Source: Azolla caroliniana (Eukaryota > Plantae > Polypodiophyta). From it: 64,000 bases of DNA. The first letter of the stretch is position 1. Each line of letters starts with the position of its first letter. A program made the position numbers and the translations under genes. Under the pieces are notes generated by a model. The model was not told where the DNA came from. It saw only the letters and a list, made by a program, of their open reading frames with translations, and did not search any database. Below are positions 1-64,000 of the stretch, piece by piece. The DNA lies in contig JBHGNT010000047.1 of the NCBI GenBank assembly GCA_043228905.1, positions 1 to 64,000 on the forward strand, given 5' to 3'.

Positions 1-3000
1 ATTTTTGTGTTCAAACATGCGAATCGAAGCTAACAACGCTAGCTATGATATGGAATTAAAAAATCAAGATTTTGACACTCGGGTCGAGAGACATGGCGAA
101 ATTACCAAATTTGAGTAGTGAGTTGAGATGAGCCCTTGAGTAAATGAAAATGTTCATACCTGGCTCGTGTAATATCGGATTTTTGTGTTCAAACATGCGA
201 ATCGAAGCTAACAACGCTAGCTATGATATGGACTTAAAAAATCAAGATTTTGAAACTCTGGTCGAGAGACATGACGAAATTAGCAAATTTGAGGAGTTAG
301 TTGAGAAGAGCCCTTGAGTAAATGAAAATGTTCATACGTGGCTCGTGTGATATCGGATTTTTGTGTTCAAACATGCGACTAGAAGCTAACAATGCTAGCT
401 ATGATATGGACTTAAAAAATCAAGATTTTGAAACTCTGGTCGAGAGACATGACGAAATAACCAAATTTGAGGAGTGAGTTGAGAAGAGCCCTTGAGTAAA
501 TGAAAATGTTCATACCTGGCTCGTGTAATATAGGATTTTTGTGTTCAAACATGCCAAACGAAGCTAACAACGCTAGCTATGATATGGAATTAAAAAATCA
601 AGATTTTGAAACTCGGGTCGAGAGACATGACGAAATTAGCAAATTTGAGGAGTGAGTTGAGAAGAGCCCTTGAGTAAATGAAAATGTTCATACCTGGCTC
701 GTGTCATCTCGGATTTTTGTGTTCAAACATGCGACTAGAAGCTAACAATGCTAGCTATGATATGGAATTAAAAAATCAAGATTTTGAAACTCAAGTCGAG
801 AGACATGACGAAATTAGCAAACATGAGGAGGAAGTTGAGAGAAGCCCTTGAGTAAATTAAAATGTTCATACCTGGCTCGTGTGATATCGGATTTTTGTGT
901 TCAAACATGCGAATCGAAGCTAACAACGCTAGCTATGATCTGGAATTAAAAAATCAAGATTTTGACACTCGGGTCGAGAGACATGACGAAATTACCAAAT
1001 TTGAGTAGTGAGTTGAGATGAGCCCTTGAGTAAATGAAAATGTTCATACCTGGCTCGTGTAATATCGGATTTTTGTGTTCAAACATGCGAATCGAAGCTA
1101 ACAACGCTAGCTATGATATGGACTTAAAAAATCAAGATTTTGAAACTCTGGTCGAGAGACATGACGAAATTAGCAAATTTGAGGAGTTAGTTGAGAAGAG
1201 CCCTTGAGTAAATGAAAATGTTCATACGTGGCTCGTGTGATATCGGATTTTTGTGTTCAAACATGCGACTAGAAGCTAACAATGCTAGCTATGATATGGA
1301 ATTAAAAAATCAAGATTTTGAAACTCAAGTCGAGAGACATGACGAAATTAGCAAACATAAGGAGGGAGTTGAGAGGAGCCCTTGAGTAAATTAAAATGTT
1401 CATACCTGGCTCGTGTGATATCGGATTTTTGTGTTCAAACATGCGAATCGAAGCTAACAACGCTATCTATGATATGGAATTAAAAAATCAAGATTGTGAA
1501 ACTCAGGTCGAGAGACATGACGAAATTACCAAATTTGAGGAGTGAGTTGAGATGAGCCCTTGAGTAAATTAAAATGTTCATACCTGGCTCGTGTGATATC
1601 GGCTTTTTGTGTTCAAACATGCCAATCGAAGCTAACAACGCTAGCAATGATATGGAATTAAAAAATCAAGATTTTGAAACTCAGGTCGAGAGACGTGATG
1701 AAATTACCAAAGTTGAGAAGTGAGTTGGGAAGAGCCCTTGAGTAAATGAAAATGTTCATACCTGGCTCCTGTGATATTGGATTTTTGTGTTCAATCATGC
1801 GAATCGAAGCTAACAACGCTAGCTATGATATGGAATGAAAAAATCAAGATTTTGAAACTCAGGTCGAGAGACAGGACGAAATTTCCAAATTTGAGGAGTG
1901 AGTTGAGAGAAGCCCTTGAGTAAATTAAAATGTTCATACCTGGCTCGTGTAATATCGGATTTTTGTGTTCAAACGTGCGAATCGAAGCTAACAACACTAG
2001 CTCTGATATGGAATTAAAAAATCAAGATTTTGAAACTCTGGTCGAGAGACATGACGAAACTAGCAAATTTGAGGAGTGAGTTGAGAAGAGCCCTTGAGTA
2101 AATGAAAATGTTCATACCTGGCTCGTGTAATATCGGATTTTTTGTTCAAACATGCGAATCGAAGCTAACAACGCTAGCTATGATATGGAATTAAAAAATC
2201 AAGATTTTGAAACACAGGTCGAGAGACATGACGAAATTAGCAAACATGAGGAGGGAGTTGAGAGGAGCCCTTGAGTAAATTAAAATTTTCATACCTGGCT
2301 CGTGTGATATCCGATTTTTGTGTTCAAACATGCGAATCGAAGCCAACAACGCTAGCTATGATATGGACTTAATAAATCAAGATTTTGAAACTCTAGTCGA
2401 GAGACATGACGAAATTACAGAATTTGAGTAGTGAGTTGAGATGAGCCCTTGAGTAAATGAAAATGTTCATACCTGGATGGTGTCATATCGGATTTTTGTG
2501 TTCAAACATGCGAATCGAAGCTAACAACGCTAGCTATGCTATGGAATTAAGAAATCAAGATTTTGAAACTCTGGTCGAGAGACATGACGAAATTAGCAAA
2601 TTTGAGGAGTTAGTTGAGAAGAGCCCTTGAGTAAATTAAAATGTTCATACCTGGCTCGTGTAATATAGGATTTTTGTGTTCAAACATGCCAATCGAAGCT
2701 AACAACGCTAGCTCTGATATGGAATTAAAAAATCAAGATTTTGAAACTCAGGTCGAGAGACATGACGAAATTACCAAATTTGAGGAGTGAGTTGAGAAGA
2801 GCCCTTGAGTAAATGAAAATGTTCATACCTGGCTCGTGTAATATCGGATTTTTGTGTTCAAACATGCCAAACGAAGCTAACAATGCTAGCTATGATATGG
2901 AATTAAAAAATCAAGATTTTGAAACTCGGGTCGAGAGACATGACGAAATTACCAAATTTGAGGAGTGAGTTGAGAAGAGCCCTTGAGTAAAGGAAAATGT

Positions 3001-6000
3001 TCATACCTGGCTCGTGTCATCTCGGATTTTTGTGTTCAAACATGCGACTAGAAGCTAACAATGCTAGCTATGATATGGAATTAAAAAATCAAGATTTTGA
3101 AACTCAAGTCGAGAGACATGACGAAATTAGCAAACATGAGGAGGGAGTTGAGAGAAGCCCTTGAGTAAATTAAAATGTTCATACCTGGCTCGTGTGATAT
3201 CGGATTTTTGTGTTCAAACATGCGAATCAAAGCTAACAACGCTAGCTATGATATGGACTTAAAAAATCAAGATTTTGAAACTCTGGTCGAGAGACATGAC
3301 GAAATTAGCAAATTTGAGGAGTTAGTTGAGAAGAGCCCTTGAGTAAATGAAAATGTTCATACCTGGCTCGTGTGATATCGGATTTTTGTGTTCAAACATG
3401 CGACTAGAAGCTAACAATGCTAGCTATGATATGGAATTAAAAAATCAAGATTTTGAAACTCAAGTCGAGAGACATGACGAAATTAGCAAACATGAGGAGG
3501 GAGTTGAGAGGAGCCCTTGAGTAAATTAAAATGTTCATACCTGGCTCGTGTGATATCGGATTTTTGTGTTCAAACATGCGAATCGAAGCTAACAACGCTA
3601 TCTATGATATGGAATTAAAAAATCAAGATTGTGAAACTCAGGTCGAGAGACGTGACGAAATTACCAAATTTGAGGAGTGAGTTGTGAAGAGCCCTTGAGT
3701 AAATGAAAATGTTCATACCTGGCTCGTGTGATATCGGATGTTTGTGTTCAAACATGCGTATCGAAGCTAACAACACTAGCTATGATATGGAATTAAAAAA
3801 TCAAGATTTTGAAACTCAGGTCGAGAGACATGACGAAATTACCAAATTTGAGGAGGGAGTTGAGGGGAGCCCTTGAGTAAATGAAAATGTTCATACCTGG
3901 CTCGTGTAATATAGGATTTTTGTGTTCAAACATGCCAATCGAAGCTAACAACGCTAGCTCTGATATGGACTTAAAAAATCAAGATTTTGAAACTCGGGTC
4001 GAGAGACATGACGAAATTACCAAATTTGAGGAGTGAGTTGAGAAGAGCCCTTGAGTAAATGGAAATGTTCATACCTGGCTCGTGTAATATCGGATTTTTG
4101 TGTTCAACCATGCGAATCGAAGCTAACAACGCTAGCTATGATATGGAATTCAAAAATCAAGATTTTGAAGCACAGGTCGAGAGACATGACGAAATTAGCA
4201 AACATGAGGAGGGAGTTGAGAGGAGCCCTTGAGTAAATTAAAATGTTCATACCTGGCTCGTGTGATATCGGATTTTTGTGTTCAAACATGCGAATCAAAG
4301 CTAACAACGCTAGCTATGATATGGAATTAAAAAATCAAGATTTTGAAACTCGGGTCGAGAGACATGACGAAATTACCAAATTTGAGAAGTGAGTTGAGAA
4401 GAGCCCTTGAGTAAATGAAAATGTTCATACCTGGCTCGTGTAATATCGGATTTTTGTGTTCAAACATGCGAATCGAAGCTAACAACGCTAGCTATGATAT
4501 GGACTTAAAAAATCAAGATTTTGAAACTCTGGTCGAGAGACATGACGAAATTAGCAAATTTGAGGAGTGAGTTGAGAAGAGCCCTCGAGTAAATGAAAAT
4601 GTTCATACCTGGCTCGTGTGATATCGGATTTTTGTGTTCAAACATGCGAATCGAAGCTAACAACACTACCTATGATATGGAAATAAAAAATCAATATTTT
4701 AAACTCAGGTCGAGAGACATGACGAAATTACCAAATTTGAGGAGTGAGTTGAGAGAAGCCCTTGAGTAAATTAAAATGTTCATACCTGGCTCGTGTAATA
4801 TCGGATTTTTGTGTTCAAACATGCCAATCGAAGCTAACAACCCTAGCTATGATATGGAATTCAAAAATCAAGATTTTGAAACTCGGGTCGAGAGACATGA
4901 CGAAATTACCAGACATGACGAGGGAGTTGAGAGGAGCTCTTGAGTAAATTAAAATGTTCATACCTTGCTCGTGTCATATTGGAATTTTGTGTTCAAACAT
5001 GCGAATCGAAGCTAACAACGCTAGCTATGATATGGACATAATAAATCAAGATTTTGAAACTCTGGTCGAGAGAGATGACGAAATTAGCAAACATGAGCAG
5101 GGAGTTGACAGGAGCCCTTGAGTAAATTAAAATGTTCATACCTGGCTCGTGTAATATCGGATTTTTCTGTGTAAACATGCGAATCGAAGCTAACAACGCT
5201 AGCTATGATATGGAATTAAAAAATCAAGATTTTGAAACTCAGGTCGAGAGACATGACAAAATTACCAAATTTGAGGAGTGAGTTGAGAAGAGCCCTTGAC
5301 TAAATGAAAATGTTCATACCTGGCTCGTGTGATATCGGATTTTTGTGTTCAAACATGCGAATCGAAGCTAACAACGCTAGCTATGATATGGACTTAAAAA
5401 ATCAAGATTTTGAAACTCAGGTCGAGAGACATGACGAAATTACCAGACACGACGAGGGAGTTGAGAGGAGCTCTTGAGTAAATTAAAATGTTCATACCTT
5501 GCTCGTGTCATATTGGAATTTTGTGTTCAAACATGCGAATCGAAGCTAACAACGCTAGCTATGATATGGACATAATAAATCAAGATTTTGAAACTCTGGT
5601 CGAGAGAGATGACGAAATTAGCAAACATGAGCAGGGAGTTGACAGGAGCCCTTGAGTAAATGGAAATGTTCATACCTGGCTCGTGTAATATCGGATTTTT
5701 GTGTTCAACCATGCGAATCGAAGCTAACAACGCTAGCTATGATATGGAATTCAAAAATCAAGATTTTGAAACACAGGTCGAGAGACATGACGAAATTAGC
5801 AAACATGAGCAGGGAGTTGACAGGAGCCCTTGAGTAAATTAAAATGTTCATACCTGGCTCGTGTGATATCGGATTTTTGTGTTCAAACATGCGAATCAAA
5901 GTTAACAACGCTAGCTATGATATGGAATTAAAAAATCAAGATTTTGAAACTCGGGTCGAGAGACATGACGAAATAACCAAATTTGAGAAGTGAGTTGAGA

Positions 6001-9000
6001 AGAGCCCTTGAGTAAATGAAAATGTTCATACCTGGCTCGTGTAATATCGGATTTTTGTGTTCAAACATGCGAATCGAAGCTAACAATGCTAGCTATGATA
6101 TGGAATTAAAAAATCAAGATTTTGAAACTCTGGTCGAGAGACATGACGAAATTAGCAAATTTGAGGAGTGAGTTGAGAAGATCCCTTGAGTAAATGAAAA
6201 TGTTCATACCTGGCTCGTGTGATATCGGATTTTTGTCTTCAAACATGCGAATCGAAGCTAACAACACTAGCTCTGATATGGACTTAAAAAATCAAGATTT
6301 TGAAACTCTGGTCGAGAGACATGACGAAATTAGCAAATTTGAGGAGTGAGTTGAGAAGAGCCCTTGAGTAAATGGAAATGTTCATACCTGGCTCGTGTAA
6401 TATCGGATTTTTGTGTTCAACCATGCGAATCGAAGCTAACAACGCTAGCTATGATATGGAATTCAAAAATCAAGATTTTGAAGCACAGGTCGAGAGACAT
6501 GACGAAATTAGCAAACATGAGGAGGGAGTTGAGAGGAGCCCTTGAGTAAATTAAAATGTTCATACCTGGCTCGTGTGATATCGGATTTTTGTGTTCAAAC
6601 ATGCGAATCAAAGCTAACAACGCTAGCTATGATATGGAATTAAAAAATCAAGATTTTGAAACTCGGGTCGAGAGACATGACGAAATTACCAAATTTAAGA
6701 AGTGAGTTGAGATGAGCCCTTGAGTAAATGAAAATGTTCATACCTGGCTCGTGTAATATCGGATTTTTGTGTTCAAACATGCGAATCGAAGCTAACAACG
6801 CTAGCTATGATATGGACTTAAAAAATCAAGATTTTGAAACTCTGGTCGAGAGACATGACGAAATTAGCAAATTTGAGGAGTGAGTTGAGAAGAGCCCTCG
6901 AGTAAATGAAAATGTTCATACCTGGCTCGTGTGATATCGGATGTTTGTGTTCAAACATGCGAATCGAAGCTAACAACACTACCTATGATATGGAAATAAA
7001 AAATCAATATTTTAAACTCAGGTCGAGAGACATGACGAAATTACCAAATTTGAGGAGTGAGTTGAGAGAAGCCCTTGAGTAAATTAAAATGTTCATACCT
7101 GGCTCGTGTAAATTAAAATGTTCAAACATGCCAATCGAAGCTAACAACACTAGCTATGATATGGAACTTAAAAAGCAAGATTTTGAAACTCTTGTCGAGA
7201 GACATGACGAAATTACCAAATTTCAGGAGTGAGTTGAGAAGAGCTAGTAGGTAAATTAAAATGTTCATACCTGGCTCGTGTGATATCGGATTTTTCTGTG
7301 TAAACATGCGAATCGAAGCTAACAACGCTAGCTATGATATGGAATTAAAAAATCAAGATTTTGAAACTCAGGTCGAGAGACATGACAAAATTACCAAATT
7401 TGAGGAGTGAGTTGAGAAGAGCCCTTGAGTAAATGAAAATGTTCATACCTGGCTCGTGTGATATCGGATTTTTGTGTTCAAACATGCGAATCGAAGCTAA
7501 CAACGCTAGCTATGATATGGACTTAAAAAATCAAGATTTTGAAACTCAGGTCGAGAGACATGACGAAATTACCAGACATGACGAGGGAGTTGAGAGGAGC
7601 TCTTGAGTAAATTAAAATGTTCATACCTTGCTCGTGTCATATTGGAATTTTGTGTTCAAACATGCGAATCGAAGCTAACAACGCTAGCTATGATATGGAC
7701 ATAATAAATCAAGATTTTGAAACTCTGGTCGAGAGAGATGACGAAATTAGCAAACATGAGCAGGGAGTTGACAGGAGCCCTTGAGTAAATTAAAATGTTC
7801 ATACCTGGCTCGTGTGATATTGGATTTTTGTGTTCAAACATGCGAATCGAAGCTAACAACGCTAGCTATGATATGGAATTAAAAAATCAAGATTTTGAAA
7901 CTCAGGTCGAGAGACAGGACGAAATTACCAAATTTGAGGAGTGAGTTGAGAGAAGCCCTTGAGTAAATGAAAATGTTCGTACCTGGCTCGTGTCATATCG
8001 GATTTTTGTGTTCAACCATGCGAATCGAAGCTAACAACGCTAGCTATGATATGGAATTAAAAAATCAAGATTTTGAAACTCAAGTCGAGAGACATAACGA
8101 AATTAGCAAACATGAGGAGGGAGTTGAGAGGAGCCCTTGAGTAAATTAAAATGTTCATACCTGGCTCGTGTCATATCGGATTTTTGTGTTCAAACATGCG
8201 AATCGAAGCTAACAACGCTACCTATGATATGGAATTAAAAAATCAAGATTTTGAAACTCAGGTCGAGAGACAGGACAAATTACCAAATTTGAGGAGTGAA
8301 TTGAGAGAAGCCCTTGAGTAAATCAAAATATTCATACCTGGCTCGTGTAATATCGGATTTTTGTGTTCAATCATGCGAATCGAAGCTAACAACGGTAGCT
8401 ATGCTATGGAATTAAAAAATCAAGCTTTTGAAACTCTGGTCGAGAGACATGACGAAATTAGCAAATTTGAGGAGTGAGTTGAGAAGAGCTCTTGAGTAAA
8501 TGAAAATGTTCATACCTGGCTCGTGTGATATCGGATTTTTGTGTTCAAACATGCGAATCGAAGCTAACAACGCTAGCTATGCTATGGAATTAAAAAATCA
8601 AGCTTTTGAAACTCTGGTCGAGAGACATCACGAAATTAGCAAATTTGAGGAGTGAGTTGAGAAGAGCCCTTGAGTAAATGAAAATGTTCGTACCTGGCTC
8701 GTGTGATATCAGATTTTTGTGTTCAAACATGCGAATCGAAGCTAACAATGCTAGCTATGATATGGAAATAAAAAATCAATATTTTAAACTCAGGTCGAGA
8801 GACATGACGAAATTACCAAATTTGAGGAGTGAGTTGAGAGAAGCCCTTGAGTAAATTAAAATGTTCATACCTGGCTCGTGTAATATCGGATTTTTGTGTT
8901 CAAACATGCCAATCGAAGCTAACAACCCTAGCTATGATATGGAATTCAAAAATCAAGATTTTGAAACTCGGGTCGAGAGACATGACGAAATTACCAGACA

Positions 9001-12000
9001 TGACGAGGGAGTTGAGAGGAGCTCTTGAGTAAATTAAAATGTTCATACCTTGCTCGTGTCATATTGGAATTTTGTGTTCAAACATGCGAATCGAAGCTAA
9101 CAACGCTAGCTATGATATGGACATAATAAATCAAGATTTTGAAACTCTGGTCGAGAGAGATGACGAAATTAGCAAACATGAGCAGGGAGTTGACAGGAGC
9201 CCTTGAGTAAATTAAAATGTTCATACCTGGCTCGTGTAATATCGGATTTTTCTGTGTAAACATGCGAATCGAAGCTAACAACGCTAGCTATGATATGGAA
9301 TTAAAAAATCAAGATTTTGAAACTCAGGTCGAGAGACATGACAAAATTACCAAATTTGAGGAGTGAGTTGAGAAGAGCCCTTGACTAAATGAAAATGTTC
9401 ATACCTGGCTCGTGTGATATCGGATTTTTGTGTTCAAACATGCGAATCGAAGCTAACAACGCTAGCTATGATATGGACTTAAAAAATCAAGATTTTGAAA
9501 CTCAGGTCGAGAGACATGACGAAATTACCAGACACGACGAGGGAGTTGAGAGGAGCTCTTGAGTAAATTAAAATGTTCATACCTTGCTCGTGTCATATTG
9601 GAATTTTGTGTTCAAACATGCGAATCGAAGCTAACAACGCTAGCTATGATATGGACATAATAAATCAAGATTTTGAAACTCTGGTCGAGAGAGATGACGA
9701 AATTAGCAAACATGAGCAGGGAGTTGACAGGAGCCCTTGAGTAAATGGAAATGTTCATACCTGGCTCGTGTAATATCGGATTTTTGTGTTCAACCATGCG
9801 AATCGAAGCTAACAACGCTAGCTATGATATGGAATTCAAAAATCAAGATTTTGAAACACAGGTCGAGAGACATGACGAAATTAGCAAACATGAGCAGGGA
9901 GTTGACAGGAGCCCTTGAGTAAATTTAAATGTTCATACCTGGCTCGTGTGATATCGGATTTTTGTGTTCAAACATGCGAATCAAAGTTAACAACGCTAGC
10001 TATGATATGGAATTAAAAAATCAAGATTTTGAAACTCGGGTCGAGAGACATGACGAAATTACCAAATTTGAGAAGTGAGTTGAGAAGAGCCCTTGAGTAA
10101 ATGAAAATGTTCATACCTGGCTCGTGTAATATCGGATTTTTGTGTTCAAACATGCGAATCGAAGCTAACAATGCTAGCTATGATATGGAATTAAAAAATC
10201 AAGATTTTGAAACTCTGGTCGAGAGACATGACGAAATTAGCAAATTTGAGGAGTGAGTTGAGAAGATCCCTTGAGTAAATGAAAATGTTCATACCTGGCT
10301 CGTGTGATATCGGATTTTTGTCTTCAAACATGCGAATCGAAGCTAACAACGCTAGCTCTGATATGGACTTAAAAAATCAAGATTTTGAAACTCTGGTCGA
10401 GAGACATGACGAAATTAGCAAATTTGAGGAGTGAGTTGAGAAGAGCCCTTGAGTAAATGGAAATGTTCATACCTGGCTCGTGTAATATCGGATTTTTGTG
10501 TTCAACCATGCGAATCGAAGCTAACAACGCTAGCTATGATATGGAATTCAAAAATCAAGATTTTGAAGCACAGGTCGAGAGACATGACGAAATTAGCAAA
10601 CATGAGGAGGGAGTTGAGAGGAGCCCTTGAGTAAATTAAAATGTTCATACCTGGCTCGTGTAATATCGGATTTTTGTGTTCAAACATGCGAATCGAAGCT
10701 AACAACGCTAGCTATGATATGGACTTAAAAAATCAAGATTTTGAAACTCTGGTCGAGAGACATGACGAAATTAGCAAATTTGAGGAGTGAGTTGAGAAGA
10801 GCCCTCGAGTAAATGAAAATGTTCATACCTGGCTCGTGTGATATCGGATGTTTGTGTTCAAACATGCGAATCGAAGCTAACAACACTACCTATGATATGG
10901 AAATAAAAAATCAATATTTTAAACTCAGGTCGAGAGACATGACGAAATTACCAAATTTGAGGAGTGAGTTGAGAGAAGCCCTTGAGTAAATTAAAATGTT
11001 CATACCTGGCTCGTGTAAATTAAAATGTTCAAACATGCCAATCGAAGCTAACAACACTAGCTATGATATGGAACTTAAAAAGCAAGATTTTGAAACTCTT
11101 GTCGAGAGACATGACGAAATTACCAAATTTCAGGAGTGAGTTGAGAAGAGCTAGTAGGTAAATTAAAATGTTCATACCTGGCTCGTGTGATATCGGATTT
11201 TTCTGTGTAAACATGCGAATCGAAGCTAACAACGCTAGCTATGATATGGAATTAAAAAATCAAGATTTTGAAACTCAGGTCGAGAGACATGACAAAATTA
11301 CCAAATTTGAGGAGTGAGTTGAGAAGAGCCCTTGAGTAAATGAAAATGTTCATACCTGGCTCGTGTGATATCGGATTTTTGTGTTCAAACATGCGAATCG
11401 AAGCTAACAACGCTAGCTATGATATGGACTTAAAAAATCAAGATTTTGAAACTCAGGTCGAGAGACATGACGAAATTACCAGACATGACGAGGGAGTTGA
11501 GAGGAGCTCTTGAGTAAATTAAAATGTTCATACCTTGCTCGTGTCATATTGGAATTTTGTGTTCAAACATGCGAATCGAAGCTAACAACGCTAGCTATGA
11601 TATGGACATAATAAATCAAGATTTTGAAACTCTGGTCGAGAGAGATGACGAAATTAGCAAACATGAGCAGGGAGTTGACAGGAGCCCTTGAGTAAATTAA
11701 AATGTTCATACCTGGCTCGTGTGATATTGGATTTTTGTGTTCAAACATGCGAATCGAAGCTAACAACGCTAGCTATGATATGGAATTAAAAAATCAAGAT
11801 TTTGAAACTCAGGTCGAGAGACAGGACGAAATTACCAAATTTGAGGAGTGAGTTGAGAGAAGCCCTTGAGTAAATGAAAATGTTCGTACCTGGCTCGTGT
11901 CATATCGGATTTTTGTGTTCAACCATGCGAATCGAAGCTAACAACGCTAGCTATGATATGGAATTAAAAAATCAAGATTTTGAAACTCAAGTCGAGAGAC

Positions 12001-15000
12001 ATGACGAAATTAGCAAACATGAGGAGGGAGTTGAGAGGAGCCCTTGAGTAAATTAAAATGTTCATACCTGGCTCGTGTCATATCGGATTTTTGTGTTCAA
12101 ACATGCGAATCGAAGCTAACAACGCTACCTATGATATGGAATTAAAAAATCAAGATTTTGAAACTCAGGTCGAGAGACAGGACAAATTACCAAATTTGAG
12201 GAGTGAATTGAGAGAAGCCCTTGAGTAAATCAAAATATTCATACCTGGCTCGTGTAATATCGGATTTTTGTGTTCAATCATGCGAATCGAAGCTAACAAC
12301 GGTAGCTATGCTATGGAATTAAAAAATCAAGCTTTTGAAACTCTGGTCGAGAGACATGACGAAATTAGCAAATTTGAGGAGTGAGTTGAGAAGAGCTCTT
12401 GAGTAAATGAAAATGTTCATACCTGGCTCGTGTGATATCGGATTTTTGTGTTCAAACATGCGAATCGAAGCTAACAACGCTAGCTATGCTATGGAATTAA
12501 AAAATCAAGCTTTTGAAACTCTGGTCGAGAGACATCACGAAATTAGCAAATTTGAGGAGTGAGTTGAGAAGAGCCCTTGAGTAAATGAAAATGTTCGTAC
12601 CTGGCTCGTGTGATATCAGATTTTTGTGTTCAAACATGCGAATCGAAGCTAACAATGCTAGCTATGATATGGAAATAAAAAATCAACATTCTGAAATTCA
12701 GGTCGAGAGACATGACGAAATTAGCAAACATGAGGAGGGAGTTGAGAGGAGCCCTTGAGTAAATAAAAATGTTCATACCTGGCTCGTGTGATATCGGATT
12801 TTTGTGTTCAAACATGCGTATCGAAGCTAACAACACTAGCTATGATATGGAATTAAAAAATCAAGATTTTGAAACTCAGGTCGAGAGACATTACGAAATT
12901 ACCAAATTTGAGGAGGGAGTTGAGAGGAGCCCTTGAGTAAATGAAAATGTTCATACATGGCTCGTGTCATATTGGATTTTTGTGTTCAAACATGCAAATC
13001 GAAGCTAACAAAACTACCTATGATATGGAAATAAAAAATGAATATTTTGAAACTCTATCCGAGAGACATGACGAAATTACCAAATTTGAGGAGTGAGTTG
13101 AGAAGAGTCAGGAGGTAAATTAAAATGTTCATACCTGGCTCGTGTGATATCGGATTTTTGTGTTCAAACATGCGAATCGAAGCTAACAACGCTAGCTATG
13201 ATATGGAATTAAAAAATCAAGATTTTGAAACTCAGGTCGAGAGACATGACGAAATTACCAAATTTGAGGAGGGAGTTGAGGGGAGCCCTTGAGTAAATGA
13301 AAATGTTCATACCTGGCTCGTGTAATATAGGATTTTTGTGTTCAAACATGCCAATCGAAGCTAACAACGCTAGATCTGATATGCACTTAAAAAATCAAGA
13401 TTTTGAAACTCTGGTCGAGAGACATGACGAAATTAGCAAATTTTTGTGTGAGTTGAGAAGAGCCCTTGAGTAAATGAAAATGTTCATACCTGGCTCGTGT
13501 AATATCGGATTTTTGTGTTCAAACATGCGAATCGAAGCTAACAATGCTAGCTATGATATGGAATTAAAAAATCAAGATTTTGAAACTCTGGTCGAGAGAC
13601 ATGACGAAATTAGCAAATTTGAGGAGTGAGTTGAGAAGAGCCCTTGAGTAAATGAAAATGTTCATACCTGGCTCGTGTGATATCGGATTTTTGTCTTCAA
13701 ACATGCGAATCGAAGCTAACAACGCTAGCTATGATATGGACTTAAAAAATCAAGATTTTGAAACTCTGGTCGAGAGACATGACGAAATTAGCAAATTTGA
13801 GGAGTGAGTTGAGAAGAGCCCTTGAGTAAATGGAAATGTTCATACCTGGCTCGTGTAATATCGGATTTTTGTGTTCAACCATGCGAATCGAAGCTAACAA
13901 CGCTAGCTATGATATGGAATTCAAAAATCAAGATTTTGAAACACAGGTCGAGAGACATGACGAAATTAGCAAACATGAGGAGGGAGTTGAGAGGAGCCCT
14001 TGAGTAAATTAAAATGTTCATACCTGGCTCGTGTGATATCGGATTTTTGTGTTCAAACATGCGAATCAAAGCTAACAACGCTAGCTATGATATGGAATTA
14101 AAAAATCAAGATTTTGAAACTCGGGTCGAGAGACATGACGAAATTACCAAATTTGAGAAGTGAGTTGAGAAGAGCCCTTGAGTAAATGAAAATGTTCATA
14201 CCTGGCTCGTGTAATATCGGATTTTTGTGTTCAAACATGCGAATCGAAGCTAACAACGATAGCTATGATATGGAATTAAAAAATCAAGATTTTGAAACTC
14301 AGGTCGAGAGACATGACGAAATTAGCAAATTTGAGGAGTGACTTGAGAAGATCCCTTGAGTAAATGAAAATGTTCATACCTGGCTCGTGTGATATCGGAT
14401 TTTTGTCTTCAAACATGCGAATCGAAGCTAACAACGCTAGCTATGATATGGAATTAAAAAATCAAGATTTTGAAACTCAGGTCGAGAGACATGACGAAAT
14501 TACAAAATTTAAGGAGTGAGTTGAGAAGATCTAGGAGGTAAATTAAAATGTTCATACCTGGCTCGTGTGATATCGGATTTCTGTGTTCAAACATGCGTAT
14601 CGAAGCTAACAACACTAGCTATGATATGGAATTAAAAAATCAAGATTTCGAAACTCAGGTAGAGAGACATGACGAAATTACCAAATTTGAGGAGTCAGTT
14701 GAGAGGAGCCCTTGAGTAAATGAAATTGTTCATAACTAGCTCGTGTCATATCGGATTTTTGTGTTCAAACATGCGAATCGAAGCTAACAACGCTAGCTAT
14801 GATATGGAATTAAAAAATCCAGATTTTGAAACTCAGGTGGAGAGACATGACGAAATTACCAAATTTGAGTAGTGAGTTGAGAGGAGCGCTTGAGTAAATG
14901 AAAATGTTCATACCTGGCTCGTGTAATATCGGATTTTTGTATTCAAACATGCGAATCGAAGCTAACAACGCTAGCTATGATATGGAATTAAAAAATCAAG

Positions 15001-18000
15001 ATTTTGAAACTCAGGTCGAAAGACATGACGAAATTAGCAAACATGAGGAGGGACTTGAGAGGAGCCCTTGAGTAAATTAAAATGTTCATACCTGGCTCGT
15101 GTCATATCGGATTTTTGTGTTCAAACATGCGTATCGAAGCTAACAACACTAGCTATGATATGGAATTAAAAAATCAAGATTTTGAAACTCAGGTCGAGAG
15201 ACATGACGAAATTACCAAATTTGAGTAGTGAGTTGAGAGGAGCCCTTGAGTAAATGAAAATGTTCATACCTGGCTCGTGTAATATAGGATTTTTGTGTTC
15301 AAACATGCGAATCGAAGCTAACAACGCTATCTATGATATGGAATTAAAAAATCAAGATTTTGAAACTCAGGTCGAAAGACATGACGAAATTAGCAAATTT
15401 GAGGAGTGAGTTGAGAAGAGCCCTTGAGTAAATGAAAATGTTCATACCTGGCTCGTGCCATATCGGATTTTTGTGTTCAAACATGCGAATCGAAGCTAAC
15501 AACGTTAGCTATGATATGGAAATAAAAAATCAAGATTTTGAAACTCAGGTCGAGAGAGATGACGAAATTAGCAAACATGAGCAGGGAGTTGAGAGGAGCC
15601 CTTGAGTAAATTAAAATGTTCATACCTGGCTCGTGTCAAATCGCATTTTTGTGTTCAAACATGCGTATCGAAGCTAACAACACTAGCTACGATATGGAAT
15701 TCAAAAATCAAGATTTTGAAACTCAGGTCGAGAGACATGACGAAATTACCAAATTTGAGGAGTGAGTTGAGAGAAGCCCTTGAGTAAATCAAAAGGTTCA
15801 TACCTGGCTCGTGTCATATCGGATTTTTGTGTTCAAACATGCGAATCAAAGCTTACAACACTAGCTACGATATGGAATTAAAAAATCAAGATTTTGAAAC
15901 TCAGGTCGAGAGACATGACGAAATTACCAAATTTGAAGAGGGAGTTGAGAGAAGCCCTTGAGTAAATTAAAATGTTCATACCTGGCTCGTGTAATATGGG
16001 ATTTTTGTGTTCAAACATGCGAATCGAAGCTAACAACACTAGCTATGATATGGAATTAAAAAATCAAGATTTCGAAACTCAGGTCGAGAGACATGATGAA
16101 ATTACCAAATTTGAGGTGTGAGTTGAGAAGAGCCCTTGAGTAAATGAAAATTTTCATACCTGGCTCGTGTAATATAGGATTTTTGTGTTCAAACATGCGT
16201 ATCGAAGCTAACAACACTAGCTACGATATGGAATTCAAAAATCAAGATTTTGAAACTCAGGTCGAGAGACATGACGAAATTACCAAATTTGAGGAGTGAG
16301 TTGAGAGAAGCCCTTGAGTAAATCAAAAGGTTCATACCTGGCTCGTGTCATATCGGATTTTTGTGTTCAAACATGCGAATCAAAGCTTACAACACTAGCT
16401 ACGATATGGAATTAAAAAATCAAGATTTTGAAACTCAGGTCGAGAGACATGACGAAATTACCAAATTTGAAGAGGGAGTTGAGAGAAGCCCTTGAGTAAA
16501 TTAAAATGTTCATACCTGGCTCGTGTAATATGGGATTTTTGTGTTCAAACATGCGAATCGAAGCTAACAACACTAGCTATGATATGGAATTAAAAAATCA
16601 AGATTTCGAAACTCAGGTCGAGAGACATGATGAAATTACCAAATTTGAGTAGTGAGTTGAGAGGAGCCCTTGAGTAAATGAAAATGTTCATACCTGGCTC
16701 GTGTAATATAGGATTTTTGTGTTCAAACATGCGAATCGAAGCTAACAACGCTATCTATGATATGGAATTAAAAAATCAAGATTTTGAAACTCAGGTCGAA
16801 AGACATGACGAAATTAGCAAATTTGAGGAGTGAGTTGAGAAGAGCCCTTGAGTAAATGAAAATGTTCATACCTGGCTCGTGCCATATCGGATTTTTGTGT
16901 TCAAACATGCGAATCGAAGCTAACAACGTTAGCTATGATATGGAATTCAAAAATCAAGATTTTGAAACTCAGGTCGAGAGACATGACGAAATTACCAAAT
17001 TTGAGGAGTGAGTTGAGAGAAGCCCTTGAGTAAATCAAAAGGTTCATACCTGGCTCGTGTCATATCGGATTTTTGTGTTCAAACATGCGAATCAAAGCTT
17101 ACAACACTAGCTACGATATGGAATTAAAAAATCAAGATTTTGAAACTCAGGTCGAGAGACATGACGAAATTACCAAATTTGAAGAGGGAGTTGAGAGAAG
17201 CCCTTGAGTAAATTAAAATGTTCATACCTGGCTCGTGTAATATGGGATTTTTGTGTTCAAACATGCGAATCAAAGCTTACAACACTAGCTACGATATGGA
17301 ATTAAAAAATCAAGATTTTGAAACTCAGGTCGAGAGACATGACGAAATTACCAAATTTGAAGAGGGAGTTGAGAGAAGCCCTTGAGTAAATTAAAATGTT
17401 CATACCTGGCTCGTGTAATATGGGATTTTTGTGTTCAAACATGCGAATCGAAGCTAACAACACTAGCTATGATATGGAATTAAAAAATCAAGATTTCGAA
17501 ACTCAGGTCGAGAGACATGATGAAATTACCAAATTTGAGGTGTGAGTTGAGAAGAGCCCTTGAGTAAATGAAAATGTTCATACCTGGCTCGTGTCATATA
17601 GGATTTTTGTGTTCAAACATGCGAATCGAAGCTAACAACGCTAGCTATGATATGGAATTAAAAAATCAAGATTTTGAAACTCAGGTCGAGAGAGATGACA
17701 AAATTCGCAAACTTGAGGAGGTAGTGGAGAGGAGCCCTTGAGTAAATTAAAATGCTCATACCTGGCTCGCGTCATATCGGATTTTTGTGTTCAAACATGC
17801 GAATCAAAGCTTACAACACTAGCTACGATATGGAATTAAAAAATCAAGATTTTGAAACTCAGGTCGAGAGACGTGACGAAATTACCAAATTTGAAGAGGG
17901 AGTTGAGAGAAGCCCTTGAGTAAATTAAAATGTTCATACCTGGCTCGTGTAATATGGGATTTTTGTGTTCAAACATGCGAATCGAAGCTAACAACACTAG

Positions 18001-21000
18001 CTATGATATGGAATTAAAAATTCAAGATTTTGAAACTCAGGTCGAGAGAGATGACGAAATTCACAAACTTGAGGAGGTAGTGGAGAGGAGCCCTTGAGTA
18101 AATTAAAATGCTCATACCTGGCTCGCGTGATATCGGATTTTTGTGTTCAAACATGCGAATCGAAGCTAACAACGCTAGCTATGATATGGAATTAAAAAAT
18201 CAAGATTTTGAAACTCAGGTCAAAGACATGACGAAATTAGCAAACATGAGGAGGGAGTTGAGAGGAGCCCTTGAGTAAATTAAAATGTTCATACCTGGCT
18301 CGTGTAATATAGGATTTTTGTGTTGAAACATGCGTATCGAAGCTAACAACACTAGCTATGATATGGAATTAAAAAATCAAGATTTTGAAACTCAGGTCGA
18401 GAGACATGACGAAATTACCAAATTTGAGTAGTGAGTTGAGAGGAGCCCTTGAGTAAATGAAAATGTCCATACCTGGCTCGTGTAATATAGGATTTTTGTG
18501 TTCAAACATGCGAATCGAAGCTAACAACGCTAGCTATGATATGGAATTAAAAAATGAAGATTTTGAAACTCAGGTCGAGAGACATGACGAAATTAGCAAA
18601 TTTGAGGAGTGAGTTGAGAGGTGCCCTTGAGTAAATGAAAATGTTCATACCTGGCTCGTGTAATATAGGATTTTTATGTTCAAACATGCGAATCGAAGCT
18701 AACAACACTATCTATGATATGGAATTAAAAAATCAAGATTTTGAAACTCAGGTCGAAAGACATGACGAAATTACCAAATTTGAGGAGTGAGTTGAGAAGA
18801 GCCCTTGAGTAAATGAAAATGTTCATACCTGGCTCGTGCCATATCGGATTTTTGTGTTCAAACATGCGAATCGAAGCTAACAACGTTAGCTATGATATGG
18901 AAATAAAAAATCAAGATTTTCAAACTCAGGTCGAGAGAGATGACGAAATTAGCAAACATGAGCAGGGAGTTGAGAGGAGCCCTTGAGTAAATTAAAATGT
19001 TCATACCTGGCTCGTGTCAAATCGGATTTTTGTGTTCAAACATGCGTATCGAAGCTAATACCACTAGCTATGATATGGAATTAAAAAATCAAGATTTTGA
19101 AACTCAGGTCGAGAGAGATGACAAAATTCGCAAACTTGAGGAGGTAGTGGAGAGGAGCCCTTGAGTAAATTAAAATGCTCATACCTGGCTCGCGTGATAT
19201 CGGATTTTTGTGTTCAAACATGCGAATCAAAGCTTACAACACTAGCTACGATATGGAATTAAAAAATCAAGATTTTGAAACTCAGGTCGAGAGACGTGAC
19301 GAAATTACCAAATTTGAAGAGGGAGTTGAGACAAGCCCTTGAGTAAATTAAAATGTTCATACCTGGCTCGTGTAATATGGGATTTTTGTGTTCAAACATG
19401 CGAATCGAAGCTAACAACACTAGCTATGATATGGAATTAAAAAATCAAGATTTTGAAACTCAGGTCGAGAGACATGATGAAATTACCAAATTTGAGGAGT
19501 GAGTTGAGAAGAGCCCTTGAGTAAATGAAAATGTTCATACCTGGCTCGTGTAATATAGGATTTTTGTGTTCAAACATGAAAATCGAAGCTAACAACGCTA
19601 GCTATGATATGGAATTAAAAAATCAAGATTTTGAAACTCAGGTCGAGAGACATGACGAAATTAGCAAATTTGAGGAGTGAGTTGAGAAGAGCCCTTGAGT
19701 AAATGAAAATGTTCATACCTGGCTCGTGTGATATCGGATTTTTGTGTTCAAACATGCGAATCGAAGCTAACAATGCTAGCTATGATATGAAATTAAAAAT
19801 CAAGATTTTGAAACTCAAGTCGAGAGACATGACGAAATTAGCAAACATGAGGAGGGAGTTGAGAGGAGCCCTTGAGTAAATTAAAATGTTCATACCTGGC
19901 TCGTGTTATATCGGCTTTTTGTGTTCTAACATGCGAATCGAAGCTAACAACACTACCTATGATATGGAATTAAAAAATCAAGATTTTGAAACTCAGGTCG
20001 AGAGAGATGACGAAATTCGCAAACTTGAGGAGGTAGTGGAGAGGAGCCCTTGAGTAAATTAAAATGCTCATACCTGGCTCGCGTGATATCGGATTTTTGT
20101 GTTCAAACATGCGAATCGAAGCTAACAACGCTAGCTATGATATAGATATAAAAAATCAAGATTTTGAAACTCAGGTCGAGAGAGATGACGAAATTAGCAA
20201 ACATGAGCAGGGAGTTGAGAGGAGCCCTTGAGTAAATTAAAATGTTCATACCTGGCTCGTGTAATATGGGATTTTTGTGTTCAAACATGCGAATCGAAGC
20301 TAACAACACTAGCTATGATATGGAATTAAAAAATCAAGATTTTGAAACTCAGGTCGAGAGACATGATGAAATTACCAAATTTGAGGAGTGAGTTGAGAAG
20401 AGCCCTTGAGTAAATGAAAATGTTCATACCTGGCTCGTGTAATATAGGATTTTTGTGTTCAAACATGAAAATCGAAGCTAACAACGCTAGCTATGATATG
20501 GAATTAAAAAATCAAGATTTTGAAACTCAGGTCGAGAGACATGACGAAATTAGCAAATTTGAGGAGTGAGTTGAGAAGAGCCCTTGAGTAAATGAAAATG
20601 TTCATACCTGGCTCGTGTGATATCGGATTTTTGTGTTCAAACATGCGAATCGAAGCTAACAATGCTAGCTATGATATGAAATTAAAAATCAAGATTTTGA
20701 AACTCAAGTCGAGAGACATGACGAAATTAGCAAACATGAGGAGGGAGTTGAGAGGAGCCCTTGAGTAAATTAAAATGTTCATACCTGGCTCGTGTTATAT
20801 CGGCTTTTTGTGTTCTAACATGCGAATCGAAGCTAACAACACTACCTATGATATGGAATTAAAAAATCAAGATTTTGAAACTCAGGTCGAGAGAGATGAC
20901 GAAATTCGCAAACTTGAGGAGGTAGTGGAGAGGAGCCCTTGAGTAAATTAAAATGCTCATACCTGGCTCGCGTGATATCGGATTTTTGTGTTCAAACATG

Positions 21001-21246
21001 CGAATCGAAGCTAACAACGCTAGCTATGATATAGAAATAAAAAATCAAGATTTTGAAACTCAGGTCGAGAGAGATGACGAAATTAGCAAACATGAGCAGG
21101 GAGTTGAGAGGAGCCCTTGAGTAAATTAAAATGTTCATACCTGGCTCGTGTCAGATCGGATTTTTGTGTTCAAACATGCGTATCGAAGCTAACAACACTA
21201 GCTATGATATGGAATTAAAAAATCAAGATTTTGAAAATGTTAATAC
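1..21246 (+). repeat. 178-bp tandem satellite array (about 119 monomers), probably centromeric
   Basis: The unit ATTTTTGTGTTCAAACATGCGAATCGAAGCTAACAACGCTAGCTATGATATGGAATTAAAAAATCAAGATTTTGAAACTC...TGTTCATACCTGGCTCGTGTGATATCGG recurs every 178 bp (starts at 1, 179, 357...). A centromeric role is inferred from monomer length and organisation only. Confidence 0.97.
4680..12685 (+). repeat. Higher-order repeat: 23-monomer block duplicated in tandem, second copy missing one monomer
   Basis: Diagnostic variants recur at offset 4085 (4762/8847, 4993/9078, 6364/10449) and then at 3907 = 4085-178 (7122/11029, 7656/11563). Boundaries approximate. Confidence 0.85.
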
Positions 21247-21835
21247 TGTCGCAATTCCGTGCTCGGCCACAACCGAGGAACTGGATCGATTCACAGAAAA
21301 CGGGAAATACAACAATGCACGAAAAACAATAGAGAGAAGGGTACACTGGATGTTTTACGTGGAAAACCCTAAATGGGAAAAACCACGGGAGTGCAAGACT
21401 CCAACTATCACTATACGCGGGAATGTACAATGGCGAGCTGCAAGGCGACGACCTTGAGCTCACTGTCCTTGCCACAGGCGGCGGTATTACACAGAGGCGT
21501 CGACCTCTTCCTTCCTCTTTCTCTCTCACTCTCTCTCAGCTGCTCTCACTTCGCTCCCTCTTAGTGGAAAACAGAAAAATGAGCAACAACACTAAAACTG
21601 TTTGCCCTAAGTCATATTTATACACATATGACTTTCAGGCTATTTACAAATATAGCTTCAAGGGCCCTTGGCAAACATATTCACAGATATGTCCCCGCAT
21701 CCGGATCTCTCTCCGGGTACATACGGCATCCGGCTCCGTAACCGGGTACTCTTCATCCGGCGGTTCCGTAACAGCCTCCGGGCTTGCCGTCATTCATCTC
21801 CGGACATCCCATCCGGAGGGACCGAAATCCCAACA
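21247..21835 (-). repeat. 3' LTR of copia element 1 (589 bp)
   Basis: Direct repeat of 25951-26567. Minus strand reads TGTTGGGA...GCGACA and follows the PPT. Confidence 0.95.
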
Positions 21836-21847
21836 AACTCCCCCTTC
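21836..21847 (-). other. Polypurine tract of copia element 1
   Basis: Minus strand reads GAAGGGGGAG-TT directly before the 3' LTR, overlapping the pol stop codon. Confidence 0.9.
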
Positions 21848-24800
21848 ACTTCGGCATGGGATGTCTCGCCAACCCGATCCTCTTCCGGCATGCTTCCAGC
21901 TTGTCGGGTGTGAGCACCTTGGTCAGCATATCCGACCCGTTCTCGTCCGTGTGGATCTTCGTCAGCACGAACTCCTTGTCTTCTATCCTTTCCCGGATCC
22001 AGTGGTATCTACGCTGGATGTGTTTCGTCCGGGAATGGTAGGCCGCGTTCTTTGCAAGGTGGATGGCACTCTGACTATCGCAGTAGAGTCGGTACTCCTC
22101 CTGCCGGATACCGAGCTCTCTAACGAAGTCCTTCATCCATATTATTTCCTTGCCGGCTTCAACAGCCGCCATGTACTCCGCCTCCGTGGTTGACAACGCA
22201 ACCGTCTTCTGCAACCTCGACTGCCACGAAACGGCTCCCCCTGCATATGTCATTACATACCCTGATGTAGACCGGCTGGTATCCGCATCAGCCGACATGT
22301 CCGAATCGGTAAATCCATCGAGTTCGGGCTTACCGGAGCCGAATCGGAGGCACATGTTCGAAGTGCCCTTTAAGTATCGGAGTATCCATTTGACCGCGTT
22401 CCAGTGCTCCTTGCCGGGATTACTCATATACCGGCTCACCACTCCGACTGCGTATCCAATGTCCGGTCGGGTACACACCATTGCGTACATCAAGCTCCCG
22501 ACGGCAGAGGCATATGGTATCTTCATCATATCCTCCTTTTCAACTTTTGTCTTGGGACTTTGCTTGCTGGACAACTTGCAGTTTGCCGGGAGTGTTGACC
22601 CGACCGGTCTTGCTTCCGACATGTTGAACCGGTGAAGCACCTTTGTCACGTACTTCTCCTGTGACAGCCACAACTGCTTCTTCTTCCGGTCCCGGATGAT
22701 GTGCATCCCTAGTATTTGCCTCGCCGGACCCAGGTCCTTCATTGAGAAGGTTCGGTGAAGAGCCTTCTTCAGCATCCGTATCTTGACCTGGTCTCGTCCG
22801 ACGATCAACATGTCGTCCACGTATAGGAGGAGTATTAGAAAGTCTCCTCCTTCGTACTTCTTCACAAACACGCAGTGGTCGGACTGCGTTTTGAGGTACC
22901 CTTCGTCGGTCATGAAAGAGTCAAACTTCCGGTACCATTGCCGGGGAGCCTGCTTCAGTCCGTAAAGGCTCTTCTTCAACCGGCATACCAGGTGCTCCTT
23001 CCCTTTCTTCTCGAATCCTTCCGGTTGCTGCATGTAGATCTCTTCATCGAGGTCACCGTGAAGGAATGTCGTCTTCACGTCCATCTGTTCTACCTCGAGG
23101 TCCATGCTTGCCGCTATGCTCAGCACCGTCCGGATGGAGGTCATCTTCACTACCGGGGCAAATATCTCGTCGAAGTCGACGCCCTTCTTCTGCTGAAACC
23201 CCTTCACCACGATCCTGGCTTTGTATCTCGGGGGGTTTCCGGCATCTCCCGGTTTCAGCTTGAACACCCACTTGTTACGGAGTGCCCGTTTTCCTTTCGG
23301 CAGCTCCACAAGTTCATATGTGTGGTTCTCATGCAGGGAATCCATCTCCTCCTGCATGGCACTTAACCACCTGCGGCTATGGGTGTCATGCTTCGCTTCT
23401 TCAAAGCTTTCCGGCTCCCCTTCGTCGGTTAGCAGCACGTGCTCTGGTTCTGGAAATCTCCGGGGGGCCCTTCTCTCTCTTAGAGGATATCTCCTTTCCG
23501 GAGCTTCGGTAACCGGTTCTTCCGATTCTTCTTCATCCGAATCCATTTCGGGATCGGGGCCGGTTCCGGTATTATTTTCATCTTCTTCGGCCGGTTCTGT
23601 TTCTTCACCGTCTTCGGCCGGATCCTCGAGTGCTAACCGGTCCCTTGCCGGTCGGGACTGCTCCTCGTAGAGTTGATCCTCACCGGTCGACTTGGAGCTC
23701 TTCATCTTCTTCTCCGACTCCCAGTCGGCGAGTGTCTTGTCCTCCATGAAGATGATATCTCGACTCCTGAATATCTTCTTGTCGACCGGGTCCCATACTC
23801 GGTAGCCGAACTCGTCGTCGCCGTAACCGAGGAATATGCATGGCCGGGTCTTTGGATCTAGCTTTCCTCTCCGGTCCTTTGCCACATGCACGTATGCGAG
23901 ACACCCGAACACCTTCAGATGCCGGTAGGACACTTCCTTACCGGTCCACACTTTCTGCGGCGTGTCTCCGTCCAACGGTACTGAGGGTGATCTGTTTATC
24001 ACGTATGTCGCCGTCGACATTGCCTCAGCCCAAAACCCCTTGGGTAATTTCGCATGCGCCAGCATACTCCGGACCCTCTCCATTATGGTCCGGTTCATCC
24101 TCTCGGCCAGCCCGTTTAGTTCCGGCGTCTTCGGCACAGTAAACTCGAGCCGGATTCCCTTCGAGCGACAGTACTCCTGGAACTGCCCCCGGTATTCCCC
24201 TCCGTTATCCGCTCGTATCGCTTTCAGCTTCTTGCCGGATTCTCTTTCCACTCTCGCGTGGAGTTCTTTGAAGACGGACAACACTTGGTCCTTTGTCTTC
24301 AACGGTGCCGTCCACAGCTTCCGGCTGTGATCATCAATGAAAGTCACGAAGTACTGGGCTCCGCCATGTGACTTCGTTTCTACCTGACACACATCAGTGT
24401 GCACCAACTCCAATGGTGCGCTACGTCTCGTCGGTGGCCTTGAGTGGAAGGAGGTTCGGTTCTGCTTACCGGCCAGGAAATCGGTGCACTTCTCCAGGTG
24501 CACATGCTTCACTGGAATAAGGTTGTCTTCTGCAAGCCTCTTCATCCCCTTCTCACTCATGTGGCACAGCCTTTTGTGCCACAGCTCACCGGCAGTGTCG
24601 GCTGCCACATTCAGCTCTTCCGGACACAACCAGGCATTCATAAGGTACAGTGTGTTGACTTTCCGGGCCCGAGCCACTATCAGGCTTCCCTTGCTGAACT
24701 TCATTACGCCGTTCCGGATGCTACCTGTGTAACCTTCATCGTCTAGCCTCCCGGCCGAAATCAGGTTCAATCGAACCTCCGGAACGTGTCGGACATCCTT

Positions 24801-25919
24801 CAGTAGCATTTTGCATCCGGTCGGGGTTGTTAACCATACGTCTCCTATGCCGGCAATCCGGCACGTACCTTCATTTCCCATCCGAACGCAGCCATGTTCA
24901 CCGGCTGTGTAGGATGAGAAGTATCTACTTTCCGGGGTCAGGTGGAACGACGCTCCGGAATCGACCACCCAGGTAGTCTCATCGCCGGCAATGTTTAGTT
25001 CACCTTCTTCGGTGATGAGCATGATCTCCTCTTCACTTGCCGCGAGTGCCGTCGTTCCTTTACGGTCCTGCCCTCGCCGATCCGGACCTCTCCGGTCCGT
25101 GGCTCCCCGGTATGCACCGTTTCTCTCCGGTGACTTCTTCGAATCGGTGTCGTCGGCTCCGTTGTCTTTTCGGTAATGCCGACAATTCTTCCGGAAGTGC
25201 CCCGGCTTCCCACAGTGGAAGCATGTGGGTCTTCCTCTTGACTGCGACCGGGTCCCCGACTTCTCCCGTCTTTGCGGACTCCGGTTCCATTGTCTTCCCC
25301 GTTCCGATTCGGTAAGCAGCGCCTTCGAGTCGGAGGCCGGTTCTTTATCTCTCCGACGCGCTTCTTCGTTCAAAATACTTGTCTTTACCGTTTGTAGGGA
25401 CAAGTTATCTTCGGTGCAGGAGGTGCTGAGAGTCACCACCAAGTTCTCCCAGCTGTCCGGCAATGTACACATCAGGATGATGGCTTGCATTGCATCCTCC
25501 AACGGGAACTTGATCGCCGCAAGCTGGTTCACGAATCCCATGAACGTGCTTACGTGTTCCACCATACTCTCGCCGTCCCGGTACTTGAGGTTCACTATCT
25601 TTCTCATCAGGGAGGTCCGGTTCAACGCATTCTTCCTCTCGTAGAGGCCCGACAGCTTCCTCCACATCTCATATGCGTTGGTGTCGTTCGCCACGTGTTG
25701 TAGAACGCTCACGTCGACGTATTGCCGAATGGTTGCAACGGCTTTCCGGTTCAGAAGCCTCCACTCCGTCTCAAGTACCCCCTTGGGTATTTCCGACCTG
25801 TCGATCGGTTCATACAGGTCCCGAACAATGAGCAGATCCTCCATCTTTATCTTCCAGTCGGCATAGTTCTGCGCATTCAGCACCATCATCCCCGGCTGCC
25901 CGCTGCTGCCACCTTCCAT
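21846..25919 (-). CDS. Copia Gag-Pol polyprotein, 1357 aa from the first ATG after the PBS (MEGGSSGQ...)
   Basis: Zinc knuckle CFHCGKPGHFRKNC; protease DSGAS; integrase HTDV / RADNGGEY / AERMNR; RT LKKSLYGLKQAPRQW and YVDD; RNase H DSD / TEAEY / DSQSA / DMLTK. IN-before-RT order defines copia. Confidence 0.96.
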   Translation of the reverse strand: MEGGSSGQPGMMVLNAQNYADWKIKMEDLLIVRDLYEPIDRSEIPKGVLETEWRLLNRKAVATIRQYVDVSVLQHVANDTNAYEMWRKLSGLYERKNALNRTSLMRKIVNLKYRDGESMVEHVSTFMGFVNQLAAIKFPLEDAMQAIILMCTLPDSWENLVVTLSTSCTEDNLSLQTVKTSILNEEARRRDKEPASDSKALLTESERGRQWNRSPQRREKSGTRSQSRGRPTCFHCGKPGHFRKNCRHYRKDNGADDTDSKKSPERNGAYRGATDRRGPDRRGQDRKGTTALAASEEEIMLITEEGELNIAGDETTWVVDSGASFHLTPESRYFSSYTAGEHGCVRMGNEGTCRIAGIGDVWLTTPTGCKMLLKDVRHVPEVRLNLISAGRLDDEGYTGSIRNGVMKFSKGSLIVARARKVNTLYLMNAWLCPEELNVAADTAGELWHKRLCHMSEKGMKRLAEDNLIPVKHVHLEKCTDFLAGKQNRTSFHSRPPTRRSAPLELVHTDVCQVETKSHGGAQYFVTFIDDHSRKLWTAPLKTKDQVLSVFKELHARVERESGKKLKAIRADNGGEYRGQFQEYCRSKGIRLEFTVPKTPELNGLAERMNRTIMERVRSMLAHAKLPKGFWAEAMSTATYVINRSPSVPLDGDTPQKVWTGKEVSYRHLKVFGCLAYVHVAKDRRGKLDPKTRPCIFLGYGDDEFGYRVWDPVDKKIFRSRDIIFMEDKTLADWESEKKMKSSKSTGEDQLYEEQSRPARDRLALEDPAEDGEETEPAEEDENNTGTGPDPEMDSDEEESEEPVTEAPERRYPLRERRAPRRFPEPEHVLLTDEGEPESFEEAKHDTHSRRWLSAMQEEMDSLHENHTYELVELPKGKRALRNKWVFKLKPGDAGNPPRYKARIVVKGFQQKKGVDFDEIFAPVVKMTSIRTVLSIAASMDLEVEQMDVKTTFLHGDLDEEIYMQQPEGFEKKGKEHLVCRLKKSLYGLKQAPRQWYRKFDSFMTDEGYLKTQSDHCVFVKKYEGGDFLILLLYVDDMLIVGRDQVKIRMLKKALHRTFSMKDLGPARQILGMHIIRDRKKKQLWLSQEKYVTKVLHRFNMSEARPVGSTLPANCKLSSKQSPKTKVEKEDMMKIPYASAVGSLMYAMVCTRPDIGYAVGVVSRYMSNPGKEHWNAVKWILRYLKGTSNMCLRFGSGKPELDGFTDSDMSADADTSRSTSGYVMTYAGGAVSWQSRLQKTVALSTTEAEYMAAVEAGKEIIWMKDFVRELGIRQEEYRLYCDSQSAIHLAKNAAYHSRTKHIQRRYHWIRERIEDKEFVLTKIHTDENGSDMLTKVLTPDKLEACRKRIGLARHPMPK

Positions 25920-25935
25920 TTTCTGTGTTACCGTC

Positions 25936-25947
25936 GCTCTGATACCA
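25936..25947 (-). other. Primer-binding site, tRNA-iMet
   Basis: Minus strand TGGTATCAGAGC, 3 nt downstream of the 5' LTR end. Confidence 0.95.
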
Positions 25948-25950
25948 CTT

Positions 25951-26567
25951 TGTCGCAATTCCGTGCTCGGCCACAACCGAGGAACTGGATCGATTCACAG
26001 AAAACGGGAAATACAACAATGCACGAAAAACAATAGAGAGAAGGGTACACTGGATGTTTTACGTGGAAAACCCTAAATGGGAAAAACCACGGGAGTGCAA
26101 GACTCCAACTATCACTATACGCGGGAATGTACAATGGCGAGCTGCAAGGCGACGACCTTGAGCTCACTGTCCTCGCCACAGGCGGCGGTATTACACAGAG
26201 GCGTCGACCTCTTCCTTCCTCTTTCTCTCTCACTCTCTCTCGGCTGCTCTCACTTCGCTCCCTCTTAGTGGAAAACAGAAAAATGAGCAACAACACCAAA
26301 ACTGTTTGCCCTAATTCATATTTATACACATATGACTTTCGGGCTATTTACAAATATAGCTTCAAGGGCCCTTGGCAAACATATTCACAGATATGTCCCC
26401 GTATCCGGATCTCTCTCCGGGTACATACGGCATCCGGCTCCGTAACCGGGGTCTTCAGCATCCGGCTCCGTAACCGGGTACTCTTCATCCGGCGGTTCCG
26501 TAACAGCCTCCGGGCTTGCCGTCATTCATCTCCGGACATCCCATCCGGAGGGACCGAAATCCCAACA
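25951..26567 (-). repeat. 5' LTR of copia element 1 (617 bp)
   Basis: Matches the 3' LTR apart from 6 substitutions (counted by eye) and a 28-bp extra unit at 26451-26478. Confidence 0.95.
26320..26326 (-). promoter_or_regulatory. Putative TATA box (TATAAAT) of the copia 5' LTR
   Basis: Minus-strand TATAAAT, conserved in all three family LTR copies (also 21616-21622 and 60617-60623), downstream of the U3 repeats. Confidence 0.65.
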
Positions 26568-29500
26568 CATACCTGGCTCGTGTAATATAGGATTTTTGTG
26601 TTCAAACATGCGAATCGAAGCTAACAACGCTAGCTATAATATGGAATTAAAAAATCAAGATTTTGAAACTCAGGTCGAGAGACATGACGAAATTAGCAAA
26701 TTTGAGGAGTGAGTTGAGAAGAGCCCTTGAGTAAATGAAAATGTTCATACCTGGCTCGTGTCATATCGGATTTTTGTGTTCAAACATGCGAATCGAAGCT
26801 AACAATGCTAGCTATGATATGAAATTAAAAAATCAAGATTTTGAAACTCAAGTCGAGAGACATGACGAAATTAGCAAACATGAGGAGGGAGTTGAGAGGA
26901 GCCCTTGAGTAAATTAAAATGTTCATACCTGGCTCGTGTGATATCGGATTTTTGTGTTCAAACATGTGAATCGAAGCTAACAACGCTATCTATAATATGG
27001 AATTAAAAAATCAAGATTTTGAAAACACAGATCGAAAGACATGACGAAATTACCAAATTTGAGGAGTGAGTTGAGAAGAGGCCTTGAGTAAATGAAAATG
27101 TTCATACCTGGCTCGTGTCATATCGGATTTTTGTGTTCAAACATGCGAATCGAAGCTAACAACGCTAGCTATGATATGGAAATAAAAAATCAAGATTTTG
27201 AAACTCAGGTCGAGAGAGATGACGAAATTAGCAAACATGAGCAGGGAGTTCAGAGGAGCCCTTGAGTAAATTAAAATGTTCATACCTGCCTCGTGTCATA
27301 TCGGATTTTTGTGTTCAAACATGCGTATCGAAGCTAACAACACTAGCTATGATATGGAATTAAAAAATCAAGATTTTGAAACTCAGGTCGAGAGACAAGA
27401 GGAAATTACCAAATTTGAGGAGTGAGTTGAGAGAAGCCCTTGAGTAAATCAAAAGGTTCATACTTCGCTCGTGTAATATTGGATTTTTGTGTTCAAACAT
27501 GCGAATCGAAGCTTACAACACTAGCTACGATATGGAATTAAAAAATCAAAATTTTGAAACTCAGGTCGAGAGACATGACGAAATTACCAAATTTGAGGAG
27601 GGTGTTGAGAGAAGCCCTTGAGTAAATTAAAATGTTCATACCTGGCTCGTGTAATATGGGATTTTTGTGTTCAAACATGCGAATCGAAGCTAACAACACT
27701 AGCTATGATATGGAATTAAAAAATCAACATTTTGAAAGTCAGGTCGAGAGATATGATGAAATAACCAAATTTGAGGAGTGAGTTGAAAAGAGCCCTTGAG
27801 TAAATGGAAATGTTCAGACCTGGCTCGTGTGATATTGGATTTTTGTGTTCAAACATGCGAATCGAAGCTAATAACGCTAGCTATGATATGGAATTAAAAA
27901 ATCAAGATTTCGAAACTCACGTAGAGAGAAATGACGAAATTACCAAATTTGAGGAGGGAGTTGAGAAGAGCCCTTGAGTAAATTAAAATGTTCATACCTG
28001 GCTCGTGTCATATCGGATTTTTGTGTCCAAACATGCGAATCGAAGCTAACAATGCTAGCTATGACATGGAAATAAAAAATCAAGATTTTGAAACTCAGGT
28101 CGAGAGACATGATGAAATTACCAAATTTGAGGAGTGAGTTGAGAAGAGCCCTTGAGTAAATGAAAATGTTCATACCTGGCTCGTGTAATATAGGATTTTT
28201 GTGTTCAAACATGCGAATCGAAGCTAACAACGCTAGCTATGCTATGGAATTAAAAAATCAAGATTTTGAAACTCAGGTCGAGAGACATGACGAAATTAGC
28301 AAACATGAGGAGGGAGTTGAGAAGAGCTAGTAGGTAAATTAAAATGTTCATACCTGGCTCGTGTGATATCGGATTTTTGTGTTCAAATATGCGAATCGAA
28401 GCTAACAATGCTAGCTATGATATGGAATTAAAAAATCAAGATTTTGAAACTCAGGTCGAGAGACATGACGAAATTAGCAAATTTGAGGAGTGAGTTGAGA
28501 AGAGCCCTTGAGTAAATGAAAATGTTCATACCTGGCTCGTGTGATATCGGATTTTTGTGTTCAAACATGCGAATCGAAGCTAACAATGCTAGCTATGATA
28601 TGAAATTAAAAAATCAAGATTTTGAAACTCAAGTCGAGAGACATGAGGAAATTAGCAAACACGAGGAGGGAGTAGAGAGGAGCCCTTGAGTAAATGAAAA
28701 TGTTCGTACCTGGCTCGTGTGATATCGGATGTTTGTGTTCAAACATGCGAATCGAAGCTAACAACGCTACCTATGATATGGAATTAAAAATCAAGATTTT
28801 GAAATTCGGGTCGAGAGATATGAAGAAATTAGCAAATTTGAGGAGCTAGTGGAGAAGAGCGGGTTAGTAAATTAAAATGTTCATACCTGGCTCGTGTGAT
28901 ATCGGATTTTTGTGATCAAACATGCGAATCGAAGCTACCAATGCTAGCTATGATATGGAATTGATAAATCAAGATTTTGAAACTCAGGTCGAGAGACATG
29001 ACGAAATTACCAAATTTGAGGAGTGAGTTGAGAAGAGCTAGTGGGTAAATGAAAATGTTCATACGTGTCTCGTGTGATATCGGATATTTGTGTTCAAACA
29101 TGCGAATCGAAGCTAACAACGCTAGCTATGATATGGAATTAAAAAATCAAGATTTTGAAACTCAGGTCGAGAGACATGACGAAATTAGCAAACATGAGGA
29201 GGGAGTAGAGAGGAGCCCTTGAGTAAATGAAAATGTTCATACCTGGCTTGTGTGATATCGGATTTTTGTGTTCAAACATGCGAATCGAAGCTAACAACGC
29301 TAGCTATGATATGGAATTAAAAAATCAAGATTTTGAAACTCAGGTCGAGAGACATGAGGAAATTAGCAAATTTGAGGAGTGAGTTGAGAAGAGCTAGTGG
29401 GTAAATGAAAATGTTCATACCTGTCTCGTGTGATATCGGATTTTTGTGTTCAAACAGGCGAATCGAAGCTAGCAACGCTAGCTATGATATGGAATTAAAG

Positions 29501-29644
29501 AATAAAGATTTTGAAACTCAGGTCGAGAGACATGACGAAATTACCAAATTTGAGGAGGGAGTTGAGAAGAGCTAGGAGGTAAATTAAAATGTTCATACCT
29601 GGCTCGGATTTTTGTGTTCAAACATGCGAATCGAAGCTAACAAC

Positions 29645-32600
29645 GCTAGCTATGATATGGAAATAAAAAATCAAGATTTTGAAACTCAGGTCGAGAGACA
29701 TGACGAAATTACCAAATTCGAGGAGTGAGTTGAGAGGAGCCCTTGAGTAAATGAAAATGTTCATACCTGGCTCGTGTGATATCGGATTTTTGTGTTCAAA
29801 CATGCGTATCGAAGCTAACAACACTAGCTATGATATGGAATTAAAAAATCAAGATTTTGAAACTCAGGTCGAGAGACATGACAAAATTACCAAATTTGAG
29901 GAGTGAGTTGAGAGAAGCCCTTGAGTAAATCAAAAGGTTTATACCTGGCTCGTGTAATATTAGATTTTTGTGTTCAAACATGCGAATCGAAGCTTACAAC
30001 ACTAGCTACGATATGGAATTTAAAAATCAAGATTCTGAAACTCAGGTCGAGAGACATGACGAAATTACCAAATTCGAGGAGTGAGGTGAGAGGAGCCCTT
30101 GAGTAAATGAAAATGTTCATACCTGGCTCGTGTGATATCGGATTTTTGTGTTCAAACATGCGAATCGAAGCTAACAACACTAGCTATGATATGGAATTTA
30201 AAAATCAAGATTTTGAAACTCAGGTCGAGAGACATGACGAAATTAGCAAACATGAGGAGGGAGTTGAGAAGAGCTAGTAGGTAAATTAAAATGTTCATAC
30301 CTGGCTCGTGTGATATCGGATTTTTGTGTTCAAACATGCGAATCGAAGCTAACAACGCTAGCTATGATATGGAATTAAAAATCAAGATTTTGAAATTCGG
30401 GTCGAGAGATATGAAGAAATTAGCAAATTTGAGGAGCTAGTGGAGAAGAGCGGGTTAGTAAATTAAAATGTTCATACCTGGCTCGTGTGATATCGGGTTT
30501 TTGTGATCAAACATGCGAATCGAAGCTACCAATGCTAGCTATGATATGGAATTGATAAATCAAGATTTTGAAACTCAGGTCCAGAGACATGACGAAATTA
30601 CCAAATTTGAGGAGTGAGTTGAGAAGAGATAGTGGGTAAATGAAAATGTTCATACCTATCTCGTGTGATATCGGATTTTTGTGTTCAAACATGCGAATCG
30701 AAGCTAACAACGCTAGCTATGATATGGAATTAAAAAATCAAGATTTTGAAACTCAGGTCGAGAGACATGAGGAAATTAGCAAACACGAGGAGGGAGTAGA
30801 GAGGAGCCCTTGAGTAAATGAAAATGTTCGTACCTGGCTCGTGTGATATCGGATGTTTGTGTTCAAACATGCGAATCGAAGCTAACAACGCTACCTATGA
30901 TATGGAATTAAAAATCAAGATTTTGAAATTCGGGTCGAGAGATATGAAGAAATTAGCAAATTTGAGGAGCTAGTGGAGAAGAGCGGGTTAGTAAATTAAA
31001 ATGTTCATACCTGGCTCGTGTGATATCGGATTTTTGTGATCAAACATGCGAATCGAAGCTACCAATGCTAGCTATGATATGGAATTGATAAATCAAGATT
31101 TTGAAACTCAGGTCGAGAGACATGACGAAATTACCAAATTTGAGGAGTGAGTTGAGAAGAGCTAGTGGGTAAATGAAAATGTTCATACGTGTCTCGTGTG
31201 ATATCGGATATTTGTGTTCAAACATGCGAATCGAAGCTAACAACGCTAGCTATGATATGGAATTAAAAAATCAAGATTTTGAAACTCAGGTCGAGAGACA
31301 TGACGAAATTAGCAAACATGAGGAGGGAGTAGAGAGGAGCCCTTGAGTAAATGAAAATGTTCATACCTGGCTTGTGTGATATCGGATTTTTGTGTTCAAA
31401 CATGCGAATCGAAGCTAACAACGCTAGCTATGATATGGAATTAAAAAATCAAGATTTTGAAACTCAGGTCGAGAGACATGAGGAAATTAGCAAATTTGAG
31501 GAGTGAGTTGAGAAGAGCTAGTGGGTAAACGAAAATGTTCATACCTGTTTCGTGTGATATCGGATTTTTGTGTTCAAACAGGCGAATCGAAGCTAGCAAC
31601 GCTAGCTATGATATGGAATTAAAAAATAAAGATTTTGAAACTCAGGTCGAGAGACATGACGAAATTACCAAATTTGAGGAGGGAGTTGAGAAGAGCTAGG
31701 AGGTAAATTAAAATGTTCATACCTGGCTCGGATTTTTGTGTTCAAACATGCAAATCGAAGCTAACAACGCTAGCTATGATATGGAATTAAAAAATCAAGA
31801 ATTTGCAACTCAGGTCGAGAGACATGACGAAATTACCAAATTTGAGGAGTGAGTTGAGAAGAGCTAGGAGGTAAATTAAAGTGTTCATACCTGGCTCTTG
31901 TGACATCGGATTTTTGTGTTCAAACATGCGATTCGAAGCTAACAACGCTAGCTATGATATGGAATTAAAAAATCAAGATTTTGAAACTCAGGTCGAGAGA
32001 CATGACGAAATTAGCAAACATGAGGAGGGAGTAGAGAGGAGCCCTTGAGTAAATGAAAATGTTCATACCTGGCTCGTGTGATATCGGATTTTTGTGTTCA
32101 AACATGCGAATTGAAGCTAGCAATGCTAGCTATGATATGGAATTAAAAAATCAAGATTTTGAAACTCAGGTCGAGAGACATGAGGAAATTACCAAATTTG
32201 AGGAGTGAGTTGAGAGAAGCGCTTGAGTAAATCAAAAGGTTTATACCTGGCTCGTGTAATATTAGATTTTTGTGTTCAAACATGCGAATCGAAGCTTACA
32301 ACACTAGCTACGATATGGAATTTAAAAATCAAGATTTTGAAACTCAGGTCGAGAGACATGACGAAATTACCAAATTCGAGGAGTGAGTTGAGAGGAGCCC
32401 TTGAGTAAATGAAAATGTTCATACCTGGCTCGTGTGATATCGGATTTTTGTGTTCAAACATGCGAATCGAAGCTAACAACGCTAGCTATGATATGGAATT
32501 AAAAAATCAAGATTTTGAAACTCAGGTCGAGAGACATGACGAAATTAGCAAAGATGAGGAGGGAGTAGAGAGGAGCCCTTGAGTAAATGAAAATGTTCAT

Positions 32601-35600
32601 ACCTGGCTTGTGTGATATCGGATTTTTTTGTTCAAACATGCGAATCGAAGCTAACAACGCTAGCTATGATATGGAATTAAAAAATCAAGATTTTGAAACT
32701 CAGGTCGAGAGACATGAGGAAATTAGCAAATTTGAGGAGTGAGTTGAGAAGAGCTAGTGGGTAAATGAAAATGTTCATACCTGTCTCGTGTGATATCGGA
32801 TTTTTGTGTTCAAACAGGCGAATCGAAGCTAGCAACGCTAGCTATGATATGGAATTAAAAAATAAAGATTTTGAAACTCAGGTCGAGAGACATGACGAAA
32901 TTACCAAATTTGAGGAGTGAGTTGAGAAGAGCTAGGAGGTAAATTAAAGTGTTCATACCTGGCTCGTGTGATATCGGATTTTTGTGTTCAAACATGCGAA
33001 TCGAAGCTAGCAACGCTAGCTATGATATGGAATTAAAAAATCAAGATTTTGCAACGCAGGTCGAGAGACATGACGAAATTACCAAATTTGAGGAGTGAGT
33101 TGACAAGAGCTAGGAGGTAAATTAAAGTGTTCATACCTGGCTCCTGTGACATCGGATTTTTATGTTCAAACATGCGATTCGAAGCTAACAACGCTAGCTA
33201 TGATATGGAATTTAAAAATCAAGATTTTGAAACTCAGGTCGAGAGACATGACGAAATTAGCAAACATGAGGAGGGAGTAGAGAGGAGCCCTTAAGTAAAT
33301 GAAAATGTTCGTACCTGGCTCGTGTGATATCGGATTTTTGTGTTCAAACATGCGAATCGAAGCTAGCAATGCTAGCTATGATATGCAATTGAAAATTCAA
33401 GATTTTGAAACTCAGGTCCAGAGACATGACGAAATTACCAAATTTGAGGAGTGAGTTGAGAAGAGCTAGTGGGTAAATGAAAATGTTCATACCTGGCTCG
33501 TGTGATATCGGATTTTTGTGTTCCAACATGCGAATCGAAGCTAACAACGCTAGCTATGATATGGAATTAAAAAATCAAGATTTTGAAACTCAGGTCGAGA
33601 GAGATGACGAAATTAGCAAACATGAGCAGGGAGTTGAGAGGAGCCCTTGAGTAAATTAAAATGTTCATACCTGGCTCGTGTGATATCGGATTTTTGTGTT
33701 CAAACATGCGTATCGAAGCTAACAACACTAGCTATGATATGGAATTAAAAAATCAAGATTTTGAAACTCAGGTCGAGAGACATGAGGAAATTACCAAATT
33801 TGAGGAGTGAGTTGAGAGAAGCCCTTGAGTAAATCAAAAGGTTTATACCTGGCTCGTGTAATATTAGATTTTTGTGTTCAAACATGCGAATCGAAGCTTA
33901 CAACACTAGCTACGATATGGAATTTAAAAATCAAGATTTTGAAACTCAGGTCGAGAGACATGACGAAATTACCAAATTCGAGGAGTGAGTTGAGAGGAGC
34001 CCTTGAGTAAATGAAAATGTTCATACCTGGCTCGTGTGATATCGGATTTTTGTGTTCAAACATGCGTATCGAAGCTTACAACACTAGCTATGATATGGAA
34101 TTAAAAAATCAAGATTTTGAAACTCAGGTCGAGAGATATGAGGAAATTACCAAATTTGAGGAGTGAGTTGAGAGAAGCCCTTGAGTAAATCAAAAGGTTT
34201 ATACCTGGCTCGTGTAATATTAGATTTTTGTGTTCAAACATGCGAATCGAAGCTTACAACGCTAGCTATGATATGGAAATAAAAAATCAAGATTTTGAAA
34301 CTCAGGTCGAGAGACATGACGAAATTACCAAATTCGAGGAGTGAGTTGAGAGGAGCCCTTGAGTAAATGAAAATGTTCATACCTGGCTCGTGTGATATCG
34401 GATTTTTGTGTTCAAACATGCGTATCGAAGCTAACAACACTAGCTATGATATGGAATTAAAAAATCAAGATTTTGAAACTCAGGTCGAGAGACATGACAA
34501 AATTACCAAATTTGAGGAGTGAGTTGAGAGAAGCCCTTGAGTAAATCAAAAGGTTTATACCTGGCTCGTGTAATATTAGATTTTTGTGTTCAAACATGCG
34601 AATCGAAGCTTACAACACTAGCTACGATATGGAATTTAAAAATCAAGATTCTGAAACTCAGGTCGAGAGACATGACGAAATTACCAAATTCGAGGAGTGA
34701 GGTGAGAGGAGCCCTTGAGTAAATGAAAATGTTCATACCTGGCTCGTGTGATATCGGATTTTTGTGTTCAAACATGCGAATCGAAGCTAACAACACTAGC
34801 TATGATATGGAATTTAAAAATCAAGATTTTGAAACTCAGGTCGAGAGACATGACGAAATTAGCAAACATGAGGAGGGAGTTGAGAAGAGCTAGTAGGTAA
34901 ATTAAAATGTTCATACCTGGCTCGTGTGATATCGGATTTTTGTGTTCAAACATGCGAATCGAAGCTAACAACGCTAGCTATGATATGGAATTAAAAATCA
35001 AGATTTTGAAATTCGGGTCGAGAGATATGAAGAAATTAGCAAATTTGAGGAGCTAGTGGAGAAGAGCGGGTTAGTAAATTAAAATGTTCATACCTGGCTC
35101 GTGTGATATCGGGTTTTTGTGATCAAACATGCGAATCGAAGCTACCAATGCTAGCTATGATATGGAATTGATAAATCAAGATTTTGAAACTCAGGTCCAG
35201 AGACATGACGAAATTACCAAATTTGAGGAGTGAGTTGAGAAGAGATAGTGGGTAAATGAAAATGTTCATACCTATCTCGTGTGATATCGGATTTTTGTGT
35301 TCAAACATGCGAATCGAAGCTAACAACGCTAGCTATGATATGGAATTAAAAAATCAAGATTTTGAAACTCAGGTCGAGAGACATGAGGAAATTAGCAAAC
35401 ACGAGGAGGGAGTAGAGAGGAGCCCTTGAGTAAATGAAAATGTTCGTACCTGGCTCGTGTGATATCGGATGTTTGTGTTCAAACATGCGAATCGAAGCTA
35501 ACAACGCTACCTATGATATGGAATTAAAAATCAAGATTTTGAAATTCGGGTCGAGAGATATGAAGAAATTAGCAAATTTGAGGAGCTAGTGGAGAAGAGC

Positions 35601-38600
35601 GGGTTAGTAAATTAAAATGTTCATACCTGGCTCGTGTGATATCGGATTTTTGTGATCAAACATGCGAATCGAAGCTACCAATGCTAGCTATGATATGGAA
35701 TTGATAAATCAAGATTTTGAAACTCAGGTCGAGAGACATGACGAAATTACCAAATTTGAGGAGTGAGTTGAGAAGAGCTAGTGGGTAAATGAAAATGTTC
35801 ATACGTGTCTCGTGTGATATCGGATATTTGTGTTCAAACATGCGAATCGAAGCTAACAACGCTAGCTATGATATGGAATTAAAAAATCAAGATTTTGAAA
35901 CTCAGGTCGAGAGACATGACGAAATTAGCAAACATGAGGAGGGAGTAGAGAGGAGCCCTTGAGTAAATGAAAATGTTCATACCTGGCTTGTGTGATATCG
36001 GATTTTTGTGTTCAAACATGCGAATCGAAGCTAACAACGCTAGCTATGATATGGAATTAAAAAATCAAGATTTTGAAACTCAGGTCGAGAGACATGAGGA
36101 AATTAGCAAATTTGAGGAGTGAGTTGAGAAGAGCTAGTGGGTAAACGAAAATGTTCATACCTGTTTCGTGTGATATCGGATTTTTGTGTTCAAACAGGCG
36201 AATCGAAGCTAGCAACGCTAGCTATGATATGGAATTAAAAAATAAAGATTTTGAAACTCAGGTCGAGAGACATGACGAAATTACCAAATTTGAGGAGGGA
36301 GTTGAGAAGAGCTAGGAGGTAAATTAAAATGTTCATACCTGGCTCGGATTTTTGTGTTCAAACATGCAAATCGAAGCTAACAACGCTAGCTATGATATGG
36401 AATTAAAAAATCAAGAATTTGCAACTCAGGTCGAGAGACATGACGAAATTACCAAATTTGAGGAGTGAGTTGAGAAGAGCTAGGAGGTAAATTAAAGTGT
36501 TCATACCTGGCTCTTGTGACATCGGATTTTTGTGTTCAAACATGCGATTCGAAGCTAACAACGCTAGCTATGATATGGAATTAAAAAATCAAGATTTTGA
36601 AACTCAGGTCGAGAGACATGACGAAATTAGCAAACATGAGGAGGGAGTAGAGAGGAGCCCTTGAGTAAATGAAAATGTTCATACCTGGCTCGTGTGATAT
36701 CGGATTTTTGTGTTCAAACATGCGAATTGAAGCTAGCAATGCTAGCTATGATATGGAATTAAAAAATCAAGATTTTGAAACTCAGGTCGAGAGACATGAG
36801 GAAATTACCAAATTTGAGGAGTGAGTTGAGAGAAGCGCTTGAGTAAATCAAAAGGTTTATACCTGGCTCGTGTAATATTAGATTTTTGTGTTCAAACATG
36901 CGAATCGAAGCTTACAACACTAGCTACGATATGGAATTTAAAAATCAAGATTTTGAAACTCAGGTCGAGAGACATGACGAAATTACCAAATTCGAGGAGT
37001 GAGTTGAGAGGAGCCCTTGAGTAAATGAAAATGTTCATACCTGGCTCGTGTGATATCGGATTTTTGTGTTCAAACATGCGAATCGAAGCTAACAACGCTA
37101 GCTATGATATGGAATTAAAAAATCAAGATTTTGAAACTCAGGTCGAGAGACATGACGAAATTAGCAAAGATGAGGAGGGAGTAGAGAGGAGCCCTTGAGT
37201 AAATGAAAATGTTCATACCTGGCTTGTGTGATATCGGATTTTTTTGTTCAAACATGCGAATCGAAGCTAACAACGCTAGCTATGATATGGAATTAAAAAA
37301 TCAAGATTTTGAAACTCAGGTCGAGAGACATGAGGAAATTAGCAAATTTGAGGAGTGAGTTGAGAAGAGCTAGTGGGTAAATGAAAATGTTCATACCTGT
37401 CTCGTGTGATATCGGATTTTTGTGTTCAAACAGGCGAATCGAAGCTAGCAACGCTAGCTATGATATGGAATTAAAAAATAAAGATTTTGAAACTCAGGTC
37501 GAGAGACATGACGAAATTACCAAATTTGAGGAGTGAGTTGAGAAGAGCTAGGAGGTAAATTAAAGTGTTCATACCTGGCTCGTGTGATATCGGATTTTTG
37601 TGTTCAAACATGCGAATCGAAGCTAGCAACGCTAGCTATGATATGGAATTAAAAAATCAAGATTTTGCAACGCAGGTCGAGAGACATGACGAAATTACCA
37701 AATTTGAGGAGTGAGTTGACAAGAGCTAGGAGGTAAATTAAAGTGTTCATACCTGGCTCCTGTGACATCGGATTTTTATGTTCAAACATGCGATTCGAAG
37801 CTAACAACGCTAGCTATGATATGGAATTTAAAAATCAAGATTTTGAAACTCAGGTCGAGAGACATGACGAAATTAGCAAACATGAGGAGGGAGTAGAGAG
37901 GAGCCCTTAAGTAAATGAAAATGTTCGTACCTGGCTCGTGTGATATCGGATTTTTGTGTTCAAACATGCGAATCGAAGCTAGCAATGCTAGCTATGATAT
38001 GCAATTGAAAATTCAAGATTTTGAAACTCAGGTCCAGAGACATGACGAAATTACCAAATTTGAGGAGTGAGTTGAGAAGAGCTAGTGGGTAAATGAAAAT
38101 GTTCATACCTGGCTCGTGTGATATCGGATTTTTGTGTTCCAACATGCGAATCGAAGCTAACAACGCTAGCTATGATATGGAATTAAAAAATCAAGATTTT
38201 GAAACTCAGGTCGAGAGAGATGACGAAATTAGCAAACATGAGCAGGGAGTTGAGAGGAGCCCTTGAGTAAATTAAAATGTTCATACCTGGCTCGTGTGAT
38301 ATCGGATTTTTGTGTTCAAACATGCGTATCGAAGCTAACAACACTAGCTATGATATGGAATTAAAAAATCAAGATTTTGAAACTCAGGTCGAGAGACATG
38401 AGGAAATTACCAAATTTGAGGAGTGAGTTGAGAGAAGCCCTTGAGTAAATCAAAAGGTTTATACCTGGCTCGTGTAATATTAGATTTTTGTGTTCAAACA
38501 TGCGAATCGAAGCTTACAACACTAGCTACGATATGGAATTTAAAAATCAAGATTTTGAAACTCAGGTCGAGAGACATGACGAAATTACCAAATTCGAGGA

Positions 38601-39400
38601 GTGAGTTGAGAGGAGCCCTTGAGTAAATGAAAATGTTCATACCTGGCTCGTGTGATATCGGATTTTTGTGTTCAAACATGCGTATCGAAGCTTACAACAC
38701 TAGCTATGATATGGAATTAAAAAATCAAGATTTTGAAACTCAGGTCGAGAGATATGAGGAAATTACCAAATTTGAGGAGTGAGTTGAGAGAAGCCCTTGA
38801 GTAAATCAAAAGGTTTATACCTGGCTCGTGTAATATTAGATTTTTGTGTTCAAACATGCGAATCGAAGCTTACAACGCTAGCTATGATATGGAAATAAAA
38901 AATAAAGATTTTGAAACTCAGGTCGAGAGACATGACGAAATTACCAAATTCGAGGAGTGAGTTGAGAGGAGCCCTTGAGTAAATGAAAATGTTCATACCT
39001 GGCTCGTGTGATATCGGATTTTTGTGTTCAAACATGCGTATCGAAGCTAACAACACTAGCTATGATATGGAATTAAAAAATCAAGATTTTGAAACTCAGG
39101 TCGAGAGACATGACAAAATTACCAAATTTGAGGAGTGAGTTGAGAGAAGCCCTTGAGTAAATCAAAAGGTTTATACCTGGCTCGTGTAATATTAGATTTT
39201 TGTGTTCAAACATGCGAATCGAAGCTTACAACACTAGCTACGATATGGAATTTAAAAATCAAGATTCTGAAACTCAGGTCGAGAGACATGACGAAATTAC
39301 CAAATTCGAGGAGTGAGGTGAGAGGAGCCCTTGAGTAAATGAAAATGTTCATACCTGGCTCGTGTGATATCGGATTTTTGTGTTCAAACATGCGAATCGA
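29645..39400 (+). repeat. Higher-order repeat: 26-mer (4616 bp), about 2.1 near-identical copies
   Basis: Constant offset 4616 for many variants (29921/34537/39153, 30507/35123, 31040/35656, 33344/37960). 26x178 minus 12 bp of small deletions = 4616. Boundaries approximate. Confidence 0.88.
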
Positions 39401-40599
39401 AGCTAACAACGCTAGCTATGATATGGAATTAAAAAATCAAGATTTTGAAACTCAGGTCGAGAGACATGACGAAATTAGCAAAGATGAGGAGGGAGTAGAG
39501 AGGAGCCCTTGAGTAAATGAAAATGTTCATACCTGGCTCGTGTGATATCGGATTTTTGTGTTCAAAAATGCGAATCGAAGCTAACAACGCTAGCTATGAT
39601 ATGGAATTAAGAAATCAAGATTTTGAAACCCAGGTCGAGAGACATGAGGAAATTAGCAAATGCGAGGAGGGAGTAGAGAGGAGCCCTAGAGTAAATGCAA
39701 ATGTTCATACCTGGCTCGTGTGATATCGGATTTTTGTGTTCAAAAATGCGAATCGAAGCTAACAACGCTAGCTATGATATGGAATTAAAAAATTAAGATT
39801 TTGAAACTCAGGTCGAGAGACATGAGGAAATTAGCAAATTTGAGGAGTGAGTTGAGAAGAGCTAGGAGGTAAATTAAAGTGTTCATACCTGGCTCCTGTG
39901 ACATCGGATTTTTGTGTTCAAACATGCGATTCGAAGCTAACAACGCTAGCTATGATATGGAATTTAAAAATCAAGATTTTGAAACTCAGGTCGAGAGACA
40001 TGACGAAATTAGCAAACATGAGGAGGGAGTAGAGAGGAGCCCTTAAGTAAATGAAAATGTTCATACCTGGCTCGTGTGATATCGGATTTTTGTGTTCAAA
40101 CATGCGAATCGAAGCTAGCAACGCTAGCTATGATATGGAATTAAAAAATCAAGATTTGGCAACTCAGGTCGAGAGACATGACAAAATTACCAAATTTGAG
40201 GAGTGAGTTGAGAAGAGCTAGGAGGTAAATTAAAGTGTTCATACCTGGCTCCTGTGACATCGGATTTTTGTGTTCAAACATGCGAATCGAAGCTAACAAC
40301 GCTAGCTATGATATGGAATTAAAAAATCAAGATTTTGAAACTCAGGTCGAGAGACATGACGAAATTAGCAAACATGAGGAGGGAGTAGAGAGGAGCCCTT
40401 GAGTAAATGAAAATGTTCATACCTGGCTTGTGTGACATCGGATTTTTGTGTTCAAACATGCGAATCGAAGCTAACAACGCTAGCTATGATATGGAATTAA
40501 AAAATCAAGATTTTGAAACTCAGGTCGAGAGACATGACGAAATTAGCAAACATGAGGAGGGAGTAGAGAGGAGCCCTTGAGTAAATGAAAATGTTCATA

Positions 40600-43500
40600 C
40601 CTGGCTTGTGTGATATCGGATTTTTGTGTTCAAACATGCGAATCGAAGCTAACAACGCTAGCTATGATATGGAATTAAAAAATCAAGATTTTGAAACTCA
40701 GGTCGAGAGACATGAGGAAATTAGCAAATTTGAGGAGTGAGTTGAGAAGAGCTAGTGGGTAAACGAAAATGTTCATACCTGTTTCGTGTGATATCGGATT
40801 TTTGTGTTCAAACAGGCGAATCGAAGCTAGCAACGCTAGCTATAATATGGAATTAAAAAATAAAGATTTTGAAACTCAGGTCGAGAGACATGACGAAATT
40901 ACCAAATTTGAGGAGTGAGTTGAGAAGAGCTAGGAGGTAAATTAAACTGTTCATACCTGGCTCGTGTGATATCGGATTTTTGTGTTCAAACATGCGAATC
41001 GAAGCTAGCAACGCTAGCTATGATATGGAATTAAAATATCAAGATTTTGCGACTCAGGTCGAGAGACATGACGAAATTACCAAATTTGAGGAGTGAGTTG
41101 AGAAGAGCTAGGAGGTAAATTAAAGTGTTCATACCTGGCTCCTGTGACATCGGATTTTTGTGTTCAAACATGCGATTCGAAGCTAACAACGCTAGCTATG
41201 ATATAGAATTAAAAAATCAAGATTTTGAAACTCAATTCGAGAGACATGACGAAATTAGCATACATGAGGAGGGAGTAGAGAGGAGCCCTTAAGTAAATGA
41301 AAATGTTCATACCTGGCTCGTGTGATATCGGATTTTTGTGTTCAAACATGCGAATCGAAGCTAGCAATGCTAGCTATGATATGGAATTGAAAATTCAAGA
41401 TTTTGAAACTCAGGTCCAGAGACATGTCCAAATTACCAAATTTGAGGAGTGAGTTGAGAAGAGCTAGTGGGTAAATGAAAATGTTCATACCTGGCTCGTG
41501 TCATATCGGATTTTTGTGTTCCAACATGCGAATCGAAGCTAACAACGCTAGCTATGATATGGAATTAAAAAATCAAGATTTTGAAACTCAGGTCGAGAGA
41601 GATGACGAAATTAGCAAACATGAGCAGGGAGTTGAGAGGAGCCCTTGAGTAAATTAAAATGTTCATACCTGGCTCGTGTCATATCGGATTTTTGTGTTCA
41701 AACATGCGTATCGAAGCTAACAACGCTAGCTATGATATGGAATTAAAAAATCAAGATTTTGAAACTCAGGTCGAGAGACATGAGGAAATTAGCAAATTTG
41801 AGGAGTGAGTTGAGAGAAGCCCTTGAGTAAATGAAAAGGTTTATACCTGGCTCGTGTAATATTAGATTTTTGTGTTGAAACATGCGAATCGAAGCTTACA
41901 ACACTAGCTACGATATGGAATTTAAAAATCAAGATTTTGAAACTCAGGTCGACAGACATGACGAAATTACCAAATTCGAGGAGTGAGTTGAGAGGAGCCC
42001 TTGAGTAAATGAAAATGTTCATACCTGGCTCGTGTGATATCGGATTTTTGTGTTCAAACATGCGAATCGAAGCTAACAACGCTAGCTATGATATAGAATT
42101 AAAAAATCAAGATTTTGAAACTCAGGTCGAGAGACGTGATGAAATTAGCAAAGATGAGGAGGGAGTAGAGAGGAGCCCTTGAGTAAATGCAAATGTTCAT
42201 ACCTGGCTCGTGTGATATCGGATTTTTGTGTTCAAACATGCGAATCGAAGCTAACAACGCTAGCTATGATATGGAATTAAAAAATCAAGATTTTGAAACT
42301 CAGGTCGAGAGACATGAGGAAATTAGCAAATTTGAGGAGTGAGTTGAGAAGAGCTAGTGGGTAAACGAAAATGTTCATACCTGTTTCGTGTGATATCGGA
42401 TTTTTGTGTTCAAACAGGCGAATCGAAGCTAGCAACGCTAGCTATAATATGGAATTAAATAATAAAGATTTTGAAACTCAGGTCGAGAGACATGACGAAA
42501 TTACCAAATTTGAGGAGTGAGTTGAGAAGAGCTAGGAGGTAAATTAAACTGTTCATACCTGGCTCGTGTGATATCGGATTTTTGTGTTCAAACATGCGAA
42601 TCGAAGCTAGCAACGCTAGCTATGATATGGAATTAAAATATCAAGATTTTGCGACTCAGGTCGAGAGACATGACGAAATTACCAAATTTGAGGAGTGAGT
42701 TGAGAAGAGCTAGGAGGTAAATTAAAGTGTTCATACCTGGCTCCTGTGACATCGGATTTTTGTGTTCAAACATGCGATTCGAAGCTAACAACGCTAGCTA
42801 TGATATAGAATTAAAAAATCAAGATTTTGAAACTCAGGTCGAGAGACATGACGAAATTAGCATACATGAGGAGGGAGTAGAGAGGAGCCCTTAAGTAAAT
42901 GAAAATGTTCATACCTAGCTCGTGTGATATCGGATTTTTGTGTTCAAACATGCGAATCGAAGCTAGCAATGCTAGCTATGATATGGAATTGAAAATTCAA
43001 GATTTTGAAACTCAGGTCCAGAGACATGTCGAAATTACCAAATTTGAGGAGTGAGTTGAGAAGAGCTAGTGGGTAAATGAAAATGTTCATACCTGGCTCG
43101 TGTCATATCGGATTTTTGTGTTCCAACATGCGAATCGAAGCTAACAACGCTAGCTATGATATGGAATTAAAAAATCAAGATTTTGAAACTCAGGTCGAGA
43201 GAGATGACGAAATTAGCAAACATGAGCAGGGAGTTGAGAGGAGCCCTTGAGTAAATTAAAATGTTCATACCTGGCTCGTGTCATATCGGATTTTTGTGTT
43301 CAAACATGCGTATCGAAGCTAACAACACTAGCTATGATATGGAATTAAAAAATCAAGATTTTGAAACTCAGGTCGAGAGACATGAGGAAATTACCAAATT
43401 TGAGGAGTGAGTTGAGAGAAGCCCTTGAGTAAATGAAAAGGTTTATACCTGGCTCGTGTAATATTAGATTTTTGTGTTGAAACATGCGAATCGAAGCTTA

Positions 43501-43770
43501 CAACACTAGCTACGATATGGAATTTAAAAATCAAGATTTTGAAACTCAGGTCGACAGACATGACGAAATTACCAAATTCGAGGAGTGAGTTGAGAGGAGC
43601 CCTTCAGTAAATGAAAATGTTCATACCTGGCTCGTGTGATATCGGATTTTTGTGTTCAAACATGCGAATCGAAGCTAACAACGCTAGCTATGATATAGAA
43701 TTAAAAAATCAAGATTTTGAAACTCAGGTCGAGAGACATGACGAAATTAGCAAAGATGAGGAGGGAGTAG
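40600..43770 (+). repeat. Higher-order repeat: 9-mer (1602 bp), about 2 copies
   Basis: Variant GCTAGTGGGTAAACGAAAA at 40751 and 42353 (offset 1602), with GCGACTCAG, AGCATACATG and GTCGACAGAC variants following in the same order. Boundaries approximate. Confidence 0.75.
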
Positions 43771-43999
43771 AGAGGAGCCCTTGAGTAAATGAAAATGTTC
43801 ATACCTGGCTCGTGTGATATCGGATTTTTGTGTTCAAAAATGCGAATCGAAGCTAACAACGCTAGCTATGATATGGAATTAAAAAATCAAGATTTTGAAA
43901 CCCAGGTCGAGAGACATAAGGAAATTAGCAAATGCGAGGAGGAAGTAGAGAGGAGCCCTAGAGTAAATGAAAATGTTCATACCTGGCTCGTGTGATATC

Positions 44000-46900
44000 G
44001 GATTTTTGTGTTCAAACATGCGAATCGAAGCTAACAACGCTAGCTATGATATAGAATTAAAAAATCAAGATTTTGAAACTCAGGTCGAGAGACATGACGA
44101 AATTAGCAAAGATGAGGAGGGAGTAGAGAGGAGCCCTTGAGTAAATGAAAATGTTCATACCTGGCTCGTGTGATATCGGATTTTTGTGTTCAAAAATGCG
44201 AATCGAAGCTAACAACGCTAGCTATGATATGGAATTAAAAAATCAAGATTTTGAAACCCAGGTCGAGAGACATAAGGAAATTAGCAAATGCGAGGAGGAA
44301 GTAGAGAGGAGCCCTAGAGTAAATGAAAATGTTCATACCTGGCTCGTGTGATATCGGATTTTTGTGTTCAAAAATGCGAATTGAAGCTAACAACGCTAGC
44401 TATGATATGGAATTAAAAAATCAAGATTTTGAAACTCAGGTCGAGAGACATGACGAAATTAGCAAATTTGAGGAGTGAGTTGAGAAGAGCTAGTGGGTAA
44501 AGGAAAATGTTCATACCTGTCTCGTGTGATATCGGATTTTTGTGTTCAAACAGGCGAATCGAAGCTAGCAACGCTAGCTATGATATGGAATTAAAAAATA
44601 AAGATTTTGAAACTCAGGTCGAGAGACATGACGAAATTACCAAATTTGAGGAGTGAGTTGAGAAGAGCTAGGAGGTAAATTAAAGTGTTCATACCTGGCT
44701 CGTGTGATATCGGATTTTTGTGTTCAAACATGCGAATCGAAGCTAGCAACGCTAGCTATGACATGGAATTAAAAAATCAAGATTTTGCAACTCAGGTCGA
44801 GAGACATGACAAAATTACCAAATTTGAGGAGTGAGTTGAGAAGAGCTAGGAGGTAAATTAAAGTGTTCATACCTGGCTCCTGTGACATCGGATTTTTGTG
44901 TTCAAACATGCGAATCGAAGCTAACAATGCTAGCTATGATATGGAATTAAAAAATCAAGATTTTGAAACTCAGGTCGAGAGACATGACGAAATTAGCAAA
45001 CATGAGGAGGGAGTAGAGAGGAGCCCTTAAGTAAATGAAAATGTTCATACCTGGCTCGTGTGATATCGGATTTTTGTGTTCAAACATGCGAATCGAAGCT
45101 GGCAATGCTAGCTATGATATGGAATTGAAAATTCAAGATTTTGAAACTCAGGTCCAGAGACATGACGAAATTACCAAATTTGAGGAGTGAGTTGAGAAGA
45201 GCTAGTGGGTAAATTAAAATGTTCATACCTGGCTCGTGTGATATCGGATTTTTGTGTTCCAACATGCGAATCGAAGCTTACAACACTAGCTACGATATGG
45301 AATTTAAAAATCAAGATTTTGAAACTCAGGTCGAGAGACATGACGAAATTACCAAATTCGAGGAGTGAGTTGAGAGGAGCCCTTGAGTAAATGAAAATGT
45401 TCATACCTGGCTCGTGTGATATCGGATTTTTGTGTTCAAACATGCGTATCGAAGCTTACAACACTAGCTATGATATGGAATTAAAAAATCAAGATTTTGA
45501 AACTCAGGTCGAGAGATATGAGGAAATTACCAAATTTGAGGAGTGAGTTGAGAGAAGCCCTTGAGTAAATCAAAAGGTTTATACCTGGCTCGTGTAATAT
45601 TAGATTTTTGTGTTCAAACATGCGAATCGAAGCTTACAACGCTAGCTATGATATGGAAATAAAAAATCAAGATTTTGAAACTCAGGTCGAGAGACATGAC
45701 GAAATTACCAAATTCGAGGAGTGAGTTGAGAGGAGCCCTTGAGTAAATGAAAATGTTCATACCTGGCTCGTGTGATATCGGATTTTTGTGTTCAAAAATG
45801 CGAATCGAAGCTAACAACGCTAGCTATGATATAGAATTAAAAAATCAAGATTTTGAAACTCAGGTCGAGAGACATGACGAAATTAGCAAAGATGAGGAGG
45901 GAGTAGAGAGGAGCCCTTGAGTAAATGAAAATGTTCATACCTGGCTCGTGTGATATCGGATTTTTGTGTTCAAAAATGCGAATCAAAGCTAACAACGCTA
46001 GCTATGATATGGAATTAAAAAATCAAGATGTTGAAACCCAGGTCGAGAGACATAAGGAAAATAGCAAATGCGAGGAGGAAGTAGAGAGGAGCCCTAGAGT
46101 AAATGAAAATGTTCATACCTGGCTCGTGTGATATCGGATTTTTGTGTTCAAAAATGCGAATTGAAGCTAACAACGCTAGCTATGATATGGAATTAAAAAA
46201 TCAAGATTTTGAAACTCAGGTCGAGAGACATGACGAAATTAGCAAATTTGAGGAGTGAGTTGAGAAGAGCTAGTGGGTAAATGAAAATGTTCATACCTGT
46301 CTCGTGTGATATCGGATTTTTGTGTTCAAACAGGCGAATCGAAGCTAGCAACGCTAGCTATGATATGGAATTAAAAAATAAAGATTTTGAAACTCAGGTC
46401 GAGAGACATGACGAAATTACCAAATTTGAGGAGTGAGTTGAGAAGAGCTAGGAGGTAAATTAAAGTGTTCATACCTGGCTCGTGTGATATCGGATTTTTG
46501 TGTTCAAACATGCGAATCGAAGCTAGCAACGCTAGCTATGACATGAAATTAAAAAATCAAGATTTTGCAACTCAGGTCGAGAGACATGACAAAATTACCA
46601 AATTTGAGGAGTGAGTTGAGAAGAGCTAGGAGGTAAATTAAAGTGTTCATACCTGGCTCCTGTGACATCGGATTTTTGTGTTCAAACATGCGAATCGAAG
46701 CTAACAATGCTAGCTATGATATGGAATTAAAAAATCAAGATTTTGAAACTCAGGTCGAGAGACATGACGAAATTAGCAAACATGAGGAGGGAGTAGAGAG
46801 GAGCCCTTAAGTAAATGAAAATGTTCATACCTGGCTCGTGTGATATCGGATTTTTGTGTTCAAACATGCGAATCGAAGCTGGCAATGCTAGCTATGATAT

Positions 46901-48830
46901 GGAATTGAAAATTCAAGATTTTGAAACTCAGGTCCAGAGACATGACGAAATTACCAAATTTGAGGAGTGAGTTGAGAAGAGCTAGTGGGTAAATTAAAAT
47001 GTTCATACCTGGCTCGTGTGATATCGGATTTTTGTGTTCCAACATGCGAATCGAAGCTTACAACACTAGCTACGATATGGAATTTAAAAATCAAGATTTT
47101 GAAACTCAGGTCGAGAGACATGACGAAATTACCAAATTCGAGGAGTGAGTTGAGAGGAGCCCTTGAGTAAATGAAAATGTTCATACCTGGCTCGTGTGAT
47201 ATCGGATTTTTGTGTTCAAACATGCGTATCGAAGCTTACAACACTAGCTATGATATGGAATTAAAAAATCAAGATTTTGAAACTCAGGTCGAGAGATATG
47301 AGGAAATTACCAAATTTGAGGAGTGAGTTGAGAGAAGCCCTTGAGTAAATCAAAAGGTTTATACCTGGCTCGTGTAATATTAGATTTTTGTGTTCAAACA
47401 TGCGAATCGAAGCTTACAACGCTAGCTATGATATGGAAATAAAAAATCAAGATTTTGAAACTCAGGTCGAGAGACATGACGAAATTACCAAATTCGAGGA
47501 GTGAGTTGAGAGGAGCCCTTGAGTAAATGAAAATGTTCATACCTGGCTCGTGTGATATCGGATTTTTGTGTTCAAAAATGCGAATCGAAGCTAACAACGC
47601 TAGCTATGATATAGAATTAAAAAATCAAGATTTTGAAACTCAGGTCGAGAGACATGACGAAATTAGCAAAGATGAGGAGGGAGTAGAGAGGAGCCCTTGA
47701 GTAAATGAAAATGTTCATACCTGGCTCGTGTGATATCGGATTTTTGTGTTCAAAAATGCGAATCGAAGCTAACAACGCTAGCTATGATATGGAATTAAAA
47801 AATCAAGATTTTGAAACCCAGGTCGAGAGACATAAGGAAAATAGCAAATGCGAGGAGGAAGTAGAGAGGAGCCCTAGAGTAAATGAAAATGTTCATACCT
47901 GGCTCGTGTGATATCGGATTTTTGTGTTCAAAAATGCGAATTGAAGCTAACAACGCTAGCTATGATATGGAATTAAAAAATCAAGATTTTGAAACTCAGG
48001 TCGAGAGACATGACGAAATTAGCAAATTTGAGGAGTGAGTTGAGAAGAGCTAGTGGGTAAATGAAAATGTTCATACCTGTCTCGTGTGATATCGGATTTT
48101 TGTGTTCAAACAGGCGAATCGAAGCTAGCAACGCTAGCTATGATATGGAATTAAAAAATAAAGATTTTGAAACTCAGGTCGAGAGACATGACGAAATTAC
48201 CAAATTTGAGGAGTGAGTTGAGAAGAGCTAGGAGGTAAATTAAAGTGTTCATACCTGGCTCGTGTGATATCGGATTTTTGTGTTCAAACATGCGAATCGA
48301 AGCTAGCAACGCTAGCTATGACATGAAATTAAAAAATCAAGATTTTGCAACTCAGGTCGAGAGACATGACAAAATTACCAAATTTGAGGAGTGAGTTGAG
48401 AAGAGCTAGGAGGTAAATTAAAGTGTTCATACCTGGCTCCTGTGACATCGGATTTTTGTGTTCAAACATGCGAATCGAAGCTAACAATGCTAGCTATGAT
48501 ATGGAATTAAAAAATCAAGATTTTGAAACTCAGGTCGAGAGACATGACGAAATTAGCAAACATGAGGAGGGAGTAGAGAGGAGCCCTTAAGTAAATGAAA
48601 ATGTTCATACCTGGCTCGTGTGATATCGGATTTTTGTGTTCAAACATGCGAATCGAAGCTGGCAATGCTAGCTATGATATGGAATTGAAAATTCAAGATT
48701 TTGAAACTGAGGTCCAGAGACATGACGAAATTACCAAATTTGAGGAGTGAGTTGAGAAGAGCTAGTGGGTAAATGAAAATGTTCATACCTGGCTCGTGTG
48801 ATATCGGATTTTTGTGTTCCAACATACGAA
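44000..48830 (+). repeat. Higher-order repeat: 10-mer (1780 bp), about 2.7 copies
   Basis: Offsets of exactly 1780 (44145/45925/47705, 45080/46860/48640). Boundaries approximate. Confidence 0.88.
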
Positions 48831-51800
48831 TCGAAGCTAACAACGCTAGCTATGATATGGAATTTAAAAATCAAGATTTTGAAACTCAGGTCGAGAGACA
48901 TGACGAAATTACCAAATTCGAGGAGTGAGTTGAGAGGAGCCCTTGAGTAAATGAAAATGTTCATACCTGGCTCGTGTGATATCGGATGTTTGTGTTCAAA
49001 CATGCGAATCGAAGCTAACAACGCTAGCTATGATATGGATTTAAAAAATCAAGATTTTCTCAAACAGGTCGAGAGACATGAGGAAATTACCAAATTTGAG
49101 GAGTGAGTTGAGAAGAGCCAGTGGGTAAATGAAAATGTTCATACCTGTCTCGTGTGATATCGGATTTTTGTGTTCAAACATGCGAATCGAAGCTAACAAC
49201 GCTAGCTATGATATGGAATTAAAAAATCAAGATTTTGAAACTCAGGTCGAGAGAGATGACGAAATTAGCAAACATGAGCAGGGAGTTGAGAGGAGCCCTT
49301 GAGTAAATTAAAATGTTCATACCTGGCTCGTGTCATATCGGATTTTTGTGTTCAAACATGCGTATCGAAGCTAACAACACTAGCTATGATATGGAATTAA
49401 AAAATCAAGATTTTGAAACTCAGGTCGAGAGACATGAGGAAATTACCAAATTTGAGGAGTGAGTTGAGAGAAGCCCTTGAGTAAATCAAAAGGTTTATAC
49501 CTGGCTCGTGTAATATTAGATTTTTGTGTTCAAACATGCGAATCGAAGCTTACAACACTAGCTACGATATGGAATTTAAAAATCAAGATTTTGAAACTCA
49601 GGTCGAGAGACATGACGAAATTACCAAATTCGAGGAGTGAGTTGAGAGGAGCCCTTGAGTAAATGAAAATGTTCATACCTGGCTCGTGTGATATCGGATT
49701 TTCGTGTTCAAACATGCGAATCAAAGCTAGCAAAGTTAGCTATGATATGGAATTAAAAAATCAAGATTTTGAAACTCAGGTCGAGAGACGTGATGAAATT
49801 AGCAAAGATGAGGAGGGAGTAGAGAGGAGCCCTTGAGTAAATGAAAATGTTCATACCTGGCTCGTGTGATATCGGATTTTTGTGTTCAAACATGCGAATT
49901 GAAGCTAACAACGCTAGCTATGATATGGAATTAAAAAATCAAGATTTTGAAAGTCAGGTCGAGAGACATGACGAAATTACCAAATTTGAGGAGGGAGTTG
50001 AGTAGGGCGAATGAGTAAATGAAATTGTTCATACCTGGCTCGTGTGATATCGGATTTTTGTGTTCAAACATGCGAATCGAAGCTAACAACGCTAGCTATG
50101 ATATGGAATTAAAAAATCAAGATTTTGAAACTCAGGTCGAGAGACATGAAGAAATTAGCAAATTTGAGGAGGGAGTGGAGAAGAGCCCGTTCGGAAATGA
50201 AAATGTTCATACCTGGATCGTGTGATATCGGATTTCTGTGTTCAAACATAAAAATCGGAGCTAACAACGCTAGCTATGATCTGGAATTAAAAAATCAAGA
50301 TTTTGAAACTCAGGTTGAGAGACATGAAGAAATTACCAAATTTGAGGAGGGAGTTGAGGAGGGCGAATGAGTAAATTAAATTGTTCATACCTCGTTCGTG
50401 TGATATCTGATTTTTGTGTTCAAACATGGAAATCGGAGCTAACAACGCTAGCTATGATATGGAATTAAAAAATCAAGATTTTGAAACTTAGATCGAGAGA
50501 CATGACGAAATTAGCACATTTGAGGAGGGAGTTGAGTAGGGCGAATGAGTAAATTAAATTGTTCATACCTCGCTCGTGTGATATCTGATTTCTGTGTTCA
50601 AACATGCGAATCGAAGCTAACAACGCTAGCTATGATATGGAATTAAAAAGCAAGATTTTGAAACTCAGGTCGAGAGACATGAAGAAATTACCAAATTTGA
50701 GGAGGGAGTTTAGAAGAGCCCTTGAGCAAATGAAATTGTTCATACCTCGCTCGTGTGATATCTGATTTTTCTGTTCAAACATGTGAATCAAAGCTAACAA
50801 CGCTAGCTATGATATGGAATTAAAAAATCAAGATTTTGAAACTCAGGTGAGAGACATGACGAAATTACCAAATTTGAGGAGGGAGTTGAGTAGGGCGAAT
50901 GAGTAAATTAAATTGTTCATACCTCGCTCGTGTGATATCTGATTTTTGTGTTCAAACATGCGAATCAAAGCTAACAACGCTAGCTATGATATGGAATTAA
51001 AAAATCAAGATTTTGAAACTCAGGTCGAGAGACATGACGAAATTACCAAATTTGAGGAGGGAGTTGAGTAGGGCGAATGAGTAAATTAAATTGTTCATAC
51101 CTCGCTCGTGTGATATCTGATTTTTGTGTTCAAACATGCGAATCGAAGCTAACAACCCTAGCTATGATATGGAATTAAAAAATCAAGATTTTGAAATTCA
51201 GGTCGAGAGACATGAAGAAATTACCAAATTTGAGGAGGGAGTTGAGGAGGGCGAATGAGTAAATTAAATTGTTCATACCTCGTTCGTGTGATATCTGATT
51301 TTTGTGTTCAAACATGGAAATCGGAGCAAACAACGCTAGCTATGATATGGAATTAAAAAATCAAGATTTTGAAACTTAGATCGAGAGACATGACGAAATT
51401 AGCACATTTGAGGAGGGAGTTGAGTAGGGCGAATGAGTAAATTAAATTGTTCATACCTCGTCGTGTGATATCTGATTTCTGTGTTCAAACATGCGAATCG
51501 AAGCTAACAACGCTAGCTATGATATGGAATTAAAAAGCAAGATTTTGAAACTCAGGTCGAGAGACATGAAGAAATTACCAAATTTGAGGAGGGAGTTTAG
51601 AAGAGCCCTTGAGCAAATGAAATTGTTCATACCTGGCTCGTGTGATATCTGATTTCTGTGTTCAAACATGCGAATCGAAGCTAACAACGCTAGCTATGAT
51701 ATGGAATTAAAAAGCAAAATTTTGAAAGTCAGGTCGAGAGACATGACGAAATTACCAAATTTGAGGAGGGAGTTGAGTAGGGCGAATGAGTAAATGAAAT

Positions 51801-53336
51801 TGTTCATACCTCGCTCGTGTGATGTCCGATTTTTGTGTTCAAACATGCGAATCGAAGCTAACAACACTAGCTATGATATGGAATTAAAAAATCGAGATTT
51901 CGAAACTCAGGTCGAGAGACATGAAGAAATTACCAAATTTGAGGAGGGAGTGGAGAAGAGCCCGTTCGGAAATGAAAATGTTCATACCTGGATCGTGTGA
52001 TATCGGATTTCTGTGTTCAAACATGGGAATCGGAGCGAACAACGCTAGCTATGATATGGAATTAAGAAATCAAGATTTTGAAACTCAGGTTGAGAGACAC
52101 GAAGAAATTACCAAATTTGAGGAGGGAGTTGAGTAGGGCGAATGAGTAAATTAAATTGTTCATGCCTTGCTCGTGTGATATCCGATTTCTGTGTTCAAAC
52201 ATGGGAATCGGAGCTAACAACGCTAGCTATGATATGGAATTAAAAAATCAATATTTTGAAACTCAGGTCGAGAGACATGAAGAATTTACCAAATTTGAGG
52301 AGGGAGTTGAGTAGAGTCCTCGAGAAAATTAAAATGTTCATACCTGGCTCGTGTGATATCGGATTTCTGTGTTCAAACATGGAAATCGGTGCTAACAACG
52401 CTAGCTATGATATGGAATTAAAGAATCAAGATTTTGAAACTCAGATCGAGAGACATGACGAAATTACCATATTTGAGGAGGGAGTTGAGTAGAGCCCTTC
52501 AGAAAATTAAAATGTTTATACCTCGTTCGTGTGATACAGGATTTCTGTGTTCAAACATGGGAATCGGAGCTAACAACGGTAGCTATGATATGGAATTAAA
52601 AAATCCAGATTTTGAGACTCAGGTCGAGAGACATGACGAAATTAGCACATTTGAGGAGGGAGTTGAGTAGGGCGAATGAGTAAAGTAAATTGTTCATACC
52701 TCGCTCGTGTTATATCTGATTTTTGTGTTCAAACATGTGAATCAAAGCTAACAACGCTAGCTATGATATGGAATTAAAAAATCAAGATTTTGAAACTCAG
52801 GTCGAGAGACATGACGAAATTACCAAATTTGAGGAGGGAGTTGAGTAGGGCGAATGAGTAAATTAAATTGTTCATACCTCGCTCGTGTGATATCTGATTT
52901 TTGTGTTCAAACATGCGAATCGAAGCTAACAACCCTAGCTATGATATGGAATTAAAAAATCAAGATTTTGAAACTCAGGTCGAGAGACATGAAGAAATTA
53001 CCAAATTTGAGGAGGGAGTTGAGAAGAGCCCTTGAGCGAATTAAAATGTTCATACCTGGCTCGTGTGATATCGGATTTCTGTGTTCAAACATGGGAATCG
53101 GAGCTAACAACGCTAGCTATGATATGGAATTAAAAAATCAAGATTTTGAAACTCAGGTCGAGAGACATGAAGAAATTACCAAATTTGAGGAGGGAGTTGA
53201 GGAGGGCGAATGAGTAAATTAAATTGTTCATACCTCGTTCGTGTGATATCTGATTTTTGTGTTCAAACATGCGAATCGAAGCTAACAACCCTAGCTATGA
53301 TATGGAATTAGAAAATCAAGATTTTGAAACTCAAGA

Positions 53337-56300
53337 TGGAGGATCTTCTGATTGTTCGGGACCTGTACGAACCGATTGACAGGTCGGAAATACCGAAGGG
53401 GGTACTTGAGTCGGAATGGAAACTTCTGAACCGGAAAGCCGTTGCAACCATTCGGCAATACGTCGACGTGAGCGTTCTACAACATGTGGCGAACGACATC
53501 AACGCATATGAGATGTGGCGGAAGCTGTCGGGCCTCTACGAGAGGAAGAATGCGTTGAACCGGACCTCCCTGATGAGGAAGATAGTGAACCTCAAGTACC
53601 GGGACGGCGAGAGTATGGTGGAACACGTAAGCACGTTCATGGGATTCGTGAACCAGCTTGCGGCGATCAAGTTCCCGCTGGAGGATGCAATGCAAGCCAT
53701 CATTCTGATGTGTACATTGCCGGAAAGCTGGGAGAACTTGGTGGTGACTCTCAGCACCTCCTGCACGGAAGATAACTTGTCCCTACAAACGGTAAAGACA
53801 AGTATTTTGAACGAAGAAGCGCGTCGGAGAGATAAAGAACCGGCCTCCGACTCGAAGGCGCTGCTTACCGAATCGGAACGGGGAAGACAATGGAACCGGA
53901 GTCCGCAAAGACGGGAGAAGTCGGGGACCCGGTCGCAGTCAAGAGGAAGACCCACATGCTTCCACTGTGGGAAGCCGGGGCACTTCCGGAAGAATTGTCG
54001 GCATTACCGAAAGGACAACGGAGCCGACGACACCGATTCGAAGAAGTCACCGGAGAGAAACGGTGCATACCGGGGAGCCACGGACCGGAGAGGTCCGGAT
54101 CGGCGAGGGCAGGACCGGAAAGGAACGACGACACTCGCGGCAAGTGAGGAAGAAATCATGCTCATCACCGAAGAAGGTGAACTAAACATTGCCGGCGATG
54201 AGACGACCTGGGTGGTCGATTCCGGAGCATCGTTCCACCTGACCCCGGAGAGAAGATACTTCTCATCCTACACAGTTGGTGAGCATGGCTGTGTTCGGAT
54301 GGGAAATGAAGGTACGTGCCGGATTGCCGGCATAGGAGACGTGTGGTTGACAAGCTCGACCGGATGCAAAATGTTGCTGAAGGATGTCCGACACATTCCG
54401 GAGGTTCGATTGAACCTGATTTAGGCCGGGAGGCTAGACGATGAAGGCTACACAGGTAGCATCCGGAACGGCGTAATGAAGTTCAGCAAGGGGAGCCTGA
54501 TAGTGGCTCGGGCCCGGAAAGTCAACACACTGTACCTTATGAATGCCTGGTTGTGTCCGGAAGAGTTGAACGTGGCAGCCGACACTGCCGGTGAGCTGTG
54601 GCACAAGAGACTGTGCCACATGAGTGAGAAGGGGATGAAGAGGCTTGCAGAAGACAACCTTATTCCAGTGAAGCATGTGCACCTGGAGAAGTGCACCGAT
54701 TGCCTGGCCGGTAAGCAGAACCGAACCTCCTTCCACTCAAGGCCACCGACGAGACGTAGCGCACCATTGGAGTTGGTGCACACTGATGTGTGTCAGGTAG
54801 AAACGAAGTCACATGGCGGAGCCCAGTACTTCGTAACATTCATTGATGATCACAGCCGGAAGCTGTGGACGGCACCGTTGAAGACAAAGGACCAAGTGTT
54901 GTGCGTCTTCAAAGAACTCCACGCGAGAGTGGAAAGGGAATCCGGCAAGAAGCTGAAAGCGATACGAGCGGATAATGGAGGGGAATACCGGGGGCAGTTC
55001 GCGGAGTACTGTCGCTCGAAGGGAATCCGGCTCGAGTTTACTGTGCCGAAGACGCCGGAACTGAACGGGCTGGCCGAGAGGATGAACCGGACCATAATGG
55101 AGAGGGTCCGGAGTATGCTGGCGCATGCGGAATTACCCAAGGGGTTTTGGGCTGAGGCGATGTCAACGGCGACATACGTGATAAACAGATCACCCTCAGT
55201 ACCTTTGGACGGAGACACGCCGCAGAGAGTGTGGACCGGTAGGGAAGTATCCTACCGGCATCTGAAGGTGTTCGGGTGTCTCGCATACGTGCATGTGGCA
55301 AAGGACCGGAGAGGAAAGCTAGATCCAAAGACCCGGCCATGCATATTCCTCGGTTACGGCGATGACGAGTTCGGCTACCGAGTATGGGACCCGGTCGACA
55401 AGAAGATATTCCGGAGTCGTGATATCATCTTCATGGAGAACAAGACACTCACCGACTGGGAGTCGGAGAAGAAGATGAAGAGCTCCAAGTCGACCGGTGA
55501 GGATAAACTCTACGAGGAGCAGTCCCGACCGGCAAGGGACCGGTTAACACTCGAAGATCCGGCCGAAGACGGTGAAGAAACAGAACCGGCCGAAGAAGAT
55601 GAAAATGATACCGGAACCGGCCCCGATCCCGAAATGGATTCGGATGAAGAAGAATCGGAAGAACCGGTTACCGAAGCTCCGGAACGGAGATATCCTCTAA
55701 GAGAGAGAAGGGCTCCCCGGAGATTTCCGGAACCAGAGCACGTGCTGCTAACCGACGAGGGGGAGCCGGAGAGCTTTGAAGAAGCGAAGCATGACACCCA
55801 TAGCCGCAGGTGGTTAAGTGCCATGCAGGAGGAGATGGATTCCCTGCATGAGAACCACACATATGAACTTGTGGAGTTGCCGAAAGGAAAACGGGCACTC
55901 CGTAACAAGTGGGTGTTCAAGCTGAAACCGGGAGATGCCGGAAACCCCCCGAGATACAAAGCCAGGATCGTGGTGAAGGGGTTTCAGCAGAAGAAGGGCG
56001 TCGACTTCGACGAGATATTTGCCCCGGTAGTGAAGATGACCTCCATCCGGACGGTGCTGAGCATAGCGGCAAGCATGGACCTCGAGATAGAACAGATGGA
56101 CGTGAAGACGACATTCCTTCACGGTGACCTCGAAGAAGAGATCTACATGCAGCAACCGGAAGGATTCGAGAAGAAAGGGAAGGAGCACCTGGTATGCCGG
56201 TTGAAGAAGAGCCTTTACGGTCTGAAGCAGGCTCCCCGGCAATGGTACCGGAAGTTCGACACCTTCATGACAGACGAAGGGTACCACAAAACGCAGTCCG

Positions 56301-57080
56301 ATCACTGCGTGTTTGTGAAGAAGTTCGAAGGAGGAGACTTTCTAATACCCCTCCTGTACGTGGACGACATGTTGATCGTCGGACGAGACCAGGTCAAGAT
56401 ACGGATGCTGAAGAAGGCTCTTCACCGAACCTTCTCAATGAAGGACCTGGGTCCGGCGAGGCAAATACTAGGGATGCACATCATCCGGGACCGAAAGAAG
56501 AAGCAGTTGTGGCTGTCACAGGAGAAGTACGTGACAAAGGTGCTTCACCGGTTTAACATGTCGGAAGCAAGACCGGTCGGGTCAACACTCCCGGCAAACT
56601 GCAAGCTGTCTAGCAAGCAGAGCCCCAAGACAAAGGCTGAGAAGGAGGACATGATGAAAGTACCATATGCCTCTGCCGTCGGGAGCTTGATGTACGCAAT
56701 GGTGTGTACCCGACCGGACATAGGATATGCAGTCGGAGTGGTGAGCCGGTACATGAGCAATCCCGGCAAAGAGCATTGGAACGCGGCCAAGTGGATACTC
56801 CGATACCTGAAGGGCACGACAAACGTGTGCCTCCGATTCGGCTCCGGTAAGCCCGAACTCGACGGCTTCACCGATTCGGATATGTCGGCTGATGCAGATA
56901 CCAGCCGGTCCACATCAGGGTATGTGATGACGTATGCAGGGGGAGCTGTTTCATGGCAGTCGAGGCTGCAGAAGACGGTTGCGTTGTCAACCACGGAGGC
57001 GGAGTACATGGCGGCTGTTGAAGCCGGCAAGGAAATAATATGGATGAAGGACTTCATTAGAGAGCTCGGTATCCGGCAGG
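53337..57080 (+). pseudogene. gag-pol pseudogene, 5' part (Gag, PR, IN, RT, start of RNase H)
   Basis: ORFs 53324-54424 and 54476-57088 share one frame and are split by TCG>TAG at 54422-54424. The frame is interrupted after ELGIRQ by the nested element. Confidence 0.94.
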
Positions 57081-57582
57081 TGTTGTAGGTTTTAGGGTTA
57101 GGGTTAAGGATGATGAATGATAAAGATAGACATGGTGGTCATGATGAGGATGATGAAGAGCATGATGATGAGAGATCGTATAGAGAAGCATAGAGAAGCA
57201 TTGCGGGGTGGGGGGTGGTGCCTAGAATGGCTCCACCCCCCTCCCAAGGGGATTCAACGTTGAGGGGAGAGAGAGAGAGAAAGAGGGATGACAAGAGAGA
57301 GATTAGGAGAGAAATGGTTTATTCTTCATTCATTCCCCATAAGGGGTTAAATAGTACAAGAGGGGGTAGTTACAAAGGGGTGTAAGCCCCATAGAGCATT
57401 CATACTGGACACTCACTCACACCTCATCGTATCCCTCCACATGCACACACGTGTGCATGTGTTCACATACATATCAACTCACAATTACATTTATGTTCCC
57501 TACACATATACAACATCATCATGATAATATTCGACCCTCGCTCATCACACTTGACTCTCCGTACAACTCGTACGGGGTAACA
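57081..57582. repeat. Left LTR of nested element (502 bp)
   Basis: Matches 59627-60128 at offset 2546. The only difference seen is TGTTG vs TGTTC at base 5. Confidence 0.95.
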
Positions 57583-57586
57583 CATA

Positions 57587-57602
57587 TGGCACGCCCGTGG
57601 GA
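57587..57602 (+). other. PBS-like site, complementary to tRNA-Arg(UCU)-type 3' end
   Basis: TGGCACGCCCGTGGGA, 4 nt after the LTR. Resembles the recalled complement TGGCACGCCCGGTGGGAC with a 1-nt gap. Confidence 0.75.
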
Positions 57603-59611
57603 AAGTGCGTTGCACGTCGATCCCACATGCCTTGATGATGATATCTCTTCGACCGGAACTTCCATCGGTCCTTTCAACGATCGATTCCCTCGATCGGAGC
57701 GCTTGACTCGATCATCTCCATCGGTCAGCGACTTTTCCGCGACACGAACATTCTCATTCTGTCGTCTTACGAACTTTGGTATCCTCTTTCGGGTCCTTAA
57801 AAATGTTGTGTGCATGTATGTTATTCTTTGTTGATTTTGTGAGTTGTCATGGTCGATCACGTCCATTTCTTTAGGTGGATGAGATTTCAAAATTTCATAG
57901 GTGCCCTTTGATTTTTAAAATTTTCTTATATACCCTCAGGTTTTTACAATTATGTTTGATACCCTCATCTTTCTTCTTTCCTTCTCTTCTTTCCCTCTTC
58001 TTTTCCATTTCTGTTACTACTTCTTTCTTTCTTTCTCGCCTGCTTTCTTCTTCCTCATTCTTTCTTCCTGTTCTTCCTTATTCTTCCGTGTATGCCTTTC
58101 TCTCTCTTCTTTCTGTCTCTTCTTTCTGTTTCTCAGACTACATCATCTTCTTCTTTCTCTTCTTCATTCACCACTGCTATGTCCATTGTCCATTGCTTCC
58201 CATCCTTCTACTCCCTGTCGTTTCCTGTTTTCTTCTTCCTCTTTCTATTTCTCCATCTTCTTCTATGCCTATCGCTTTCTTGCTTCTCTGTTTCTGTTTC
58301 TTCTTATTTTCTTCGTATTTCTTCCTTTGTTTTGACGCATCCCGTCGGCCTCCTGTTAGGTCTGCGCCTGTGGTGGTTGTCGGCTCTTCCGAGGTCTCTG
58401 TCTCTCTATTCATCCACTGGTTGTTGTCCGGCCATCCGTTGTCCGATCGTCGTCCCATTCCGGCCGTTGTTTGGCGGTTCTTTGTCCAGCCCGTCTGGCC
58501 ACTCCGACCACTGTTCGGCTATTCTAGATGCTGCGGTCGCTCCTCGGCCACTGTTTGGCCGTCGTGGCCATCTCCGACCGCTGCTGTCGTCCTTGTCCGG
58601 CAACCTCCATTCCGACGCCGTTCGGCCACTACGACCGCTCTTAGGTCGCTCTTCCGTCTCTGTCGGTGTCTGGTCATCTGTCTATTTCTCTATCTCCGTA
58701 GCGCTTTTGGTATTGATGTCAACGACCCTTCGGTCCCGGACATTCTGTTCATTTGTCCGGCCCATTCCGGTCAGTCTCTGTTTGTCACCATCGCTTTGTG
58801 ATTGGCCGCCTCTATTCAGACGCATATCCCACCGCGACTGTTTGTTCTTTGTCATTGTTTAGGTCGTAGCTCGGTCCGGCGCCATTCAGCCACTCCAACT
58901 GCTCTTCGGTCGCTCTCCGGTCGGAGCTTTTCCGGCTTCACCTCCATCTCTATCTATCTTGGTGCTGTCGACCGCTCTTCCGCTTCTATCCGGTGATACC
59001 GGCTTCCCTATCGTCCCTGTCCGGTGCCTGTGTGCCTTCTGTCCGGCAATGTTGCCCCATGGTCGCCATTGTTAGTCTCGTCCGGTATTCGACCTAGGGT
59101 TTGCTCGTGGTTTTCTGGTGTCTCTGGTCCTCGATGTCTGGTCTGCTTTTGCATCTCCTTCTCCGTCTTCTATGGCCATTCGATGTGAACCAAGTCTGGT
59201 TCTTGCTCCGATTCCGGTTTCGACTCTTTCTGCGTTGCTTCGTCTGGAACCATCTCTCGTGCACTCTCAGCACATCCTGCCGGCCTCCGCTCCACACACT
59301 GCGTCTTTTCCACCGCAGTCTCCTGGTGGGCTTCTCTTACCGGTCGTGCTTGCACCGGTTCTCTTTGCGTCGCTGTTTGTCCAACCGTGCATCTTGCACC
59401 ACGCTTCGAACACGCACATTGTCACTAACCGCATTCGGAAACACGTACATGGACACCAATCGCAACCTTACATAAACACCGTTCCATTCATGAATTCTTT
59501 CATCGCATTGTCATTTCCTGTACTCACACAAATATGTCGCTATGGCCTTCGCTATGGCCTTCATCACCGCGTATCATTCTTTGACTCCGTTTCCAAAGGG
59601 GGGTCGCCGTA

Positions 59612-59621
59612 GTGGTCGCCA
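59612..59621 (-). other. Second PBS-like site, complementary to tRNA-Arg(UCG)-type 3' end
   Basis: Minus strand TGGCGACCAC, 5 nt inside the right LTR. Matches 10 nt of the recalled tRNA end ...GTGGTCG-CCA. Confidence 0.6.
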
Positions 59622-59626
59622 AAATG

Positions 59627-60128
59627 TGTTCTAGGTTTTAGGGTTAGGGTTAAGGATGATGAATGATAAAGATAGACATGGTGGTCATGATGAGGATGAT
59701 GAAGAGCATGATGATGAGAGATCGTATAGAGAAGCATAGAGAAGCATTGCGGGGTGGGGGGTGGTGCCTAGAATGGCTCCACCCCCCTCCCAAGGGGATT
59801 CAACGTTGAGGGGAGAGAGAGAGAGAAAGAGGGATGACAAGAGAGAGATTAGGAGAGAAATGGTTTATTCTTCATTCATTCCCCATAAGGGGTTAAATAG
59901 TACAAGAGGGGGTAGTTACAAAGGGGTGTAAGCCCCATAGAGCATTCATACTGGACACTCACTCACACCTCATCGTATCCCTCCACATGCACACACGTGT
60001 GCATGTGTTCACATACATATCAACTCACAATTACATTTATGTTCCCTACACATATACAACATCATCATGATAATATTCGACCCTCGCTCATCACACTTGA
60101 CTCTCCGTACAACTCGTACGGGGTAACA
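59627..60128. repeat. Right LTR of nested element (502 bp)
   Basis: Direct repeat of 57081-57582, followed by the TSD GCAGG. Confidence 0.95.
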
Positions 60129-60387
60129 GCAGGAGGAGTACCGACTCTACTGCGACAGTCAGAGTGCAATCCACCTTGCGAAGAACGCGGCCTATCACTC
60201 CCGGACGAAGCACATCCAGCGAAGATATCACTGGATCCGGGAAAGGATAGAAGACAAGGAGTTCGTGCTGACGAAGATCCACACGGACGAGAACGGGTCG
60301 GATATGTTGACCAAGGTGCTCACACCCGACAAGCTGGAAGCATGCCGGAAGAGGATCGGATTGGAGAGACATCCTATGCCGAAGTGA
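60129..60387 (+). pseudogene. gag-pol pseudogene, 3' part (RNase H C-terminus)
   Basis: Translates as QEEYRLYCDSQSAIHLAKNAAYHSRTKHIQRRYHWIRE...DMLTKVL...HPMPK*, matching the end of the element 1 ORF. Confidence 0.93.
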
Positions 60388-60397
60388 AGGGGGAGTT

Positions 60398-60661
60398 TGT
60401 TGGGATTACGGTCCCTCCGGATGGGATGGTCGGATGTCCGGAGATGAATGACGACAAGCCCGGTTGCGGTTTCGGAACCGGATGATGAAGACCCCGGCTT
60501 CGGAGCCGGATGACGAATGTACCCGGAGAGAGATCCGGATGCGGGGACATATCTGTGAATATGTTTGCCAAGGGCCCTTGAGGCTATAGTTGTAAATAGC
60601 CCTAAAGTCATATGTGTATAAATATGACTTAGGGCAAACAGTTTTTATGTTGCTACTCATT
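60398..60661 (+). repeat. Partial 3' LTR (U3 portion) of copia element 2
   Basis: Follows PPT GAAGGGGGAG (60386-60395), starts TGTTGGGATT, is homologous to the element 1 LTR and ends about 37 bp after TATAAAT. Confidence 0.9.
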
Positions 60662-63600
60662 ACCAAATTTGAGGAGGGAGTTGACTAGGGCGAATGAGTA
60701 AATTAAATTGTTCATTCCTCGCTGGTGTGATATCGGATTTGTGTGTTCAAACATGCGAATCGAAGCTAACAACGCTAGCTATGATATGGAATTAAAAAAT
60801 CAACATTTTGAAACTCAGGTCGAGAGACATGAAGAAATTACCAAATTTTAAAATTTTCATACCTCGCTCGTGTGATATCGGATTTCTCTGTTCAAACATG
60901 CGAATCGAAGCTAACAACGCTAGCTATGATATGCAATTAAAAAATCAAGATTTTGAAACTCAGGTCGAGAGACATAAAAAAATTACCAAATTTGAGGAGG
61001 GAGTTGAGTAGGGCGAATGAGTAAATTAAATTGTTCATTCCTCGCTGGTGTGATATCGGATTTGTGTGTTCAAACATGCGAATCGAAGCTAACAATGCTA
61101 GCTATGATATGGAATTAAAAAATCAACATTTTGATACTCAGATCGAGAGACATGACGAAATTACCAAATTTGACGACGGAGTCTAGTAGGGCGATTGAGT
61201 AAATTAAATTGTTGATACCTCGCTCGTGTGATATCGGATTTGTGTGTTCAAACATGCGAATCGAAGCTAACAACGCTAGCTATGATATGGAATTAAAAAA
61301 TCAAGATTTTGAAACTCAGGTCGAGAGACATAAAAAAATTACCAAATTTGAGGAGGGAGTTGAGTAGGGCGAATGAGTAAATTAAATTGTTCATTCCTCG
61401 CTGGTGTGATATCGGATTTGTGTGTTCAAACATGCGAATCGAAGCTAACAATGCTAGCTATGATATGGAATTAAAAAATCAAGATTTTGATACTCAGATC
61501 GAGAGACATGATGAAATTACCAAATTTGAGGACGGAGTCTAGTAGGGCGATTGAGTAAATTAAATTGTTCATACCTCGCTCGTGTGATATCGGATTTGTG
61601 TGTTCAAACATGCGAATCGAAGCTAACAACGCTAGCTATGATATGGAATTAAAAAATCAAGATTTTGAAACTCAGGTCAGGAGACATGAAGAAATTACCA
61701 AATTTGAGGAGTGAGTTGAGAAGAGCCCTTGAGTAAATTAAAATGTTCATACCTGGCTCGGGTGATATCGAATTTTTGTGTTCAAACATGCAAATCGAAG
61801 CTAACAACGCTAGCTATGACATGGAATAAAAAAATCAAGATTTTGAAACTCAGGTCGAGAGACATGACGAAAATAGCAAACTTGAGGGGGGAGTTGAGAG
61901 GAGCCCTTGAGTAAATTAAAATGTTCATACCTGGCTCGTGTGATATCAGATTTGTGTCTTCAAACATGCGAATCGAAGCTAACAATGCTAGCTATGATAT
62001 GGAATTAAAAAATCAAGATTTTGATACTCAGATCAAGAGACATGAGGAAATTACCAAAGTTGAGGAGGGAGTTGAGAAGAGCCCTTGAGCAAATTGAAAT
62101 GTTCATACCTGGCTCGTGTGATATCGGATTTCTGTGTTCAAACATGGAAATCGGAGCTAACAACGCTAGCTATGATATGGATTCAAAAAATCAAGATTTT
62201 GAAACTTAGGTCGAGAGACATGAAGAAATTACCAAATTTGAGGAGGGAGTTGAGTAGGGCGAATGAGTAAATTAAATTGTTCATACCTCGCTCGTGTGAT
62301 ATCGGATTTGTCTGTTGAAACATGCGAATCGAAGCTAACAATGCTAGCTATGATATGGAATTAAAAAATCAAGATTTTGAAACTTAGGTCGAGAGACATG
62401 AACAAATTACCAAATTTGAGGAGGGAGTTGAGTAGGGCGAATGAGTAAATTAAATTGTTCATACTTCGCTCGTGTGATATCAGATTTCTCTGTTTAAACA
62501 TGTGAATCGAAGCTAGTAGGGCGATTGAGTAAATTAAGTTGTTCATACCTTGCTCGTGTGATATCAGATTTTTGTGTTTAAACATGCGAAACGAAGCTAA
62601 CAACGCTAGCTATGATATGGAATTAAAAAATCCAGATTTTGAAACTCAGGTCGAGAGACATGACGAAATTACCAAATTTGAGGAGTGAGTTGAGAAGAGC
62701 CCTGGAGTAAATTAAAATGTTCATACCTGGCTCGTGTGATATCGGATTTCTGTGTTCAAACATGCCAATCGAAGCTAACAACGCTAGCTATGATATGGAA
62801 TTAAAAAATCAACATTTTGAAACTCAGGTCGAGAGACATGACGAAATTACCAAATTTGAGGACGGAGTCTAGTAGGGCGATTGAGTAAATTAAGTTGTTC
62901 ATACCTCGCTCGTGTGATATCAGATTTTTGTGTTTAAACATGCGAAACGAAGCTAACAACGCTAGCTATGATATGGAATTAAAAAATCAAAAATTTAAAA
63001 CTTCGGTCGAGAGACATGACATATTTAGCAAATTTGAGGAGGGAGTTGAGTAGGGCGAATGAGTAAATTAAATTGTTTATACCTCGCTCGTGTGATATCG
63101 GATTTCTCTGTTCAAACATGCGAATCGAAGCTAATACCCCTAGCTATGATATGGAATTAAAAAATAAAGATTTTGAAACTCAGGTCGAGAGACATGAGGA
63201 AATTACCAAAGTTGAGGAGGGAGTTGAGAAGAGCCCTTGAGCAAATTGAAATGTTCATACCTGGCTCGTGTGATATCGGATTTCTGTGTTCAAACATGGA
63301 AATCGGAGCTAACAACGCTAGCTATGATATGGATTCAAAAAATCAAGATTTTGAAACTTAGGTCGAGAGACATGAAGAAATTACCAAATTTGAGGAGGGA
63401 GTTGAGTAGGGCGAATGAGTAAATTAAATTGTTCATACCTCGCTCGTGTGATATCGGATTTGTCTGTTGAAACATGCGAATCGAAGCTAACAATGCTAGC
63501 TATGATATGGAATTAAAAAATCAAGATTTTGAAACTGAGGTCGAGAGACATGAACAAATTACCAAATTTGAGGAGGGAGTTGAGTAGGGCGAATGAGTAA

Positions 63601-64000
63601 ATTAAATTGTTCATACTTCGCTCGTGTGATATCAGATTTCTCTGTTTAAACATGTGAATCGAAGTTAACAACGCTAGCTATGATATGGAATGAAAAAATC
63701 AACATTTCGAAACTCAGGTCGAGAGACATGAAGAAATTAGCAAATTTGAGGAGGGTGTTGAGTAGGGCGAATGAGTAAATTAAATTGTTTATACCTCGCT
63801 CTTGTGATATCGGATTTCTGTGTTCAAACATGCGAATCGAAGCTAACAACCCTAGCTATGATATGGAATTAAAAAATCAACATTTTGAAACTCAGGATGA
63901 GAGACATGACGAAATTAGCACATTTGAGGAGGGAGTTGAGTAGGGCGAATGAGTAAATTAAATTGTTCATACCTCGCTCGTGTGATATCCGATTTTTGTG
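60662..64000 (+). repeat. 178-bp satellite array, divergent variant (about 19 monomers)
   Basis: Same monomer with the GAGTAGGGCGAATGAG...AAATTGTTCATACCTCGCTCG variant and several internal deletions. Confidence 0.95.

Follow-up and report, generated by a model that had tools for sequence, protein, structure and literature searches.

A 3,048-bp LTR retrotransposon was found in the window, the whole 64-kb stretch of DNA analyzed. It is very probably a young, recombinant and non-autonomous member of a Ty3/gypsy lineage without a polypurine tract (PPT), with its sense on the minus strand of the window and mobilised in trans. At the position of the PPT stands a module with the characters of a CCA-ended tRNA 3′ end, and this layout points to a mode of second-strand priming for which no description was found in the literature searched.

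Anatomy and insertion of the element

The element consists of two LTRs of 502 bp each and an interior of 2,044 bp. The following features were assigned, with positions given in the window:

57076-57080, no strand: left target site duplication (TSD) GCAGG; in the other copia copy the 5-mer stands once at the homologous point
57081-57582, minus strand: 3′ LTR (element sense) with TGTT...AACA ends; orientation taken from the relatives
57583-57586, minus strand: 4-nt spacer, TATG in sense, that separates the LTR from the module's CCA
57587-57626, minus strand: 40-nt module at the PPT position, assigned to tRNA-Arg(UCU) by comparison with a fossil tRNA and an alignment of 96 copies
57627-59592, minus strand: non-coding interior, purine-rich in sense, with a GA-rich block at window positions 57960-58340
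59593-59611, minus strand: conserved 5′ leader TACGGCGACCCCCCTTTGG (sense), which contains AAAGGGGGG and adjoins the primer-binding site (PBS) downstream
59612-59621, minus strand: PBS TGGCGACCAC, 10 nt, tRNA-Arg NCG type, assigned by the arrangement in locus L065 and by tRNA match
59622-59626, minus strand: 5-nt spacer between 5′ LTR and PBS, CATTT in sense (CCTTT in most copies)
59627-60128, minus strand: 5′ LTR (element sense), identical to the 3′ LTR at 501 of 502 positions
60129-60133, no strand: right TSD GCAGG, the 5-bp duplication flanking the element

Direct LTRs with TG...CA ends, a TSD within the range of 4-6 bp, an empty site and a PBS near the 5′ LTR identify the sequence as an LTR retrotransposon. 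The only difference between the LTRs was located at position 5 (G/C); together with the perfect TSD, this near-identity agrees with the recent mobility proposed in an earlier note on this DNA. A second copia copy (approximately 21.2-26.6 kb, minus strand) could be aligned over the point of insertion, the two aligned parts overlapping by 5 bp, and thus represents a paralogous empty site. Contig joints 57075>60129 were present in the reads, and the element itself was found in contigs of public sequencing runs from four organisms and 10 studies. In one raw RNA run (X21) only a GAT-rich LTR stretch of about 30 nt was matched, and 99% of these reads continue into unlike sequence.

In the interior no credible ORF was detected on either strand and an own gag-pol is absent, so the element is a non-autonomous derivative. 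Long ORFs on the plus strand were rejected as artefacts of a CT-rich, stop-poor sequence, and those on the minus strand have a length of at most 123 aa and are of low complexity. Sense positions 225-2159 share 94% identity with the related loci L080/L043. A head-to-head chimera or an inverted interior was excluded, since the blocks of LTR plus flank are collinear with those of the relatives on both sides.

Past the left LTR, the plus strand reads CATA followed by TGGCACGCCCGTGGGA (motif 1, 57587-57602), and past the right LTR the minus strand reads CATTT followed by TGGCGACCAC (motif 2, 59621-59612). The core of either motif is present at a single place in the window. The earlier observation of tRNA-Arg motifs starting with TGG at both LTR/interior junctions was confirmed. 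Their description as symmetric primer-binding sites could not be upheld, because motif 2 is best read as the PBS and motif 1 as a sense tRNA-end module in front of the 3′ LTR.

Orientation and lineage

More than 110 related loci were obtained from metagenome assemblies, several of which contain gag-RT-RH-INT ORFs. Most loci were fetched by a pattern in which 18 letters in the region of module and spacer are fixed, the 3′ strand of the T-stem included; conservation of the core is free of this bias only in L125 and L126, and partly in the reads.

In 21 related loci, a long ORF was found beside the module on the strand opposite to TGGCACG.... The ORF ends 56-365 nt from the module in 19 of them and at 452 and 590 nt in L012 and L063, respectively. 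Pfam domains for gag, zf-CCHC, RVT_1, RNase H and integrase were identified in L097, L078, L065 and L009. The module, LTR, PBS TGGCGACCACG and gag of L065 are all located on the same strand, and there the TGGCGACCAC-type PBS sits between the LTR and the gag...RT ORF, again on the same strand. L097 is a full element with module and PBS at opposite ends. In all ORF-bearing relatives the gag-pol direction runs from a TGGCGACCAC-type or UCU-type PBS toward motif 1, from which it follows that motif 1 corresponds to a sense copy of a tRNA end upstream of the 3′ LTR. Judged by these relatives, the sense strand of the element is the minus strand of the window. The layout of the lineage can be given with high confidence as gag-PR-RT-RH-INT, an extra ORF of approximately 1,000-1,200 aa, the module and then the 3′ LTR.

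Primer-binding site and leader

Motif 2 almost certainly represents the true PBS, at which the minus strand would be primed in the usual way by an NCG-type tRNA-Arg. It starts 5 nt past the LTR. Of the human and wheat references used, it fits the terminal 10 nt of both the human tRNA-Arg UCG/CCG and a wheat small RNA of 18 nt ending in CCA. ARAGORN detected zero tRNA genes in the 64-kb window. The spacer between LTR and PBS was found as CATTT, CCTTT or CTTTT, and the majority letter in the reads at position 59625 is G.

The purine run AAAGGGGGG is located at 59595-59603, 23 nt off the LTR. It was considered as a displaced PPT and rejected, as it is part of the conserved 5′ leader. The families L013, L021, L029 and others have the same leader after a different 10-nt PBS, TGGCACGCCC. 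A private insertion, which the earlier note had named as a possible cause of the 23 nt, does not account for them, since L023, L080 and L094 keep the same distance to the LTR.

tRNA-derived module at the position of the polypurine tract

No PPT abuts either LTR, as had been stated before; the module occupies the 40 nt in front of the 3′ LTR. When the 80 nt ahead of the LTR were examined in the relatives, the longest run of purines had a median length of 5. A copia element in the window served as control and shows a canonical iMet PBS (TGGTATCAGAGC) and a canonical PPT (GAAGTGAAGGGGGAG, followed by TT and the LTR). Since this PPT was recognised in the same window, the missing PPT is not an artefact of inspection. 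We are thus confident that the lineage is devoid of a polypurine tract and that the 40-nt tRNA-Arg(UCU) module stands in its place.

In sense, the module consists of the 5′ strand of the T-stem and the start of the T-loop, a hairpin (GTGC-AAC-GCAC) and then TCCCAC-GGGCGTG-CCA. The related locus L006 holds a whole fossil tRNA-Arg(UCU) with CCA, which motif 1 matches. The module corresponds to nucleotides 49-58 and 60-76 of this tRNA, with C66 lost and the hairpin inserted after A58. By this comparison, the 40-nt module goes back to tRNA-Arg(UCU), and motif 1 is this module seen from the antisense strand. This is consistent with the earlier assignment of the two motifs to different isoacceptors, motif 1 to UCU (fossil in L006) and motif 2 to UCG/CCG (human tRNA and wheat small RNA).

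The module's CCA lies 4 nt from the 3′ LTR in this element and 2 nt from it in most relatives. Among 96 unique relatives the spacer is TG in 42, GG in 38 and TATG in 10, with one extra A in some copies. Two-sided changes were found in the hairpin of the 96 unique copies, with UA (62) and GC (29) at one pair and GC (59) and AU (32) at another. Its positions are paired in 92-96% of the copies compared to 17-60% in slid controls, and four versions of the stem occur across the relatives with pairing retained. The 5′ strand of the T-stem is 70-78% paired at three of five pairs. RNAalifold recovered the inner hairpin only, and the fold of the single sequence was no better than that of shuffled sequences (z = -1.22). 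The tRNA-derived segments are invariant, and covariation is confined to the inserted hairpin.

L125 and L126, which were chosen via the neighbouring protein with an identity of only 41-44%, have an identical 17-nt core and CCA + 2 nt + TGTT. The module is also retained in the non-coding element studied here. In read contigs its depth is at least that of the LTR, whereas the depth of the interior is lower by a factor of 100-500. The parts in common with the coding relatives are restricted to LTRs, PBS, leader and module, and the module therefore looks like a required cis signal. A role in pairing between PBS and module is excluded, since the two come from different tRNAs in this element. A search for motif 1 in viral contigs gave four chance matches, which are located in phage-like contigs and have no LTR context.

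Second-strand priming

On the basis of the sequence, the module is probably the origin of the plus strand, with the A of CCA as the 3′-OH of the primer. In the variant that we tentatively prefer, the copy of the module in the genomic RNA would prime the plus strand. Minus-strand synthesis would come first, and the RNase H of the element would then cut the genomic RNA just past the CCA. A precise cut of this kind is already needed at the junction of tRNA CCA and DNA, where the minus-strand primer is removed. The covarying hairpin would refold and limit or position the RNA/DNA hybrid, the cut genomic RNA copy would serve as plus-strand primer, and the spacer nucleotides at both ends would be trimmed by the integrase. 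To our knowledge, the plus-strand primers of all described retroelements come from the element's own RNA. Against priming by the genomic RNA copy, no RNase H resistance is known for a GC-rich, non-purine RNA/DNA hybrid, the module fold does not exceed that of shuffles, and most of the module conservation comes from loci fetched with 18 letters fixed. Furthermore, the unpaired T-loop letters keep their tRNA identity strictly, as predicted for complementarity to an external tRNA, and L126 keeps even tRNA letters of the variable region.

The latter points would fit the idea of the earlier note that both cDNA strands may be tRNA-primed, with a host tRNA-Arg(UCU), or just the 18 nt of its 3′ end, bound to the module's minus-strand cDNA as primer of the plus strand; this is possible but doubtful. 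The predicted duplex on the module cDNA has a free energy of -33.4 kcal/mol (11 bp, one bulge, 6 bp) compared to -18.8 kcal/mol for the 10-nt PBS, and it is in the inserted hairpin only, not in the tRNA segments, that the module covaries. The hairpin is inserted exactly after A58; position 58 of mature tRNA is commonly m1A, which is unable to pair. In addition, relatives with a UCU-type PBS such as L097 already select the same tRNA as primer. However, we know of no retroelement in which a host tRNA is the plus-strand primer, and the loss of C66 weakens tRNA pairing and yet is conserved even in the protein-selected L125 and L126. Lineages with an NCG-type PBS, this element included, would need two tRNA species per particle, and a fragment of the genomic RNA is already annealed with a perfect match.

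It is unlikely that the module is no plus-strand origin at all. It would then have another cis role (packaging, dimerisation, strand transfer or binding of a tRNA-recognising protein), with plus strands started from unspecific RNase H fragments, or be a tolerated template-switch fossil. The position of the module, its lack of C66 and the scar at A58 would all be explained by a switch of the minus strand onto a packaged tRNA. The partial pairing of the T-stem 5′ strand is in line with a role other than priming. On the other hand, the defined left end of the LTR requires a primer ending at a fixed place beside U3, and the distance between CCA and LTR is fixed (2 nt in most relatives, 4 nt in this element). 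Moreover, the module survives in non-coding elements that otherwise keep little, and its core is identical even where the identity of the adjacent ORF is down to 41-44%.

A plus-sense element, with motif 1 as PBS and AAAAGG beside the right LTR of most copies as PPT, is highly improbable. The G at 59625 in most copies does place AAAAGG directly before the LTR, and by its predicted duplex motif 1 looks like a good PBS. Nevertheless, every ORF-bearing relative has the opposite orientation, AAAAGG is the variable post-LTR spacer when read in sense (CATTT, CCTTT, CTTTT), and purines prevail on the minus strand of the interior, as they do on the sense strands of the copia copies in the window. Replication from transcripts of either strand, as put forward in the earlier note, with the PBS being whichever site lies 5′, is the least credible reading: only the mirror-like look of the junctions favors it, whereas a 10-nt PBS with a conserved leader and a 40-nt structured tRNA-derived module are unlike in kind, and the autonomous relatives have one coding strand only, with gag-pol always running from the PBS to motif 1.

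Comparison with known systems

The TG..CA LTRs, the 5-bp TSD, the PBS a few nucleotides past the 5′ LTR and the order gag-PR-RT-RH-INT of the autonomous relatives are shared with canonical Ty3/gypsy elements. In Ty3, the plus strand starts from a 12-nt polypurine RNA directly upstream of U3 (PMC5371799). In the element described here such a purine tract is wholly absent, and a copy of the tRNA-Arg(UCU) 3′ end with CCA was found in its place. The PBS of Ty3 is bipartite, with a 3′ segment that is complementary to the primer tRNA and aids minus-strand initiation (PMC5371799). The bipartite PBS of Ty3 and Ty1 thereby resembles the present layout in a second tRNA-related sequence beside U3, near the 3′ end of the genomic RNA. 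In contrast, the module has the tRNA sense, ends in CCA and abuts the LTR, and its source tRNA can differ from that of the PBS.

Helenus TRIMs are likewise small, non-autonomous LTR retrotransposons with a tRNA-derived sequence. Their tRNA-like sequence lies inside the LTR and was read as a promoter, and both PBS and PPT are present (PMC10886601). Here, the tRNA piece is internal, 3′-partial and CCA-ended, in place of the PPT. With 3,048 bp and LTRs of 502 bp, the element is also larger than a TRIM, which is defined by very small size and short LTRs.

The fossil in L006 is a product of read-through, by which tRNA-Arg(UCU), the source of the module too, was retro-copied together with its CCA into a member of the lineage. 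Fossils of this type are antisense, located at the PBS and a by-product of plus-strand synthesis, whereas the module is sense, located at the other end and conserved in the lineage. In the Mauriceville retroplasmids of Neurospora, the template itself terminates 3′ in a tRNA-like CCA end, opposite to which cDNA synthesis begins. The module shares with these plasmids, and with the 'genomic tag' idea, a CCA-ended tRNA-like structure that marks the start of a reverse transcriptase.

The relatives share with Tat/Ogre and other non-chromovirus plant gypsy elements a tRNA-Arg PBS as well as an additional ORF that follows pol and precedes the 3′ LTR. Tat/Ogre lineages have an archaeal-type RNase H domain in pol (PMC6317226). 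This domain had no Pfam match in the polyproteins of L097 and L078, in which only RT_RNaseH and RT_RNaseH_2 were found (the element itself is without pol), and the Tat/Ogre assignment proposed previously is thus not followed. The survey in question did not analyze PPTs and neither describes nor excludes the layout (PMC6317226). Literature searches gave no description of it, in agreement with the earlier note, which knew of no such family; matches to the motif strings were mostly primers and unrelated sequences.

Implications

The PPT is treated as universal in retroviruses and LTR retrotransposons, and annotation tools search for it. The present lineage, which is diverse and was recently active, manages without one and has a CCA-ended tRNA copy at this place. 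Either variant of plus-strand priming would be new, whether an RNase H tuned to tRNA releases the primer from the genomic RNA or a host tRNA takes this part. If the latter were true, this lineage and the non-coding elements dependent on it would be the first retroelements known with tRNA primers for both DNA strands, and two tRNA-Arg species would serve the two strands of this element. Both variants would bear on old ideas that connect tRNA-like CCA ends with the origin of reverse transcription.

The element represents a natural minimal vector. By the lack of C66 and the inserted hairpin, its genomic copy is naturally barcoded and would be distinguishable from host tRNA in primer remnants. LTR annotation based on the PPT will reject or mis-orient such elements.

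Structure and orientation of the element

The nested LTR retrotransposon at 57081-60128 is bounded by two LTRs which start with TGTT, end with AACA and differ by a single mismatch (position 5, G/C). A perfect 5-bp duplication, GCAGG, is present on both sides of the element. The insertion point falls within the region of the right-hand copia that encodes RNase H. Since the left-hand copia could be aligned across this point with a 5-bp overlap, it represents a paralogous empty site. The left LTR is followed on the plus strand by CATA and TGGCACGCCCGTGGGA (motif 1), the right LTR on the minus strand by CATTT and TGGCGACCAC (motif 2). The repeats, the duplication and both junctions were found as described in the earlier note.

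Features of the window
1-21200, 26600-53300 and 60700-64000: 178-bp tandem satellite, about 284 copies, GC 0.38
21247-26567, minus strand: left-hand copia, complete, with an intact 1376-aa ORF (21846-25976)
53333-60661: second (right-hand) copia copy without 5' LTR, host of the nested element
57081-57582: left direct repeat (3' LTR), 502 bp
57583-57586: spacer between CCA and 3' LTR, 4 nt, TATG in sense
57587-57626, minus strand: tRNA-Arg(UCU)-derived module, 40 nt, ending CCA
59593-59621: leader and primer-binding site (PBS) TGGCGACCAC
59622-59626: PBS spacer, 5 nt
59627-60128: right direct repeat (5' LTR), 502 bp

No credible ORF was found in the 2,044-bp interior, so the orientation of the element was taken from its relatives. 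For this, metagenome contigs were scanned for CA-NN-motif 1, resulting in at least 120 loci (L-numbers), about 5 of which are bacterial chance matches. Among the matches listed, a long ORF adjoins motif 1 in 21 plant loci, on the strand opposite to TGGCACG..., and the distance between the ORF end and motif 1 ranges between 56 and 365 nt in 19 of these 21 (452 nt in L012 and 590 nt in L063). The ORFs of L097, L078, L065 and L009 encode gag, zinc knuckle, RT, RNase H and integrase (Pfam). L097 is a full element with 5' LTR, CAATT, PBS TGGCACGCCCGGT, gag-pol (1752 aa) and an extra ORF (1177 aa), followed by a 3' end in which the motif, in sense and ending CCA, precedes GG and the 3' LTR. In L065 the order motif-LTR-PBS TGGCGACCACG-gag...RT is present on a single strand. 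From the ORF orientation in these relatives it follows that motif 2 is a genuine PBS, whereas motif 1 is a tRNA copy in sense orientation that is read here from its antisense strand and stands at the position of the polypurine tract (PPT). Of the two primer sites previously assigned to the element ends, the one at motif 2 was therefore retained and the one at motif 1 was not. The sense strand of the element is the minus strand of the window, in agreement with the purine-rich strand of the interior, which is also minus. The element is non-autonomous, with a heterologous PBS.

In autonomous relatives, an extra ORF of about 1,000-1,200 aa without a Pfam match is located between integrase and module (L097:142-3672, minus strand; L125:5990-9025; L126:536-3472; also L020, L060, L076 and L085). 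Only seven homologues of the L097 extra ORF were found in a set of 5.8 billion proteins, all of them in metagenome assemblies from ENA.

tRNA origin of the module and the PBS

A complete tRNA-Arg(UCU) with encoded CCA was identified by ARAGORN at L006:1190-1265. It occupies the PBS position of a mini element with an interior of only about 480 nt and is a fossil of primer tRNA read-through. Compared with this reference, the module combines four parts: the 5' strand of the T-stem together with the T-loop start, an inserted hairpin (13-14 nt) directly after position 58, nucleotides 60-76 without C66, and CCA. The missing C66 is a feature of the module and not of the tRNA, since the 13-nt PBS of L097-type elements matches tRNA-Arg(UCU) with C66 included. 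Motif 2 matches the last 10 nt of human tRNA-Arg UCG/CCG and, in wheat, those of a CCA-ended small RNA of 18 nt. These matches are consistent with the origin from two different tRNA-Arg isoacceptors proposed in the earlier note.

The purine run AAAGGGGGG is part of the 5' leader, which reads TACGGCGACCCCCCTTTGG in sense. This leader is combined with PBS TGGCGACCAC in the element, L023, L080 and L094, and is also conserved in sister families with a different 10-nt PBS, TGGCACGCCC (L013, L021, L029, L057, L068, L119 and L124). As one leader follows two PBS cores, the primer tRNA was switched from one tRNA-Arg species to another inside a single family group, while the leader stayed constant.

Absence of a PPT

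No purine run abuts either LTR of the element, as noted before, and in the 80 nt preceding the LTR, the median length of the longest purine run is 5 for the family as a whole. The run AAAGGGGGG belongs to the conserved leader and is not a displaced PPT; it keeps the same distance from the LTR in L023, L080 and L094. The left-hand copia, with LTRs of roughly 600 bp (94% identical) and a textbook iMet PBS TGGTATCAGAGC, has a canonical PPT separated from its 3' LTR by two bases, so that a PPT is readily visible in the Azolla caroliniana genome where present. Contig depth suggests that this copia family is very abundant.

A PPT-less lineage with a copy of a tRNA end was not found described in the open-access literature, including PMC6317226, PMC5371799 and PMC10886601, which agrees with the earlier note and is no proof of novelty. 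PPTs were not analyzed in the plant LTR survey (PMC6317226).

Conservation of the module

Since the retrieval pattern fixed the module core in most loci, relatives were also chosen by protein. The two homologues of the L097 extra ORF with downstream sequence, L125 (44% identity) and L126 (41%, from a different assembly series), have the same 17-nt core about 100 nt past the stop codon. C66 is likewise missing and CCA-GG-TGTT likewise present.

In the 96 unique copies among the matches listed, pairing of the inner hairpin is kept via two-sided changes (UA in 62 and GC in 29; GC in 59 and AU in 32 at a second covarying pair), and it is paired in 92-96% compared to 17-60% with the partner slid. 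The stem versions among the matches listed are GTGC/GCAC, GGAC/GTCC, GTAC/GTAC and GGGC/GCCC. In two coded species (public sequencing runs), the contig depth of the module is at least that of the LTR and the interior is 100-500 times lower; among the variants listed for contigs of two coded species, none is located inside the module.

Plus-strand priming

For the left LTR end to be defined, the plus-strand primer must end at a fixed point by U3. As the CCA at its constant distance is the only conserved feature of this region, we infer that the module probably sets this primer, with a CCA 3'-OH. The genomic RNA copy of the module may tentatively be regarded as the primer itself. RNase H, already required to cut exactly at a tRNA CCA/DNA junction, would then cut the genomic RNA after the module CCA, with the refolded hairpin bounding the hybrid. 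Such a primer would explain why covariation is seen at the RNA level and why the loss of C66 is tolerated, and it respects the rule that, to our knowledge, plus-strand primers derive from the element's own RNA. In a second variant that fits, held somewhat less likely, the tRNA-Arg(UCU) of the host or a 3' fragment of it would anneal to the minus-strand copy of the module; the predicted duplex (-33.4 kcal/mol, compared to -18.8 for the element's own PBS), the invariant tRNA-derived letters, the covariation limited to the insert and the insert position at 58 would fit such a primer. Pairing of PBS and module is excluded, because the two derive from different tRNAs in the element.

Recombination, spacers and occurrence

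Judged by sequence identity, the element is recombinant: L080, L043 and L023 share 93-94% identity with its sense positions 225-2159, and L094 shares 97% identity with positions 2469-3048, which comprise the final 80 nt of the interior with the module and the entire 3' LTR. Similarity of the L080 type ends at 2159 and returns only from LTR position 225. Such elements are present in L094:1-5306 in tandem with shared LTRs; the L023, L062 and L065 contigs are likewise interior-LTR-interior, which may reflect genuine tandem arrays or, alternatively, a collapse of the assembly at the repeat.

Among the matches listed, the TATG spacer is common to 10 of 96 unique relatives and the spacer of the others is 2 nt. 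With spacers of 4 and 5 nt, integrase would have to trim 4-5 nt per end. Some copies have an extra A after 57583, and 59625 is a G in most copies. The element was found in public runs of four coded organisms (10 studies).

At the LTR end by the PBS (LTR start in window coordinates), plant-telomere-like repeats (TTTAGGG/TTAGGG units) are located at 57088-57108 and 59634-59654. Each LTR also has a 40-nt G/C-rich imperfect palindrome (57206-57245 and 59752-59791), one arm of which resembles the LTR end of the sister families with PBS TGGCACGCCC. PolyA RNA reads of the run X21 match only a GAT-rich LTR stretch of about 30 nt (57140-57171 and 59686-59717) and continue into unrelated sequence; they probably derive from a cellular transcript that contains a repeat of this kind and not from expression of the element.

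The two GC-rich copia elements interrupt an array of the 178-bp satellite, which otherwise fills nearly all of the window. Identity to the reference copy is 90-97% for most satellite copies and drops to about 65% for a few, and the whole looks like a centromere-type array invaded by LTR elements.
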